Part shown: positions 1 to 53,488 of the stretch, one piece after another
Numbering within the stretch: the stretch's first letter is position 1
Layout of the letters: each line of letters begins with the position of its first letter
NCBI GenBank assembly: GCA_964516945.1
Contig: CAZFAL010000002.1
Span: forward strand, 1-53,488
Source of the DNA: an uncultured Ignavibacteriales bacterium
GTDB taxonomy: Bacteria; Zixibacteria; MSB-5A5; GN15; JACZUZ01
Direction: 5' to 3'
Length of the DNA stretch: 53,488 nt
Translations under genes and position numbers: made by a program
The notes under the pieces: generated by a model
Database searches by the model: none
The model's input: the letters and a program-made list of their open reading frames with translations, nothing else
Told to the model about the DNA's origin: nothing

Positions 1-664
1 CCGTAAAAGACCGGGAAAGGGTTGTCTTGGAGTCGGAGTGAATAGCTATTTTGAGCCTGTCTCGTGAAGCGCATATGAGCGCCAGGGTGAAGGAGAAGAC
101 AAAAAGCTGTGCGGCGCAGAATTTGCGCCGGGTTTGAGTGGATACTTCTTGACACGAACGGTTCTTATATCTACTTTTTATTGCGGGTTTCTTTGGGCCG
201 AGAATTAGCTTGTGAACCCGTCAAGACTACCTATTTTATGCCGGTATAACCGAAGCGCCATTTAGCTGTGAACACTGGTTTATTAAGACTGTGGTTCATG
301 TTGCCTTGTTTCGTTTAAGGTGCTGTCGCCTGAGTTTGGTGTCGTTACAGCGCGAGATTCGTGACCCGAAAAAGTGATCGAGTTACTGGATTTCGGAAGT
401 CACCGAGAGTGGTCACACTAAGAAGAATCGCTTAGTGAAGATTAGCGGCGCACAGGATACCCCTGCAGATATAGAGATTGAAACGAAAAAGAAATCAAAA
501 GAAGTCAATTCTGGGAAACGTCAATTGTTAATCGATTGCTGAATCGACCTGAGTTTTTGGTCGCTGGCGCCTCTCTCAGGCATGAGAGAAGGAGAAAGGA
601 GGAAATGGAAGCGAAGTCCGGAAGGTGAGCGCTTAATCAAACTTTATCGGGTTGGATTAGGTTT

Positions 665-688
665 GAAATACTGGATGAAATACTGGAT
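665..688. repeat. Perfect 12-nt tandem duplication (gaaatactggat x2) in the ORF-free 5' region
   Basis: Read directly: units at 665-676 and 677-688, followed by a partial third copy (ttgaaac). Confidence 0.9.
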
Positions 689-910
689 TTGAAACAGTTG
701 ATTGATCTGCTATTTCTACTTACCCCGCTCACCTGTGAATCAAAGGAAGACACGTTCCAAACTTCCACGCAGCTTTATCGTCCGGCCCGTCAGTGGCAGG
801 TGTCTGTGTGATTCAGGTTTCGCTTTCGGGAGGAAGTAAATGTATCGAATTATGAGAACAAGTAATGAAACAGTAGGTCTTTCTTTAACCTTAATGAAAG
901 GAGCGAGTTA

Positions 911-3900
911 ATGAATAGGAAAGTCTTCTTCAAGATTTCCCTTACGTTATCGCTTGTGGCCTTCGTCGGTGTGCAGTCAACATACGGCATTGACAAGGAC
1001 ACGCAGGAAAAACTTCGTCTGAAGGCGATTAACACAATGAAATACACTCTGCCGGCAGATGGCGGAGCGCGAGGCCGTGGTCTAACCAGCGGTGTCGATC
1101 GCACAGCCGGTCAGAACATCGGTTCGACATACGGCTCTTCAAGTCTGGGTTGTACGCCGGGCGCCGTTGACCCTGTCCGCGGTCTGACATTCGGTTGTAC
1201 GTTCTATGACTACCAACGTAACGGTTCGATGGATCGTATTATTGCGACTGACGCGGTAACCCACAATTTGAACTTCACCTGGATGAATCAGGACAACAAC
1301 TCCGCTACCGGTGGCCGTAACGTCAAGTATGAAGGCTACAATGTCATCACCGACGCGCTTGGCGACGGTACAGGCGGTGTTGATATCGGTGGTGATCTTA
1401 TTCCGCCGAACCGCTCCGGGTATACCGCTATTGATTCCCGTAATGGCGGCGCCGGTCTGGTTGTTAATGCCCATCACTGGAACAAAGATTTCGGCAATGG
1501 TGGTCGCTTCTTCACCTATGTGTGGTACAACGCCACATCGACCTTTGCTGACTTTGTTGGCAATATTGTTGATTCAACCATCACAGATCCGGAGCTGATT
1601 CCGGGAGCGACACAGGTTCTGTGGCCGCGTGTCGCTTATACAAACGATGGCGCAGGCACAGAAGTAACTCACGTCGTTATGCACACTGATGCGGGCGGCG
1701 ACGATGCCGCAATGTATATCCGCAAGGTCGGCGCCGGGAACACCGGTTCCTGGACAAACCCGTTGGTATTCGCTTCAGGTGGGTATCAGCTGAGTTCTTC
1801 CATCACCGCTTCCCGTAAAGCCGGTTCGCAAAAGGTTGTGATCGCCGGTGACTATGGTCGTGGAGATGGAACCGCTCTTGGTGGTTCATTCCCGCACAGC
1901 AATGGTTTGCTTTCCGGACAGCAGGACAATGACCTGTTCTATATGGAATCAACCGACGCCGGCGCTACATGGGGTCCGTTGACCAACGTCACCAAGCGCC
2001 CGGATTCACTGGCGCATCCTAATGACCCGGTGTGGAAATTCGCTCCGGGCGCGAAACTTGACGTGCTCTATGATCAGAATGATGTCTTCCACATCGTCTG
2101 GCAGGCAGGTGTCTGGAATGGCTATGGCGGTCCGTTTACTTTCCAGGGTCGTCTTTTCCATTATGATCCCGTCAGCGACAAGATCCGTATCGTCCATGAC
2201 TTTGTCTGGGATCAGACAATGTGTAACGGTGGCGCTTTCAATCTGAACGCTACGAATCCGCAGATTTCCGAATGTGACAACAAATTGTATGTGACATTTG
2301 AGCAATTCAATGACATTCCGGCCGGCCTTGAGGATGATTGTTCCGAAGCAGCCTCAACAGCTCCGAGTGGCGCCGCCAACGCTGACATTTATGTCACGGT
2401 TTCTGACAACGGTGGTTTGAACTGGGATCTGAAACGGAACTTAACAGCAACCTACACACCGAATTGTGACACAATTCCCGGTGGCGCGAATCCTGATTGT
2501 GATTCCGATGCCTGGCATAGTACAACTCGTTATGGTGTAGATGTGTCTTTCGACCTTGTTAGTAATATTGCTGATCTTAGTAGCAACATTGGTGGATATG
2601 CAGGTAATTTCTATCTCTATGTCCAGTATGTGAACGACGCCGATCCGGGCGGCGCAATTCAAGCTGAAGGCTCCTGGACTAATAACAGTCTGAAGGTCTT
2701 CCGTTTCGGTTGTGTTGAGAAGGTCTCGAACCCGGTTCTTGCCAGCTCAATTCCGGTTGGTCAGGCAGTTGAGGACCCGGCGTTTACTCCTCCGGGCACG
2801 GATTCAACTCTGCCGTGGTTACTGACTAACGTCGGTAACGCTCCGGCTACATACACAATCGCCCTTTCCAACCAGTCTCCTCCGGGTAACGTCGCTATTA
2901 CAGGTGGCGCTCTGAGTGGAACAATTTCCGAAGGCGATCCGAACTTCACGTCATTGAATATCGTTCTGAATGCCGGCTTGGCAACAACTGTCCAGCACGC
3001 GCATGCGGACATTCAGGTTACCGGTAATTTTGTCGGTTCACCGCTCGATCTCGCCATCGATTATACGATTGGTGATCTTGAATTGCGTAAAGTGGATACT
3101 CTGGATGACTGTGTTGTCTTTGCCAATACTGGCGGCATCGGCCTCCAGAATAACAACGGACTCGGCGGTTTGACCATGGACTTCCAGAACGAGCCGGCGT
3201 CCCTCGAATGTGATACAACCGGCAATGCCGATAACTATCTCTTCGACGGTTCACCGATTATTTCTTACAATGGTGGCCAGGTTGTTTCTTCGATGTTTAG
3301 TTCAAGCATCGTTGACACATTCCAATTCCGTCCGTTGACCGCGCCGTCTCACGACAATGCGTCAGACCCGGATTGGTTCCTTGGTAATTCCGGTCAGTTT
3401 ACCACGCAGGATTCTACCCTGTGCTTTAACATTGACTGGTTTGCTCCGAAGACAACCATTTTCAACAATCCGAACTGGAAAATTGTCTACGGTCGTGTGT
3501 GCTACTACAACAATAGCGCCTCACCGATAGACAGCGTCTTTACCGCATTCGGTTGGGACTGGGATGTGCCATCTGACACTGGTTCCCGGAACACCTCGAA
3601 CATCGACGCAAGTAACTTCCTGTTGTCGTTGCAGGGCTTGGAAACCGGTCAGGATACCGGTAACACTGCCTGTCAGCCGAATGACGAGCGTTGGGCTGCG
3701 TCAATATATGTGCCGACTTCAGTTAATGGATTGCCGGACTATACTGACGGTGGAAGCGGCGCCATGGGCTCCGGTTTCTTCGGAATGTACACCCGTGACA
3801 ATGCCACATACGTTGGCGGTGACTGGGATCATCCTAAACTGGATACCGCTCTGCATACTATCAGCGGATTTTCCAAGTTCTCAAGCCCGGATCCGGACAG

Positions 3901-4300
3901 CCTCGCCGTTGACTTGCACATGGTGCTCAACGGTGGAGCATATCGTATTGACCCGGATGACTCAGTCTATCTGTGGTTCATCATGGTCACCGGTATCGGC
4001 ACACAAACCGACTTCGACAACTGTGTCGCCGCCGCCAAGGGTATCGCCCCGCCGGTTACTCCGGCTTGGACACTTGGTTGCTGTGTCACTCCTGGTGACT
4101 ACAACAACGATGGTTCATTCAACATCGCTGACGTAACAGCAGGTATCGGACGTATCTTCTCCGGCGCAGCAGCCCCGTCCTGTCAGGACCAGGCCGACTC
4201 CAACGGTGACAATACGTTTAATATCGCTGATGTCACGTATGGTATCGCTCGTATCTTCTCCGGTGGCGCAGCCCCGGTATGTGGTACGACCGGTAGTTAA
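911..4300 (+). CDS. Large secreted BNR/Asp-box repeat protein with C-terminal dockerin-type double repeat
   Basis: 1129-aa ORF. The ATG is preceded by aaaggag. N-terminal signal-like segment LTLSLVAFVGVQSTYG. Asp-box motifs STDAGATWGP and VSDNGGLNWD. C-terminus has two Ca-binding dockerin-like segments, DYNNDGSFNIADVTAGIGRIFSG and DSNGDNTFNIADVTYGIARIFSG. A strong terminator follows. Confidence 0.85.
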   Translation: MNRKVFFKISLTLSLVAFVGVQSTYGIDKDTQEKLRLKAINTMKYTLPADGGARGRGLTSGVDRTAGQNIGSTYGSSSLGCTPGAVDPVRGLTFGCTFYDYQRNGSMDRIIATDAVTHNLNFTWMNQDNNSATGGRNVKYEGYNVITDALGDGTGGVDIGGDLIPPNRSGYTAIDSRNGGAGLVVNAHHWNKDFGNGGRFFTYVWYNATSTFADFVGNIVDSTITDPELIPGATQVLWPRVAYTNDGAGTEVTHVVMHTDAGGDDAAMYIRKVGAGNTGSWTNPLVFASGGYQLSSSITASRKAGSQKVVIAGDYGRGDGTALGGSFPHSNGLLSGQQDNDLFYMESTDAGATWGPLTNVTKRPDSLAHPNDPVWKFAPGAKLDVLYDQNDVFHIVWQAGVWNGYGGPFTFQGRLFHYDPVSDKIRIVHDFVWDQTMCNGGAFNLNATNPQISECDNKLYVTFEQFNDIPAGLEDDCSEAASTAPSGAANADIYVTVSDNGGLNWDLKRNLTATYTPNCDTIPGGANPDCDSDAWHSTTRYGVDVSFDLVSNIADLSSNIGGYAGNFYLYVQYVNDADPGGAIQAEGSWTNNSLKVFRFGCVEKVSNPVLASSIPVGQAVEDPAFTPPGTDSTLPWLLTNVGNAPATYTIALSNQSPPGNVAITGGALSGTISEGDPNFTSLNIVLNAGLATTVQHAHADIQVTGNFVGSPLDLAIDYTIGDLELRKVDTLDDCVVFANTGGIGLQNNNGLGGLTMDFQNEPASLECDTTGNADNYLFDGSPIISYNGGQVVSSMFSSSIVDTFQFRPLTAPSHDNASDPDWFLGNSGQFTTQDSTLCFNIDWFAPKTTIFNNPNWKIVYGRVCYYNNSASPIDSVFTAFGWDWDVPSDTGSRNTSNIDASNFLLSLQGLETGQDTGNTACQPNDERWAASIYVPTSVNGLPDYTDGGSGAMGSGFFGMYTRDNATYVGGDWDHPKLDTALHTISGFSKFSSPDPDSLAVDLHMVLNGGAYRIDPDDSVYLWFIMVTGIGTQTDFDNCVAAAKGIAPPVTPAWTLGCCVTPGDYNNDGSFNIADVTAGIGRIFSGAAAPSCQDQADSNGDNTFNIADVTYGIARIFSGGAAPVCGTTGS

Positions 4301-4414
4301 AGTGCAGCGTTATGAGTGGCGTATTCATGATTGATGCGCGAAACTTGCCGCATTAGCCCATCATTCTTGAGTCTTTTGATGGACAAGGATTGAAGGACAA
4401 GGCGGTAAACATAG

Positions 4415-4458
4415 AAAGAGGCCGATTTGACTAGTTCAAATCGGCCTCTTTCATTTTT
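4415..4458 (+). terminator. Rho-independent terminator after the 911-4300 gene
   Basis: Perfect 16-bp stem (aaagaggccgatttga / tcaaatcggcctcttt), 5-nt loop ctagt, then cattttt. Confidence 0.85.
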
Positions 4459-4576
4459 GAGAAGCTGTTTATCGGAAAGATATACCGGAAAGATAAAGTC
4501 TTCGGTGGTATCATCGCTCCATATAGTCCACGGTCAATTCGGAGATTCATTCGTAAACACCATCGCAAATCCCGAT

Positions 4577-4638
4577 GCGAAGCTATGAGGCGCAGAAGCT
4601 ATGAGGTTCAGGGGCAATGTGGTTCAGAAGCAATGCGG
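4577..4638. repeat. Two adjacent tandem duplications in a long intergenic spacer
   Basis: gaagctatgagg occurs at 4579-4590 and 4595-4606. ttcaggggcaatgtgg (4607-4622) is followed by ttcagaagcaatgcgg (4623-4638). Confidence 0.85.
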
Positions 4639-4990
4639 CTCAGAAAGGGAGAGGCGGTTCCTTCTGTCCCGGCAAAGTAAAGACCTCCCCCAATCCGCCT
4701 CATATCCGGGAGAAGCTCTTTGCGACGGAATTTATCATTTATTACAAGTGTCTTTTTTCCTTGACTGGGATGCCGTCGTTTGATTATTCTTAGGCTGTGT
4801 TTCGGCCTGCAGTCTGCTTTTGCCGGACCGCCGCCTCTCAGGATGAGGGCCGGGAGCCCTCCCAGTGTACGGGGTTGTTGTATGGGTTTGCTAAAAAGGA
4901 ATAAATGACCGTCTCCGTCAGCGGCGCCGACCCTCACGGCTCAAGAAAGTTACGATAGAAACAGGAAAGAAGCGGTCATTGGGACAGTTT

Positions 4991-5032
4991 TGTGTCTGGA
5001 ATTGTGTGTCTGGAGTTGTGTGTCTGGAATTG
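4991..5032. repeat. 3 x 14-nt tandem repeat (tgtgtctgga[a/g]ttg)
   Basis: Units at 4991-5004, 5005-5018 and 5019-5032. One substitution in the middle copy. Confidence 0.9.
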
Positions 5033-5169
5033 TGCGAATGAACGCCTGATGGATATTGACTCAAGGATAAGAGCATAGTACTTTTTGCATTCCGATGCGG
5101 ATTATCATCGGTGCGCAATGCTGAAGTATTCGTATAAGTAATGGCATGAATTTTAGTAGTGAGAACAAT

Positions 5170-5201
5170 TACAATCTGAACAAAGTACAATCTGAACAAA
5201 G
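5170..5201. repeat. Perfect 2 x 16-nt tandem repeat (tacaatctgaacaaag) ending 4 nt before the ATG at 5206
   Basis: Units at 5170-5185 and 5186-5201, read directly. Confidence 0.9.
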
Positions 5202-5205
5202 ACAA

Positions 5206-6132
5206 ATGAGAAACACGGAAGGAAAACAAGTGAAACGAACGATAATGATAGCGGCGGCATTTGCGCTGACTGTTGGATTCAGCTCAGCTGTGAAAGCTCA
5301 GCCCAGCGCCGCTGACAGTGTGTATTTGACGATTGAAAACAATGAAGACCAATTAGGTGTGACAGATGGAAACTTTGTTGTCAACATCTGGATATCATTA
5401 AACACTGCCGGAATGACGGGCGCGACATTAGGTATTACCTGGGACAGACACTTTGTCAATCCGACGCCGGACGGCACGATTACCCATTCAACCTCTGACT
5501 GGCAGTATGATTCCCTTATCTATCAGGGGAATTTCACCAATCCGGCGCTCTGGTTCACCGCGCCTCCGATTGACTCCATAGCCGATAGTTTGGGCGCAGT
5601 GACTGTCGGTGGTGTTTCATTCGGTTCCAGCATTCCAGTCGGTTCCGACCAATTGATGGCCAAACTGTATCTCAGCCTTGCGCCGGTTAATTCATGGCAA
5701 GCTGGCAGTGAAGTAACGCTGGATTCATCCTTTGTCCCGCCGGCGAGTGATTTTCTGATGACACTGACTTCAGGAACTATTATTCCGACATTCCTCGGGG
5801 CAAGAGTCGTCACATACAATGACATCAAGATAGATGACGGCAGCGCGCTTCCGACATCGTTCCAGTTGGCGCAGAACTTCCCGAATCCGTTCAACCCGAG
5901 CACAAAAATCAATTACACATTGATGACCAAATCTCAGGTAAATCTGGAAGTCTATAATGTGCTTGGCCAGAAAGTTAAGACTCTGGTCAATGATGTTCGT
6001 GACGCCGGTGTCTGGCAGGTAGAATGGGAAGGCGACAACGACAATGGCGCACAAGTTGCCAGTGGCATGTATTTCTACAAGCTCACCGCAGGAGACTTCG
6101 TCCAGACTCGTAAGATGGTCTTCTTGAAATAA
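5206..6132 (+). CDS. Secreted protein with cohesin-like N-terminal domain and T9SS (Por) C-terminal sorting domain
   Basis: The ORF track starts at 5146. I prefer the ATG at 5206 because a signal peptide follows (KRTIMIAAAFALTVGFSSAVKAQP). C-terminus FQLAQNFPNPFNPSTKINYTL...YFYKLTAGDFVQTRKMVFLK is typical of T9SS CTDs. The N-terminal beta-sandwich-like region (FVVNIWISLNTAGMTGATLGITWD ... LMAKLYLSL) resembles the cohesin pattern. Confidence 0.8.
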   Translation: MRNTEGKQVKRTIMIAAAFALTVGFSSAVKAQPSAADSVYLTIENNEDQLGVTDGNFVVNIWISLNTAGMTGATLGITWDRHFVNPTPDGTITHSTSDWQYDSLIYQGNFTNPALWFTAPPIDSIADSLGAVTVGGVSFGSSIPVGSDQLMAKLYLSLAPVNSWQAGSEVTLDSSFVPPASDFLMTLTSGTIIPTFLGARVVTYNDIKIDDGSALPTSFQLAQNFPNPFNPSTKINYTLMTKSQVNLEVYNVLGQKVKTLVNDVRDAGVWQVEWEGDNDNGAQVASGMYFYKLTAGDFVQTRKMVFLK

Positions 6133-6164
6133 TACCCTTGTAAGGACAGTTTTTTGATTATTGA

Positions 6165-6193
6165 GCTCCCGGCCAACCGGCCGGGAGTTTTTT
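6165..6193 (+). terminator. Rho-independent terminator
   Basis: ctcccggcc / ggccgggag 9-bp stem, 4-nt loop, then a 7-T run. Confidence 0.85.
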
Positions 6194-6350
6194 TGCGTGC
6201 AAATGCAAGTGTTATGCGCTAAGCCATTGTTACGCAGCGTGTTATGATACAAAATTTGACTTTTACGATACAATAGTGTACTCTATGGGAAGCAGTCTGT
6301 AAGAAACTTCGTAAGAAACAATGCCGAACCGTCCCACTTAAACCATCGCA

Positions 6351-6390
6351 AGACAAGACATCAGAAGACAAGACATTGAAAGACAAATAC
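6351..6390. repeat. A-rich tandem repeat (agacaagacat x2 plus a partial copy) abutting the ATG at 6395
   Basis: agacaagacat at 6351-6361 and 6366-6376, then gaaagacaaatac. A separate gtaagaaac x2 lies at 6299-6319. Confidence 0.8.
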
Positions 6391-6394
6391 TTAT

Positions 6395-8575
6395 ATGTTT
6401 GAAATATCCGGAAACAAGATATCCTTAGGTAAAGAAGACATTTACACTTTTGCCGCCGAGTTACACTACTTCCGTCTCGAGAAGCGGTATTGGTCGATTT
6501 GCTTTGAACGGCTGAAACGCGCCGGTATCCGGCTGATTTCCACCCCTGTCCCCTGGAACTTGCATCAGGATAAATCCCGCAATATCGATTTTCTCGGCTA
6601 TGAAGATTCGCGCAAGGATCTGACTGTCTTTCTTGAGCTGGCGCGGGAATTGGGCTTCAAGGTAATTTTGCGCCCCGGACCGTATATCGGCAATGACTGG
6701 CCCAATGGCGGAACACCGGAGTTTGTGACCAGCGATCTGCGTTCTCTGGCCCGTGACCACAACGGCGATGAAATCCCACTGCAGGGCGCTCCGGGTATCA
6801 AGAAGGCGGGCTATCTGGCCAGCTATATGAGCCCGGCATTTCAGAATTCGCTCAAGCATTATTTCAAAAACTTTGTCGACACCACCCGGAACTACATCCA
6901 TCCGCGTGGCCCGATTGTCATCATTGAGCTGGATGACAGCCCGTGTTTTGGCGCGCTGACAGACCCGTCCGCCGCTGACTACAACGCCGACATGCTCTCA
7001 CGGGAGTTCGTCCCGTTCCTCATGAGTCGCTATGAAGATATCAAAGAATTGAACAGTGTCTACAAAACCAGATTCAAAGACTACGATGAAATCGAACCGC
7101 CTCGTGAGTTTGAACATGCGGACCAGAAAACACTGCCGGTGTTTTTTGACTGGTTCCGTTTCAAAGAGAATCTCGTAAAACGCTATTTCGCGTCTTTAAC
7201 ATCGATATATGAGTCCTATACCGTGCAACCACTCTATTCCCGCTCAAAGTTCTTCACGCAAAAGGGACTGGTGCCATTCTACAATGTCGGTATATCTGAC
7301 AGTCAGAACCTGTCGGGATGTGAAGTCTCGTATCAGGACAGTTACAGTGAGCTCGCTCGACGTGGTCGTTATTTACGTGGCGAGACCGGTTTATCGTGGA
7401 GTTCGGCATATCCCTGCGGGCGCGCCGCCGCAGACCCCGAACAGGCGGAATCGGCTCAACCGATTACCGACGGTGAACGACGTTTCATGCTGGCCTCGGC
7501 GTTTGGCTCCGGCTTTAAGGGCATCAATATGAAGATGTTCGCCGACCATGAGCATTGGTATGGAGCCGCATTGCGGCAGGACGGTTCTGTGACACCGGGA
7601 TATGAATTCGTCAAGCGCATCACCGAATCCGCCGAGCGCATGGGACTCGACGAATTGAAATCGGAAAGCCAGGTGGCGGTTGTCGGCAATCGGCTGTATC
7701 AGTGGTTTTCACATCTGCCGAATCCGAAAGGTTTTGACTATATCCCGCGTCTGGTCAATCAATCACTGCCGGGAATTTGCCGTGATTTATCGCGTTTGAA
7801 AATTGATTTTGATGTCCGTGAATCCGGTTCAATAGCGGAACTCACGAATTACAAGCTGGCGATTGTCGCCTCAGCGGAGTTTATGGCTGAATCAGAACAG
7901 CAGGCCATCATTGATTTGTACAAAGCAGGTGTCTCAGTCGCTGTTTTTGGCGTTCTGCCGAAATATGATGAGAAAATGGCTCCGTGTTCTCTCTTGGCGA
8001 ATTACCTCAAGACAAAGTCTACCCTGTTGAATACCATTGACACAATCAAGACCAAAAACGATGAGTTCCCGTCCCATGTGTTCTGTTTGCTAAAATCAAC
8101 TGACACGCGCGCGAAGAAGATAGCGCATGTCGGTAAGTCGCATGTCGGAATTGCCGTGAATAAGCAGACGGCAACGCTCAATTTCTTTGGGTTCGATCTT
8201 TCAAGCGGGTTTGACCATCATAAGTTAACCTTCCTTGAATCGTTCCTCGAAGGCGAAAAGATCAGGTCTTTTGTCTATTGCAGCGACCCGATGATTGATG
8301 TAACGGTTCAAAGCTCTGCGAAAAAAGTGGTTATTTTCCTGATGGCCCCACCGGCCGGTGAATTGGGCGAGCGTATCGAAACACAGGACAGAGAAGTTTT
8401 CCTGCGAGTGGATTTACGCGAAATCGGGTTCAAAACCCCAAGCATCAAAATGGTAGATCTGTTCGAACCGGAAGAAACACCGGCGCTGAAACTCACCGCC
8501 GCCGCTTTGGCCTCAGGGATACACCTGCGACTCAGTTATCCGGACGGTAAAGTATTCTTCATCGAAAAACGATGA
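6395..8575 (+). CDS. GH35-like (beta-galactosidase family) TIM-barrel protein, apparently cytoplasmic, with divergent catalytic motifs
   Basis: 726-aa ORF. The N-terminus matches the GH35 pattern (AAELHYFRL..YW...ERLKRAGIRLISTPVPWNLHQ ... ILRPGPYIGNDWPNGGTPEF). No signal peptide. IELDDS sits where GH35 has VENEYG. Confidence 0.7.
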   Translation: MFEISGNKISLGKEDIYTFAAELHYFRLEKRYWSICFERLKRAGIRLISTPVPWNLHQDKSRNIDFLGYEDSRKDLTVFLELARELGFKVILRPGPYIGNDWPNGGTPEFVTSDLRSLARDHNGDEIPLQGAPGIKKAGYLASYMSPAFQNSLKHYFKNFVDTTRNYIHPRGPIVIIELDDSPCFGALTDPSAADYNADMLSREFVPFLMSRYEDIKELNSVYKTRFKDYDEIEPPREFEHADQKTLPVFFDWFRFKENLVKRYFASLTSIYESYTVQPLYSRSKFFTQKGLVPFYNVGISDSQNLSGCEVSYQDSYSELARRGRYLRGETGLSWSSAYPCGRAAADPEQAESAQPITDGERRFMLASAFGSGFKGINMKMFADHEHWYGAALRQDGSVTPGYEFVKRITESAERMGLDELKSESQVAVVGNRLYQWFSHLPNPKGFDYIPRLVNQSLPGICRDLSRLKIDFDVRESGSIAELTNYKLAIVASAEFMAESEQQAIIDLYKAGVSVAVFGVLPKYDEKMAPCSLLANYLKTKSTLLNTIDTIKTKNDEFPSHVFCLLKSTDTRAKKIAHVGKSHVGIAVNKQTATLNFFGFDLSSGFDHHKLTFLESFLEGEKIRSFVYCSDPMIDVTVQSSAKKVVIFLMAPPAGELGERIETQDREVFLRVDLREIGFKTPSIKMVDLFEPEETPALKLTAAALASGIHLRLSYPDGKVFFIEKR

Positions 8576-8646
8576 TAGACTGATATCGATTGAAGAACTG
8601 TGCTTGAACATGGTGACTCAACAGCGCTTTTCAAGACTGCCTTCCG

Positions 8647-10005
8647 TCAATAGAGTTTATCAATGGTGACATTTGTGTAGTACCGTAGCAGTATGTCACG
8701 GTAGGTGTAGCCTGCGTGCGCGCGAGCCATGCCGAGCGCCCCCATCTGGCACATGCCGACACCGTGACCATAACCACGGCCTTCAAAGGTAACAGACACC
8801 ACTCCTGAGCGTGAAGTTCGGCGAATATCTGAGAGTGTAAAATAATCAGATTGCAGGATTCGATTTGGATCTGAGCTGCGTCGAAACACCCAGCGAATTC
8901 TGTCCCGTTCATAAACGAAGCGCCGGGAACCGGACACTATCACCAGCTTCTGGGTGCGTAACCCCGGACTCGGTGACGCCGGAGCGCTATTGTCGATGTA
9001 GATACTATCAATACGTGAGACGGTGAGGGCCTCGCCGGCGGCGGTTTCATAGTCAGAGATTCGTTTGGCAAGCTGTTTTCCGGTGAATGTCTCCTGCCAG
9101 CGATAGTATTTCGACGGCGCGCACATTTGTTGACAGTCCACACTTTTCAGATATGGCGCCGGTGGTTTTGGCCAGACGTTTTCGATATTGTCTGTCCTGC
9201 CTCCACAGGTTGAATGATAGTAGGCTTTGATGAACTGATCATCGTAGCGAATAACTTCTCCGGCTGTGGCTTCGATCGCCTGTGAAATAAAGTCCTTCTC
9301 AACTTTCATCCCGAGATAAAGCTGGTCAGAAACCGTTGACGTGACATCATATTTCCTGGCGCCGTATTGTCCGAGATGCGACATCGTATATGTTCGCGCC
9401 GCAATGGCCTGCGCCTTGATGGCCTCTTCATCCTCGGGCGTAACGGGTCCGAGTTCCGGTGGCACAACGCCTTTCAGGTACTCATCAATATTGAGAATAT
9501 TGGTCACGACAATCGCGTCCTCGCCGGGAGTCAGACGCGCCATACCCCGATAGGCGTCACCATTGATGACTAATGATTGCGCCCTGCCGCGCGATGAAAC
9601 TGTGATGACATCCAAACCGGATTCAATCACATCTCCGCTGGAACTGAGCAACGACAGCGTTGCGCCACCGTAGCGGGCATGAATACCCTGTGGGGAATAA
9701 TAGACGAACTTATCACTCCCGCGAATACATTCAATAGCTATTGAGCCCTGTCCATCGACAGTCGCTGTTTGTGAATCATCGGAAAGCATGGTGCGCACGA
9801 ATGGCAGTCGAATGTGCGACCTGTCCGGCCTGCCGGTTGATATTTGTCGTGGGGCGCATTGTGTGGCGAGAAACGCACATAACGCCACCATGATATGCAG
9901 GCGCAGGGCAGTGGGCGCCTGCCATAGTGAACCGGAGTCTGCGGTATCCTTGAAATGTCTCATAGGTGTTGTTCTCGCTAATGCCATACGCCGGTTCAAT
10001 CTCAT
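8647..10005 (-). CDS. SpoIID/LytB-domain protein (lytic transglycosylase / amidase enhancer family)
   Basis: Motifs YYHSTCGGRTDNIENVW and GHGVGMCQMGALGMA. The true start may be an internal Met (MVALCAFLATQC signal-like). Confidence 0.8.
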   Translation of the reverse strand: MRLNRRMALARTTPMRHFKDTADSGSLWQAPTALRLHIMVALCAFLATQCAPRQISTGRPDRSHIRLPFVRTMLSDDSQTATVDGQGSIAIECIRGSDKFVYYSPQGIHARYGGATLSLLSSSGDVIESGLDVITVSSRGRAQSLVINGDAYRGMARLTPGEDAIVVTNILNIDEYLKGVVPPELGPVTPEDEEAIKAQAIAARTYTMSHLGQYGARKYDVTSTVSDQLYLGMKVEKDFISQAIEATAGEVIRYDDQFIKAYYHSTCGGRTDNIENVWPKPPAPYLKSVDCQQMCAPSKYYRWQETFTGKQLAKRISDYETAAGEALTVSRIDSIYIDNSAPASPSPGLRTQKLVIVSGSRRFVYERDRIRWVFRRSSDPNRILQSDYFTLSDIRRTSRSGVVSVTFEGRGYGHGVGMCQMGALGMARAHAGYTYRDILLRYYTNVTIDKLY

Positions 10006-10045
10006 CTGTTATTCTTGCGCATTGAGCGCTCATTCATCATTCTCA

Positions 10046-11293
10046 TCAAGTCAGCGCTTGCGGTGGTTGGATAATTCGTCCCAACACCGGCGTACATGCT
10101 TCATGTTTTCTCAATCGTATTTGATTTGCCACAGACCCCGATGAAACTCCATGCAGGCACATCCAGCCGAGTGTCGCATAACAGGTGGCCTCAAACGAAT
10201 CCGGCTCGACACCCAGCGCTTTCAGTGAGCGAACACGATATTGAGAATCTGCGTCTGAAAAATGAGCGCGCAAACGCTTCACGAGAAACGAATTCTTCGC
10301 TCCACCTCCGGTAAGGTATATTCCGCTCAGACGCTTGTCAGCGCTCAACATTGGCAGCAGACGCTCATAGATTTTCACTGCCACCAGCTCCGCCACGGTT
10401 GCAAGTATCGAATAACTGTCCATGGCAAGCGCATCGGCGCGTTTGAGAATCTTTCTGACCGCCCTAGCGCCATATTGCTCTCTACCTGTGGAAAGCTGTT
10501 GCGAGCGCCCGAAGCTGAAAAATTTCTCTCCTGTGAGCGTCTTGAGAAGGCGCCGGTTGATTGATCCGGAACCTGCCCGCCCTCCCTGCTTATCGTATGG
10601 TTCATCAAAGAGCGTTTTTGTGAGTTGGTCCAAGAGCATATTCCCCGGGCCGATATCCTCGGCGCCTGTTGCACCGGGGCGCGCTGCAGCCGGTAGATAG
10701 AAAAAATTCGCAATTCCGCCGATATTGACTATCAGGCGACTTTCTTTTCTGTCACTGAGACAATGATGAACCGCAGAGGTCGTGATAGGCGCTCCCTCCC
10801 CACCAAGCGCTGTGTCCGCCTGACGGAAATGTGAAATGACAATTCGCCCACTCACAGCGGCGATTCGCTCAGGTGAGCCAATCTGTAATGTTGAGCGCAC
10901 CGGAAATCCGGCGACTGTCTCCTGATGAGGGTGATGTCTCACCGTTTGACCGTGTGAGCTGATACAATCAACTTTCAATCCCTGTGCCGCACAATGCCTG
11001 ATAAACACTCTGCACGCGCGACCGATAAACTCACCGAACGCTTCATCAACAAGCGCGAGGCGCTCCGGCTGAATCAGTCTGTCTGTCGCCAAGTGCAGTA
11101 GCTCATCATGTAATTCCTTAGAAAACGAAACCGTGCGTTGCGCAACTTGCGTGATGTGCAACCGGTTCGTGTTGGTAGCGCGTGACATCCCGATACGCAC
11201 AAGGGACAAGTCCAGGCCATCAATAGATGTGCCGCTGTTGACACCGAGAATCAGCAGTGTCTTGCGTTGCAGAAGCGCTTGCAGAGGAGTCAT
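10046..11293 (-). CDS. anmK: Anhydro-N-acetylmuramic acid kinase
   Basis: N-terminal LGVNSGTSIDGLDLSLV and C-terminal IYLTGGGAKNSFL motifs are typical of AnmK. 4-nt overlap with upstream nagZ. Confidence 0.85.
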   Translation of the reverse strand: MTPLQALLQRKTLLILGVNSGTSIDGLDLSLVRIGMSRATNTNRLHITQVAQRTVSFSKELHDELLHLATDRLIQPERLALVDEAFGEFIGRACRVFIRHCAAQGLKVDCISSHGQTVRHHPHQETVAGFPVRSTLQIGSPERIAAVSGRIVISHFRQADTALGGEGAPITTSAVHHCLSDRKESRLIVNIGGIANFFYLPAAARPGATGAEDIGPGNMLLDQLTKTLFDEPYDKQGGRAGSGSINRRLLKTLTGEKFFSFGRSQQLSTGREQYGARAVRKILKRADALAMDSYSILATVAELVAVKIYERLLPMLSADKRLSGIYLTGGGAKNSFLVKRLRAHFSDADSQYRVRSLKALGVEPDSFEATCYATLGWMCLHGVSSGSVANQIRLRKHEACTPVLGRIIQPPQALT

Positions 11294-12363
11294 GAAATAG
11301 TCTCCAATGACTCTCGCAAGGTTTCAACACGTCTCAGCGCCTCAACAAATCTGTCTTTGTGCACTGTCCCGTCGACAAGCCCCGCGCGCAAGGCGGCAAT
11401 GCCCTGCGTTACCGTGTCATTTGAACGCGCCAGTAACAAATCATGTCCGGCGTTGAGCGCCCTGATACAAACTGCGCCAACGCCACCGAAGTTACACAAT
11501 GCGCCCATATCAAGGTCATCGGTGATGAGCGGCGTCTCGTTGGAGATATGTTTTCTGATAAGAGATTCAATGATAGTCCTGGAAAACGTAACCGGGACTG
11601 AATCAAGTTCCGGAATCAGGAAATGGGAGGTCATTACCGAATCGGCTCCGGACTCATACCCCGCGCGAAACGGCGCCATATCTCGTTGCGAAAACTCAGC
11701 TGCGCTTTGTTGGCTGGCGCCGAGGGCGATGTGCGGATCGGCCTTCACCGAGCCAAGCCCCGGAGCGTGCTTGAGACAGCAAAGCAGGTTGTTGTCATGC
11801 GCCGTCTCGACTGTCTGTCTGACAAACGCGCTGACAACATCCGGCGCCGCGCCGAATGTTCTGCCGGAAAGAGCGGTTGGCGGGCTTTGAGGGCCTTTGC
11901 GGGTTTCATTGTGCGCTTTATTAAGAATTCCATCTTGAGGTTCGTCATCCGGGCGCAAGTCACACACCGGGCCGAGGAGGAAGTTGATCCCCAGTCCGGA
12001 TATATACTCGGCGGCCATTTCAAAATCTGTGCGATACCGCGCAAGAGCCGCTTCCAGCGCTGAGCCGGGTTCAGCGATTGATTGGCCATAGGATTCTGCG
12101 GAGTCATATTCTGCGGGCTTGCCTAAGAGACGACAGACACGCCCGCCCTCCTGATCGATTGCGATAAACAGACGTTTCGGCGAATGCGCCTGCAGAAGTT
12201 TAATGGATGCCCTGACATTCTCGTGGTCGGCGCAATTTTCGGCGAAAAGGACAATTCCACCCAACGAACGCTTCTCTAACTGGTTGAGCAGGTCAGCTGA
12301 TGGAGTGTTACCCCGAAAGCCGGAGATGAACAACTCTCCAACTCTTTCTTGCAATGAATGCAT
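11290..12363 (-). CDS. nagZ: Beta-N-acetylhexosaminidase (GH3, NagZ-like)
   Basis: IDQEGGRVCRL and KHAPGLG motifs. Operonic with anmK. Confidence 0.8.
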   Translation of the reverse strand: MHSLQERVGELFISGFRGNTPSADLLNQLEKRSLGGIVLFAENCADHENVRASIKLLQAHSPKRLFIAIDQEGGRVCRLLGKPAEYDSAESYGQSIAEPGSALEAALARYRTDFEMAAEYISGLGINFLLGPVCDLRPDDEPQDGILNKAHNETRKGPQSPPTALSGRTFGAAPDVVSAFVRQTVETAHDNNLLCCLKHAPGLGSVKADPHIALGASQQSAAEFSQRDMAPFRAGYESGADSVMTSHFLIPELDSVPVTFSRTIIESLIRKHISNETPLITDDLDMGALCNFGGVGAVCIRALNAGHDLLLARSNDTVTQGIAALRAGLVDGTVHKDRFVEALRRVETLRESLETIS

Positions 12364-12489
12364 AAGCTGTGGTTGTTTGGGGATTGCTATCTTGACAGTT
12401 GACAGAGCGCCTCAGAAGGTTTCATGCGTGAATTGGGCAATCTCTGTGCGAGAAGTGACATCGGTGGAGAGCAGGCGCTGTTGAACGCT

Positions 12490-14058
12490 TCAAACAACCT
12501 GAACCATATTCCTTCCGCTTCCTTTCGCGCGGTACAACGCCTGATCGGCAAGTTGAATCAATTCCTCATGTGATTTGCCGTTTTCAGGGAAGCTGGTCAT
12601 TCCTACCGAAACTGTTACCGTTTGACGTGGCAGCCCTTCACCAATACTGAACCGCGCCCGCTCGATTGATTCACGAATTCGACTGGCAATCTGCTGCGCC
12701 TCAGATTGAGTCGTTTGCGGCAGGATGATAGCGAATTCCTCACCGCCATAGCGAGTAAAAACATCTGTGTCGCGAACGCAACCAAAGGCGACTCGCGCGA
12801 GCTCTTTGAGAATCAAGTTCCCCGCTTCATGACCATAGGTGTCGTTGAATTTCTTGAAATGATCAATATCAAGCATTATCAATGACAGCGGTTGATTATA
12901 CCGTGCGGCGCGGCGCTCTTCTTCGTTCAATTTGGTCGTGAAGTAGCGATAGTTGAATGCGCCGGTGAGGTCATCTGTGATAGTCAATTCCTCCATTTCC
13001 TGATGGACCAGCGAATTGTCGATTGCCATGGCCGCAGAGCGCGCAACCACCCAGAACATCTTCTCGTCACGTTCGGAAAATGCGCCTTTAACAGTCGATT
13101 CAGCGACAAGCACTCCCAGAGTTTTGCGGCGCACGGTCATCGGAGCCATCATAACCGCTCGTGTGTCCGCGCGCAGGGCGGTGTAATCATCGCGATGCAA
13201 AATATCCATAATACAAACCGGTGAACCCAGCTTGGATACACGTTGTAATAATTCCACTGAATCTTCCGGCGCCGGTTTCAATCTCAAGTTGATCTTCTCT
13301 TCAATAACTCTTCCACGGTAAATGTACCCTGAATCTCCTTGTTTCATCAGTAAGGCGGCGGCGGGATATTTGAGGATACTGTTGGTGATTTGCATGACGG
13401 CCTTAATGACTTCATCGACATCAAGGATACCCGCGAGGATACGCGAATTGTCATAGATTGATTCAAGTTGCGCCTGGATTTTCTCAAGCTCTGACGTGCG
13501 CATATTCAGTGTATCGAACAGATTCAACATGCGTTTCTCAGAGCGGCGCAAATGTTCAGAGACATGAGATATCACCGCCAGAAATATCCAGCAGGGGCTG
13601 AGACGCAAAGAGAGAATCAGCCAGTCATGCAAGCTGTGCAGCTCCGGCCAAAGGACGGCGACATAGGCGGCGCTTATTGCCGCTGTGGTAACCAGCGCCG
13701 CTTCACGGGTGAGCAGGTATGAGGAAAATGAGACAATCAGATACAAGCCGAGAAAAAACGGTGAAGTAAATCCACCGTCAAAATTTATCCAGACAATCGT
13801 GGCAATCGAGTCCAGAACAATTGCTGCGAGATAAAGTTTGTTTGTGTAGCTCTTCTTCCGGCGAGTCAGCGCGAGGAGCGTGATGAAGTGGAGAACAAAC
13901 GCGGCGAGAATCACTTCAGCAACCACGCGCTGTTCTGCAGGTACAAAACCGAGGACAAGCCATCCGACGAGCGAGGTCAACGCCAACGCCCGTGTCTGCA
14001 AATAAATTGCATCTATTCGGGGAAGGAATGTCTTAGTGCTATTGAAAAATATGTTCAT
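12490..14058 (-). CDS. Membrane-bound diguanylate cyclase (multi-TM N-terminus, GAF-like middle, GGDEF C-terminus)
   Basis: RYGGEEFAIILP active-site motif. About 6 hydrophobic segments in the first ~170 aa. A GAF-like region precedes the GGDEF domain. Confidence 0.85.
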   Translation of the reverse strand: MNIFFNSTKTFLPRIDAIYLQTRALALTSLVGWLVLGFVPAEQRVVAEVILAAFVLHFITLLALTRRKKSYTNKLYLAAIVLDSIATIVWINFDGGFTSPFFLGLYLIVSFSSYLLTREAALVTTAAISAAYVAVLWPELHSLHDWLILSLRLSPCWIFLAVISHVSEHLRRSEKRMLNLFDTLNMRTSELEKIQAQLESIYDNSRILAGILDVDEVIKAVMQITNSILKYPAAALLMKQGDSGYIYRGRVIEEKINLRLKPAPEDSVELLQRVSKLGSPVCIMDILHRDDYTALRADTRAVMMAPMTVRRKTLGVLVAESTVKGAFSERDEKMFWVVARSAAMAIDNSLVHQEMEELTITDDLTGAFNYRYFTTKLNEEERRAARYNQPLSLIMLDIDHFKKFNDTYGHEAGNLILKELARVAFGCVRDTDVFTRYGGEEFAIILPQTTQSEAQQIASRIRESIERARFSIGEGLPRQTVTVSVGMTSFPENGKSHEELIQLADQALYRAKGSGRNMVQVV

Positions 14059-14532
14059 ATATAGTAGTTGTCTGACTCGTCGATTTGACTGCTGTTCAAT
14101 ATCTTAGCGTTGTTAGTTGCGTATGTGTAATCGTCATTGCGCAGTGCGCTCACCGATAGTTTATATCGGCGTTTCAACGATATAATTTCGCAGAGATTCC
14201 CGGCAAATTCGTTTCAATCAGGCCTTTGGGAAGTCTGAGTTCGTTGCAGTGAAATCCTTGTTTCACTTTGAAATGCCACGCAAGTGAAATACTGCATCTG
14301 GAATTGTTTTGCCTTGGAGTTTTGGCGCCGGGAAGATTTCTTTTGCCGGATGTCGGCGCCCGGCAACCATGAGCGCTTGTCTCTCGTAGATGAATAGTGC
14401 GTGACTTCTGTCCGCTTGCTTGAGAGAGACTGCATGCGAAAGACGGCATGAACAAAACCGTTTGAGATTGAACTTTCTGCGAGGATACGCTTACTTCCTC
14501 CAGAGTATCGTCCTGTACGTGGGAATATCGAT

Positions 14533-14573
14533 TAGTTGGAAGAAATCAGTTGAAAGAAGTTAGTTGAAAGAAA
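14533..14573. repeat. Three degenerate ~13-nt tandem units (tagttg[g/a]aagaaa) just upstream of the next CDS
   Basis: Units at 14533-14545, 14548-14559 and 14561-14573. Confidence 0.8.
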
Positions 14574-14592
14574 TAGAGAACCGGCCTTGAGC

Positions 14593-15918
14593 ATGGATAA
14601 AGCACAATCAGAAGGATTCTTTTTGGAGAAGTTCTCAGGAAGAAGAAAGATGGAGCGCCGGACTACCATATTTCAAGCCGGATATCAAGCCAGCCGTCTG
14701 CGGAACGACTCGCAGGGCCACCTGCTTCGAGTGTCTCTTTTTCTGGTTGTAGTTCTTCTGCTGTCGGGGATTGCCTTCGCGCCGCCATTGTCGGCAACGG
14801 CCCGTCGCGCGAAAGACCGGGTGTCAATATCATCGGATTCACGCATCAATGACGATCTCTTGATTACGGCGGGAACGTGCAAAATTGACGGTTTTGTGGA
14901 TGGAGATGTACTTTCCTTTTCAAAGGATTTTCGTCTGAGTGGAACCATAACAGGCGCAGGGGTTATCCTTGCTCAGAAAGCGACGATTGACGGAGATATC
15001 TATCATTCGCTGGCGATGTTTTGTCAGCGGGCGTTTGTCAGTGGGACAGTCCGTGGGTCAGGTTATATTTTTGCAGAGAAGATTGAAATCGATGAGGACG
15101 CGCTATTCCAACGGGACGCCAGTTTTTTTGCAGATAGTCTGTTTTTTGGAGGGGAAGTTTCCGGCAAGCTGAAGTGTGGCGCAGGCGCTGCAACGATTTC
15201 AGGTACTGTAGGTCATGATTTGGAGATCACATCTGACCGGACGTTGCGAGTTCTGGAGACTGCGAAGATTGGCGGCGATCTCATCGTTCATGGCTCCGCC
15301 GTCCTTGATATCGAAGATGGCGCAGAGATTTCCGGTGAAGTTATCCGCCTTGAAAAAGAGGTTTCCGGTGGACTGTCGCTTGGTCATGTGCTGTCGTTTT
15401 TCTTCAGTGTCGGAGCGCTGTTCCTTCTTGCCGTTGTCATATTCAGCGTCGCACGGCTCCATTTCCAGCGTAGCTCGCGCGCCGTTCGCAAAGAGCCGTT
15501 GCGTTGTCTGGCATTCGGACTCATCACCTTTATGGCCGGTTTTTTCGTGGTTTTCATGTTAGCCATCACAATCGTCGGTCTGCTGGCCGCGTCCGTCTTG
15601 TTTGTTGCGTTGCTTGTCGCCTTGTTCCTTTTCGGGCCGCTCTATGCCGCCAGCGGTCTCGGAGAAGCGCTCATAGCCCCGCGTCGGGAACCAGGTCTCG
15701 TCTTGAGTATCCTGCGTATTCTGGCCGGAATTGTTCTGATAGCGCTCCTGACGTTGATACCGTATGCCGGAGTCGCGCTTTACTGTTTGGCGGGATTTAT
15801 CGGGCTGGGCGCTTTTGTGATTTCAGCGAGAGATGTCAGACCAGAAAACGCGACTCCAAATATCGGTGGGCAAGCCGCAACTTCAGATCCGCAGTCCGGC
15901 GTGAAGAACATAACCTGA
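14593..15918 (+). CDS. Membrane protein with bactofilin-like (polymer-forming beta-helix repeat) domain and multi-TM C-terminus
   Basis: The ORF opens with TTG at 14587 and the first ATG is at 14593. The central region has repeated G-x-V/I-x-G patterns (DGFVDGDVLSFSKDFRLSGTITGAGVIL...DGDIY...VSGTVRGSGYIF). The C-terminal ~180 aa has several hydrophobic helices. Confidence 0.6.
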   Translation: MDKAQSEGFFLEKFSGRRKMERRTTIFQAGYQASRLRNDSQGHLLRVSLFLVVVLLLSGIAFAPPLSATARRAKDRVSISSDSRINDDLLITAGTCKIDGFVDGDVLSFSKDFRLSGTITGAGVILAQKATIDGDIYHSLAMFCQRAFVSGTVRGSGYIFAEKIEIDEDALFQRDASFFADSLFFGGEVSGKLKCGAGAATISGTVGHDLEITSDRTLRVLETAKIGGDLIVHGSAVLDIEDGAEISGEVIRLEKEVSGGLSLGHVLSFFFSVGALFLLAVVIFSVARLHFQRSSRAVRKEPLRCLAFGLITFMAGFFVVFMLAITIVGLLAASVLFVALLVALFLFGPLYAASGLGEALIAPRREPGLVLSILRILAGIVLIALLTLIPYAGVALYCLAGFIGLGAFVISARDVRPENATPNIGGQAATSDPQSGVKNIT

Positions 15919-15982
15919 GAACAAGCATACCTATGCGGATTTTTGTTGAATGTTCGGGCGCTCACAGGTGTACCTTTGTCCT

Positions 15983-17497
15983 ATGAGAATTCGGGACACA
16001 CTTTTGAATTTGAAGGCAAGCGCCCCTGCAGGTGTGGTGGCGCTGTGTTGTTTGCTCTTGGCGTGCCCCGCGCATGCTGGAGAAGCATACCGCTATACGC
16101 TGGGCGCCGGTTTCGCCCCGCAAACGCTTTCCGGTGGTGACGCCGGTAGCAGTCAACTGAGCCCTCGATTTGTCATTAGTCCGGGATTCACCGCCAATTT
16201 GAGTCGGACACTCAAACCGAAGTTGTCTGCGCGCATAGACTATTTGTACGGAAAAATCTACAGTGACTCAGGCGCGACGTCGATTTTCCAAATCGGCTCA
16301 GCAACCGGTTCGCGCATTACCGGCTTTCAATCACACCGTGTAACACTGGCCTTGCAATATTTTCTCCGGCCTCAACAGGCAGGATTCGCGCCGTATATCG
16401 GCGCCGGTCCGGGAATTGACTTCTGGAAATTTGTTGACCCTGTCAGCGGGGCGCCTATTGACACATTGAGTGACAAGAACACTCCGAAAACATTCAAGGC
16501 CGAAGAACTGCTCTTTACCTCGTTTGCAGGGTTCAATCTCTCACTTGGCAAACAATTCTCTTTCGGATTTGAAGGCCGGGTTGATTATCACACCGGTCCG
16601 GGCGCTGACTTTGCAGACATAGTGAACAGTTCGCGTCCGCGCTGGGCCTTAACCGCTGTGTCTCGTTTGCAGATGAGCTTTGGCTTGCTTACAAAACGGG
16701 AACATTGGAATGAGGAAAAGTCCTGGTCGCAGTCGGCCACCACCTATCCTTCTCACAAACCGACAGGCGCTCCACGGGATTCTGACGGCGATGGTGTCGC
16801 TGACGATCGTGACAAATGCCCCGGAACGGTATCCGGCGCAATTGTCAATTCACTTGGCTGTCCAATGGATTCAGACGGTGATGGAGTTCTTGACGGTCTT
16901 GACGATTGCCCTGACACTCCGCCGGGAGCTCTCGGAGCTGTGGATATTTACGGCTGTCCGATTGATAGTGACTTTGACGGTATACCGGATTTCATGGATT
17001 CCTGCCCCTCTGGAGCCATTGGAGCGCATGTCGATGAAAAGGGCTGTGCGATTGATAGTGATGGTGACGGTGTCGCTGACGGTCTGGATGATTGTCCGCA
17101 GACAGCCGCGGGTTTGAAAGTCGATGAGCGTGGCTGTGTCGATGTGTCTGTTTTTGCACAGGCGATGGTTTTGAATATCAGCTATGAGTCGGGTTCGTTC
17201 GAAATTGACAGAAAAAACAAAGGCGTATTGCGCCAGTTGGCGTTGATGTTACAGGAAGCGTCCGATATTAATCTCGAAATCATTGGCTATACGGACAATA
17301 TCGGTTCAGCGAAGGCCAACAGAGCGCTCTCTGAGAAGCGGGCGCGGAGAGTATATGACTATTTGAAGAGTTTGGGGATTTCGCCAAAACGAATGACTGT
17401 TCGCGGACGCGGTGAGACGAATTTCATCGCTGACAATGCCACAGCGAGCGGAAGGCAAAAGAATCGCAGAATTGAGATACTGTTCCAGCGTAAATAA
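15983..17497 (+). CDS. OmpA-family outer-membrane protein with thrombospondin type-3 (Ca-binding) repeats
   Basis: Signal peptide after Met at 15983 (the ORF opens at 15950). Repeated DSDGDGVxDxxDxCP motifs. C-terminal OmpA domain (GYTDNIGSAKANRALSEKRARRVYDYL). Confidence 0.85.
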   Translation: MRIRDTLLNLKASAPAGVVALCCLLLACPAHAGEAYRYTLGAGFAPQTLSGGDAGSSQLSPRFVISPGFTANLSRTLKPKLSARIDYLYGKIYSDSGATSIFQIGSATGSRITGFQSHRVTLALQYFLRPQQAGFAPYIGAGPGIDFWKFVDPVSGAPIDTLSDKNTPKTFKAEELLFTSFAGFNLSLGKQFSFGFEGRVDYHTGPGADFADIVNSSRPRWALTAVSRLQMSFGLLTKREHWNEEKSWSQSATTYPSHKPTGAPRDSDGDGVADDRDKCPGTVSGAIVNSLGCPMDSDGDGVLDGLDDCPDTPPGALGAVDIYGCPIDSDFDGIPDFMDSCPSGAIGAHVDEKGCAIDSDGDGVADGLDDCPQTAAGLKVDERGCVDVSVFAQAMVLNISYESGSFEIDRKNKGVLRQLALMLQEASDINLEIIGYTDNIGSAKANRALSEKRARRVYDYLKSLGISPKRMTVRGRGETNFIADNATASGRQKNRRIEILFQRK

Positions 17498-17868
17498 GAT
17501 GAATTGCCTGGAATATTGACTTGATTATTTGCTGAAAAATGTGTAAAAAGGTCGGTGTGACAGGTGAATCTGTCGCCGCGCATTGCCGTCTGCGTCACCT
17601 GAGATAAGCCACACCGAGCACGATACGTCTCCCCCTGAATTCGTAGAATAGTCCCAAATATGTCCGAAGAATTAATATCTGCCTGTACGTACGCGGCCGG
17701 GAGTCTACCGAAGAGAACTGACGGCAGATTATGATTGTGAAATCTTCAGGAGCGATAGTTGTCGATGTCGATGTAAGTTATTATAAATGAGCGAGTTGCG
17801 CCAATAGCGAATTGCCTTGCTTTTGAAAGTTTTCGGATGTACTTTGCCGCCTGTTGGGCGTTTGAACC

Positions 17869-19080
17869 ATGAGAATACTAATACTAACACAATATTTTCC
17901 ACCGGAAAGAGGCGCAGTGCGTCGTCTCTTTGAGTTCGCAAAGATTTTCCAGGAGCATGGGCATCAGGTCACCGTTTTGACCGCCATGCCTAATTATCCC
18001 GACGGCATCCTGCCGGAACGGTACAAAGGGAAGTTTTTTGTGCGCGAAAAACTCGATGGAATCGATGTCTGCCGTTCCTACGTCCTCCCGGCTCCGAATA
18101 GTCGCCCGGGACGCCGGATGGTGGGCTTTCTCACTTTTCTGTTGTCGTCGGTGATGAATTCGTTCCGGCTCAAAGGTAAATTTGATTTGGTAATCGCTTC
18201 CTCACCTCCGGTTACCACTGCCATCGCCGGCTATCTTGTCAGCAAACTCCGTCGCACCCGCTATGTGCTGGAATTGCGCGATTTACAACCGGAGTCCGGT
18301 GTGCAATTCGGCAATTTAGAAGAATCGCTATTCACACGTTCTATTCGCGCAGTGATGAATTTTCTCTACAAGCGCGCCGACAGAATTGTTTCTGCAACAG
18401 ACGGGATCAACGATTTCCTGCGTGAATACGGTATTGAGCCCAGACGTGTGATAACGGTGAAGTCCGGCGTTGGAGATAATTTCATTTTCGGCCATTCCAA
18501 TGGTGTGCGCAAGAAATTCGGCTGGAAAGAGAAGTTCCTTGTGGTCTATTCGGGAACTCTTGGTTTAGTGCGGCCGCTGGAAACGATAGTGGAAGCCGCG
18601 AGAGGTTTGGCGCATGAAAAGGACATTCATTTTGTATTTGTCGGTGATGGCCAGAAGAAAGCGGAGCTTGAAAAGCTGACCGCCCATTATCAATTGGACA
18701 ATGTTTCCTTCACTGGCCTCCAACCTCTGGAATACATTCCGTTTTTCCTCCGGGCCAGTGATGTGCTGATTGAATGTCTCAAAGATGTTGAAGTCGCCAA
18801 AATGGCCGTTCCTTCAAAAGTCTTTGAATATATGGCCTCCGGTAAACCGATTGTCCTTGGCTGTCCTGACGGTGAAGCCAGCGCCCTGTTGAACAATGCG
18901 GGCGGAGCTTTGACTTACCACTCCAGCAACGCCGATGAACTGAGCGAGTTGATACTCAGATTGCGGTCAGGGAAAATCGACGGCGACCGTCTCGGTCAGG
19001 GATACCATGACTATATCCGCAACAACCACTCCCGTAGCCGCTGGGCTGAGCGCTATCTCGATTTGATAGATCATCTGTAG
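17869..19080 (+). CDS. Family-4 glycosyltransferase (WcaI-like)
   Basis: MRILILTQYFPPERG N-terminus. EX7E-like SKVFEYMASGKP near the C-terminus. Confidence 0.8.
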   Translation: MRILILTQYFPPERGAVRRLFEFAKIFQEHGHQVTVLTAMPNYPDGILPERYKGKFFVREKLDGIDVCRSYVLPAPNSRPGRRMVGFLTFLLSSVMNSFRLKGKFDLVIASSPPVTTAIAGYLVSKLRRTRYVLELRDLQPESGVQFGNLEESLFTRSIRAVMNFLYKRADRIVSATDGINDFLREYGIEPRRVITVKSGVGDNFIFGHSNGVRKKFGWKEKFLVVYSGTLGLVRPLETIVEAARGLAHEKDIHFVFVGDGQKKAELEKLTAHYQLDNVSFTGLQPLEYIPFFLRASDVLIECLKDVEVAKMAVPSKVFEYMASGKPIVLGCPDGEASALLNNAGGALTYHSSNADELSELILRLRSGKIDGDRLGQGYHDYIRNNHSRSRWAERYLDLIDHL

Positions 19081-19098
19081 TAGGCGGCCTTTCATGTG

Positions 19099-20223
19099 CT
19101 ACTCCGCCGGCGCAAACACCGCGTATGCGTCCAATCCGTAATTCTTTGTAATCCGATGCGCCTGTTCGTCGTTTTCGGTTAAGACAATCAAATCATCCCA
19201 GAGCGGCGATAAATCAAGATCGCCGTAAGAGCGCCACTCTTTTTCTCTTTTCCAATCTGTTCTCTCAGCGCCCGCTGCATGGGCAAATAATCTCTCAGCG
19301 TCCGATAGCTGTGAGAGTTCCTCTGTCCCAAGATAGGTGACCTGCTGAATTCCTGATTGTTCGGCGATCCCCGACGGCAGTGCGATTGCGTATGGCTCGA
19401 TTGTCATTTCACGATAGCGGGCGCGATACTTCATCAGAGATATCGATTCGGCAAGCGACGCCGAAGTCAGCGAGACCATGGCGGCCCCCTGCGGCATATG
19501 TCGTGATGAGCCACGGATGCGTTTTTCAGTGAGGATGCGCTCAAGTGTCGCCAGCGCGGAACGGGGATAGGTATGTTCCGAATCACAGATGGCGCGATAG
19601 TATTCGCACCGCCGTTCTCCCGGCCAGGGGCCGTTAGTTGCGCGCGTCCAGTGGATCAAATAGTTCTCAAGACGACTTGCCGTTGTCGTAAGCGGTTGTC
19701 GTTCGACAAAAGACTGTTTTATTCTCGTATGGCTCTTCTGATAGGGAACGCGAAAGCGATTATCGATCTTGCCTGACAACGACGCTGAGTCCGCCAATTG
19801 TATGTCCCAGAACCCTCCCGGACGAATCGAGACCGGAACAACAATATCAGCCCGGCGCAAAACCTCTGCGTCACGAAGATGCGGCGCTTGCTTTGCAGAT
19901 TCTTCCCCTGTCTCAACGCATGTAAATGACATTCGCTCTGAGGGAAGGTTGAATTCGTCAGCCAGAATGTTGCGTAGGTCTTCTTCTGAATTCGCCACGG
20001 CCTGTAACTGGCCGGTTGTCAGAATAATTTCAATATGAGACTTCGTGCGGCATATTTCGTAAAGGGCCAGCTCATAGGTTGTTTCGCCGAGTGATGCAAG
20101 AAATCTGTAGTTGCTCTCTGCGCTCAGGGCGTCTACAGCGCGTAACGTGGCCTGAATCCATTTGTCCCGCCCCGTAGGACGGAGCGCTTGCCGGGAGTTG
20201 ATTAGCGCGACACGTTGCATCAC
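19099..20223 (-). CDS. Hypothetical two-domain protein: SLOG/DprA-like N-terminus fused to an AbiGi-like C-terminus (tentative)
   Basis: 374-aa ORF lying 21 nt downstream of mntH on the same strand. The N-terminus (VALINSRQ..., FLASLGETTYELAL, ADIVVPVSIRPGG) recalls the DprA/LOG Rossmann pattern. The C-terminus (YLIHWTRA..GPWPGE ... VSLTS ... IEPYAIAL) recalls the AbiGi-type pattern. By-eye only. Confidence 0.6.
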   Translation of the reverse strand: MMQRVALINSRQALRPTGRDKWIQATLRAVDALSAESNYRFLASLGETTYELALYEICRTKSHIEIILTTGQLQAVANSEEDLRNILADEFNLPSERMSFTCVETGEESAKQAPHLRDAEVLRRADIVVPVSIRPGGFWDIQLADSASLSGKIDNRFRVPYQKSHTRIKQSFVERQPLTTTASRLENYLIHWTRATNGPWPGERRCEYYRAICDSEHTYPRSALATLERILTEKRIRGSSRHMPQGAAMVSLTSASLAESISLMKYRARYREMTIEPYAIALPSGIAEQSGIQQVTYLGTEELSQLSDAERLFAHAAGAERTDWKREKEWRSYGDLDLSPLWDDLIVLTENDEQAHRITKNYGLDAYAVFAPAE

Positions 20224-20244
20224 TGACTACGTAAGATATTTATA

Positions 20245-22131
20245 TCACAACTTCTGCGGTGGCTCCGGCTTTGGAGCGCTGAGTTGTACAACGAGAACCG
20301 GAATAGAAACATCATGACGAACCTTGGAAGACGTTTCACCAAAAACCACATCGCCAAAGCCCTGATGACCGTGTGAGCCGAACACCAGAAAATCTATCTC
20401 CAGTTTCTTGACAAGATGGACTATTTCCTCGCCGGCGTTTCCATAGCGGATTTCAATATCAACTTGAATGTTCCGCTCTTCGATTTCATGCGCCAGACTG
20501 CCAAGGTACTCCTCATCTTCTCGTGAATGCAAACTGTCACTTTCTTCGCCGAGCATGTATGTGCCCGGTGTTTCAACAACATGGATGAGCGTCACAGAGG
20601 CGGATTGTTGTCTGGCCAGTGTCAGCGCCGCAGATATGATTTCTGCGTCACCTTCGCTATGTTCAAGGGCAACTCCAATATGTCTGTAGGCCACCGGCTT
20701 GATTTCGCTGGCAATACGTTCAATCGCGTATGTTTTTCTGTCAGCGTTTATCCAGTGGCCGGATGATTTCGAGAAGGCGCGATAGGTAATATAGGACAGC
20801 GCTCCCAGCAGAAACACTGCGGCGAAGAGAGTTGAAATCCATATCCAGAATGGTTCATCGGTCAGCCAACCGGTCAACTCGTCAAACACAAGCTTGAGAT
20901 TCAGGGCAATAATAATCACAGCTATCAACCAGGCGGTGATTTTTAGCCAGAGCTTATTGGCGAATTTGCCCATTTTGTTCTTGTCTGAGGTAAAATGAAT
21001 CAACGGTATTGTCGCAAAGGGCAATTGTAAACTGAGTATGACCTGAGAGAGAATCAACATCTCATACGTTCCTTCACTACCGGAAATCGCAATCACAATT
21101 ACCGCCGGAATCAGGGCCAAACTTCGTGTCAGGAGTCGGCGAAGCCAGGGGCGAAGTTTGATATTCAGAAACCCTTCCATGACAATCTGACCGGAAAGTG
21201 TGCCTGTCAGAGTAGAGCTTTGTCCGGCGGCAAGAAGCGCCAGAGCGAAGGCGACCGGAGCGATATTGTTGCCGAGAATCGGAGCTAACAATTCATGCGC
21301 CTGCTGAATCTCCGTCACCACAATCCCGCGACTAAAAAATACCGCCGCCGCCATCACCAGGATCGCGGCATTCACAAAAAAGGCCGCGTTCAACGCTACG
21401 GCAGTGTCTATCAGGTTGAATTTGCAGGCGGCCAACCGCGCGGAGAATGTATTGGAGATTCTACGTGATTGCACCAGTGAGGAATGCAGGTACAGATTAT
21501 GTGGCATCACTGTTGCGCCAATGATTCCGATGGCGATATAGAGTGACGAACTGTCGATATGGGGAATGAATCCTTTGGCAACGGCGCTCCAGCTCGGTTC
21601 GGCGAAGAAAATCTCTATGACAAAGCAAGCGCCAATCGTGCCCACAAGCATCACAATAAACGCCTCCATGCGCCGGACCCCGAGACGTTGAATAAGCAAC
21701 AGAAGAAATGTATCAAACGCAGTGATTGCCGCGCCCCACAGAAGCGGGAGACCGAAAAGCAGGTTGAGCCCGATGATAGTGCCGATGACCTCGGCGAGGT
21801 CGGTGGCGGCGATAGCGATTTCCGCCAGAAACCACAAGAAAAGATTGACCGGCTTAGGATATTCCCGGCGACAACCCTGAGCCAGGTCATACCCGGTGAC
21901 AATTCCCAACCGCGCTGAAAGCGTCTGCAGAACCAGCGCCATCAGATTCGACATCAATATCACCCAAATCAGGGCGTAGCCGAATCTTGCGCCGCCCTCG
22001 ATATCTGTCGCCCAGTTACCCGGGTCCATATATCCGATGCTGACTAAATAAGCCGGGCCGATGAAGGCAAACAGTCGGCGAAACCAATTACCCTTTTTGA
22101 CGATTACCTGGTTTGGTTTATTGCTGTTCAT
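20245..22131 (-). CDS. mntH: Nramp-family divalent metal transporter fused to a C-terminal universal stress protein (USP) domain
   Basis: GPAYLVSIGYMDPGNWATDIEGG (DPGN motif) and about 11 hydrophobic segments. C-terminal ~150 aa with LIHVVE ... VFGSHGHQGFGDVVFGETSSKVRHDVSIPVLVV. Confidence 0.85.
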   Translation of the reverse strand: MNSNKPNQVIVKKGNWFRRLFAFIGPAYLVSIGYMDPGNWATDIEGGARFGYALIWVILMSNLMALVLQTLSARLGIVTGYDLAQGCRREYPKPVNLFLWFLAEIAIAATDLAEVIGTIIGLNLLFGLPLLWGAAITAFDTFLLLLIQRLGVRRMEAFIVMLVGTIGACFVIEIFFAEPSWSAVAKGFIPHIDSSSLYIAIGIIGATVMPHNLYLHSSLVQSRRISNTFSARLAACKFNLIDTAVALNAAFFVNAAILVMAAAVFFSRGIVVTEIQQAHELLAPILGNNIAPVAFALALLAAGQSSTLTGTLSGQIVMEGFLNIKLRPWLRRLLTRSLALIPAVIVIAISGSEGTYEMLILSQVILSLQLPFATIPLIHFTSDKNKMGKFANKLWLKITAWLIAVIIIALNLKLVFDELTGWLTDEPFWIWISTLFAAVFLLGALSYITYRAFSKSSGHWINADRKTYAIERIASEIKPVAYRHIGVALEHSEGDAEIISAALTLARQQSASVTLIHVVETPGTYMLGEESDSLHSREDEEYLGSLAHEIEERNIQVDIEIRYGNAGEEIVHLVKKLEIDFLVFGSHGHQGFGDVVFGETSSKVRHDVSIPVLVVQLSAPKPEPPQKL

Positions 22132-22439
22132 CGTCTGGGTTTGGTTGTCCGTCTCTGTTCAGTTCAATATGCGTGCGACGCGCCCTATTACCTTAGGGTA
22201 ACAAGGCGCAATGATAGTTGAAACAAACAGCTTTGTCAAGAAAACCGACCGCATGGCAGGGGCAATGCGGGCTGGACTGCGTAATCACAGGAATCAGATA
22301 ATCAATCAAAGAATCAATCAAAGAAACACAGCAGAATATGAAGGAAACAGAATTCAATATGTGGTGTTTCGGTGTATGAAAGAATGGTATATTTATCAAC
22401 GGACATCGGAAGAACGCACACGTAAACAAGAGCACATCA

Positions 22440-22507
22440 CGAAACCACAGCATTCTCGAAACCACAGTATTCACGAAGCCAACCAAACTATGAAACCACA
22501 GATAGTA
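22440..22507. repeat. 4 x 17-nt tandem repeat spanning the nfi start codon
   Basis: cgaaaccacagcattct (22440-22456), cgaaaccacagtattca (22457-22473), cgaagccaaccaaacta (22474-22490), tgaaaccacagatagta (22491-22507). A perfect 12-nt x2 repeat (aatcaatcaaag) also lies at 22300-22323. Confidence 0.9.
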
Positions 22508-23236
22508 CATAGCTGGCCCGGACGGTATTCCGATATTCGCAAGATTCAGAGGGAAATCCTGGCGCCGGAGATTGATCTCTACGGCTCGCCGCCTGAAAGA
22601 GGGCTGGTTCTCGGGATTGAATGCGTGTTTCGTGAACCTTCACAACGGATTTATTGCGCCGCTGTTTTGATGCGCTACCCCGGCTTCACCGAGATAGAGC
22701 GCAGTTTGCTTATCGGCAAGGCGCCTTTCCCGCCGAATCCTGAGATTTCATCATTCCGCGAGGGGAGGACAATTGTCGAAGCGTTAGAGCAAATACAAGC
22801 GCATCCGGATCTGCTGATGATTCACGGCGAAGGTGTTAATTCCGTCAGCGGAATAGGTATTGCAACTCACATGGGAATTATTTACGATATACCGTCAGTC
22901 GGCTGTTCGCGACGTCGTCTTATGTCGATTCCCAAACCTCGTGTCGGTCGCCCGAAAAACTCGGTGGCGAAAGTAGTGCGTGAGGGTAAAGAGATTGGTA
23001 TTGCGCTTCGCTCAAGAGCCGGAGTGAAGTCTATTTATATTTCCCCGGGTTATCGACTGGGAATGAGCGAATCACTACAATTCGTGCGGCACATGTTGCG
23101 GGGATTTCGCACACCGGAGCCGATACGCGTGGCGCATCTTCTGGCAACCCGGCTTCGCTCACAAACAGAGCGTCAGGAACGAGACAATCAGAAAACAGGC
23201 CGAGGCGCCAAACAGATAACTCTTGCAAAGAGATGA
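22490..23236 (+). CDS. nfi: Endonuclease V (deoxyinosine 3' endonuclease)
   Basis: The conserved core starts after Met at 22490. Motifs LLMIHGEGVNSVSGIGIATHMGIIYDIPSVGCSRRRL. The upstream 93 codons of the ORF (from 22211) are low-complexity repeat-derived sequence. Basic C-terminal tail. Confidence 0.8.
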   Translation: MKPQIVHSWPGRYSDIRKIQREILAPEIDLYGSPPERGLVLGIECVFREPSQRIYCAAVLMRYPGFTEIERSLLIGKAPFPPNPEISSFREGRTIVEALEQIQAHPDLLMIHGEGVNSVSGIGIATHMGIIYDIPSVGCSRRRLMSIPKPRVGRPKNSVAKVVREGKEIGIALRSRAGVKSIYISPGYRLGMSESLQFVRHMLRGFRTPEPIRVAHLLATRLRSQTERQERDNQKTGRGAKQITLAKR

Positions 23237-23267
23237 CAGAAAACAATCAAGAGCAGTGTCAATACTC

Positions 23268-24518
23268 ATGACCCGCATGCAAAACAAACAAAACACCGGA
23301 AAAGAACCTTCAGCGGCTGATACAAGTCAGATGGACGAGTTAATCCGTCAAAAGGCCAAAGAGCTACATCCCTATCTGATCAAAGTGCGCAGGCATTTAC
23401 ATCGTCATCCGGAGATTTCGAATGAAGAATTCGAAACAACAAAATACCTGAAAACAGAGCTGGCGAAAATCAAACTCAAGCCCTTTCCGCTGAAAGCGCC
23501 GACTGGAATTCTGACTGAACTGTCCGGTGGGCTGGACGGGCCGACAGTTGCGGTGCGCACAGACATTGACGCGCTCCCGATTCTCGAAAAAACAGGCCTG
23601 CCGTTCGCATCAACCATTGATGGCAGAATGCACGCCTGCGGTCATGACACACATATGGCGACCGTTCTGGGAACCGCTCAACTTCTTGCCGGGATGCGTG
23701 AATACATCCCCGGTAATGTGCGTTTTCTATTTCAACCGGCTGAGGAAATGCCTCCGGGTGGAGCGCGACCTCTCATTGAAGAAGGGGCGCTGGAAAACCC
23801 GACTGTCTGTTGTATTCTCGGCCTGCATGTTGACCCGCGCGTGAAAACAGGTAAAATCGGCCTGCGCGATGGCCCGACTATGGCCTCGGTAACAGACATA
23901 AATATCACCATCACCGGCCACTCGGCCCATGCGGCGCGTCCGCAAGAAGGCGTTGACGCTATCGTGGTCGCCGCAGAGATTGTCGGCTCGCTGCAACGCA
24001 TTGTCAGCCGTGAAACTGACCCGCTTCATCCGGTCGCGCTGACTATCGGCAAAATTGAAGGCGGGACAGCGAGAAATGTCATTGCCTCGCAGGCAAAGCT
24101 GACAATGACACTGCGGGCGATTCATGGCTCTGACGCCAAACGCGCCCGCAAGGCGATTGTGCGCTGTGTTAATGGTGTCTGCAAAGCTTATGGCGCAACC
24201 GGGAATGTGGAAGTTGTCGCCGAGTATCCGGCGCTTTCAAATACTCCGGGTGTCAATCAGTGTTTCGCAGAGTCGTTTACTTCCCTGTTTGGTAAGAACC
24301 GCGTTATTGAAACCGACCAGGTTCTTGGAGGAGAGGATTTTGCCTGCTACCTCGAGCATGTACCAGGCGCACAGGTTCGATTGGGAATCCGCAACCCTGC
24401 TATCGGAGCCACAGAGGGCTGGCATTCTGACCGTTTTGTTGTGGACGAAGAGGCCATATATTACGGTGTCGCCCTGATGGCGAAAACAGTAATTGTGGCG
24501 CTGAAGTCATTTGCATAA
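23268..24518 (+). CDS. M20-family amidohydrolase (N-acyl-L-amino acid amidohydrolase / hippurate hydrolase-like)
   Basis: HRHPEISNEEFETTKYL, ACGHDTHMA and QPAEEMPPGGA motifs. The ORF opens with TTG at 23223 and the first ATG is at 23268. Confidence 0.8.
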   Translation: MTRMQNKQNTGKEPSAADTSQMDELIRQKAKELHPYLIKVRRHLHRHPEISNEEFETTKYLKTELAKIKLKPFPLKAPTGILTELSGGLDGPTVAVRTDIDALPILEKTGLPFASTIDGRMHACGHDTHMATVLGTAQLLAGMREYIPGNVRFLFQPAEEMPPGGARPLIEEGALENPTVCCILGLHVDPRVKTGKIGLRDGPTMASVTDINITITGHSAHAARPQEGVDAIVVAAEIVGSLQRIVSRETDPLHPVALTIGKIEGGTARNVIASQAKLTMTLRAIHGSDAKRARKAIVRCVNGVCKAYGATGNVEVVAEYPALSNTPGVNQCFAESFTSLFGKNRVIETDQVLGGEDFACYLEHVPGAQVRLGIRNPAIGATEGWHSDRFVVDEEAIYYGVALMAKTVIVALKSFA

Positions 24519-24546
24519 TTTGCATAGTTGAGCACAGTTGAGCATA
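24509..24546. repeat. Two back-to-back tandem duplications (atttgcata x2, then gttgagca[c/t]a x2) overlapping the stop codon of the M20 gene
   Basis: Units at 24509-24517, 24518-24526, 24527-24536 and 24537-24546. Confidence 0.9.
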
Positions 24547-24635
24547 GTCACGCATCGCCGAACTCTGCCCTGCATAGCCGGCGCGAATACATCAACCGCT
24601 CGCGTAACGCTCATCCGGTCATTCAGTTGATCTCG

Positions 24636-24680
24636 ATGACATTGATTCTGGTGACATTGATTCTGCTGATACTGATTCTG
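24636..24680. repeat. 3 x 15-nt tandem repeat upstream of the CDS at 24712
   Basis: atgacattgattctg, gtgacattgattctg, ctgatactgattctg, followed by a partial atgatgag. Confidence 0.9.
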
Positions 24681-24711
24681 ATGATGAGCCGACCCGGGGA
24701 AAGCGCCGTAT

Positions 24712-26346
24712 ATGAGTCGCAATAGAGCAGACAACAGACCCGACAACAGGCCAGACAGCGGAACATTCCGAGATTCTACACCCTCTCATAGGCGAAACTA
24801 TCTGGCGTCGATTGGTTTGGCGCTGTCACTACTGTTCTGTGTCTCCCTTCCTACGCCCGGCCGGGCCCAATGGAAATCATTGGACACCTACCGCAAAGAT
24901 TTCCTGACTATCGGAGAGTACACAGACATCACTGCAATCACCGCCACGGATTATTACGCCTACTTCGGTAGCTCATCAGGCATTTTACGTTATGACATTC
25001 TGAACCGGGAGTTTATTGAACCGCTGGGTTTTGACAACGGTCTGGTCGGTACAACAATCAGACGGCTGGCGGCCTCGTTTGACGATGAAAAATTATGGGT
25101 GGAGACCGACTTCGGTATTTATCTCTTTGAGCGGGTGTTTGGCTATTGGACACAAGAATCCAAATTTCCTGCGCTTCAAAACGGCGGCTCGTATGTCCCT
25201 CCGGAGCCGATTCACAATTCGCCATTTGGTTTTACTTACTATCCGGACGGTGTTCTGATGGATGACGCAGGCAGACAATATATTACCGAACCGATTTATC
25301 AGGATAAATTAGGTTATTTATGGCTGGGTGTTCGTGGGTTCGGTCCTGCCCGTAGTGAAGTCAATGGTGGTGATTTGGAATTTCTCCCTTTTGGATTACT
25401 CGAAAAGCAGGTCAGCGCATTGCTTCGAATCGGTGACACATTGCTGGTCGCCGGGTATCTCGGCAACTCATTTCGAGCAGGGTTGACTGAAATCGATTTG
25501 AACACCGGCGCATTCGATTATATTGAACAAGGTGTCACGCAACGTTTTCCGGAAAATGACGTGCTTTCGCTCGGTGAATCAAACCGGGCGCTCCTGATAG
25601 GGACTTCACTGGGATTGTATGAAATCAGCAGGAAAAACCACAGCATACTTGGTAAGTATGACCGCTTCAGTGGCCTGCCCAGCACACAAGTTAATGGGTC
25701 ATTCGGTTTCGGAGACACCCTGCTTGTGGCGACAGAGTTCGGCCTCGGTATTTTGTACAGCGATTCCACCGGCTCTGTGGCGCTCCGCAGGAATCTGCTG
25801 GAGGGCAGCAGGATATACTGTCTTGAGCCGGCATATCCCGGCGGTCGCCTCAAACTCCCTCTTTCCAGCCACGTTCGTCCGCGCTATGTCTGGATAGGGT
25901 CTGAAAGAGGAGCCTATCGACTGAATGTGCGTACGTTCAAGTTGAAAAAACTTACCGATCCGGAGCAGATTCTCGACGGTCCGGTGCGCCAGATACGTGT
26001 TGTCGGCGCCAATCTCTGGTTTCTGGCGCGGGATGGTTTGGTGCGAATCAATGTGCAAACCGGGGAAAGTGAGTCATTCCCGGACATTAATCGATTCTCC
26101 GACCAGACATCATTTGCTGTTAATGAACGGCTCATTGCAATCGGCACGCAATCAGGATTAGTGTTGATTCCATATCAGACAAAAAGCGGTAAGAAAAAGA
26201 AATCAACGACTATCCGGTTTACCATCAATGACGGTTTGCCGTCAAACTACATTTCCGCAGTCGAATTCATCGATGACTTCCTGTGGATTGGCTCCGACAA
26301 CGGCCTGTCACGTTTTTGGTGGGATGACCCGGCGCGAGTTTATTGA
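24712..26346 (+). CDS. Secreted beta-propeller protein with two-component-regulator-propeller (Reg_prop)-like repeats
   Basis: N-terminal hydrophobic segment (LASIGLALSLLFCVSLP). Recurrent G-[IL]-x-x-[FYI] blades (SSGILRYD, FGIYLFE, LGLYEIS, GLGILYSD, RGAYRLN, DGLVRIN, DNGLSRFWWDD). Confidence 0.7.
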   Translation: MSRNRADNRPDNRPDSGTFRDSTPSHRRNYLASIGLALSLLFCVSLPTPGRAQWKSLDTYRKDFLTIGEYTDITAITATDYYAYFGSSSGILRYDILNREFIEPLGFDNGLVGTTIRRLAASFDDEKLWVETDFGIYLFERVFGYWTQESKFPALQNGGSYVPPEPIHNSPFGFTYYPDGVLMDDAGRQYITEPIYQDKLGYLWLGVRGFGPARSEVNGGDLEFLPFGLLEKQVSALLRIGDTLLVAGYLGNSFRAGLTEIDLNTGAFDYIEQGVTQRFPENDVLSLGESNRALLIGTSLGLYEISRKNHSILGKYDRFSGLPSTQVNGSFGFGDTLLVATEFGLGILYSDSTGSVALRRNLLEGSRIYCLEPAYPGGRLKLPLSSHVRPRYVWIGSERGAYRLNVRTFKLKKLTDPEQILDGPVRQIRVVGANLWFLARDGLVRINVQTGESESFPDINRFSDQTSFAVNERLIAIGTQSGLVLIPYQTKSGKKKKSTTIRFTINDGLPSNYISAVEFIDDFLWIGSDNGLSRFWWDDPARVY

Positions 26347-26510
26347 AGCCGTCAAACGATTTTCTACGTAACAGAAGCAGAGAGAGGTTGCAGGAAGCTT
26401 TGCCCGAAAACTCTGCGAGAAGGACAAGGATTCTCACTAATATCTGCCCTGCTCTTCAATCTCTGCAGAGGGCTCTTTGATAAACCGGAAGAACGACATA
26501 TCTTGGACGT

Positions 26511-28076
26511 ATGCGAGCGCGCAATTACATGAACATACAGGTGTCTGCCCTGCGCTTTCATCCCCGGCAAGTCAAGGTCTCCCTTGCAATGTGGGGATTT
26601 GTTTGCGTTATGGCGCTCCAGAGTTTGCTCTTTTCCGGCTCGGTTGCAACTGCGGCTGAGCAGGACCAATTCACTGTTCGGGAATTGTCTGTTGAGGGAT
26701 GGACACTCGGAAGTCTGTTTGGTGATTTCAATGGCGATGGACTCAGTGATGTCGCCATCATCTATATTCCGACGAAAATCCGTGACCAGAGGCGCTTTCT
26801 TGGTCTGTTTGTTCAGGACAAGTCAACAGGCTTCAAATCCACCCCGACAAGTGTTTTCCCGCTTCCGGCGGGCGCCTCATGCTTTCAGGCGACGGATCTG
26901 GATTCAGATGGAAAAGATGAAATTGTTTTTCTCGACGATAAAGGGGCGCTGACATTAGACCCTGTTGGAGCGGATGCGTCAGCATCAAAAAGGATTGTTC
27001 GCCGGAAAACAGTCTATCAACTCACAGACTTTCGCGGAGCCCTGGTTTCGGATTTTGCGCTGGAACTCAACGGTCTGCCGGGTTTGGAACTGGTTCTGCC
27101 GGTCGTCAATGGATTCGCGCTCTTCGAGCAGGGAGAGGATGGCGCATATGTCCTTCTCGGCGAAGTCCAGCTCAAGAGCGCCGGATATCATGCCCGCCCC
27201 GAACGCTTGTTCTTCCGCACAAACACAAAGGCGCAATCGTATGTTGTCGAAACACCGGAGTTGATTGCCGTTGATGCGAACCTTGATAACAATATAGATT
27301 TGTATGTGCTCTACGACAACCGTTCGTATTTGTTCCTTCAAGACAGCGCCGGAGGTTTTTCGCCCACGCCGGACAGATTGCTGGAGCTGACAGAGCTCTC
27401 CGCCGGAGAATCGTGTTATCCGCTGTTAGTCGATTGCAATGGTGATTCACGTCCTGATCTGGTCGCTCTACGGATGAAAGGCGGCATTGCCTCCTCAGAA
27501 TGCAAGGTTGACTTTTACCTCAGCGACAAGTCCGGTTATTTGTCGCAAACCCCCGGCAAAACTCTGCATCTTGAACAAGCGCGTAGCTCTGCGCTGGTCA
27601 CCGATGTCAATGGTGACGGCAAACCGGAGTTGGTCCTGCCGGCTGTGGAGCTGGGAGTTGTGGCAACTATCAAGATGATGATGCAAAAGAAGGGCGGTTT
27701 TGATTTGTTGATATACGATTTGAACAAGGGCGTTCCGTCAGATGATTTTTCGATGCGGAAAAAACTGCCCGTTGCCCTAGATTACACTGAGGAGTATCCC
27801 GAAGCCGGAGCGCTCTTCAATTGGTCCGCAGATTTTAACAATGACGGGATACATGATTTGGTCTACACCGACGGCGCTGACCATTTGGAGATATTCTATG
27901 GCTCTCGCACAAACTATATGGATGATGACAATGCCATTGAAATCACTGTCCCGGAGCCGGCTCAACTTATTCCGATGGAACTCAATGGTGATGGAAAAAT
28001 GGATTTGATTGTTGTGCGCCGGAACTCCGGCAAAATAAATGGTGTGTGGACATTGCTGAATAAGAGCTCCTCGTAA
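26511..28076 (+). CDS. FG-GAP/VCBS repeat protein (secreted)
   Basis: Repeated Ca-binding FG-GAP motifs: FGDFNGDGLSDVAI, DLDSDGKDEIVF, DCNGDSRPDLV, TDVNGDGKPELV, ADFNNDGIHDLVY, ELNGDGKMDLIV. The start may be the internal Met before the signal-like WGFVCVMALQSLLF. Confidence 0.8.
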   Translation: MRARNYMNIQVSALRFHPRQVKVSLAMWGFVCVMALQSLLFSGSVATAAEQDQFTVRELSVEGWTLGSLFGDFNGDGLSDVAIIYIPTKIRDQRRFLGLFVQDKSTGFKSTPTSVFPLPAGASCFQATDLDSDGKDEIVFLDDKGALTLDPVGADASASKRIVRRKTVYQLTDFRGALVSDFALELNGLPGLELVLPVVNGFALFEQGEDGAYVLLGEVQLKSAGYHARPERLFFRTNTKAQSYVVETPELIAVDANLDNNIDLYVLYDNRSYLFLQDSAGGFSPTPDRLLELTELSAGESCYPLLVDCNGDSRPDLVALRMKGGIASSECKVDFYLSDKSGYLSQTPGKTLHLEQARSSALVTDVNGDGKPELVLPAVELGVVATIKMMMQKKGGFDLLIYDLNKGVPSDDFSMRKKLPVALDYTEEYPEAGALFNWSADFNNDGIHDLVYTDGADHLEIFYGSRTNYMDDDNAIEITVPEPAQLIPMELNGDGKMDLIVVRRNSGKINGVWTLLNKSSS

Positions 28077-28096
28077 CAGATTAACGGAATACTCTA

Positions 28097-28999
28097 ATGC
28101 TATCTAATCTCCCTCTCAAGGCGCTGGCGGTCATGCTTGCATTGTTGCTCTGGCTGCATGTGGCGACTGATAAAACCTATGATATCGAGGAAACACTCCC
28201 GGTGAGTGTTGTGTTGACACCTGAAAATCGGGCGCTGGCGGTCGCGCCCCCGGATTCAGTGCGAGTCAGACTGTCGGCTACCGGCAAAACATTCCTGCGT
28301 AGTGGCTGGCGGCGAAAAGGCGTAGCGTTGCGGTTAAGCGAATCTCGTATTGGAACTCGCGAGTCCGATTTGACTACCGGCAATGTCACTATGGTGGACG
28401 GCGCGGACATTGCTCTGCTCGATGTTCTCTCGCCACGCAACTATCGGTTTACTCTTGATGTGGTCGACAGCGCAGTGTTGCCGGTCAGAAGCCGGATAAC
28501 AATCACTCCGGCGTCCGGCTTTGCAGTCGGCCCTGCGGATTCAATCGCTCCGGCGCTGGTCAAAGCGATTGGCCCGAAAAGCGCTATCCAGCGTTTGAAA
28601 TACGCAGTGACGGAAAAACAGGAACTGGATGATGTCAGCAGTGACTTTAATCTCAATGTAGCGCTGGACACGGCGTTGGTGTATGGAGTGCGCTTTGTGC
28701 CGAAGCAAGTGAGCTATCATGTGAATGTCACGGCAGTGCGACAAAAACTTCTTGATAGTGTTTCTGTGGCGCTTCTCAATGCGCCGGAAGCTCACACCGT
28801 TCTCCAGCCCGGTTTCGTGGGTGTTATTGTTTCCGGACCTCTGAAGGAGGCGCAACAGCTAACCGCCGGAGACGTGAGTGTCACTGTCGACTATCTTGCC
28901 AGGGATGCCAGTGGCTACGCTCCGGTGACTGTTTCATTGCCGGCCTCACTCAAATTGATTTCAGTTTCTGACAGTCTTGTGCGTCTCCTCCCAGACTGA
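28097..28999 (+). CDS. YbbR-like domain protein
   Basis: N-terminal anchor LPLKALAVMLALLLWLHV followed by repeated YbbR-like beta modules. No adjacent cdaA. Confidence 0.65.
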   Translation: MLSNLPLKALAVMLALLLWLHVATDKTYDIEETLPVSVVLTPENRALAVAPPDSVRVRLSATGKTFLRSGWRRKGVALRLSESRIGTRESDLTTGNVTMVDGADIALLDVLSPRNYRFTLDVVDSAVLPVRSRITITPASGFAVGPADSIAPALVKAIGPKSAIQRLKYAVTEKQELDDVSSDFNLNVALDTALVYGVRFVPKQVSYHVNVTAVRQKLLDSVSVALLNAPEAHTVLQPGFVGVIVSGPLKEAQQLTAGDVSVTVDYLARDASGYAPVTVSLPASLKLISVSDSLVRLLPD

Positions 29000-29037
29000 C
29001 ACTATACACGATTTCACAAATCATTCTCCCAAAACAA

Positions 29038-30045
29038 ATGCCACAGATAACTCTCGGAATAGAAACCTCCTGTGACGAGACGTCAGTGGCGGTTGTCAAA
29101 GACGGCGCGACGACGCTTTCTAATGTTATCCTCAGTCAGGCGGAGCACTCACTCTTTGGTGGAGTTGTTCCTGAGATTGCCAGTCGCAAGCATGTCAATG
29201 CCATCGGCCCGATTTATCGGCGGGCATTAGACGATGCGGGAATCTCTCTCAAGGAAATAGACGTAATCGCCGCAACTCGTGGCCCCGGTCTAATCGGTTG
29301 TTTGCTTGTGGGGTTGAACTTTGCGCGCGGACTGGCGCTCGGCTCCGGCAAGCCGTTCGTGGCTGTCAATCATCTCGAAGGACACATAGCCGCGAATTTC
29401 CTGACCTATCCTGATTTGGACACGCATCATCTGACCCTGCTCATCTCAGGCGGACATACCTTGCTTGTGGAGTCAAAGGCCTATGGAGATTATCGGGTTC
29501 TCGGACAGACTCGTGACGACGCGGTTGGTGAGGCTTTCGACAAGGTGGCGAAACTTGTCGGCTTAGGATACCCCGGTGGCGCCAGAATCGATGCGCTTGC
29601 CCGGAAGGGAAATCCGCAGGCCGTGAAATTTCCCCGTCCGATGTCCCGCAGTGGAGATTTCGATTTTTCTTTTTCCGGCTTGAAAACCGCTGTGGCGTTG
29701 CATTGGAGCGCGCTCTCTGCAAATGAGCGCAAAGAGACCCTCGCAGATGTAATTGCCTCCTTCCAGGAGGCCGCCGTTGATATTCTGGCGCAAAAAACCA
29801 TCAACGCCGCTGAAGCAGCGCAGGTGAAGACAGTGACCCTCTCAGGCGGTGTTGCCGCCAACAGCCGTCTCCGCCGCCTGCTGACCCAAGAACTCGAGAG
29901 TCGTGGTATCCGCTTTCTCTACCCGGAGCCCGATTTGTGCACCGACAATGCGGCAATGATAGCCGCCGCAGGCTATTTCCAATTTCGCAAATCTGGCCCC
30001 TCCTCTTTCAGCGTTGACGCTGACCCGTCTTTGAGACTCTGTTAG
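29038..30045 (+). CDS. tsaD: tRNA N6-adenosine threonylcarbamoyltransferase
   Basis: LGIETSCDETSVAVV N-terminus, HLEGHI metal-binding motif, length 335 aa. Confidence 0.9.
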   Translation: MPQITLGIETSCDETSVAVVKDGATTLSNVILSQAEHSLFGGVVPEIASRKHVNAIGPIYRRALDDAGISLKEIDVIAATRGPGLIGCLLVGLNFARGLALGSGKPFVAVNHLEGHIAANFLTYPDLDTHHLTLLISGGHTLLVESKAYGDYRVLGQTRDDAVGEAFDKVAKLVGLGYPGGARIDALARKGNPQAVKFPRPMSRSGDFDFSFSGLKTAVALHWSALSANERKETLADVIASFQEAAVDILAQKTINAAEAAQVKTVTLSGGVAANSRLRRLLTQELESRGIRFLYPEPDLCTDNAAMIAAAGYFQFRKSGPSSFSVDADPSLRLC

Positions 30046-30220
30046 AGCTATCGGGTCGCCTGAGAATGAGCTGTCAGTCGCCCGACTGTAAGCTGTTGGC
30101 TTAGTTCGGTTTGCGGCGCGCACTCTCCGGTTTAGGGCTGTGAGTGACTCGTTACAAGCTCCGGCGGTTCTCGTTACACTACTGAATCCAGCGCATTTTC
30201 CGCTCAAGGTCGCCGGTGTC

Positions 30221-30249
30221 TTGACATTTCGCTGGAGGAATAGTAATTT
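30221..30249 (+). promoter_or_regulatory. Sigma70-like promoter candidate (TTGACA-17 nt-TAATTT)
   Basis: ttgaca at 30221-30226, 17-nt spacer, taattt at 30244-30249. It would give a ~0.55-0.6-kb leader ahead of the FadL-like gene. Confidence 0.35.
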
Positions 30250-30365
30250 TGGCAGTCGAATCGCGTCGCGACCCTGCCGCCGCCATGAAGAGGTTTGATT
30301 CACAAGACTTTGATTCAGAGATTCAGAAAACTTTGATTCACATAACCGGGACTACAGAAGCAAAG

Positions 30366-30449
30366 GAGTTTGTTCAAAGAGATTTGTGCAAAAAGATTGT
30401 TCGAGAAGAGTTGTTCGAGAAGAGTTGTTCGAGCAGAGTTGCACAGATT
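30366..30449. repeat. Array of six degenerate 14-nt tandem units in a 750-nt intergenic region
   Basis: gagtttgttcaaag / agatttgtgcaaaa / agattgttcgagaa / gagttgttcgagaa / gagttgttcgagca / gagttgcacagatt, contiguous from 30366. tttgattca also occurs x3 at 30294, 30309 and 30332. Confidence 0.9.
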
Positions 30450-30853
30450 TCAGCAGAGAGACATTTCTGTAAGGGTTGCAGGGGTAGGGGTAGCGCGCAA
30501 TGATTGGCGCAAGCGACGCACAAAGACCATTTCCGGGAAGCTCCCGGGCGCAGGAAGTTCAGCGGGGATTTACCGGAAATCAAAGTGACATTCACTCCAG
30601 TCCATGCCAAGTTGCGCGGCGCCAGTTTGCCAGTGTCAAAGTACACAAAGCTGGCTTACATAATCGCAATTCAGTATGTTACTGTTCGGTTTCCGGTCGA
30701 CGCGAGACTCTTGCGTGGCTCCTCACTCCCCTCTCCAGAAGTAATGCAGTAGTAGAAATTCCCGCCGGGGTAACGAGTTAACATGACGCAGGATTGCACG
30801 CAGGTATGACAAGTATAGATGATAGAAAACAGCCGGTTGTTGCGAAGTCGGCG

Positions 30854-32344
30854 ATGAGGGTTTCGATGAACAGAGTTCGTTTGTATGTGATTGCTTTAGG
30901 AGTTGTTTTTTGTGGAGCGGGGACCTCTTTTTCCGCCGGATTCAGCTATGACGCAGGTATTAAAGCCCGTGCGCTTAGTGGCGCGTTTCGCGCTGTTGCC
31001 GATGACTGGTCTGCTGCGGCGTACAATCCCGCCGGGTTGGCAACCTTGCAGGACAATCAATTCGGTTTCGCAAACAACTTCTTGCATAACAGATTCACCT
31101 ATGATGTGAACTATCAATTTGGCGGCAGATTTGAAACCGGTTTCGCCAATGGACAGGAAATTCCGAACAAATACGAAGTAAACTCGACTCCCGAAGCGGG
31201 CATTGTGGTTCGCACACCCTTCTGGGGTGAAACAGTCGTCGGGTTTTCAATCTATCAATCCGGCGACCAGAATCTTGATTGGTCACTGTTCCAAGGTATC
31301 GATGGGTACAGCTCATTCAACTTTACCGGCGACCAAAGACAATTCATGGTCAATCTCGACATCGTTAACTTCCAGGCGACATTTGCCCGGGAGTTCATTG
31401 AAGACAAGTTATCAATCGGAGTTGGCATTGCCCTGAAGAGAGCCGACCTGAACTATAACAACCTTGTCTTGCGAACCAATCCTCTCGACCCGTCGATAGT
31501 AGACAGACCGTATGAAAAGATTCCCGAATTGACCAGCTCTGATGGAAATGGCTGGAGCGTCGGTGGTAATATCGGACTGCTCTGGAAGCCCAAAGATAAA
31601 CTTCGCTTTGGCGCGACATTTACACCGAAGACAACAATCACTGTTGACGGGAAAACAGACCTTCAATTCTTTCTCCCTGAAGATATTCAATTGCGCAAAT
31701 CGGAAAGTTTTCTCGGAGGCACCGACGGTTTCTGGCTGACTTCCGGCTTTACACTGGCCACCGGAGCGAACTTCAGCGCCGATATCGTGACACCGGCGTC
31801 CTTCGGAGCCGGACTGGCATTTGATGTCTCAGACAAATTGACCGTCACTCTTGACGGAGAATACACTCTCTGGTCTCAATTTGAAGGAGTCAATCTGGCC
31901 TTCAGCTCATATGACAGTCTGAACATTACTATCCCGCAGGGAGTCGCGAATCCCTTTCCGTTGCTCAATGGCATGGTTAAGACAGATTTGGCAAGCCCGG
32001 TTATCTGGGACGACGCCGGAAGTGGCATGCTGGGGCTGATGTACAAGCCGCTTACCACTGCAACGTTCATGGGTGGCTTCAGAATAGATCAGTCAATTAC
32101 TTCCGATAGTCGCACGAATACTCCGCAGTTTTTCAATGATGGAACAGTCTATAGCGGCAGTCTTGGTTTTTCGATTGATGTCAATCGCTGGACACTGCAG
32201 GGTGTGACAAGTATCACTCATCAATCTGATTTAACCTTCACTGCCCCGGCGGATGTGAACGGGGATACCATCAACGACAATCTTCCCGGTTCAATAAGTG
32301 GGAATACGTACCAGTCTGTCTTTGGAATCTTGTATCGTTTCTAA
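30854..32344 (+). CDS. Outer-membrane transport protein (OMPP1/FadL/TodX family)
   Basis: Signal peptide after Met at 30854 or 30866 (the ORF opens with TTG at 30794). SGAFRAVADDWSAAAYNPAGLA motif. C-terminal aromatic residue (..ILYRF). Confidence 0.8.
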   Translation: MRVSMNRVRLYVIALGVVFCGAGTSFSAGFSYDAGIKARALSGAFRAVADDWSAAAYNPAGLATLQDNQFGFANNFLHNRFTYDVNYQFGGRFETGFANGQEIPNKYEVNSTPEAGIVVRTPFWGETVVGFSIYQSGDQNLDWSLFQGIDGYSSFNFTGDQRQFMVNLDIVNFQATFAREFIEDKLSIGVGIALKRADLNYNNLVLRTNPLDPSIVDRPYEKIPELTSSDGNGWSVGGNIGLLWKPKDKLRFGATFTPKTTITVDGKTDLQFFLPEDIQLRKSESFLGGTDGFWLTSGFTLATGANFSADIVTPASFGAGLAFDVSDKLTVTLDGEYTLWSQFEGVNLAFSSYDSLNITIPQGVANPFPLLNGMVKTDLASPVIWDDAGSGMLGLMYKPLTTATFMGGFRIDQSITSDSRTNTPQFFNDGTVYSGSLGFSIDVNRWTLQGVTSITHQSDLTFTAPADVNGDTINDNLPGSISGNTYQSVFGILYRF

Positions 32345-32445
32345 ATTCGTGAATTGATGCATTTGAGAGATTATGACGGAGAGAAACAAGATTGTAGAAA
32401 AACACAGTCATTCAGAAATATTGTTATCCAGAAACAAAGAGTCAT

Positions 32446-33957
32446 TTGAAGATCAATATGAAAAGTAGAAAAGCTCCCGGAATGAAGGGCATCATGAAGA
32501 GCGTTATAAAGAGAAATGCCACACTGTTGGTTGTTCTTGCCGCAGCAGCTACGGCATCGATTGTCGCCAGTTGCACAGACCGCGGGAATCCGACATTCAG
32601 CGCGAGCCCCGCAGCGGGTATCTCCACATGGACGAGGAATCACGCGTTTCTTGAAACATTCTTCACGCAGTTTTCAGACTTGACAACCACCGGCATTAAT
32701 ATCTATACGCCACCCGGCTATGACGATAAGGCGTTCGGCCGTCCATATCCGACACTGTTTCTTCTCTCGCCATTTCGTGGAGACCAATTCTTCTATTTGC
32801 ATCACAATCTGCAGACGGTGATGGACAGAATGATAGCCAATGGAGAAATTGAACCGATGATTGTAGTGACAGTTAACGGCTCCAGCAACCCGTTCGGTGG
32901 ATCGTTTTACAGTAATTACATCACTAACGGCTTTTGGGAGGAGCTTGTCACCCGTTCTTTGGTCGCCTTTATTGACACACAGTTCAACACCTTCGGGACT
33001 ATCACGAGCGATCCGGTGTTGAGCAAAAACCTGCGCGCAATTTCCGGTTATGAAATGGGTGGCTATGGGGCTGTCAGAGCCATGATTTCTCCGGATCCGT
33101 TCACCGGCATGGCCGCCAGCACAAATTTCGGCTCTGTCTCGGCCCTCTCAGCGCCATTGTTCTTTACCGATAACACTTACGGCTTCCCGCGTCTTTTCCA
33201 GCAGGCGCTCGGAGAATGGCCTTCCTATAGCGCTATTGATTCATCCACCAGCGCTGTCGCTACCAGCTTCCTGCTCGCCGCCGCGGCGGGTTTTTCGCCC
33301 GAGGACACTGCCTTCACATTCGGTATTGACACTGCGGGATTTCTTGTCGTGGATTCAATAAACAAAATCTATGACAGCACAGTCATTGATTCGGTAATCA
33401 CCGTCGATACATTGATAGATACAACAATTGACACATCGGTTGTCCCGGTTGATACAACAATCGACACGACCATCGCTCCGCCTGATACAGCATTTGTTTA
33501 CAATCCTCCCACGGACATCACTTTCCCGACATTCCCGAATCCATTCACGGGTGATGATGCGACATTGCGGATGTTTCTGCCTTTTGATTCAACCGGCGCC
33601 CCATATCCTCTGATTTGGAATTTGTGGAAGCGTCATGACATGGCCAATGTTATTGATACGGTCGAAACCAGTCTGCTGACAGAGCTGTCCGGCAACGTCA
33701 TGGTTATGGCCACGCAAGACGCCAAGTTTGAGCACTTCAATCAGGACACGATGTTTGTTAATAAGCTCAAGTCACTTCCGACGCCAGTGACAGCGGTATT
33801 TGAAGAGTATTCGGGCTCCTACACCGGCTTTGGTGATCCGGGTGGTTCACATTCTCTCTTCGAGGCCCTGCCGTCAATTCTGAAATTCCATTCCGACAGA
33901 TTCCACCCCTTCATCCCCGCTGATTTACAGGTGAAGAATTACAAGTCGAAGTATTAG
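32446..33957 (+). CDS. Lipoprotein with esterase-family (alpha/beta hydrolase, esterase D-like) domain
   Basis: Lipobox-like IVASC. YTPPGYDD..YPTLFLLSPFRGD and GYEMGGYGA (nucleophile elbow-like) pattern. Confidence 0.65.
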   Translation: MKINMKSRKAPGMKGIMKSVIKRNATLLVVLAAAATASIVASCTDRGNPTFSASPAAGISTWTRNHAFLETFFTQFSDLTTTGINIYTPPGYDDKAFGRPYPTLFLLSPFRGDQFFYLHHNLQTVMDRMIANGEIEPMIVVTVNGSSNPFGGSFYSNYITNGFWEELVTRSLVAFIDTQFNTFGTITSDPVLSKNLRAISGYEMGGYGAVRAMISPDPFTGMAASTNFGSVSALSAPLFFTDNTYGFPRLFQQALGEWPSYSAIDSSTSAVATSFLLAAAAGFSPEDTAFTFGIDTAGFLVVDSINKIYDSTVIDSVITVDTLIDTTIDTSVVPVDTTIDTTIAPPDTAFVYNPPTDITFPTFPNPFTGDDATLRMFLPFDSTGAPYPLIWNLWKRHDMANVIDTVETSLLTELSGNVMVMATQDAKFEHFNQDTMFVNKLKSLPTPVTAVFEEYSGSYTGFGDPGGSHSLFEALPSILKFHSDRFHPFIPADLQVKNYKSKY

Positions 33958-33986
33958 CGCTGATTGAAACGCTATCCGTATTTAAG

Positions 33987-34014
33987 GCCGAACGATTATC
34001 GTTCGGCTTTTTTT
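33987..34014 (+). terminator. Rho-independent terminator
   Basis: gccgaacga / tcgttcggc stem, loop tta, then a 7-T run. Confidence 0.85.
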
Positions 34015-34122
34015 CTTTGAAAGAGTACGGCTGGCTACTTGAAAAAACTTTACTGATTCGGCCTTCCGCGTATATTATGCGCATGGAAGTGAATATACAA
34101 ACTGATAAGGAACATACAATCC

Positions 34123-34911
34123 GTGTCTAACAGCGCTACGAAAACCAATTACGATATACTGGCCATAGGAGCCCATCCTGACGACGTTGAGGTCGGTTGT
34201 GGTGGTTTGATTCCCAAATCAATTGCGCAGGGTCATTCAGCCGCAGTTGTTGTTCTCACTAAAGGTGAAATGGGAACCGGGGGGACTGTCGAGATTCGCG
34301 AAAAGGAAACAGCTAAGGCAGCAAAAATCCTGGGCGCGGACTTGATAGAAGTATTTGATTTTGGTGACACGCAACTGATAGATTCTTACGAGAAGCGTCA
34401 GGCAGTCGCCGAAGTAGTTCGCAGGGTCAAGCCGACAATTGTCCTTTGTCCCTATCCGCAAAACACTAACGGCAGAGCGCAGTGTCACCCCGACCATATC
34501 GCCACCGGGCAGATAACCATCAATGCCGTCGGACTGGCGCGTTTGGCCAAATTCGAATGTGGTTTGCCTCCTCACCATGTTGACCGGGTGTTTCACTATT
34601 TCCTGCCGTTCGGACTGGCGCCTTCATTTGTGGTGGACATCACCGACTATTTTGACACCTGGAAGAAAGCATTGAAAGCACACGCGTCACAGTTTCAGAA
34701 TCCTGATAAGCAGGGTGATTATATGTATTATATGGAGACGATGGCGCGCACGTACGGTCAGATGGGCAGGTGCAAATATGCGCAGGGGTACTTTGCTTTT
34801 GAGCCGCTGATGATTGATGACATCATGGACCTAACCAAGGTCAAGGACACGGTGATACGACGTCATGCTATCAATCAGGAGCCGGACAGAAGTCACGACC
34901 CCGGGTATTGA
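34123..34911 (+). CDS. PIG-L/LmbE-family deacetylase (BshB1-like)
   Basis: GTG start. ILAIGAHPDDVEVGCGG signature and a downstream HPDH motif. Confidence 0.8.
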   Translation: MSNSATKTNYDILAIGAHPDDVEVGCGGLIPKSIAQGHSAAVVVLTKGEMGTGGTVEIREKETAKAAKILGADLIEVFDFGDTQLIDSYEKRQAVAEVVRRVKPTIVLCPYPQNTNGRAQCHPDHIATGQITINAVGLARLAKFECGLPPHHVDRVFHYFLPFGLAPSFVVDITDYFDTWKKALKAHASQFQNPDKQGDYMYYMETMARTYGQMGRCKYAQGYFAFEPLMIDDIMDLTKVKDTVIRRHAINQEPDRSHDPGY

Positions 34912-34968
34912 TGTGATTGAGTTTGATTCTTCAGATTGACGCTTCAGATTGACACTTAGTCCGGGCGC

Positions 34969-36177
34969 TCACGCTGAAGTGACAACGGACTTGCGATGAC
35001 TCTGGTAGGCGTTCAGCGCCTGTTGCAGGTCGGCAATCAAATCAGAGACATGCTCGACACCCACTGAGAGGCGCACCAGTCCGTCGTCAATGCCGAATTT
35101 CAATCGTGTCTCACGCGGAATTGAAGCGTGGGTCATTGACGCCGGATGATTAATAAGTGACTCCACACCGCCAAGTGATTCGGCAAGTGTAAAGAGACTC
35201 GTATTCATCACAAACCGCTTGACCGCCTCAAAATCACCATCGAGATAAAAAGACACCATCGCGCCGCCGGATTTCATGCCATTCGGCAGTGGCGCTCCGT
35301 CGATGCCGGGATACAGCACACCCTTAATCTCCGACACACTCTGCAGGAACTTCACAATTTCCTGCGCATTGGCGCATTGACGGTCCAGTCGCACCGGCAG
35401 AGTCTTAATACCCCGCACCGCCAGCCAGCAGTCAAACGGCGCCATCACCGCCCCGACTGCATTTTGAAAATACGCCAACCTCCCGCCTAACTCAGCGTCC
35501 TTAACAATCAGCGCCCCGCCGACTGTGTCGGAATGTCCGGCGAGATACTTTGTCAATGAGTGCACGACTATATCAGCGCCCAAATCCAATGGACGTTGCA
35601 GGTGAGGTGTGGCGAATGTGTTATCGACTACCAGCAGGACTTTGTGTTTTTTCGCTATCGTGGCGATAGCGGAGATGTCATACGTCTTCAACAATGGATT
35701 GGTCGGCGTTTCCAGCCAGATTATCTTTGTGCGTTCAGTGATTGCGTCTGCGATATTCTGCGGATGACGGCCGTCAACATAGGAGAACTCAATGCCGCTG
35801 TTTGGCTTGTGCACATTTTCAAACTGGCGCACGGTACCGCCATAGAGGTCATCACCGGCGACAAGGTGATCCCCGGTTTGCAGGAGATTCATAATGGTGT
35901 TAGTCGCGGCAAGTCCGCTGGCGAAGGCCAGGCCCTGTGAGCCGTTTTCCAATTTCGCTAACGCATTCTGCAACAGGTCACGAGTCGGGTTGGCGCTGCG
36001 GGTATAGACATAACCGGATTCATCACCCGGAGCCGGCAATTTGAAAGTTGCGGTCTGATAAATAGGCGCTGAAACAGCGCCGGTGGCGGGGTCCGCCGGA
36101 TGACAATGCACCGCTTTCGTCTCGAAATGGCGCTTGTCGTTCGCCGTATCACTCGCTCTTGAATCTGCTGCGCTCAA
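34969..36177 (-). CDS. PLP-dependent Cys/Met-metabolism enzyme (cystathionine gamma-lyase/gamma-synthase family)
   Basis: SLTKYLAGHSD PLP-lysine motif. 402 aa. 4-nt overlap with the upstream CBS/CysK-like gene. Confidence 0.85.
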   Translation of the reverse strand: MSAADSRASDTANDKRHFETKAVHCHPADPATGAVSAPIYQTATFKLPAPGDESGYVYTRSANPTRDLLQNALAKLENGSQGLAFASGLAATNTIMNLLQTGDHLVAGDDLYGGTVRQFENVHKPNSGIEFSYVDGRHPQNIADAITERTKIIWLETPTNPLLKTYDISAIATIAKKHKVLLVVDNTFATPHLQRPLDLGADIVVHSLTKYLAGHSDTVGGALIVKDAELGGRLAYFQNAVGAVMAPFDCWLAVRGIKTLPVRLDRQCANAQEIVKFLQSVSEIKGVLYPGIDGAPLPNGMKSGGAMVSFYLDGDFEAVKRFVMNTSLFTLAESLGGVESLINHPASMTHASIPRETRLKFGIDDGLVRLSVGVEHVSDLIADLQQALNAYQSHRKSVVTSA

Positions 36178-37253
36178 AACTTCAGCCCCTTTTCTTTCAT
36201 CCAGTCATCATTGTACATCTTGCTGACATACTTCATGCCGCTGTCCGGCAGGAGCACAACAACGACCGCCTCAGCGGGCAGTGTCTTCGCGTGTCGCAAA
36301 GCAACACTCATTGCCGCGCCGGAACTCCCGCCGGCGAAGATCCCCTCTTTGCGGGTCATCGCGCGCGCCATATCAAAACATTCCTGATCGTTGACCTGAT
36401 AGATTTTGTCGATGACAGACATATCAATCGACTTGCAAATCATATCCTCGCCGATTCCCTCGACCAGATACGTGCTTGGCTCGATAACTGTTCCGTCTTT
36501 ATGATACTGATAGTAAATCGAGCCGTATGGATCTGCTGCGACAACTTCAATGTCGGGGTTCTGTTCTTTGAGATACCGTGCGCAGCCACTGACAGTGCCT
36601 CCGGTGCCGATGCCTCCAACAAAACAGGTCAGCTTGCCTTCGGTCTGTTTCCAGATTTCCGGACCGGTTGTTTCATAATGTGCGTCGATATTTTTGACAT
36701 TCTGATACTGCTCAAGAAAGAAGCTGTTCGGCGTGTCTGCATAGATACGTTTGGCTGTTTCGTAGTAGTTCTCCGGAGAGTCAGCCGGGACATCTGTCGG
36801 GCAAATAACCAATTCGGCCCCGAAGGCGCGCAACGTGTTGAGCTTCTCAGGTGATGTTTTGTCAGGAGCAGTGAGAATTGCTTTATAACCCATCGATGCG
36901 GCGTACATGGCCACTGCCGCCCCGGTGTTGCCGGATGTGGCTTCAATTATGGTCCCACCGGGCTTTAGTTCGCCGCGTGAGATTGCATCTTCAATTACCC
37001 AAACCGCCATCCGGTCTTTGACAGAGCCGCCTGGATTCATGAACTCCAGCTTGGCAAGCGCTGTGCAAGTGACACCTGCCTCGGCTGTCAGATTGCGGAT
37101 TTTCACCAAAGGTGTATTGCCGATGGTGGCGTTGATATCATTGAAATATGTCATCGTGTGTTCTTTGGAAGTCCGGCGGTTGGAGTTTTCCGCTTTGCCT
37201 TCGGTTTTACCTTCAGTTGCTGTATATGTTTCTTTGTTCTTAGTCGTTTCCAT
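36174..37253 (-). CDS. Cysteine synthase / cystathionine beta-synthase family PLP enzyme (no CBS regulatory domain)
   Basis: GNTPLVKI, KLEFMNPGGSVKDR and TSGNTG motifs. The first 33 codons are low-complexity, so an alternative start at 37154 (MTYFND) is plausible. Confidence 0.85.
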   Translation of the reverse strand: METTKNKETYTATEGKTEGKAENSNRRTSKEHTMTYFNDINATIGNTPLVKIRNLTAEAGVTCTALAKLEFMNPGGSVKDRMAVWVIEDAISRGELKPGGTIIEATSGNTGAAVAMYAASMGYKAILTAPDKTSPEKLNTLRAFGAELVICPTDVPADSPENYYETAKRIYADTPNSFFLEQYQNVKNIDAHYETTGPEIWKQTEGKLTCFVGGIGTGGTVSGCARYLKEQNPDIEVVAADPYGSIYYQYHKDGTVIEPSTYLVEGIGEDMICKSIDMSVIDKIYQVNDQECFDMARAMTRKEGIFAGGSSGAAMSVALRHAKTLPAEAVVVVLLPDSGMKYVSKMYNDDWMKEKGLKF

Positions 37254-37451
37254 TTACCTGTTTCCATCGGACGATATCCCGTCCCCTTCAATGATACAAT
37301 AGTGAAAAATCAATTTCATGCAACTGCTGCATCATGCTCTTCATGGTTCTCTCCGGTATGCTAATATGTTCCTACACAACAGATTGGCAGGGTGGCGGTC
37401 AAAAGTCAGCGCATGGCTGAAGGAAATTCTCCTAACCTGACAATGGCCACA

Positions 37452-37931
37452 TTAGTCACGGCTGATTTCCAGAATTTTGTAACGTAACTTGCCGATAGGG
37501 ATTTCAATTTCCGTTTCTTCGCCAACACCTTTGCCGAGCAACCCGGCTCCAATTGGTGATTTCACAGAAATCTCATCATTGTCCACATCCGCCTCTTCAG
37601 CCGGTTTGAGATGATAGACTATCTCTTCTTTTTTGTCGAGGTCAAGCACTTTGACTTTGGCGAACAGGTATGCCTTGTCTGTTGGAATTTTGTCAAGGTC
37701 AATTGAGCGGACCCGCGAAAGCTTGTCTTCGACATCACTAATCTTCTGCTCGATGACCTTCTGCTCTTCTTTGGCGGCGTGATATTCGGCGTTCTCCTTG
37801 AGATCACCCATGTGCATTGCGCGCTCTATTTCGGAGACAATTCTTCTGCGCTCAACAGTCTTAAGGCGTTTCAACTCGTTTTCGAGTTTCACGCGGCCGT
37901 CTTTGGACAGGTATATCGGTTCACGGCTCAT
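37452..37931 (-). CDS. greA: Transcription elongation factor GreA
   Basis: 159 aa. N-terminal coiled-coil (LSKDGRVKLENELKRLK) and C-terminal SPIGAGLLGKGVGEE motif. Confidence 0.9.
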   Translation of the reverse strand: MSREPIYLSKDGRVKLENELKRLKTVERRRIVSEIERAMHMGDLKENAEYHAAKEEQKVIEQKISDVEDKLSRVRSIDLDKIPTDKAYLFAKVKVLDLDKKEEIVYHLKPAEEADVDNDEISVKSPIGAGLLGKGVGEETEIEIPIGKLRYKILEISRD

Positions 37932-38284
37932 AGGGCTATTGGCATCCTTTACTGAAAATTGAAAGTTTACGCTATCGTCGAATTTGGTTGCTGTGAATAA
38001 TACTGTTTGCGCTTCCCCTGAGGCGCAAGAGAAAGTCGGAACCCGGCCATAAACCCACTTGCAAAAGCCTACAATTCACTTTCTCGTTGTACAGTCAGAT
38101 TTATGCTCCGGGGGGCGAGCGCTTTCCTCGTCGGCAAATATACCCTTCAAGGCTATTTCAGGCAATTTATAATGCCGAATATCCTCAGACAAAAGCTCCT
38201 CAAAGGTGGCCGCATGTCCGCCCCGGATGTGCATTTAACGCCCCGGGAGAATGAAAAGTTCCAGCGTCCCGCCCGCTTCTCTGT

Positions 38285-38327
38285 CCCCTGCCCTCTGTCC
38301 TTCGTCCCCTGCCCTGTCCCCTGCCCC
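38285..38327 (-). repeat. G-run tract (C-rich on plus) fitting a G-quadruplex pattern on the minus strand
   Basis: C-runs at 38285-88, 38291-93, 38306-09, 38312-14, 38318-21 and 38324-27. The last four are separated by 2-3-nt loops. Confidence 0.6.
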
Positions 38328-38552
38328 TGAGTGCGGTTGTGAACGCCGCAACATGTTGCTTCCGGCACAGCCACTCCGGCAATCCTCTTAAAAAGCCAAC
38401 CTGTCACCCTCATAGGGTTCTTTACACAACAGTTGTGAGTGGAATTCTGTGTATAAAAGTCTTTGCGTAAAAGCGTCTCAAGGGTGGATATTGTTCTGGT
38501 CCGGGGTCTGCGCGTCTCCGGCCGGAAAGTCGAATCAGAAATTCATTAACCC

Positions 38553-39230
38553 ATGTCCGCACAAAAAGAAGAAGACCCAATCAAAGCTCTTGAAGAGCAA
38601 TTGCGTGAGCATGATCTGGTATCGCTCTCGCGCGCTGAGAGTAAGCTTGCCTCGGCGCGGCTCGTCGACTCATTCCGTAAGATGAGCGCCACCGAGCGAC
38701 GCTATCAACTACGGCGACTGCTGGTCATCATCGTCGGATTCAGTATCCCATTGCTGTTGACCGCCGGAGTCTGGTGGCTCAAGGGCGCCTTTGAATTTGA
38801 AAAGGTTGACATTAGCAAGGAGTTTGTCGGTGACTTTCCGCTACAGGCCAGAATCAGCTCTGATTTCAACAAACTACCCGGTGGTCCGCTACGATTGCGG
38901 CTGGAATCAAAACCCGGCGGCGCGCAAGAATGGAGCGCCGTATTTGAAACTACCGTGAGCGGGCCGGAAAACCTTGATGATGTCTACGCCGAGTTCGTCA
39001 CAGAACAGGTTGCCTTTGCGCTCTATGACACGCTGTTCGCCGTCACAACAAACGGAGGGTTCTCATGGCAGGTCTCAGCGCTGCATGACTCGCTCTCAGG
39101 CGCCCCGATAGTCATTGACGGAGTCATGCTTGATGAACGCGGTGGCGGGTTTCTCTTCCCGCCGGGTGTCAAGAGCATTGACTCCTGCTGGACGACCGAA
39201 GATTTCGGTTTGAGTTGGCAGGCGCCGTAA
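38553..39230 (+). CDS. Hypothetical membrane-anchored protein with two Asp-box-like motifs
   Basis: 225-aa ORF. TM segment LLVIIVGFSIPLLLTAGVWWL. TTNGGFSWQ and TTEDFGLSWQ motifs. Confidence 0.55.
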   Translation: MSAQKEEDPIKALEEQLREHDLVSLSRAESKLASARLVDSFRKMSATERRYQLRRLLVIIVGFSIPLLLTAGVWWLKGAFEFEKVDISKEFVGDFPLQARISSDFNKLPGGPLRLRLESKPGGAQEWSAVFETTVSGPENLDDVYAEFVTEQVAFALYDTLFAVTTNGGFSWQVSALHDSLSGAPIVIDGVMLDERGGGFLFPPGVKSIDSCWTTEDFGLSWQAP

Positions 39231-39269
39231 AGGGTTTTACTGAATTCAGCAGGCGCCTAAACGCTACAC

Positions 39270-39971
39270 CTACTCAATTTGTAGCGCCCTGACACACTCT
39301 ACCCCCGAAACATACTTTGAGCTTCTCGTGATGCGAAACGGAAACATTTGTGTGATAGCAGCGGCCTGTTCAGAATTGTCAGCTTCATACTTCAGTTCCA
39401 GTATCAGATTTGACATGTCTGCCGCCTGATTGACGAGTCCCGGTCCGCAGGGGCCGATTGGCAGATACTCCATGCGAGAATCAAGTGTCAGACGAAACAT
39501 TTGATTCTGCGAAATATAGTATCTACGAAGATATCGATTCAGTAGTGTCGGCTCCATCAGTGACAGAGAAAGTTTTAGCGACTCAGGAAGCGCCGATTGT
39601 GCAAACGCGCTCTGGAGCGCCCGGCCTGTCAAGCCGTTGTCAATCGCCAATTTGCCGATTTGATACCGTTCTTTCCAACCGAGCAGACCGTCTTTGATTT
39701 TGAGTTCCAACACACAGTCCGCATTTGAGTCTACCTGCGAGCCGTACCAGCGAACACGCGCCTTGATACGGTTGCCTGACCCCGAAATGTTGTCCCAGTA
39801 GTTCTTGAGGTCAAGTGTGTCGAGATAGATGTTGTTGATAGCCCGTTGGTAGAACACTTCGCGAAACATGGCCGGATGAGAATAAATCAGCGCTTCCACT
39901 TCGGCATAGGATATATCCGAAATAAACATCTTGCGTTCGAAACGCCCCGGTTCGGTATGTGCGCTAAGCAT
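39270..39971 (-). CDS. VTC-domain (CYTH-like, polyphosphate polymerase domain) protein
   Basis: GRFERKMF..., INNIYLDTLDL.., RIKARVRWYG, VLELKIKDG pattern typical of bacterial VTC-domain proteins. Confidence 0.75.
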   Translation of the reverse strand: MLSAHTEPGRFERKMFISDISYAEVEALIYSHPAMFREVFYQRAINNIYLDTLDLKNYWDNISGSGNRIKARVRWYGSQVDSNADCVLELKIKDGLLGWKERYQIGKLAIDNGLTGRALQSAFAQSALPESLKLSLSLMEPTLLNRYLRRYYISQNQMFRLTLDSRMEYLPIGPCGPGLVNQAADMSNLILELKYEADNSEQAAAITQMFPFRITRSSKYVSGVECVRALQIE

Positions 39972-40021
39972 AGTCTTGTTGTGATGAGAGTGAGCAGTCT
40001 GTGTGTCAGAATTACATCAGA

Positions 40022-42664
40022 CTAGTTGGCGCTTGCGGTTGCCTTGTTCTTGTAAATTAAATCATAAACATGGCTGTGGCTCTGAATGACTCGTGCGCCA
40101 TCTACATAGAGAAACGATGTGTTTTCGACCAGATAGGGTGTTTGAACATTCTGCATTGTCAATCCGCTGATGTTCACCCTCGCTCCGCCGAATTCAGATT
40201 TTTTTTGGTAGACCGCAATGCCGGTCTCGCAACCGACCGCTTTCATCCTCTTGATTGTAGCTTCAGAAAGGTCTTTACCGGCAAGCGCTATTTTTGCGCC
40301 GCGCACAGAAAGATCTGTAATTGTCGCCACACTTCCCTCACCGAGACTCACTCCTTTATCAGCGGCGCCCCGGATAGTCACTTGTGATATATCCAGTCGA
40401 CTTCCGGAAACATCAACCGCGTCATTTCCTGAATTGATAAATGTGCAGTCCTCCAATGAGCCGTCGCTGAAGTCAGTGTCCAGCGCATCGGAGTAGGCGC
40501 CTTCAAACACAGTTCCGGTGATAGCGTAATCGGAGTGGACAATGTTGAGCGCATCCTCGGAGTGACAATTACGGAACAGCGAATTGCGAATCTCTACCGG
40601 TGAATTGTAGAATGTCACACTGCCGGAGAGGGCCCAGCCGACTTTTTGTGGATTTGTCAGAGATACAAAGTGGACATATTCAAGAATCGAAGCGCCGGAG
40701 CTGTTGAGAACAACCAGGCCCTGACCGGAGTCAGCGCTGATAAGAATTGGACGCTCACTGTCGCCTCGGAACGCCAGTGGAGAATGAGAAATAACAGCGG
40801 CGTTATTCGTAAGCGTCAGCTTGACATCCGGCGGGCAAATGAACAGATACCCCGCCGGGACTATCATGTCGTGGTCTATTACCCATTCGCCGGGTTTGAT
40901 TATGATTTGCTTGCGCGATGTATCAACATCAATGAACGGAAACTGACCGAGATTCGACTCTCTGCGCATGATGTCATCGACAAACAAGCTTGAATCAATC
41001 CGCCTCCAGTTATGAACTTCATCCGACAATGTTGTATCTATGCCCGGCAGGTGGAAATGAATACGGATATCAGGCCTGCTCTCAGACAATGTGTCGTCCG
41101 GTTGGCTGACAGCGCTGTCCGGGTAAGCTACGAAAGTGACATTCTGATATGACAGTGGTTGGGGCAGATGACGCCCCGGTATCAAAAAAGCGCCCCCTGC
41201 AGGCATATATGGTTTGCCGTCAACAGTAATGCCGGTCACAATCACCGGCAGTTGTTGCACATTGGCGATTTCCAATTCGCATCGCCGCTTTCGCAGGGAA
41301 ACGTTGTTTGCCATTACATACTTAACCGGATTGAGGAATCGTCGGATAAATTTCTGATTTGTATGCAATACTTCTGGGGAGAACCGAAACTGAGGATACG
41401 TACTAAAGATGGCGCTCAGGTTGTCTTCTAATTCCGGCTGAATGTCGTTCCAGAAATCTGTCACATACTGCGGATCTGCGAAGCGATGTAATGTTGCGAG
41501 GTATTTCCCGTAGAACGCCGAATCCTGAAATAACTGGCTGAGGAAAATCTGCCGTATCTGCCCGGTCCAGGGATACTCCCGTTCTTTTTGGTACAAGCTG
41601 GCCAGCGTAATTGTCGGATGTCCGGCGTCATTGTCGTAGGGTATCGGCTCAAGTCTTGATGTGATAGGGTTGTAGTAAAAGCGCAATTGAATTGTCAACT
41701 GTCCGTGTTGTGCGCCGAATAAATCTGAAAGCGCCAAAAATCTCGCCAACTGGTCAGTGTCAAACACATCGGAAGTCGGAAGTTCACCGTCACGAAAACG
41801 CTCCAGAAGACTTGTCGCGATTCGATACTGAGCAAAAAGCGTCGAATCATTCCTTGTTTTGTTTGTTTGAAACATGTCGAATGGCAGGGAATAATAATGT
41901 CCGGCGCCGGGACGGGCGTGCTCGGTCTCACGCTTGTCTGTGTCCCGCTCTGTCCACCATGATGTTTCGTCAAACTTGACAATCGGCGCCTCACGACGGC
42001 CATTATGCTCAACGAGTCTTTTTTCAAAGCTTTCTTCAATCGCATAAACGCCCATGTCCACACCATTGAGAGACACATCAACGAACTTGTACCGCAGGGC
42101 TATCAGACCCTCGCGCCTGACGGCCTCCAGGTAGATCCACTCCCAGACATGATTGCGAACTTTTGGATGTTGCAGGGAAAAGCGCTTCATGCCGAACAAT
42201 GTGCTGTCGTCACGAACTTTGACACGCAATGACCATTTGTCAGTGTCGAGGTGATCGATGTCATCACCTTTGAGACGTAGTTTGACGCTCAGGTCTTTGT
42301 CCTGATAGCGGATTCGACCCTTCACCCAACTGTCTTTGGTAGTGATGATTCTGCCGATACGCAACGCCTCCTGCCGTTTGGCAGAAAGTTGTTGGAACTC
42401 CTTAAAGGGTATATCAAGCGATATACGTTCAGCGTGCGAGAAAAATCCTTTGATGAAATGCTTCGGTAAATCTGTGTTGCTTAAAATTTTTGTGTAGACA
42501 AGTTGTAGAACTTTGAAGCGCTGGTACGAAGCGCCGGCGAGAAAGACTATCACTATTGCGAATATGACAAAAAGGATTCTGAAAGACAGTCTGCTACGGA
42601 TGTTCTTCAGCGTTGCGGATACTGCCTGCGAAGCCCGGCGGTTCACCGAACCTTTTATCAGCAT
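40022..42664 (-). CDS. CotH-family (atypical kinase fold) protein with N-terminal TM anchor and C-terminal right-handed beta-helix-like region
   Basis: I prefer the ATG at 42664, 2 nt after the DUF4956 stop, which avoids a 77-nt overlap. CotH-like core (FGMKRFSLQHPKVRNHVWEWIYLEAVRREGLIALRYKFVDVSLNGVDMGVYAIEE). The C-terminal ~300 aa have repetitive beta-helix-like segments. Confidence 0.75.
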   Translation of the reverse strand: MLIKGSVNRRASQAVSATLKNIRSRLSFRILFVIFAIVIVFLAGASYQRFKVLQLVYTKILSNTDLPKHFIKGFFSHAERISLDIPFKEFQQLSAKRQEALRIGRIITTKDSWVKGRIRYQDKDLSVKLRLKGDDIDHLDTDKWSLRVKVRDDSTLFGMKRFSLQHPKVRNHVWEWIYLEAVRREGLIALRYKFVDVSLNGVDMGVYAIEESFEKRLVEHNGRREAPIVKFDETSWWTERDTDKRETEHARPGAGHYYSLPFDMFQTNKTRNDSTLFAQYRIATSLLERFRDGELPTSDVFDTDQLARFLALSDLFGAQHGQLTIQLRFYYNPITSRLEPIPYDNDAGHPTITLASLYQKEREYPWTGQIRQIFLSQLFQDSAFYGKYLATLHRFADPQYVTDFWNDIQPELEDNLSAIFSTYPQFRFSPEVLHTNQKFIRRFLNPVKYVMANNVSLRKRRCELEIANVQQLPVIVTGITVDGKPYMPAGGAFLIPGRHLPQPLSYQNVTFVAYPDSAVSQPDDTLSESRPDIRIHFHLPGIDTTLSDEVHNWRRIDSSLFVDDIMRRESNLGQFPFIDVDTSRKQIIIKPGEWVIDHDMIVPAGYLFICPPDVKLTLTNNAAVISHSPLAFRGDSERPILISADSGQGLVVLNSSGASILEYVHFVSLTNPQKVGWALSGSVTFYNSPVEIRNSLFRNCHSEDALNIVHSDYAITGTVFEGAYSDALDTDFSDGSLEDCTFINSGNDAVDVSGSRLDISQVTIRGAADKGVSLGEGSVATITDLSVRGAKIALAGKDLSEATIKRMKAVGCETGIAVYQKKSEFGGARVNISGLTMQNVQTPYLVENTSFLYVDGARVIQSHSHVYDLIYKNKATASAN

Positions 42665-42665
42665 G

Positions 42666-43349
42666 TTATACAACTCCCTTATTGTCGAGGAATGTGATAC
42701 GGATGCGGGAGCTGAGTTCGTTGAGCGAGTTGCGACCGGCATTCAGCTGAGCAAAGTCTGAGAACTCCACCAGAAACGAAGCTTCAAGCGCATTGTCTGT
42801 TTCATCAAACCGTCTGAGGTTGACCATTGATGCAGTGGCGGAGAGTGTGTCCACAATTTTATCAAGGGACACCTGTTCATCTTTGGGTACACTGACAGAC
42901 AGATTGTAATTGTGCGTGATGCGTTTTGCGCGGGTGCGGTTCTTAACGATGAGCGCAACAGCTATCATGACAAACGCCAGCAGTGTTATCAACTGCTGAT
43001 TAGCTCCCAATCCGAGACCGATTGCGATTGAAAGAAACAAATATGACAACTCTTCCGGTTCTTTAATCGCGGCGCGAAAGCGCACGATAGACAGCGCGCC
43101 GACCAGACCCAGCGACAGAGCCAGGGATGACTTGACAATCGTGATTATCACCATCGTTGTCATTGTCAGTAGCACAAAGTTTTCGGCAAAAAGAGACCTG
43201 TTTGACAATGAACGGCCATAGCGAACATACATGCGGCTGAGGATATAACTCAATACTCCGGCCAGAGCCAGATTGATAATAAACGGCGCAAGTTCAACAG
43301 GAATGTTACTACTTGAAAGGAATTCTTGAAAAGAGCGAAATTTATTCAT
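42666..43349 (-). CDS. DUF4956-family membrane protein
   Basis: LSLGLVGALSIVRFRAAIKEPEELSYLFLSIAIGLGLGA is the characteristic motif. First gene of the DUF4956-CotH-VTC operon. Confidence 0.75.
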   Translation of the reverse strand: MNKFRSFQEFLSSSNIPVELAPFIINLALAGVLSYILSRMYVRYGRSLSNRSLFAENFVLLTMTTMVIITIVKSSLALSLGLVGALSIVRFRAAIKEPEELSYLFLSIAIGLGLGANQQLITLLAFVMIAVALIVKNRTRAKRITHNYNLSVSVPKDEQVSLDKIVDTLSATASMVNLRRFDETDNALEASFLVEFSDFAQLNAGRNSLNELSSRIRITFLDNKGVV

Positions 43350-43390
43350 TGAGACGCAATCTTTCTGAATCGATTCGTTGTCTGTCTGCT

Positions 43391-43414
43391 CCCTGCCCCG
43401 CTCCGCCCCGCCCC
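43391..43414 (-). repeat. G-quadruplex-type tract on the sense strand, 42-65 nt upstream of the DUF4956 start codon
   Basis: Plus-strand C-runs at 43391-93, 43396-99, 43406-09 and 43411-14, with loops of 2, 6 and 1 nt. Confidence 0.6.
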
Positions 43415-43560
43415 TGAGGGCGCCGAGTGAGTCAGCCGGTTATTGAAATCGCTCTCTTTGGAGAGCGGCAACATCCGCAAAAAAACTACGGACTCGAAAG
43501 CGCCAAATCAACCAATAAACACGCTTCGGCAAAAAACCATTTCAAAGGGAATCCGACCCC

Positions 43561-43598
43561 AAAAAAGAAACTCCCGAACTTGTTACACCTTGGGAGTT
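43561..43598 (-). terminator. Rho-independent terminator, homologous to the one after tRNA-fMet
   Basis: Minus strand: aactccc / gggagtt 7-bp stem followed by a T-run (plus-strand aaaaaag). Shares a 20-nt identical block (ccaaaaaagaaactcccgaa) with 53362-53381. Confidence 0.7.
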
Positions 43599-43604
43599 AA
43601 ATCT

Positions 43605-43640
43605 TGGTAGGGGGGATTTGAACCCCCGACCCTTGAGGCT
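43605..43640 (-). pseudogene. Degenerate copy of the 3' end of tRNA-fMet (T-arm plus truncated acceptor plus CCA)
   Basis: The minus strand reads ..agggtcgggggttcaaatcccccctacca. This is identical to the T-arm of the intact tRNA at 53408-53484, but the acceptor 3' strand is shortened (6 C + ta versus 9 C + gcta). No matching 5' half was found. Confidence 0.65.
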
Positions 43641-44200
43641 TGTTGCTTAACCTTTGATTGTTGTGTCGGGTCTTGATTTTCGCAGAGCGAAAATTGTGAC
43701 CCGACACGTCACCCCGGTGCAAGGGGCTTGTTGAATAAACCCATGTACGTCACTTGCGAGGAGTCCGGCGACAGCCGGACGACGTGGCAATCTCCCGGCT
43801 ATGAATCGACGGGATTGCCGCGCTATCGCTCCCAATGACTGCAATAAATGACTTTTTCAATAAGCCCCAGGCGTCAGGTCACACGACAGCAAAAAACGCT
43901 GTCGCAAGACCTGCCGCAACTCGAGAAGACTTCTTCAACAAGCCCCTTGGGTCATCCCTGTTCATTGTATTCAACACGGGGTAATCCGTAAACGTCGACA
44001 GGTATGACTCTCTGATCTTACCCCGGTAAGACGGATATGTTAAGAAGACGGGACCTGCTGACTGAACGCCTGGTTTCCCGGATACGACGGACTCAACAAC
44101 AAAACACTTGCGTGTTTTCTGAGTCTCGCCGCCGTTAGTTGAGCGATGGTCTACAAGTCGGATTCCGGATACGTGTGGCGGCAATGATTCGGAAGTAAGT
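43641..44200 (-). ncRNA. Candidate large structured RNA or structured non-coding region of unknown class
   Basis: No convincing ORF. Nested perfect hairpin (43663-43672 / 43698-43707 enclosing attttcgc-aga-gcgaaaat). Hairpins at 43763-43780, 43884-43904 and 44090-44125 (the last has a GCAA tetraloop when read on the minus strand). 16-bp long-range complement 43720-43735 / 43934-43949. Strand and boundaries are uncertain. Confidence 0.4.
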
Positions 44201-44398
44201 TGGTGATTCCTTGTTGTTGAGTAGTGAACTATGTCTCATACGGAGACTGCAACAGTCCGGTAGTCCGAATCGAATCATTAAGGCGTATGTATCCTGTTGT
44301 TATGCAGGCAGTTATGGGATAGCGCGCCGGTTAATGGACGTCGAGCAAAAAAAATGGAGCATTCGAGCAATTATTTTGATTTTCCGGTCAATTAATCC

Positions 44399-44427
44399 TT
44401 GACATTGGCGACCTGGTTATCGATAAT
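44399..44427 (+). promoter_or_regulatory. Near-consensus sigma70-type promoter candidate for the cytochrome/oxidoreductase operon
   Basis: TTGACA (44399-44404), 17-nt spacer, GATAAT (44422-44427), about 135 nt upstream of the ATG at 44561. Confidence 0.45.
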
Positions 44428-44560
44428 CGTGGAGTGGGCTAGGCTAGGTGTCCGCGGTGAGGTTTATCATGAAGAGTTGAGAATCTCACTCGCGTACTTT
44501 CTACTATTGAGGTTTTGGTTCCTGAGAAGGAATGAATGGTTTCTTCTTAGCATGTAACTA

Positions 44561-45055
44561 ATGGTTGGATTAAAAGTGGACAAAGTAACTCACTACTTGC
44601 ATGCAACAGCGTTGAGTCTTTTTGCGATAGTACTCGGCGCCTGCAATTCAGGGCCGGCGGCGTCGAATATTGATTTGAGCGCCAAGGCAGATTCGGTTTC
44701 GGCGTCACTCGCGCAGAATCCGGTTGTCCAAAGAGGGTACGAGGTCTATCGCTCGCATGGATGCATTCTTTGCCATGGCCTCAATGGAGAGAAGGGGCGA
44801 AAGAACAGCAATGCAAAAACCGGTGACGCGACGCCGGCGCTAACCTATATCGCTGAAGGATATACAAAGAAAGAGTTTCAGAAAAAAGTACTCACAGGTG
44901 TTAAAACAATTCAACGAAAGGATACAACAGGCCAGGCGCCTCCCTGGCGGATGCCGGGCTGGCGGGGTGTCATCAGCAAATCGGAATTGGAAGATCTGAC
45001 CGCCTATGTTTGGCAGCTTTTGCCGCCGGATACAGGTGGTGACGACGATTGGTAG
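44561..45055 (+). CDS. Mono-haem class I c-type cytochrome, lipoprotein
   Basis: Lipobox-like FAIVLGAC. One CxxCH (CILCH). Distal Met candidate in WRMPGW. Confidence 0.8.
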   Translation: MVGLKVDKVTHYLHATALSLFAIVLGACNSGPAASNIDLSAKADSVSASLAQNPVVQRGYEVYRSHGCILCHGLNGEKGRKNSNAKTGDATPALTYIAEGYTKKEFQKKVLTGVKTIQRKDTTGQAPPWRMPGWRGVISKSELEDLTAYVWQLLPPDTGGDDDW

Positions 45056-45142
45056 GATGTAAAGCTACAAAACCGTAACAGGAGCTGTCAGCGAAAGCTG
45101 ATGTGAGGAACACGATTCAAAAAAAAGTGGAGGGTGGCTCGT

Positions 45143-46198
45143 ATGAAGTCAAAACTGCTAACAGCGTTAATCCTAAGTTGTACGCTCACGGGATTGGGAA
45201 ACTCAACCGCACACGCACAAACAGACAAGTTTGTGCTTGGTGGTTACATGGACTGGACGTACACGGTGTACGAGGCCGGACGCATGCCATCGACCTTTGA
45301 TGCGTTTCACTTCAATCCAATTTTCATCTATCAGATGGAAGACAACTTGATGGCTTCGTCAGAGATTGAATTCGAACATGCAGGAGATGAAATCAATGTT
45401 GAGTATGCACAGATTGACTATCTGTGGAATGATTATGTGACATTCACCGTAGGTAAGTTTCTGGTTCCCTTTGGCGCCTTCAACCGGCGCTTACACCCGA
45501 GTTGGGTAAACCGCGTTCCCGGTAAGCCGCTTTCAAACGAGCATGTCGTCCCGACAGACTGGAGTGAAATCGGTATCATGGCCTCCGGCGCTGTTGGCTT
45601 TGGTGAGAATGGTGGCCGTGTGAATTATGCATTCTATGTCGGCAATGGTTTGGAGGGGCCGGTTGGCTCAGACATTCGTGACCTGCGCCATGAAAAAGAC
45701 CCCCGCGAGATGAACAATGACAACAAAGCCGTCGGCGGACGCCTTGGTGTTGTGCCTGCAGCCGGTGTGGAGTTTGGCGTATCCGGGTACACAGACAAAT
45801 ACGATGATGTAGCTAATCCGGTCTTGAATCTGAACATGATTGGCTTTGACGCGGAGTTCCATCACGAGGATTATTTTGAGCTTCGCGGAGAATACAACCA
45901 AGCGAAAATAGACACGGCCGTTGGCAAGTCCGAGACGAGGAGTGGTTTCTACGCACAGGCCGCGCTAAAGCTCAGTGTCACTGACGAGGACATTCTGATG
46001 CCGGTGGAGTTGGCAGTGCGTTTTTCCGGTCAAAACTTCCCGGGTGAAATGAATGACATCTATGAAGTAACACCGACCGTAAACTACTATTTCGGAAGCA
46101 CATCTGTACTACGTCTCGGTTTTAGAATGAACGGTGAAAAAACAGGATACAAGACGGCCAACAATCAGTTCACCGCCTTGTTCTCCAAGGGGTTCTAA
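45143..46198 (+). CDS. Outer-membrane beta-barrel porin (possibly phosphate-selective porin O/P-like)
   Basis: The ORF opens with GTG at 45134. The ATG at 45143 lies 8 nt after ggaggg. Signal peptide ..LTGLGNSTAHA. Alternating beta-strand pattern. C-terminal ..LFSKGF. Confidence 0.7.
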   Translation: MKSKLLTALILSCTLTGLGNSTAHAQTDKFVLGGYMDWTYTVYEAGRMPSTFDAFHFNPIFIYQMEDNLMASSEIEFEHAGDEINVEYAQIDYLWNDYVTFTVGKFLVPFGAFNRRLHPSWVNRVPGKPLSNEHVVPTDWSEIGIMASGAVGFGENGGRVNYAFYVGNGLEGPVGSDIRDLRHEKDPREMNNDNKAVGGRLGVVPAAGVEFGVSGYTDKYDDVANPVLNLNMIGFDAEFHHEDYFELRGEYNQAKIDTAVGKSETRSGFYAQAALKLSVTDEDILMPVELAVRFSGQNFPGEMNDIYEVTPTVNYYFGSTSVLRLGFRMNGEKTGYKTANNQFTALFSKGF

Positions 46199-46261
46199 GA
46201 GCAGGACGCTACATAAACGAGTCCACACATAAGACAATGTATTGTTAGGAAGGTATGACAT

Positions 46262-46534
46262 ATGAAATTCACAAGAACATCATTCGGTAAGGTCCTGATA
46301 GGAGCGATAGTGGCAGTGTCATTTGTCGGCGTCACAACCGCGTTCTCCGGTCAAATGGACGGCGCGAAGGTCTTCAGGGACAACTGCACAAAGTGTCACA
46401 ACGAACGTAGTCCGATGGAAAAAACAGATAAGGAATGGCGTGTAGCGATTACGCATATGCGCACAATTGCGCAGTTGACCGCCAAGGAGTCACGCGCCGT
46501 TCTGAAATATCTGCAAGCTAATAACAAAGACTGA
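46262..46534 (+). CDS. Small secreted mono-haem (CxxCH) protein, paralogue 1
   Basis: Signal peptide, then CTKCHNERSP...EWRVAITHMR...AVLKYL. Same architecture as the next ORF. Confidence 0.7.
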   Translation: MKFTRTSFGKVLIGAIVAVSFVGVTTAFSGQMDGAKVFRDNCTKCHNERSPMEKTDKEWRVAITHMRTIAQLTAKESRAVLKYLQANNKD

Positions 46535-46570
46535 TTGACGCTGGAAGAACTATAGAAAGGATGGCCCCCG

Positions 46571-47005
46571 ATGCGACTACTGTCTCGTATTACACTTGTT
46601 TTGTTTATCTCGGCGATAGGAGCAAATCTCTTTGCGGAGAATGACAAGGATACAGCTGTTGATGAAGCGTTGCAGGATTCGTTGCGGCTCGCCGCGCTGG
46701 ACAGTGGTGTTGACACTATTGATGTTTCACATTATCCCGAGGAAATGCAACAATACTATGAGGTGTTGAAAGTCAAGTGCACGCAGTGTCACAAGCTTTC
46801 TCGTGTCATTAACTCGAGCTTTGCTCTCCCGGATGAGTGGAAACGGTATGTCAAGCGCATGCGTCGCAAACCGGGGTCCAAGATTAAGAAGAAGGACGCT
46901 AAGAGGATCTATAAGTTTCTTGTCTACGACTCTCAACAACGCAAGGCTGACTTAATCAAAGAGAAAACAGCTCTGGCGGAAAAAGAAGCGAACAAGAAGA
47001 AGTAG
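46571..47005 (+). CDS. Small secreted mono-haem (CxxCH) protein with Lys-rich tail, paralogue 2
   Basis: Signal peptide, then CTQCHKLSRV...EWKRYVKRMR...RIYKFL and a K-rich C-terminus. Confidence 0.7.
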   Translation: MRLLSRITLVLFISAIGANLFAENDKDTAVDEALQDSLRLAALDSGVDTIDVSHYPEEMQQYYEVLKVKCTQCHKLSRVINSSFALPDEWKRYVKRMRRKPGSKIKKKDAKRIYKFLVYDSQQRKADLIKEKTALAEKEANKKK

Positions 47006-47023
47006 AACTATAAGAGATTGAGC

Positions 47024-47560
47024 ATGGCTGAAACGACTGACAATGTGCAAGAGCGTCCGGCAAGACGCAACGGTTTACGGTTCCTGATTTATTCTGTTCT
47101 CGGGTTACTGGCGGGATTCTGGGGATATCGGGCTGTTGAGGCGTTGCAGTTAACACAGCCCTACAAGTTCAATCACGCAGCTCACTATCCAATGAATTGT
47201 GTTATTTGTCATAGCGGCGCCCGGAGTGAAGTCCACTCCGGGTTGCCGCCTTTTTCTACCTGCATGAAGTGCCATGCGACATCACCGTTGAAAGATAAAG
47301 CATCCCTGAGTGTGTGGCAGGAGGCGGAGAAGTCCGGCGCTCTTCGTTGGCGAAAACTCACTTCAACTCCAAATCATGTCTATTTTTCACATCGGCGCCA
47401 TACAGAGTTTGCAAAATTGGACTGTCAGACGTGTCATGGTGATATGCCGACACGAACATCACCACCTATGCTACCAATGAAGCGTGTCAGTATGAAGGCC
47501 TGTCGGGATTGTCATCGAAAAAATAACCAAACAACTGATTGCGCGCATTGTCATCGTTGA
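47024..47560 (+). CDS. Membrane-anchored penta-haem c-type cytochrome (ActA/QrcA/NrfB-like)
   Basis: N-terminal TM helix (LRFLIYSVLGLLAGFWGY). Five CxxCH motifs (CVICH, CMKCH, CQTCH, CRDCH, CAHCH) in ~180 aa. The ORF opens with TTG at 47018 and the ATG is at 47024. Confidence 0.85.
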   Translation: MAETTDNVQERPARRNGLRFLIYSVLGLLAGFWGYRAVEALQLTQPYKFNHAAHYPMNCVICHSGARSEVHSGLPPFSTCMKCHATSPLKDKASLSVWQEAEKSGALRWRKLTSTPNHVYFSHRRHTEFAKLDCQTCHGDMPTRTSPPMLPMKRVSMKACRDCHRKNNQTTDCAHCHR

Positions 47561-47590
47561 ACGAGAAGTGTTTCGCGCGCTAAGGCAACT

Positions 47591-49939
47591 ATGAATATCA
47601 CACGTAGAGACTTTCTGGCTTTCACCGGCTTCACACTGGTCGGAACACTGGGTGGCTGGTATTTCAAGAACCAGATTCTCCCATACGAGGACTACTATCT
47701 GGGTTCGGATTTCCGCATGCGTAAGGAAACATTTCGCACCGGTGTGTGTGGTATGTGTCCGGCGGGATGTGGTATCCGGGTGCGGTTGGTGGACGGTGTT
47801 CCGGTGCGAATTATGGGGAACCGGAACTGTCCAATTGGTGAAGGTGGTTTGTGTCCCCGTGGTCTGATGGGACTGGAGTTGCATTTCAATCCTGACCGGC
47901 TAGCCGGTCCGCTTGAGCGCTCAGGCCAGGGAGACGCTGCGCAATGGAAGTCAATTACATGGGATGAAGGTCTGAAAAAACTACGCGAAAAAGTCATAGC
48001 GGCCCAAGTATCTCAAAAAGAGTTATCCCAAAAAGGATTATCTCAAAAAGGATCTGTCCCAATCATGGCTCTCTGCCCTGATGAGCGTAGTGTACGGACC
48101 GAGTTGCTCGCACGAGCGCTGGAAAAGCTTGGCTCCGCCAATGGGCTTATTCCAGTCAACTCACAGAGAGACAATGCGACACGGAAGTCTCTTCAGCGAA
48201 TGTGCGGCTATACTGATTGGCCGGTTTATGATGTAGAGCGCTCGGACGTACTGATTGTCTTTGACACACCCCTCTTTAGTGGCTGGGGAAATTCAACTTC
48301 CATGGCCAGAATGTACGGTGATTTCCGTCGCGGACAGGACCGTCGCGGTCATATGATATTTGTCGGTAGCCGTCGCGGGCAGGAAGGCCGAGTGGCTGAT
48401 GAATACATAGAAGTCAAGCCGTATACCTCGGCAATTCTCGCATTAGGTTTAGTTCATGTGCTTCTTAGGGAAGGACTCTATGATAGTAGCTTTGTGAAGG
48501 AGCATTGTGCGGGATTCGCCGATTTCCGTGATGTCGCGCTGGCAAAATACACAACTGACTATGTCAGCGCTCAAACAGGTGTCCCGATAGAAACAATCAA
48601 CATGCTGGCGCGACGGATTGCCGCGAGTGAGCGACCGTTGGCTCTTGGAGAGCGCCGCCCGCAAGATTCCCACGTTGCCGAACAAATGGCCTATGTTGCC
48701 CTCAATGCAATACTTGGGAGTATCGGTGTGCGTGGCGGACTGGTTTTGCAGGAAAACCTGCGACTTAACACTGTGAGAAAAGCAAAATCAACTGTCACAG
48801 ACGATTCAAACTCAAAAAGTCTGATTGCCGCGACAGTGAATGAGGTCTTGCATAACAAAAACCTGGCGCCCAAAGTGTTGCTCATCGACAGAGTGAATTG
48901 CGGTTTGCTATCCACCACTGTCCCAGGTTGGGACGAGTTCATGCAACAGATTCCGTTTGTTGTAAGTTTTTCAGCGTATCCGGATGCAGGAGCGCAATTG
49001 GCGGATATGGTCCTTCCTGATGTGGATTTTTTGGAGAAGGCGCAAGACATAACAGGCGCCCCGTCGATTGAGAGCCCTTCGTTTGGTGTGACAGAACCGG
49101 TAGTCGAACCTCTCACAGACGGTAAAGACACGAATCATGTTCTGATGAACTTCTTGAGTGATGAGTTCCTCAAGACCGGGGTTGTTTCATGGGGCGACGC
49201 TGAAAAGGAAACTCGCAAACTGCGAGATGAATTGCATCGTGAATTGTTTGCGTTGAAACGCGGTTTAGTTTTTGACACAAAAATAACACGAGACTGGATG
49301 GAGAATATGGAATCCGGTGGGTGGTGGTCCTCGGATCTTAAGGATTTTGACTCGTTCGAGAGTCAACTGAATGAGAAAGGTGGCTGGACAGATCCATTCG
49401 TTCCTATTTCAGCGAGAAGAAAACGGGCATTGGGGACAGGACGACAGATAGATTTGCAACCACTGACAAAAGAGTTATCGGTAAATTCACTGGAGCGCGA
49501 GACACCGGCGCCAAGTGTCAATGGAACCAGTGTCAATGGAAAATGGAGCCAGCTACGCGCTATCCCGATATCGGCGCTGGCTCTATCGGGGCTTCCGTAT
49601 GGCAATGTCCCGCATCTGCTGGAATTCGCTGAACCCGGACTAATCTACGGTTGGTCGCCGTGGCTTGAGTTGCATCCTGACCTCGCCGCGCAACTCAAAG
49701 TTGCAGAAGATGACATGCTTGAATTGCAGACAGCAGGCGGAGTCCGCACATGCCGCGTTGTGATAAACAATACATTGCATCCGGATGTAGGCGCAATACC
49801 GCTTGAGATGTTCGGACTCGGTAACGGCAAATGGGTGCGCGAGAATATGCGGAAGCCGCTTGTACAAACCACAAACGATACACAGACAGTGAATGGCTCG
49901 TCGACAACAGGAATAGCGCTCAAAGTGCGAAAGGTGTAA
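47591..49939 (+). CDS. Tat-exported molybdopterin-oxidoreductase-family (MopB/CISM) large subunit
   Basis: Twin-arginine signal (TRRDFLAF). N-terminal FS0-type Cys motif CGMCPAGC...NCPIGEGGLCPRG. 782 aa. Contains an in-frame repeat-derived insertion (SQKELSQKGLSQKG). Confidence 0.85.
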   Translation: MNITRRDFLAFTGFTLVGTLGGWYFKNQILPYEDYYLGSDFRMRKETFRTGVCGMCPAGCGIRVRLVDGVPVRIMGNRNCPIGEGGLCPRGLMGLELHFNPDRLAGPLERSGQGDAAQWKSITWDEGLKKLREKVIAAQVSQKELSQKGLSQKGSVPIMALCPDERSVRTELLARALEKLGSANGLIPVNSQRDNATRKSLQRMCGYTDWPVYDVERSDVLIVFDTPLFSGWGNSTSMARMYGDFRRGQDRRGHMIFVGSRRGQEGRVADEYIEVKPYTSAILALGLVHVLLREGLYDSSFVKEHCAGFADFRDVALAKYTTDYVSAQTGVPIETINMLARRIAASERPLALGERRPQDSHVAEQMAYVALNAILGSIGVRGGLVLQENLRLNTVRKAKSTVTDDSNSKSLIAATVNEVLHNKNLAPKVLLIDRVNCGLLSTTVPGWDEFMQQIPFVVSFSAYPDAGAQLADMVLPDVDFLEKAQDITGAPSIESPSFGVTEPVVEPLTDGKDTNHVLMNFLSDEFLKTGVVSWGDAEKETRKLRDELHRELFALKRGLVFDTKITRDWMENMESGGWWSSDLKDFDSFESQLNEKGGWTDPFVPISARRKRALGTGRQIDLQPLTKELSVNSLERETPAPSVNGTSVNGKWSQLRAIPISALALSGLPYGNVPHLLEFAEPGLIYGWSPWLELHPDLAAQLKVAEDDMLELQTAGGVRTCRVVINNTLHPDVGAIPLEMFGLGNGKWVRENMRKPLVQTTNDTQTVNGSSTTGIALKVRKV
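48009..48053 (+). repeat. In-frame 3 x 15-nt tandem repeat inside the MopB-family CDS
   Basis: tatctcaaaaagagt / tatcccaaaaaggat / tatctcaaaaaggat. A second in-frame 2 x 15-nt repeat (agtgtcaatgga..) lies at 49514-49543. Confidence 0.9.
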
Positions 49940-50625
49940 TGCGTATGCCACGTTGGGGAATGGTAATAGATCTGGACAGATGTATTGGCTGTCAGGCCTG
50001 TACACAGGCGTGCGCTCAGGAGAACAATATCCCGTTTGGAGATTTCGAACAGTCCAAATTGCGCAGAAGTATTTCCTGGATTCAAGTGATGCCTATGGGT
50101 GAGGAGCGTGACTCGATAGAGCAGACAATGACACCGCTACTGTGTCAGCATTGTGACTCGCCACCCTGCACCCGGGTATGCCCGGTATCTGCAACTTACA
50201 AGAACAATGAGGGGATTGTCGCCCAAATCTACCCGCGTTGCATTGGTTGTCGCTATTGCGCCAATGCCTGTCCATACACGGTGAAGTACTTCAACTGGTT
50301 TGGTCCAAAATGGCCGGAAGAGATGGAGCAGTTACACAATCCGGATGTTTCTGTGCGCCCGGTCGGTGTCATTGAAAAATGCACGTTTTGCCATCACCGA
50401 CTGATTATTGCCAGAGAAAACGCTCGAGTTGAGGGGCGAAAGCTTGAAGAAGGTGATTTTTTGCCGGCGTGCGCTGAAAGTTGTCCAACCAAAGCGTTTA
50501 CGTTCGGTGATCTGGATAATCCGTCATCAGATGTCTCAAAAGCCGCAAGTGATTCGCGGGCCTATCAATTAATGGGGGACTTGGGGACGAAACCGAAAGT
50601 GCGTTACTTGAGAGCGATAGAATAA
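49939..50625 (+). CDS. Four-cluster [4Fe-4S] ferredoxin-type subunit (PsrB/NrfC/QrcC/ActB2-like)
   Basis: Start ATG overlaps the upstream TAA (TAATG). Cys motifs CIGCQACTQAC, CQHCDSPPCTRVCP, CIGCRYCANACP and CTFCHH...CAESCP. Confidence 0.85.
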   Translation: MRMPRWGMVIDLDRCIGCQACTQACAQENNIPFGDFEQSKLRRSISWIQVMPMGEERDSIEQTMTPLLCQHCDSPPCTRVCPVSATYKNNEGIVAQIYPRCIGCRYCANACPYTVKYFNWFGPKWPEEMEQLHNPDVSVRPVGVIEKCTFCHHRLIIARENARVEGRKLEEGDFLPACAESCPTKAFTFGDLDNPSSDVSKAASDSRAYQLMGDLGTKPKVRYLRAIE

Positions 50626-51986
50626 TGAATACGAACGCGCCAACTCCTGAATTTGATGATAAGCGTCTTCTTGAGCCGCTTCAGACAACCGGCAAAGAGT
50701 TTCGTATAGCGGTGACAGCGTTGCTTGCTGTTGTCGGCTGGGCGGCATTCTCCTGGGTCTGGCAGGTCAGTCATGGCCTGGGGATGACGGGTCTGAATCG
50801 CTCAGTGTTCTGGGGTATCTATATCACCAACTTCGTCTTCTTTATCGGTGTCTCTCATGCCGGTACGTTGATTTCCGCTATTCTGCGTATGACAAATGCC
50901 GAATGGCGACGCCCTATCACCCGTATGGCTGAAGTTATCACTGTTGCGGTGCTTTTCTTTGGAATAGCGAATGTGTTCTTCGATCTTGGCCGACCGGACA
51001 GAATTCTGAATATCGCTCTTCACCCCCATTTTACTTCACCGTTGATTTGGGACATTTGTAGTGTGACGCTCTATCTGATGGGAAGTTCATTTTATTTGTT
51101 TATTCCGCTGATACCGGACATTTATCTTCTCAAAGACCGCATAGGTGGCTGGCGCGGAAGGCTGTATCGCTGGATAGTTCGCATACTTCATTGGGATGAC
51201 TCCGAGCGGCAACGTATCAAACTCGAACGTATCATCACTATTGCGGCGCTAATTATTCTCCCTATTGCAGTGTCCGTCCACACCGTGGTCTCCTGGGTGT
51301 TTGCCATGACCGTGCAACCAATGTGGCATTCGTCCATCTTCGGACCATTCTTTGTTGTCGGGGCGATATTCTCCGGCATCGGCGCATTGTTGACCGCGAT
51401 GATTCTGTTTCGCAAGTTCCTCGGCTTGGAAAAATATCTCCTGCCGATTCATTTCAAACAGCTTGCCTCACTGCTCGTAGTAATGAGTGTCCTCTGGCTC
51501 TATTTTACGCTCAACGAATACCTGACGACATTCTATGGTAATGAGCCGAGAGAAATGTCAGTGTTTGCCTCAAAGTTCACCGGACACTTTGCCTATATGT
51601 TTTGGGGGATGGTCTTAACGTGTTTTGTCATCCCGTTTGGATTGCTATTCAAGAAGAAAAACAGAACTATCCGTCGCATATTCATCGCTTCAATAAGTGT
51701 AAACATCGGTATGTGGTTAGAGCGCTACACAATTGTTGTGCCGTCTCTCTCCCACACTCGTCTACCATACCCCATTGGCGCCTACACTCCATCCTGGGTT
51801 GAGCTTTCTTTGATGGCCGGGTGTTTCGCCGGTTTCGCGTTGCTGTATATGTCATTTTCAAAAGTGTTTCCAATTGTCTCGATTTGGGAAATGAAGGAAG
51901 GGCTGGAAAGTTCCGTGTCCATTATCTCTCGCCGCTTCATGTCGTACTTTGGAATTAGCTCAAAAGAAACGAAAGATTTACCATGA
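50625..51986 (+). CDS. NrfD/PsrC-family integral membrane quinone-interacting subunit (ActC/QrcD-like size)
   Basis: Start overlaps the upstream stop (TAATG). 453 aa, with about 10 hydrophobic helices. Confidence 0.8.
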   Translation: MNTNAPTPEFDDKRLLEPLQTTGKEFRIAVTALLAVVGWAAFSWVWQVSHGLGMTGLNRSVFWGIYITNFVFFIGVSHAGTLISAILRMTNAEWRRPITRMAEVITVAVLFFGIANVFFDLGRPDRILNIALHPHFTSPLIWDICSVTLYLMGSSFYLFIPLIPDIYLLKDRIGGWRGRLYRWIVRILHWDDSERQRIKLERIITIAALIILPIAVSVHTVVSWVFAMTVQPMWHSSIFGPFFVVGAIFSGIGALLTAMILFRKFLGLEKYLLPIHFKQLASLLVVMSVLWLYFTLNEYLTTFYGNEPREMSVFASKFTGHFAYMFWGMVLTCFVIPFGLLFKKKNRTIRRIFIASISVNIGMWLERYTIVVPSLSHTRLPYPIGAYTPSWVELSLMAGCFAGFALLYMSFSKVFPIVSIWEMKEGLESSVSIISRRFMSYFGISSKETKDLP

Positions 51987-53131
51987 ACTCGCAACGGATT
52001 GTCACAGGGGCGTTCATCGCAATACTCTTGACTGTTTCACTGGTAGGAGCGTCCGAAAAGCTCGGCCACATTGCCACCCCAATCAATGCGGTGAAGACGT
52101 TTGAAGCAAAACGCTGTGTGCGTTGTCACCTGATTGATGTCAGTTGGGAGGCGTATGGTCCGGATTTGGCGCGCGCATCATTGAGCGGCAACTTTTCGGA
52201 TATTGTCGGACGGATGTGGAACAAGGCGCCGGTGATGCTCAAGAAGATGAATGAGCTTGGCATTGAGTTTCCGACCATGCAGGCTGATGATTTGATTCGT
52301 GTCGCTTCCTTTGTCGGGGTGTATCAGAATATGCTCAGCAATTACACAAAAGACGCCGACATTGAACACGGCGCTACACTGTTTCACCGAACTAAGTGTG
52401 CAACGTGTCATGACAGTAAACGTATGCAGGGTTCGTTTGAATCCCCCATGTTGGCGCTTGTGGCTATGTGGAAGCATCAACAAAGCATGCGCGCAAAGAG
52501 TCCTCGGGCGCATGTGAAGTGGAATAACTTTACCGAGAGCGACGTGAAAGACCTGTTGGGATTTCTGACCGATGATGAATCTCAGGACAAAGGTCGGACT
52601 GCGCCACAGTTCTTGAAACCCGGCGACGCACAATTAGGCAAACAAAGTTTTGTGAAACTGAACTGCGGCTCATGCCATGATGGCGCAGGGGTGTCTAAGC
52701 ACAAGCCCGGCGGTTCGGAAGTCGTTGCAAGCAACGGACGTCTCGAAATAGGAAGTGTTATGGCCGCGCTCTGGAATCATAGCTCGCAGATGTGGCGCAA
52801 CTCAAATATGAGGCCGACCTTCACTGCGCAAACCCTGGCAGACCTTACTGCCTATTGGTATTCCGAAAGATTCGAACATTGCAATGACGACACAACCTCG
52901 GGTGAATCGCTCTTCGAGACAAAATCATGCGCTTCCTGCCATGAAATTGGCTCGGCCGACTTCACAATCCCTGATAATAAAGATGAACTTTTAGCGCAAA
53001 TGTGGAGCCATGTGCCGGATATGGTTGAAGAATGCACTGACAACGATATCAGTTGGCCACATATGCAACCGGGGGAGCTGTCGGCGATAGCGGAATATCT
53101 CATCGTTAGCGGCCGACAAAACTCACAATAG
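51983..53131 (+). CDS. Tetra-haem c-type cytochrome built from four tandem class-I-like domains
   Basis: ATGA start/stop overlap. N-terminal anchor or signal. Four CxxCH motifs (CVRCH, CATCH, CGSCH, CASCH), each followed by a [ML]W-x-[HK]...M motif (MWNKAPVM, MWKHQQSM, LWNHSSQM, MWSHVPDM). Confidence 0.85.
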   Translation: MNSQRIVTGAFIAILLTVSLVGASEKLGHIATPINAVKTFEAKRCVRCHLIDVSWEAYGPDLARASLSGNFSDIVGRMWNKAPVMLKKMNELGIEFPTMQADDLIRVASFVGVYQNMLSNYTKDADIEHGATLFHRTKCATCHDSKRMQGSFESPMLALVAMWKHQQSMRAKSPRAHVKWNNFTESDVKDLLGFLTDDESQDKGRTAPQFLKPGDAQLGKQSFVKLNCGSCHDGAGVSKHKPGGSEVVASNGRLEIGSVMAALWNHSSQMWRNSNMRPTFTAQTLADLTAYWYSERFEHCNDDTTSGESLFETKSCASCHEIGSADFTIPDNKDELLAQMWSHVPDMVEECTDNDISWPHMQPGELSAIAEYLIVSGRQNSQ

Positions 53132-53365
53132 TAGAGCTCTCAATCCCTTCCCTTTTCCGGGGAACTCCGGGTAAGCGTTTTGCGAATCGATTTGTAGCAG
53201 GGCGCTTACCCTTTTTCCTCTTAAAGCCCCCATAATAGTCATTTCAGGTTGATATTCGATTCGTATCGGAATGACGCCGGATTGCGCCTCGATGACGCTG
53301 TCTTCAATGCTGACGTTAGAGAATCCAATTTCGAAAGACAGTTTCTCCAAAAAACGTCCCACCAA
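53123..53365 (-). CDS. Hypothetical small protein (doubtful)
   Basis: 80-aa GTG-initiated ORF between the tRNA terminator and the convergent operon end. No recognisable motif. Confidence 0.25.
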   Translation of the reverse strand: MVGRFLEKLSFEIGFSNVSIEDSVIEAQSGVIPIRIEYQPEMTIMGALRGKRVSALLQIDSQNAYPEFPGKGKGLRALLL

Positions 53366-53401
53366 AAAAGAAACTCCCGAAGTCTTTCAACCTCAGGAGT
53401 T
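53364..53401 (-). terminator. Rho-independent terminator of tRNA-fMet
   Basis: Minus strand: aactcc / ggagtt stem followed by a T-run (plus-strand aaaaaag). Confidence 0.7.
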
Positions 53402-53407
53402 CAATCT

Positions 53408-53484
<77 letters not shown>

Positions 53485-53488
53485 ATCA

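Follow-up and report, generated by a model that had tools for sequence, protein, structure and literature searches.

A densely folded, ORF-free region beside a cytochrome operon is best explained by nested MITEs in a tRNA-Met remnant

The window studied here (the whole 53,488-nt stretch of DNA that was analysed) has an ORF-poor, densely structured region at 43641–44200, lying between a remnant of a tRNA gene and the promoter of a cytochrome operon. Is this region a large non-coding RNA, read from the minus strand and ending in a tRNA-like T-arm, is it the end of a decayed element, or is it something else? The original prediction raised the first two possibilities, and the features on which it was built all exist, at coordinates that are exact or within 1–2 nt. 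There is a nested hairpin at 43663–43707 (outer stem 10 bp, inner stem 8 bp, loop 3 nt), there are 7-bp hairpins at 43763–80 and 43884–904, a bipartite hairpin at 44090–44125, and an 8-bp pairing, cggggtaa/ttaccccg, at 43977–84 and 44018–25. A T-arm/CCA remnant is present on the minus strand (43605–43635), followed by an intrinsic terminator. The long-range complement first described as 16 bp extends to 19 nt (43720–38 with 43931–49, 95% complementary). The recurring motif GGGGCTTRTTGAA is found three times in exact form (43723 on the plus strand, 43856–68 and 43934–46 on the minus strand), and nowhere else in the 53-kb window. The region is also free of any credible coding sequence, as its ORFs and six-frame pieces gave no match in Pfam, PHROG or NCBIfam, even at E<=10.

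Relative to shuffled sequence, the folding energy of 43606–44200 is far beyond chance on both strands (z = -6.8 on the minus strand and -7.8 on the plus strand). The entire excess comes from 43636–43949, with a z of -7.96. There is no excess in the single-copy sequence at 43950–44360 (z = -0.34 and -0.46), which means that the 8-bp pairing and the hairpin at 44090–44125 are at chance level. Depth over 43660–43945 in the metagenome contigs of four runs is 25–90 times that of the flanks, a figure that applies to the community and not to a single genome. The number of contigs matching the region is 96–156 in each of the runs X1–X3 and 17 in X4. About half of the matching contigs in X1–X3 fit only partly, and 16–27% of the placed sequence runs into unrelated DNA.

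The folded part consists of two mobile elements, one inside the other, neither of them assigned to a strand. The outer element, E1 (43636–43945, 310 nt in total), is a MITE of about 162 nt that is split by the inner element, E2. Its termini are AGGCTTGTTGC... and ...TTCAACAAGCCC, of the type GGGCTTGTTG..., and its 19-nt terminal repeat is 95% complementary to its own right end. It is flanked by a 4-bp target-site duplication, CTTG, the left copy of which (43632–43635) is formed by the last 4 nt of the tRNA remnant, while the right copy is at 43946–49. Within E1 are two hairpins, M1 (43663–43707) and M3 (43875–43913). These have 25–90 times the depth of the flanks in the four metagenomes, where joints connect M1 straight to M3, skipping exactly 148 nt, that is E2 (144) plus one target-site duplication (4). 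An intact 162-nt E1 is present in a relative (L097:3150–3311), at another locus with different genes around it; it is about 79% identical to the window copy and has the target-site duplication CACG. This copy and the metagenome joints are two instances of E1 without E2.

E2 (43724–43867) is a 144-nt MITE with the termini GGGCTTGTTGAATAAA... and ...TTTTTCAATAAGCCC, and with terminal inverted repeats of GGGGCTTGTTGAATAAA at one end against GGGGCTTATTGAAAAAG, the reverse complement, at the other. In the window it is flanked by CAAG (43720–23) and CAGG (43868–71); in a contig of the same species, L100, the duplication is CAAG on both sides, so that one base has mutated in the window. Depth over E2 reaches about 70–90 times that of the flanks. 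Eight homologous copies in contigs of the Ga0114931 metagenome align from GGGGCTTGTTGA to TCAACAAGCCCC, sharing both termini but with unrelated flanks. Both elements are multi-copy in vent and mat metagenomes, and perfect 4-bp duplications occur at five of the six independent complete insertions. Besides the CTTG of E1, which is the same in the window and in L100, the CAAG of E2 in L100 and the CACG of E1 in L097, these are TATA (E2, L084) and GTGT (E2, L091). There is no second copy of either element elsewhere in the 53-kb window. The two elements and the palindrome within E2 gave no match among plasmids (PLSDB), phages or viral contigs (IMG/VR), neither element matched Rfam, and a literature search by sequence string returned only unrelated primers.

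MITEs are described as shorter than 500 bp, without coding capacity, and typically AT-rich (PMC10969869). E1 (about 162 nt) and E2 (144 nt) are of this size, and the ORFs inside them have no protein-family match. They have terminal inverted repeats in the usual range (~4–30 bp), flanking direct repeats, and dispersed copies with unrelated flanks. The likeness to known prokaryotic MITEs (Correia/NEMIS, QMITE2 of Coxiella, MITEAba12) is extensive, as these too are non-coding, intergenic and below 500 bp, have terminal inverted repeats of 15–20 nt, short target-site duplications and many dispersed copies, fold strongly as transcripts or single-stranded DNA, and insert one copy into another. Two differences stand against this assignment or set the elements apart: the GC content of E1 and E2 is about 50%, not AT-rich, and the cargo of E2 is a palindrome that is also found free-standing in other phyla.

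The two elements share termini of the IS5-family type, GGGGCTTGTTGA(A/T)AAA, which in sequence are close to the inverted repeat of IS903. Over the outermost 17 nt of the elements (GGCTTGTTGAATAAA) there is one indel relative to the inverted repeat GGCTTTGTTGAATAAA and agreement at 16 of 17 positions; the reference repeat of IS903, GGCTTTGTTGAATAAATC, was confirmed next to an annotated transposase of the IS5 family. Known members of the family carry a DDE transposase, whereas E1 and E2 do not. As there is no transposase ORF in or near them, and as tblastn with the IS903 transposase gave no match in the window or at any of the compared loci, they are derivatives rather than members of the IS5 family. 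An autonomous insertion sequence with the same termini was not found among the sequences searched. IS903 itself duplicates 9 bp of target (ISfinder classification), not 4 bp, while several subgroups of the IS5 family produce 4-bp duplications, so the partner would have to belong to another subgroup. The likely course of events is that the first insertion, that of E1, hit a dead 3' fragment of a tRNA-Met gene, and that E2 landed in E1 afterwards, both probably being mobilised in trans by a DDE transposase of the IS5 family. The long hairpins of the region are due to the terminal and internal inverted repeats of these elements. Overall, we regard it as highly probable that the region consists of nested MITEs (E2 in E1) in a dead tRNA-Met fragment, which can be read as an att scar, with an unconstrained spacer beside it. 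It would then be ordinary selfish DNA, presumably without a cellular function, and not a new large RNA.

The tRNA fragment itself has a clear source. An intact tRNA-Met(CAT) gene, identified by ARAGORN and scoring 64.8 bits against the Rfam tRNA model, is located on the minus strand at 53408–53484; with its terminator it spans 53362–53484, and this stretch includes copies of the repeats D1 and D8. The remnant at 43605–43635, also on the minus strand, comprises the variable region, the T-arm, an acceptor strand shortened by a 5-nt deletion, and CCA. The terminator behind it (43557–43604, minus strand) is a paralogue of the one behind the intact gene (53362–53407); the alignment spans the hairpin and the T-run, and the differences preserve the stem. 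Direct repeat D1 (43559–43615 and 53362–53418) is 84% identical, and a perfect 22-nt repeat is formed by 43610–31 and 53418–39. Beyond E1 the remnant continues for 6 nt (43950–43955, minus strand), where it reads ATGACC and the tRNA has ATAACC (anticodon loop and stem). If E1 and one target-site duplication (43636–43949) are removed, tRNA-Met and the remnant can be aligned with no gap, starting at the anticodon loop, and the score rises from 107 to 115. The whole tRNA-derived repeat (43557–43635, with 43950–55, against 53362–53444) is about 80 nt long, its two copies are 9.8 kb apart, and they bracket a 9.8-kb cytochrome/ACIII-like operon.

Direct repeats derived from the 3' part of a tRNA gene (attL/attR) are typical of tRNA-targeted islands, and as in such islands one end here has the intact gene, the other a 3' fragment of it. 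The operon also varies in position: it is beside DUF4956/CotH here, beside PhoU and a Na-Pi cotransporter in L097, and beside PNP_UDP and tRNA-Ser in L098. In the latter, a tRNA-Ser gene lies on one side of it, and on the other a terminator and 17 nt that copy the 3' end of this tRNA perfectly. The starting point of the fragment is the anticodon loop here and the T-loop in L098, and the ends of the two putative islands show no similarity beyond the operon and its promoter. Several points count against an island: neither an integrase nor an excisionase is present, the repeat extends through the terminator, which is unusual, and the base composition of the bracketed block equals that of the flanks. 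All nine ORFs between the repeats encode cytochromes, a porin-like protein, or Mo-pterin, FeS or NrfD subunits, with no recombinase or integrase among them, and no empty site was found among the relatives. A 96-aa ORF of L098 was considered as the N-terminus of an integrase and rejected, as nothing meaningful matched it in Pfam, PHROGs, NCBIfam or PDB, and a search of 5.8 billion proteins returned only the ORF itself. Most simply, the tRNA fragment is the att scar of an old tRNA-targeted island that is now without an integrase, the direct repeat having presumably arisen by integrase action. The earlier suggestion of a decayed element end (an attachment or recombination region) therefore holds broadly: the T-arm, CCA and terminator are a partial duplicate of tRNA-Met and resemble an att scar, but the dense structure comes from the inserted MITEs and not from recombinase-binding sites.

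On the other side of E1 the spacer (43956–44354, about 400 nt, not assigned to a strand) is non-coding and single-copy, with the same depth as the flanking genes. It contains the 8-bp pairing and the hairpin at 44090–44125, and lacks both conservation and excess structure. Its divergence from L100 (4.9%) is the highest of all segments, there is no compensatory change in the 8-bp pairing between L100 and the window, and no similarity to it was found in the relatives L097, L098 and L099. It appears to be unconstrained. A decayed integrase or other pseudogene in 43950–44400 was rejected, as ORFs and six-frame pieces had no match in Pfam, PHROG or NCBIfam, and for the small ORFs of L097 and L098 tblastn found no counterpart there. 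Next to the spacer is the promoter block of the cytochrome operon (44355–44429, plus strand), with TTGACA-17-GATAAT at 44399–44427, matching the consensus at 11 of 12 positions. The block is 77–86% identical in L097, L098 and L099, relatives with 66–79% protein identity, and nothing else upstream of the operon is conserved. Relatives were also sought by way of the DUF4956 neighbour; the matches had 61% identity or less, came from many phyla and showed no synteny, and none of 40 loci had a tRNA-Met beside the gene.

Could the inner element hold something new? The core of E2 is a 91-nt palindrome (43749–43839, not assigned to a strand) of the form GTCATTGCGAG..CGTGGCAATCTC-loop-GAGATTGCC..CTCGCAATGAC, which takes in the hairpin at 43763–80. 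Copies of this palindrome family occur in at least 8 JGI metagenomes and in two MAGs of different phyla (Gammaproteobacteria and Anaerolineales), and in other contigs (L088, L089) they form tandem and alternating arrays. The arrays of one contig flank a small gene for a GIY-YIG nuclease. GCGAAGC-type mini-hairpins are frequent in the arms, and no Rfam family matches the palindrome. A strand-specific T.G wobble has been kept, and there are 27 G.U pairs on one strand and 16 on the other, with the lower energy on the richer strand. The core may be an undescribed class of mobile hairpin, or a structured RNA, and in either case would be hitch-hiking here in an IS5-type MITE. The 9.8-kb cytochrome/ACIII-like operon, for its part, may be an integrase-less, cis-mobilisable island for which two different tRNA genes have served as landing sites. 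We consider this pair of proposals doubtful.

It is rather improbable that E1, E2 or both double as RNA- or DNA-hairpin modules in addition to being mobile. The candidate roles would be multi-copy sRNAs, transcription attenuators, mRNA stabilisers or protein-binding sites, and at this locus they might insulate the DUF4956-CotH operon from read-through, or modulate the divergent cytochrome promoter. MITE transcripts with stable stem-loops that yield sRNAs have been documented (PMC10969869). Between the window copy of E1 and the 79% identical copy in L097, all 42 predicted pairs of the two hairpins are kept, with three compensatory double changes, a count from two E1 sequences only, while the sequence that separates the hairpins has been scrambled. 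Here there is a hint that the fold is under selection, either as single-stranded DNA or as RNA, and the wobble and strand bias of the E2 core point the same way. However, recognition by a transposase, or repair templated by a hairpin, also keeps palindromes at transposon ends intact. In the window, moreover, the E2 core is degenerate: one arm has an insertion and the other carries a substitution. E2 differs by 4.1% between the window and L100, about the rate of the neutral spacer.

A role for a RAYT (HUH tyrosine transposase) in place of a DDE enzyme is very unlikely for the elements as a whole. They would then be REP/REPIN-type repeats, moved as single-stranded hairpins. The tandem and alternating arrays of the core palindrome do resemble REP clusters and BIMEs (PMC2817692, PMC3337134), the mini-hairpins in its arms fit, and the inner palindrome shares with REPs, REPINs and BIMEs that it is multi-copy, extragenic and hairpin-forming. 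REPINs consist of two short REPs in inverted orientation and are associated with RAYTs (PMC3337134), and E1 and E2 exceed the REP size of 20–40 bp (PMC3733652). No Y1/RAYT gene was found near any copy, including the operon region of the window and the surroundings of the L088 arrays. Both elements have instead classical, IS5-like terminal inverted repeats and 4-bp target-site duplications. Such features mark DDE transposition rather than insertion of the IS200/RAYT type. For the inner palindrome alone a REP/RAYT origin could still hold; it differs from REPs, REPINs and BIMEs in being 80–135 nt long, conserved in sequence across phyla and not species-specific, and in this lineage it moves inside an element with terminal inverted repeats and target-site duplications, with no RAYT nearby.

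The large RNA that was first proposed is extremely unlikely. It would be a single structured transcript of ~400–600 nt, read from the minus strand and ending in the T-arm/CCA and terminator, similar to tmRNA or to the ornate RNAs that sit near tRNA genes. With tmRNA and with ROOL, GOLLD, HEARO, OLE and raiA the region indeed shares hundreds of ORF-free nucleotides, a strong predicted fold and a tRNA-like sequence nearby. In addition to the very low folding energy over the whole stretch (z -6.8), the 3' end on the minus strand has a genuine T-arm, CCA and terminator, and there are two weak promoter-like sites on that strand (44043 and 43992). The number of such sites is, however, within chance. 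A covariance search of Rfam, covering tmRNA, RNase P, ROOL, GOLLD, HEARO, OLE and raiA, found no family, either at the gathering threshold or at E<=10, and the only covariance match was that of the T-arm to the tmRNA model (16.9 bits, against a threshold of 47). ARAGORN found no tmRNA either, and unlike tmRNA and the ornate RNAs the region lacks a tag ORF as well as a 5' acceptor half. The tRNA-like end is a truncated copy of tRNA-Met, with the 5-nt deletion in its acceptor strand; as a tmRNA or tRNA-like RNA it was rejected, since ARAGORN and Rfam together recognise only the T-arm, and the tRNA sequence beyond E1 amounts to 6 nt. In relatives, conservation is confined to the promoter block, so the supposed unit is not conserved, and its strong fold is due to transposon inverted repeats: it splits into two independent mobile elements with ends and target duplications of their own, which occur separately elsewhere. 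Lack of conservation in relatives and agreement with mobile-element termini had both been named in the original prediction as findings that would speak against it, and both are observed. The part outside these repeats has structure at chance level and is the fastest-evolving segment between conspecifics. Four metatranscriptome runs from the same samples were tiny (0.4–15 Mb of contigs) and had no contig on the region, and are uninformative on transcription.

Two other kinds of repeat were rejected. An integron attC site does not fit a reading of the sequence, as on either strand the R'-like member of the GTTGAA/TTCAAC boxes precedes the R''-like one, which is the wrong way round, and the boxes are part of longer transposon-type termini; for a CRISPR or other tandem array, regularly spaced direct repeats are absent. 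There is next to no chance that the repeated GGGGCTTGTTGAA motifs serve as arm-type sites, bound by a site-specific recombinase of the island in an attachment region beside att. Four copies, in both orientations, do occur no more than 320 nt from the tRNA-derived repeat. Each pair, however, delimits an element whose copies elsewhere have unrelated flanks and are far from tRNA repeats, target duplications flank the motifs, there is no recombinase gene, and the motifs are missing upstream of the same operon in relatives.

With nested MITEs as the preferred reading, the locus carries a caution: such elements produce several hundred nucleotides of ORF-free and extremely well-folding DNA that imitates an ornate RNA, and a transposon-riddled tRNA scar mimics a convincing "tRNA-like 3' end". 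A look at multi-copy depth, at the termini of the elements and at target duplications quickly tells the two apart. In communities of hydrothermal vents and mats both MITE families are abundant, and they break short-read assemblies at this locus; the presence or absence of E1 and E2 is a possible strain marker. The tRNA-flanked respiratory operon, for its part, hints at how electron-transport modules pass between lineages.

The region of interest is part of a 1.2-kb gap between a DUF4956 gene (42666-43349, minus strand), with which a DUF4956-CotH pair begins, and a plus-strand cytochrome operon (44561-53131). From first to last, the products of the operon are a c-type cytochrome, a porin-like protein, more cytochromes, molybdopterin-type, FeS and NrfD subunits and a dihaem cytochrome; it is an ACIII-like respiratory module. 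Its first protein may start at ATG 44561 (164 aa) or at GTG 44576 (159 aa); an identical public protein begins at the GTG, not the ATG. The DUF4956 gene is overlapped at its end by the one for a 906-aa CotH-kinase/beta-helix protein (40022-43349 region). The DUF4956 protein has homologues in many phyla, at no more than 61% identity, and no close relative among the species-representative genomes. The sole tRNA gene of the window, tRNA-Met(CAT) (53408-53484, minus strand), lies just past the operon end; it is initiator-like by sequence, since its anticodon stem is closed by three consecutive G-C pairs and position 1 is mismatched with 72 (C1:U72). Near-identical sequence is confined to microbial-mat, hydrothermal-vent and subsurface metagenomes.

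When Logan contigs of four organism-containing metagenomes (runs X1-X4) were aligned to this stretch, depth was 2.5-10 over the genes on either side and over the spacer, and reached 150-350 at 43660-43719, 170-740 at 43765-43824 and 180-610 at 43885-43914. There are 96-156 matching contigs per run in X1-X3 (identity 80-99%) and 17 in X4. About half of those in X1-X3 fit partially, with 16-27% of the placed sequence extending into unrelated DNA, and many contigs join 43707-43727 straight to 43869-43877, skipping 148-163 nt. These joints and the depth peaks indicate three high-copy modules: M1 and M3 on the outside, normally adjacent, and an insertion between them.

Searching JGI metagenome contigs for a pattern taken from the middle module gave 15 loci. 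Eight contigs of a single metagenome, Ga0114931, match the window from GGGGCTTGTTGA(T/A)AAACCCC through TTCAACAAGCCCC, and beyond these termini neither they nor the window align at all. Shared ends with unalignable flanks define the middle module as a discrete element of 139-144 nt, E2 (43724-43867), with terminal inverted repeats of about 17 nt. Its core (43749-43839) carries a conserved T.G wobble, and one strand folds slightly better. The core belongs to a palindrome family of conserved sequence, GTCATTGCGAG...GGCAATCTC...GAGATTGCC...CTCGCAATGAC (L081-L095; L015:1279-1540; L047:5671), whose members come from eight metagenomes and from MAGs of Gammaproteobacteria and Anaerolineales and match no Rfam entry; GCGAAGC mini-hairpins are common in its arms. 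The palindrome also stands alone in unrelated metagenomes and phyla, and is sometimes arrayed in tandem as whole or half copies (L088:7600-8910 and 13277-13520; L089:1-1981; unit lengths 63, 124 and 178 nt). In the single case of L088, a 104-aa GIY-YIG nuclease gene (8059-8373) lies between two arrays.

The enclosing element, E1 (43636-43945), was delimited in a relative located, as were the others, via homologues of the first operon protein. Contig L097, whose homologue is 74% identical, has an intact E1 without E2 at 3150-3311, flanked by a 258-aa ORF and a PhoU gene; the operon copy of L097 is 3 kb away. In this E1, M1 directly adjoins M3, the two match the window at about 79% identity, and the termini are GGGGCTTGTTGATAAA and TTAATCAACAAGCCCC. 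Between the two copies all 42 predicted hairpin pairs are kept, with three compensatory double changes, and the spacers are scrambled.

With the ends set as GGGCTTG...CAAGCCC, the 4 nt outside them are duplicated: CTTG for E1 in the window and in the conspecific contig L100, CACG for E1 in L097, and for E2 TATA in L084, GTGT in L091 and CAAG in L100. The E2 flanks in the window are CAAG/CAGG, with one G-for-A difference at 43870; two further copies are imperfect, L086 by one base and L087 with a degenerate end. Of the metagenome joints, the most frequent omits exactly 148 nt, the combined length of E2 (144) and one duplication (4); this is the empty-site form. Flanking duplications and an empty site are hallmarks of cut-or-copy DDE transposition. 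[quoted passage not shown]

The termini resemble the inverted repeat of IS903: the window terminus GGCTTGTTGAATAAA and the IS903 repeat GGCTTTGTTGAATAAA are one indel apart. Among 5,426 E. coli genomes, 1,941 contain the 32-mer GGCTTTGTTGAATAAATCGAAC...; it precedes an annotated IS5-family transposase gene by 46 nt and has a perfect inverted copy 1,057 nt away. IS903, however, duplicates 9 bp, while other IS5-family subgroups duplicate 4 bp in the ISfinder classification, as do E1 and E2; the termini are therefore called IS5-family-like, and IS903 is not claimed as partner. Neither the window nor any fetched locus encodes an IS903-like transposase, and the elements were presumably mobilised in trans.

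The original prediction favoured a large minus-strand non-coding RNA as its reading of the region. Every hairpin, pairing and motif it named is present, and its finding of no credible CDS in the gap holds, with no protein-family match for any ORF or six-frame fragment. Against dinucleotide shuffles, 43606-44200 folds with z = -6.8 and -7.8 on the two strands, and 43636-43949 with -7.96. Across 43950-44360 the values are -0.34 and -0.46, so that the 8-bp pairing (43977/44018) and the bipartite hairpin (44090-44125), though real as sequence, are at chance level as structure. Rfam 15 at gathering thresholds returns tRNA alone; at E<=10 the region gives, besides the T-arm (16.9 bits against the tmRNA model, threshold 47), just hairpin look-alikes of animal microRNAs, and a permissive scan of 16 loci with about 30 copies of E1, E2 and the inner palindrome gives no match. 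Four metatranscriptomes of the same samples, tiny at 0.4-15 Mb of contigs, have none overlapping the region or any paralogue. The kept pairs of E1, or the wobble and strand bias of E2, seen in two to thirteen sequences, could reflect needs of a transposase or of ssDNA hairpins, or a role as RNA.

Nor is the remainder conserved. The spacer (43956-44354), single-copy by metagenome contig depth, has no detectable similarity in the relatives L097, L098 and L099, which keep 44355-44429 alone, containing a near-consensus promoter (TTGACA-17-GATAAT, 44399-44427). L100 is 98% identical to the window overall, diverging by 4.9% in the spacer, 4.1% in E2, 1.4% in promoter and 5' UTR and 0-2.2% in coding sequences; one substitution, 44021 C>T, falls in the 8-bp pairing and is uncompensated. 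Such a pattern is typical of unconstrained DNA. At 44022-44252 there are 0 differences from L100 over 231 nt, against about 5% in neighbouring spacer segments; the cytochrome c CDS is also identical, with 13 differences in the gene after it. This identity is probably a recombination mosaic, not constraint. A large RNA thus finds no support, its structured part being repeated DNA and the rest unconserved with a chance-level fold.

The T-arm/CCA remnant and intrinsic terminator seen at the minus-strand end prove by alignment to be a partial tRNA-Met copy: the minus strand from 43635 to about 43557 reproduces a portion of the intact gene region at 84-100% identity, comprising variable region, T-arm, acceptor 3' strand (5 nt deleted), CCA and terminator, whose stem differences preserve pairing. 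Removal of E1 and one CTTG (43636-43949) lengthens the alignment gap-free (ATGACCCAAGGGTCGGGGG in the joined fragment, ATAACCCGAAGGTCGGGGG in the tRNA), so the tRNA copy begins in the anticodon loop and has been interrupted by the insertion of E1; no tRNA 5' half follows on the far side of E1. The locus thus consists of two nested IS5-type MITEs within an att-like scar of tRNA-Met, then neutral spacer and operon promoter, and the fallback proposal of a decayed element end was broadly right. Such a locus belongs to a well-known kind and is of low general interest.

The fragment (43557-43635) and the intact gene with its terminator (53362-53484) form direct repeats 9.8 kb apart that enclose the whole operon. 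In L098 (first protein 66% identical) the operon, in unchanged orientation, is bounded by an intact tRNA-Ser(CGA) (19512-19599) and by 17 nt (8638-8654) that perfectly repeat the T-loop-to-acceptor end of this tRNA and are followed by a terminator; in L097 it occupies a third neighbourhood, beside PhoU/Na-Pi genes. Such an arrangement classically marks integration into tRNA genes, here at anticodon-loop and T-loop sublocations. No recombinase gene accompanies the operon here or in L098, and no integrase gene accompanies it in L097. A 96-aa orphan ORF in L098 (9054-9344) sits between tRNA-Ser remnant and operon promoter, where an island integrase would be expected, and looks integrase-like, but no search supported that reading or gave a family, structure or homologue. 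Because the signature of tRNA integration is classical but the recombinase gene is missing, it is somewhat probable that the operon is a tRNA-targeted island; the MITE conclusion is independent of this.

Contigs of X1 and X2 end at 43559 and 43901, and short-read assemblies of the source communities break at the MITEs. Loci of this sort would often be absent from, or split in, MAGs. As for the operon, one possibility is a cis-mobilisable respiratory island that lacks an integrase.

Follow-up and report, generated by a model that had tools for sequence, protein, structure and literature searches.

What kind of electron-transfer system is encoded by a run of nine genes for cytochromes, a porin, and MopB- and NrfD-family subunits in an uncultured bacterium of the Zixibacteria, and does it belong with ACIII, Qrc, or the Psr/Arr enzymes? 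The window analyzed here is the whole 53,488-nucleotide stretch of contig CAZFAL010000002.1. The initial annotation had described a co-directional nine-gene block behind a promoter candidate, with 12 cytochrome CxxCH sites, a Tat signal, an FS0 motif, and overlapping coding regions, and we recovered all of these (Table 1); the overlaps, read directly from the sequence, are TAATG (g6/g7), TAATG (g7/g8), and ATGA (g8/g9). A 13th CxxCH, the CTFCH of g7, was rejected as a haem site, being an Fe-S ligand motif. The promoter candidate is the sole plus-strand promoter-like site within positions 43300-44700, a region with three such sites in total against a chance expectation of 1.2. The nine-gene order is retained in the Zixibacteria loci L001, L003, L004, L005, and RBG-1 (L043), with the flanking cytochrome and porin genes conserved alongside the core. 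As this identical order persists while the identity of the MopB protein falls from 73% to 32% across these loci, the arrangement is not a product of chance. What is almost certainly the RBG-1 copy of the present operon had been noted in 2013 as an undescribed oxidoreductase of the DMSO-reductase family (PMC3903129).

Table 1. Promoter candidate and genes of the operon, with the basis of each assignment
Feature	Description	Coordinates	Strand	Basis
Promoter	sigma-70-like promoter candidate	44399..44427	+	TTGACA-17-GATAAT, 11/12 positions, consensus match only
g1	monohaem class-I cytochrome c lipoprotein, 164 aa	44561..45055	+	Pfam Cytochrom_C 36.7 bits
g2	16-strand outer-membrane porin, 354 aa	45134..46198	+	weak Porin_O_P match, C-terminal Phe, AF2 model
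g3	small secreted monohaem cytochrome, 90 aa	46262..46534	+	CTKCH, then SP..E..D.EW....HMR motifs
g4	secreted monohaem cytochrome, very basic segment, 144 aa	46571..47005	+	CTQCH
g5	membrane-anchored pentahaem cytochrome, ActA/QrcA-like, 180 aa	47018..47560	+	five CxxCH, N-terminal TM helix
g6	Tat-exported MopB-family subunit, 782 aa	47591..49939	+	TRRDFL Tat motif
g7	four-cluster Fe-S subunit, ActB2/QrcC-like, 228 aa	49939..50625	+	16 Cys, four ferredoxin-type groups
g8	NrfD-family quinone-interacting membrane subunit, ActC-like, 453 aa	50625..51986	+	alignment spans full length of ActC
g9	four-domain tetrahaem class-I cytochrome c, N-terminal anchor, 382 aa	51983..53131	+	four CxxCH

The proposed membership of the ACIII/Qrc superfamily, without a canonical ACIII, Qrc, or Psr layout, is borne out by the core genes g5-g9. 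In searches of the PDB, g5, whose five CxxCH sites are all conserved across orthologues, recovered ActA (6lod_A, E = 7e-21; 6btm_A, E = 4e-17), g7 the ActB2 domain of 6f0k_B (E = 5e-58), and g8 ActC (6f0k_C, E = 1e-66, with 36% identity over 397 positions; 6btm_C, 1e-61). The proton channels of ActC are largely preserved in g8, with 12 of the 13 N-side and four of the six P-side residues identical. The quinone site differs: His139 and Asp253 of ActC, reported to be more than 95% conserved (PMC8076601), are replaced by Asp120 and Val225, respectively. In g7, the second Cys of group III (C103 in the numbering of a 227-aa product starting at 49942) stands where canonical ACIII has a Thr. Further, the operon differs from canonical ACIII in lacking ActD, ActE, and ActF and in carrying the tetrahaem g9; in g9, the four CxxCH sites are conserved and each is followed by an MWxH...M motif, and a natural fusion of an NrfD subunit to a g9-like protein is found in P0280. 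As judged from these sequence features, the core is neither a canonical ACIII, nor a Qrc, nor a Psr/Arr enzyme.

These departures recur well beyond the Zixibacteria. We identified 597 candidate genomes at the species level and compared the best 80, which come from more than 10 phyla. In these, Asp/Val(Ile) occupies the positions of His139/Asp253 of ActC in 80/80, the [3Fe-4S]-forming Thr of ActB2 gives way to Cys in 76/78 (hence four [4Fe-4S] motifs), and neither ActD nor ActF was found in any of the 80. A four-domain tetrahaem g9-like gene adjoins the g8 homologue in 66 of these 80, such that the terminal tetrahaem subunit singled out in the initial annotation is indeed present but is not peculiar to this locus. 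At the quinone site, D-S-D-V/I replaces the H-S-D-D signature and covaries perfectly with Cys versus Thr as the FS4 ligand: among the rows compared, all members of this group, which we term D-type, have Cys, and all canonical ACIII, including that of R. marinus, have Thr; DSDV is present in all of the best 120 g8 homologues. Gene order and residue conservation thus indicate a distinct, uncharacterized ACIII-like lineage, large, widespread, and unnamed, for which g5-g9 is the standard arrangement and coupled changes at the quinone/FS4 interface are the mark.

The other half of the operon, g1-g4, combines a porin with small cytochromes. In g1, CILCH at residue 68 is accompanied by an MPGW motif with a possible distal Met; the LGAC lipobox, including its Cys, is retained in every orthologue, and the acidic C-terminal tail DDDW is conserved. 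A PDB search revealed no similarity of g1 to ActE; g1-like genes lie upstream of the module in Vicinamibacterales loci too. The AF2 model of g2 (pLDDT 79.8) is 16-stranded, with a long loop (residues 109-146) that is conserved and points inward, and its Foldseek matches are the porins OmpC, Omp32, and OprP (TM 0.62-0.66); with such an ordinary general-porin fold, it could be a plain diffusion channel. Homologues of g2 have an adjoining CxxCH gene in 71 of 80 genomes, against a background of 4.6%, and we observed fusions of the porin to class-I cytochromes (P0180, P0407) and to g3-like domains (P0358 and L200, in the latter directly after a g5-g9 module), as well as of g3-like domains to class-I cytochromes in Gemmatimonadota. 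Genes like g3 come after the porin in Bacteroidota, Calditrichota, Chlorobiota, and L045; those like g4 occur together with the core module in Elusimicrobia (L038), Omnitrophota (L179), and several Acidobacteria. The suggestion that g3 and g4 are paralogues, which they may be, is weakly supported: they share the spacing CxxCH...W...MR, with a faint BLASTP match (E = 0.001, 22% identity over 54 residues). The porin cassette adjoins D-type modules in Gemmatimonadota and Omnitrophica, and in Planctomycetota (L013) a porin-cytochrome complex is encoded upstream of a D-type module (PMC10732223). Nevertheless, in the best 80 of the 597 candidate genomes 78 of the 80 D-type modules have no g2-type porin nearby; hence, the coupling of porin and core is lineage-specific. 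The neighbors of the Bacteroidota cassette are metal-stress genes rather than respiratory genes. The fusion of some porin homologues to haem domains recalls Cyc2; unlike in Cyc2, the defining PxFAR[Q/K][T/Y] motif was not found in the porin. This absence, the ordinary porin fold, the scarcity of g2-type porins near D-type modules, and the metal-stress setting in Bacteroidota all count against the overall reading favored below.

We turn next to g6, the MopB-family subunit. It is conceivable, but in our assessment unlikely, that g6-g8 form a true Mo/W-bisPGD reductase or oxidase of the Arr/Arx/Psr type with an unusual, possibly Asp-ligated site, exchanging electrons with the quinol pool, with the cytochromes as extra wiring and the porin admitting an oxyanion or sulfur substrate. 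The Tat signal, the FS4 [4Fe-4S] cluster shared with Psr, Dms, and Nrf enzymes, and the best sequence and fold matches of g6, which are PsrA and ArrA, speak for such an enzyme; its AF2 model (pLDDT 85.6) is closest to ArrA (TM 0.73) and then PsrA (0.67), and no solved ActB is among its top 50 Foldseek matches. Castelle et al. likewise had the RBG-1 protein branching deeply beside ArxA/ArrA, even as they remarked on its failure to conserve the catalytic pocket of Arr/Arx (PMC3903129). The molybdenum-ligand Cys of ArrA aligns with an invariant R193-D194 of g6, but the Asp, while invariant within Zixibacteria, is not retained outside them, and g6 has no Cys, Sec, or Ser ligand. In place of 'DPR', 'PGTD', and 'FGxN/DP' it has GSR, PYTS, and FDTP, a greater degradation than in the ActB1 of true ACIII loci; Pfam Molybdopterin scores just 41 bits, and Molydop_binding falls below its cut-off. 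Moreover, g6 is the least conserved and fastest-evolving subunit (32-33% identity to RBG-1, against 65% for g7 and 64% for g8). Given the missing ligand, the degraded MGD motifs, and this rapid evolution, g6 is probably non-catalytic and without a Mo/W cofactor. Standing against this are the ArrA/PsrA-like model, the Asp as a possible Mo/W ligand, and the invariant FS0 motif (C53, C56, C60, C88). However, a split ActB1/B2 with intact FS0, the split being what the initial annotation had likened to Qrc, was already described for the ACIII of iron oxidizers (PMC4643136) and also occurs in gammaproteobacterial ActA-B1-B2-C-D-E-F loci, so that FS0 is no argument for catalysis. In keeping with a non-catalytic g6, Pfam and NCBIfam identified no chaperone among the nine genes. 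Finally, of the electron hub and the oxyanion or sulfur-compound reductase originally offered as options, the hub is the better supported; entry of an oxyanion through the porin is disfavored, as members of the porin family go with c-type cytochrome genes and haem-domain fusions rather than with MopB genes.

We regard it as distinctly improbable that the operon is simply an ACIII variant, a quinol:cytochrome c oxidoreductase feeding ordinary oxidases or reductases, with the porin a co-transcribed diffusion channel. Its top structural-database matches and proton-channel residues are those of ACIII, g1 and g9 are of the class-I cytochrome type that delivers electrons to oxidases, and ACIII variants in which ActE is duplicated or multihaem have been reported (PMC5317091, PMC9386147). 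Yet the absence of ActD, ActE, and ActF, the joint alteration of the quinone site and the [3Fe-4S] ligand pattern, and a porin-cytochrome association far beyond coincidence all weigh against it, as does the lack of any oxidase or reductase among the 20 ORFs scanned, out of the 30 in the window that reach at least 180 aa.

An orthologue of QrcABCD, passing electrons from periplasmic hydrogenase or formate dehydrogenase via low-potential cytochromes to menaquinone for sulfate or sulfite respiration, is very improbable: although QrcA, QrcB, and QrcC are the top NCBIfam models for g5, g6, and g7, the Q-site Asp of g8 matches Asp120 of QrcD, reductive dsrAB can occur in Zixibacteria MAGs (PMC9769843), and Acidobacteria have four-gene clusters labelled Qrc that are transcribed under anoxia (PMC10564751), all four models score far under their cut-offs (86.6 vs 180, 244 vs 440, 279 vs 400, and, for QrcD, 38 vs 570 bits), g8 is much nearer ActC (228 bits), the partner cytochromes are class-I rather than c3-type, and Qrc has a cofactor-free QrcB and a proximal [3Fe-4S] cluster where this operon has FS0 and four [4Fe-4S] motifs. 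By these sub-threshold scores, together with the altered ActC hallmark residues, the MopB and NrfD subunits fall outside any characterized clade.

We therefore favor, with a probability of roughly 0.6, a reading in which the operon encodes two joined modules carrying electrons between the quinone pool and the outer membrane; from the observed homologies, motifs, synteny, co-occurrence, and fusions we infer its assembly, absence of molybdenum, and substrate. The first module, g5-g9, would be a complex of the ACIII/Qrc superfamily that is coupled to quinone and sits in the inner membrane facing the periplasm, comprising an ActA-like pentahaem cytochrome, a MopB-like scaffold bearing FS0 only, a subunit with four [4Fe-4S] clusters, a 10-helix subunit that resembles ActC and conserves its proton channels, and the membrane-anchored tetrahaem cytochrome g9, which would substitute for ActD/E/F. 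The second, g1-g4, would supply the outer-membrane porin, the lipoprotein cytochrome, and the small periplasmic monohaem cytochromes, with g2 and g3, joined by a class-I cytochrome like g1, forming a porin-cytochrome unit of Cyc2-like architecture. Electrons could pass in either direction, neither being proposed over the other, between the quinone pool, the Fe-S chain, g5, g9, g4/g3/g1, the porin, and the substrate. The model for iron oxidizers, in which electrons run from Cyc2 through Cyc1 to an ACIII whose split ActB1 bears the same FS0 motif (PMC4643136), is a parallel that we count in support. The substrate itself would be a small redox-active species located at the outer membrane or passing through it; a metal ion, for instance Fe(II)/Fe(III), is the most plausible candidate.

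All nine forward-strand open reading frames of the initial annotation were recovered at identical positions, and searches against Pfam and NCBIfam gave the assignments tabulated here, with no chaperone assigned among the nine genes; g5 to g9 encode the core complex. A motif scan of g1 to g9 bore out the count of 12 cytochrome CxxCH sites, the one further occurrence, CTFCH in g7, being an Fe-S ligand motif. The promoter-like element was confirmed, with 11 of 12 positions matching, and the overlaps between g6 and g7 (TAATG), g7 and g8 (TAATG) and g8 and g9 (ATGA) were read directly in the sequence, which fixes the start of g7 at 49939. A search of PDB with g9 yielded nothing useful (best match E = 0.099).

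Coordinates of the nine operon genes and of other features of the window, with CxxCH counts and N-terminal features (the bracketed CxxCH in g7 is an Fe-S ligand motif)
Feature	Coordinates	Strand	Assignment	CxxCH	N-terminus
Nramp-type gene	20245-22131	-	Nramp transporter fused to universal stress protein domain
Genes directly 5' of operon	39270-43349	-	VTC-domain, CotH-kinase/beta-helix (906 aa) and DUF4956 genes
Gene-poor gap	43350-44560
tmRNA-like match	43611-43628	-	18 bases matching the tmRNA 3' end (RF00023 positions 346-363)
Promoter-like element	44399-44427		TTGACA-17-GATAAT
g1	44561-45055	+	class-I cytochrome c	1	lipobox
g1 C-terminus	45030-45052		acidic tail
g2	45134-46198	+	Porin_O_P match, weak (20.1 bits)	0	signal peptide
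g3	46262-46534	+	small monohaem protein	1	signal peptide
g4	46571-47005	+	small monohaem protein	1	signal peptide
g4 basic stretch	46840-46900		residues ~90-110
g5	47018-47560	+	pentahaem, cytochrome c7/c3-type	5	TM anchor
g6	47591-49939	+	Molybdop_Fe4S4 and Molybdopterin; Molydop_binding below cut-off	0	TRRDFL
g7	49939-50625	+	ferredoxin, four clusters	(1)	no signal
g8	50625-51986	+	NrfD family	0
g9	51983-53131	+	four class-I cytochrome c domains	4	signal-anchor
Hairpin	53371-53402	-	terminator-like, 14 pairs
tRNA-Met	53408-53484	-	anticodon CAT

The nine genes keep their order in the nearest genome, the Candidatus Zixiibacteriota MAG Dive100_bin1.50 (locus L001) from a Southwest Indian Ridge vent, whose MopB protein is 73% identical to g6, in RBG-1 (L043), and in the metagenome contigs L003, L004 and L005, the last of which ends after g8; all haem sites are conserved among the orthologues compared. 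The passages of Castelle et al. (2013) on RBG-1 describe a 'previously undescribed DMSO-reductase-family oxidoreductase' with a TAT signal, a [4Fe-4S] motif and an Arr/Arx pocket that is not conserved, adjoined by monohaem and multihaem cytochromes; they read the protein as a catalytic relative of Arx/Arr, and do not tie it to Alternative Complex III (ACIII), to Qrc or to a porin. The locus that those passages describe is almost certainly the RBG-1 copy of the nine-gene operon.

Several features of these loci and their surroundings deserve record. Directly 5' of the RBG-1 operon lies a gene for an Rrf2-family regulator (8803-9258), no counterpart of which was found in the window by tblastn; 3' of it (20423-21062) come a pair of EamA genes and genes for Fur and a TonB-dependent receptor, and such a receptor gene lies 3' in an 85%-identical relative too (L002, 7309-10113). 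The g1 orthologue of the Dive100 MAG (L001, 6765-7187) is cut to 140 aa and lacks the PPWRMPGW distal-ligand region, probably through a frameshift or an assembly error. In 4 of 5 orthologues, the exception being this truncated one, the C-terminal tail of g1 is acidic and finishes with an aromatic residue (DDDW, EEDDW or NEDEF), and g4 contains a conserved, extremely basic stretch, RYVKRMRRKPGSKIKKK; the two could be complementary docking patches. In the window, the end of the operon adjoins a tRNA gene, tRNA-Met being placed 277 bases 3' of the g9 stop on the opposite strand and followed by the hairpin. Rfam gave only sub-threshold matches in the 1.3-kb region 5' of the operon; the tmRNA-like match (E = 1.8e-4, with a score well short of the gathering threshold) falls in the gene-poor 1.2 kb 5' of the operon, where there is no convincing ORF, and could be the relic of an integration site or a chance similarity.

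We compared the core with ACIII using the ActABCDEF structures 6F0K, 6BTM, 6LOD and 8K9E as references. In phmmer searches of PDB, g8 matched ActC (6f0k_C; E = 1e-66, 36% identity), g7 the ActB2 domain (E = 5e-58) and g5 ActA (E = 7e-21), while the match of g6 to ActB1 was marginal (6lod_B; E = 5.5e-4 with profile A1). The window locus thus holds the ACIII set of ActA, ActB (MopB-like B1 and Fe-S B2) and NrfD-type ActC: an ActA-like pentahaem cytochrome, Tat-exported MopB-like and four-cluster Fe-S modules, and a 10-helix ActC-like subunit. A split B1/B2 with the FS0 motif, the [4Fe-4S] motif of MopB, is known too in the ACIII of iron-oxidisers (PMC4643136). When g8 was mapped to ActC of R. 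marinus through the residue list of Calisto and Pereira (PMC8076601), it agreed with ActC at 12 of 13 residues of the N-side channel and 4 of 6 of the P-side channel, and Arg395 was kept. Of the quinol-site residues His139, Ser164, Asp169 and Asp253, which are over 95% conserved in ActC (PMC8076601), g8 retains the serine and the second acidic position (Ser138, Asp143) but has Asp120 for His139 and Val225 for Asp253, so that the full quartet is absent from it. Likewise, where ActB2 of R. marinus and Roseiflexus reads C-x-G-T, g7 reads C-I-G-C; with 16 of 16 cysteines in place, the ActB2 pattern of one [3Fe-4S] and three [4Fe-4S] clusters is not predicted for g7, and FS4, the quinone-proximal cluster, would be [4Fe-4S] rather than [3Fe-4S]. 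Also foreign to ACIII are a lineage-specific helical insertion in g6, around residues 514-630, with MESGGWW and KGGWTDP motifs, and the porin and additional monohaem cytochromes within the operon, and the tetrahaem g9 stands where ACIII has ActD, ActE and ActF. As a monohaem lipoprotein g1 was considered for the role of ActE, but its best PDB match has E = 0.11 and no ActE was matched. The 'ACIII-like' cluster 4 of MBNT15, for which a role in iron reduction has been proposed, combines ActABCD with a four-haem ActE-like protein and, unlike the window locus, keeps ActD. Papers on Melioribacter, Caldithrix and ANME partners describe canonical ACIII and Psr/Ttr complexes, and contain nothing on the lineage delineated below.

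With QrcABCD the core shares the periplasm-facing arrangement and the gene order of multihaem cytochrome, MopB-like, Fe-S and NrfD subunits, and g8 has the same Asp as QrcD at the quinone-site position of TMH2. The best named NCBIfam matches of g5 to g7 are indeed Qrc models, but all fall far below cut-off (QrcA 86.6 of 180 bits, QrcB 244.5 of 440, QrcC 279.4 of 400), as does QrcD (37.7 of 570). QrcB is cofactor-less and the quinone-proximal cluster of QrcC is [3Fe-4S] (PMC13059093, PMC6303296), a pattern from which the window departs: the 4 FS0 cysteines of g6 are all invariant, and g7 has four full 4-Cys groups. The partners also differ from those of Qrc, being class-I cytochromes, a tetrahaem subunit and a porin. 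A relative retrieved as a JGI 'QrcB' match (P0043) has the four-gene context expected for Qrc. We know of no characterised complexes other than ACIII and Qrc in which a cofactor-less MopB/Fe-S/NrfD trio is joined to a multihaem cytochrome.

We term the unnamed ACIII-like lineage that holds g5 to g9 D-type, and define it by the g5-g6-g7-g8-g9 gene order, the residues D-S-D-V/I at the four ActC quinone-site positions, a four-Cys FS4, and the MExGGWW and GGWxDP motifs in the MopB insertion; the window has every one of these features. A neighbour-joining tree built on the NrfD subunits of the fetched loci places the window with sequences from Elusimicrobia, Ignavibacteria, Planctomycetes and others, all of which read D-S-D-V/I, and the canonical ActC proteins with H-S-D-D (R. 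marinus, gammaproteobacterial ActA-B1-B2-C-D-E-F, Nitrospirae with fused ActB, and four-gene Blastocatellia loci) fall outside this group. At position two of cysteine group III, the canonical proteins have Thr (C-x-G-T) and all D-type sequences compared, which like g7 keep the full 16 cysteines, have Cys, so that among the sequences compared the type of quinone site and this residue co-vary perfectly. In DmsB and NarH, this same position sets FS4 as [3Fe-4S] or [4Fe-4S]. These residue changes mark the lineage as one with a QrcD-like Asp quinone site and a Psr/Dms/Nrf-like four-Cys FS4, a combination found in neither ACIII nor Qrc.

The lineage is widely distributed. Searches with g8 gave 7999 matches at E <= 1e-20, the best 120 of which all read DSDV, and a scan of species-representative genomes matched 597. 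Among the best 80 of these 597, D-S-D-V/I is found in all 80 loci, a four-Cys group III in 76 of 78, and an adjacent g9-like tetrahaem gene in 66 of 80. Homologues of ActD or ActF, which gammaproteobacterial loci from the same search do have, occur in none of the 80, nor in the operon of the window. The 80 loci come from Acidobacteriota, Thermodesulfobacteriota, Myxococcota, Binatota, Rokubacteria, Planctomycetota, Gemmatimonadota, Ignavibacteria, Bacteroidota, Nitrospirota, Zixibacteria and others. One protein of 723 aa (P0280), the distal part of which looks frameshifted, is a natural fusion of a g8-type NrfD protein with C-terminal g9-like cytochrome c domains; this fusion indicates that g9 is a subunit of the complex and that its N-terminal hydrophobic segment can serve as a membrane-spanning anchor.

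Whether g6 is an enzyme or a scaffold bears directly on the function of the complex. Its closest matches in PDB are PsrA and ArrA, its AF2 model (pLDDT 85.6) most resembles ArrA (TM 0.73) and PsrA (0.67), and it has the features of Psr/Phs/Arr, namely an FS0 motif with invariant cysteines (C53, C56, C60 and C88; CxxCxxxC...C) and a Tat signal (TRRDFL). With Psr/Arr enzymes the complex further shares four [4Fe-4S] motifs in the B subunit and an NrfD-family anchor. FS0 and the Tat signal, however, occur likewise in ActB1 of ActA-F loci and do not discriminate enzyme from scaffold; we accordingly rejected retention of FS0 as a sign of catalysis. The Mo-ligand Cys193 of ArrA aligns with Asp194 of g6, the pair R193-D194 being invariant within Zixibacteria and D194 not kept outside them, and no Cys, Sec or Ser ligand for Mo or W is present in g6. 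Where genuine enzymes among the matches read ICS(A/S)AGE, VIDP(Y/R)RT and PGTD, g6 reads QRDNAT, VGSRRG and PYTS, and the MGD hallmarks W(G/A)xN, (V/I)DP(R/Y) and PGTD are replaced by FDTP, GSRR and PYTS; they are better kept even by ActB1 of true ActA-F loci. To our knowledge, characterised ACIII has no pterin. Furthermore, g6 is the least conserved subunit, with 32-33% identity to RBG-1 against 65% for g7 and 64% for g8, and catalytic subunits are usually not the least conserved. The complex thus differs from PsrABC/ArrABC in lacking the Mo ligand, in its degraded MGD motifs, in having MopB as the least rather than the most conserved subunit, in its 10-helix ActC-type anchor, and in its ActA-like and tetrahaem cytochrome subunits. 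The missing ligand, the degraded motifs and the fast evolution suggest that g6 lacks the cofactor, although its resemblance to ArrA in fold and its invariant Asp194 make this less certain; on balance we consider that g6 probably binds neither Mo nor W. The helical insertion, which Zixibacteria share with Gemmatimonadota and some others, may serve for docking. One of the MopB relatives with 27% identity (P0012) keeps an ArrA-like HSSICS ligand motif, and its locus (L006/L007, 8001-12855 and neighbours) holds a cupredoxin-domain protein besides three sets of MopB, Fe-S and NrfD subunits; at such levels of similarity, MopB proteins of the scaffold type evidently occur among genuine enzymes.

The porin g2 was modelled (AF2, pLDDT 79.8) as a barrel of 16 strands into which a long, conserved loop projects, and in Foldseek its fold matches general porins, with OprP (2o4v) and OprO (4rjx) at TM 0.63-0.64. 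Among homologues with a source name, those above 50% identity are from Zixibacteria, followed by Gemmatimonadota at 35-44% and Bacteroidota at about 30%. A CxxCH gene directly adjoins the porin gene on the same strand in 71 of 80 genomes, against a background of 4.6% of distant ORFs. The cassette takes the form of class-I cytochrome, porin and g3-like cytochrome in Bacteroidota, Calditrichota and Chlorobiota, and of a porin followed by a dihaem protein with g3-like and class-I halves in Gemmatimonadota. Fusions of the porin with a class-I cytochrome (P0180 at L045, 4277-5968, followed by a g3-like gene; and P0407) and with a g3-like domain (P0358, 415 aa; L200, 12768-13994, 408 aa, directly 3' of a g5-g9 module) were also found. 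Such haem fusions number 3 among the top 150 of the porin family, most of whose 524 representatives (E <= 1e-30) have N-terminal extensions without a haem site, coiled-coil-like in the six looked at. Cassettes adjoin D-type modules in Gemmatimonadota (L049, L064, L068, L072, L198) and Omnitrophica (L054), and in a planctomycetotal locus (L013) the D-type module lies 3' of a multihaem porin-cytochrome complex (PMC10732223). Several Acidobacteria without the porin have g1-like and g4-like genes 5' of the module, from which the operon of Zixibacteria looks like the product of placing a porin-g3 pair between g1 and g4. The proposal of the initial annotation that an oxyanion enters through the porin is compatible with the fold alone, but is disfavoured by the cytochrome adjacency and the haem fusions.

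We compared this cassette with the published defining features of Cyc2, which consists of one haem domain and a 16-strand OprO/P-like porin (PMC8406198). As modelled, g2 would be such a porin tied to a single-haem domain, and its homologues fused to g3-like or class-I haem domains are of 408-563 aa. The N-terminal CxxCH fusion of Cyc2 (total at least 365 aa) is absent here, g2 being haem-free and the haem domains being encoded separately as g1 and g3; the motif AxPxFAR[Q/K][T/Y] N-terminal to CxxCH is likewise absent from g1, g3 and g4 in five loci and from the fused homologues, and of the PxL motif g3 keeps the Pro, at +5 from the haem His, but lacks the Leu. In the model proposed for iron-oxidisers, electrons run uphill from Cyc2 through Cyc1 to an ACIII with a split ActB1 that has FS0 (PMC4643136). 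The window resembles this model in its small periplasmic cytochromes and its ACIII-type complex with a split, FS0-containing ActB1, and differs in that all parts belong to one operon and the inner-membrane complex is D-type, not ActA-F. In Fulvivirga kasyanovii (L119, 9470-13270), and similarly in L120, L099 and L108, the cassette occurs among other kinds of genes. Its neighbours in Bacteroidota and Calditrichota include genes for an AraC regulator with a CPxC N-terminus and for DUF2231, DUF302 and YHS-domain proteins, and inspection by eye of L108 showed RND efflux pump-like ORFs and a P-II-like protein; this context suggests metal (copper?) stress rather than respiration.

Judged by its sequences, then, the locus is an unnamed and widespread ACIII/Qrc-type lineage, here in one operon with a Cyc2-like split porin-cytochrome cassette. 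The locus is real and conserved, and the initial reading of a distinct quinone-coupled module holds, even as several features taken as unique turn out to be lineage-wide or to have been described before. We propose a path in which the quinone pool would exchange electrons with clusters FS4 to FS1 of g7, and these with the pentahaem g5 and the tetrahaem g9; g9 would in turn communicate with soluble g4 and g3 and the lipoprotein g1, and through the porin g2 with a small redox-active substrate at the outer membrane. Coupling of the quinone step to the membrane potential is suggested by the conservation of its ActC-type proton channels in g8. The class-I (His/Met-type) cytochromes are compatible with downhill quinol oxidation, and the parallel with iron-oxidisers and the Qrc-like Asp would fit quinone reduction. 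As substrate, our leading guess is a metal ion such as Fe(II)/Fe(III), of which the Rrf2, Fur and TonB-dependent receptor genes near the RBG-1 operon, and the receptor gene of L002, are weak hints.

At its fullest, this reading would make the operon a self-contained route from the outer membrane to quinone, assembled from two unrecognised modules, and we give it a chance of roughly one in three. The first module, g1, g2 and g3, would be a split Cyc2-like unit, widespread in Zixibacteria, Gemmatimonadota and Bacteroidota, that oxidises or reduces metal ions, such as Fe(II), at the surface. The second would be a new energy-coupled branch of ACIII/Qrc in hundreds of species, whose remodelled quinone/FS4 site would permit reversible electron exchange with menaquinone, for example the pmf-driven uphill reduction of quinone from high-potential cytochromes.

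The locus belongs to a third, uncharacterised ACIII/Qrc-type branch, represented by at least 80 verified species-level genomes among 597 candidates. Database labels of its subunits are generic or misleading ('NrfD/PsrC molybdoenzyme anchor', 'HybB-like', 'anaerobic selenocysteine-containing dehydrogenase', 'Qrc'), and metagenomic pipelines would name the locus a molybdoenzyme, which is probably wrong. As the quinone site and the nearest Fe-S cluster co-vary, the branch offers a concrete hypothesis on quinone chemistry and on the direction of electron flow. Moreover, through its operonic link to a conserved porin-cytochrome cassette, it could be the inner-membrane partner of extracellular or metal redox chemistry in phyla for which none is known.
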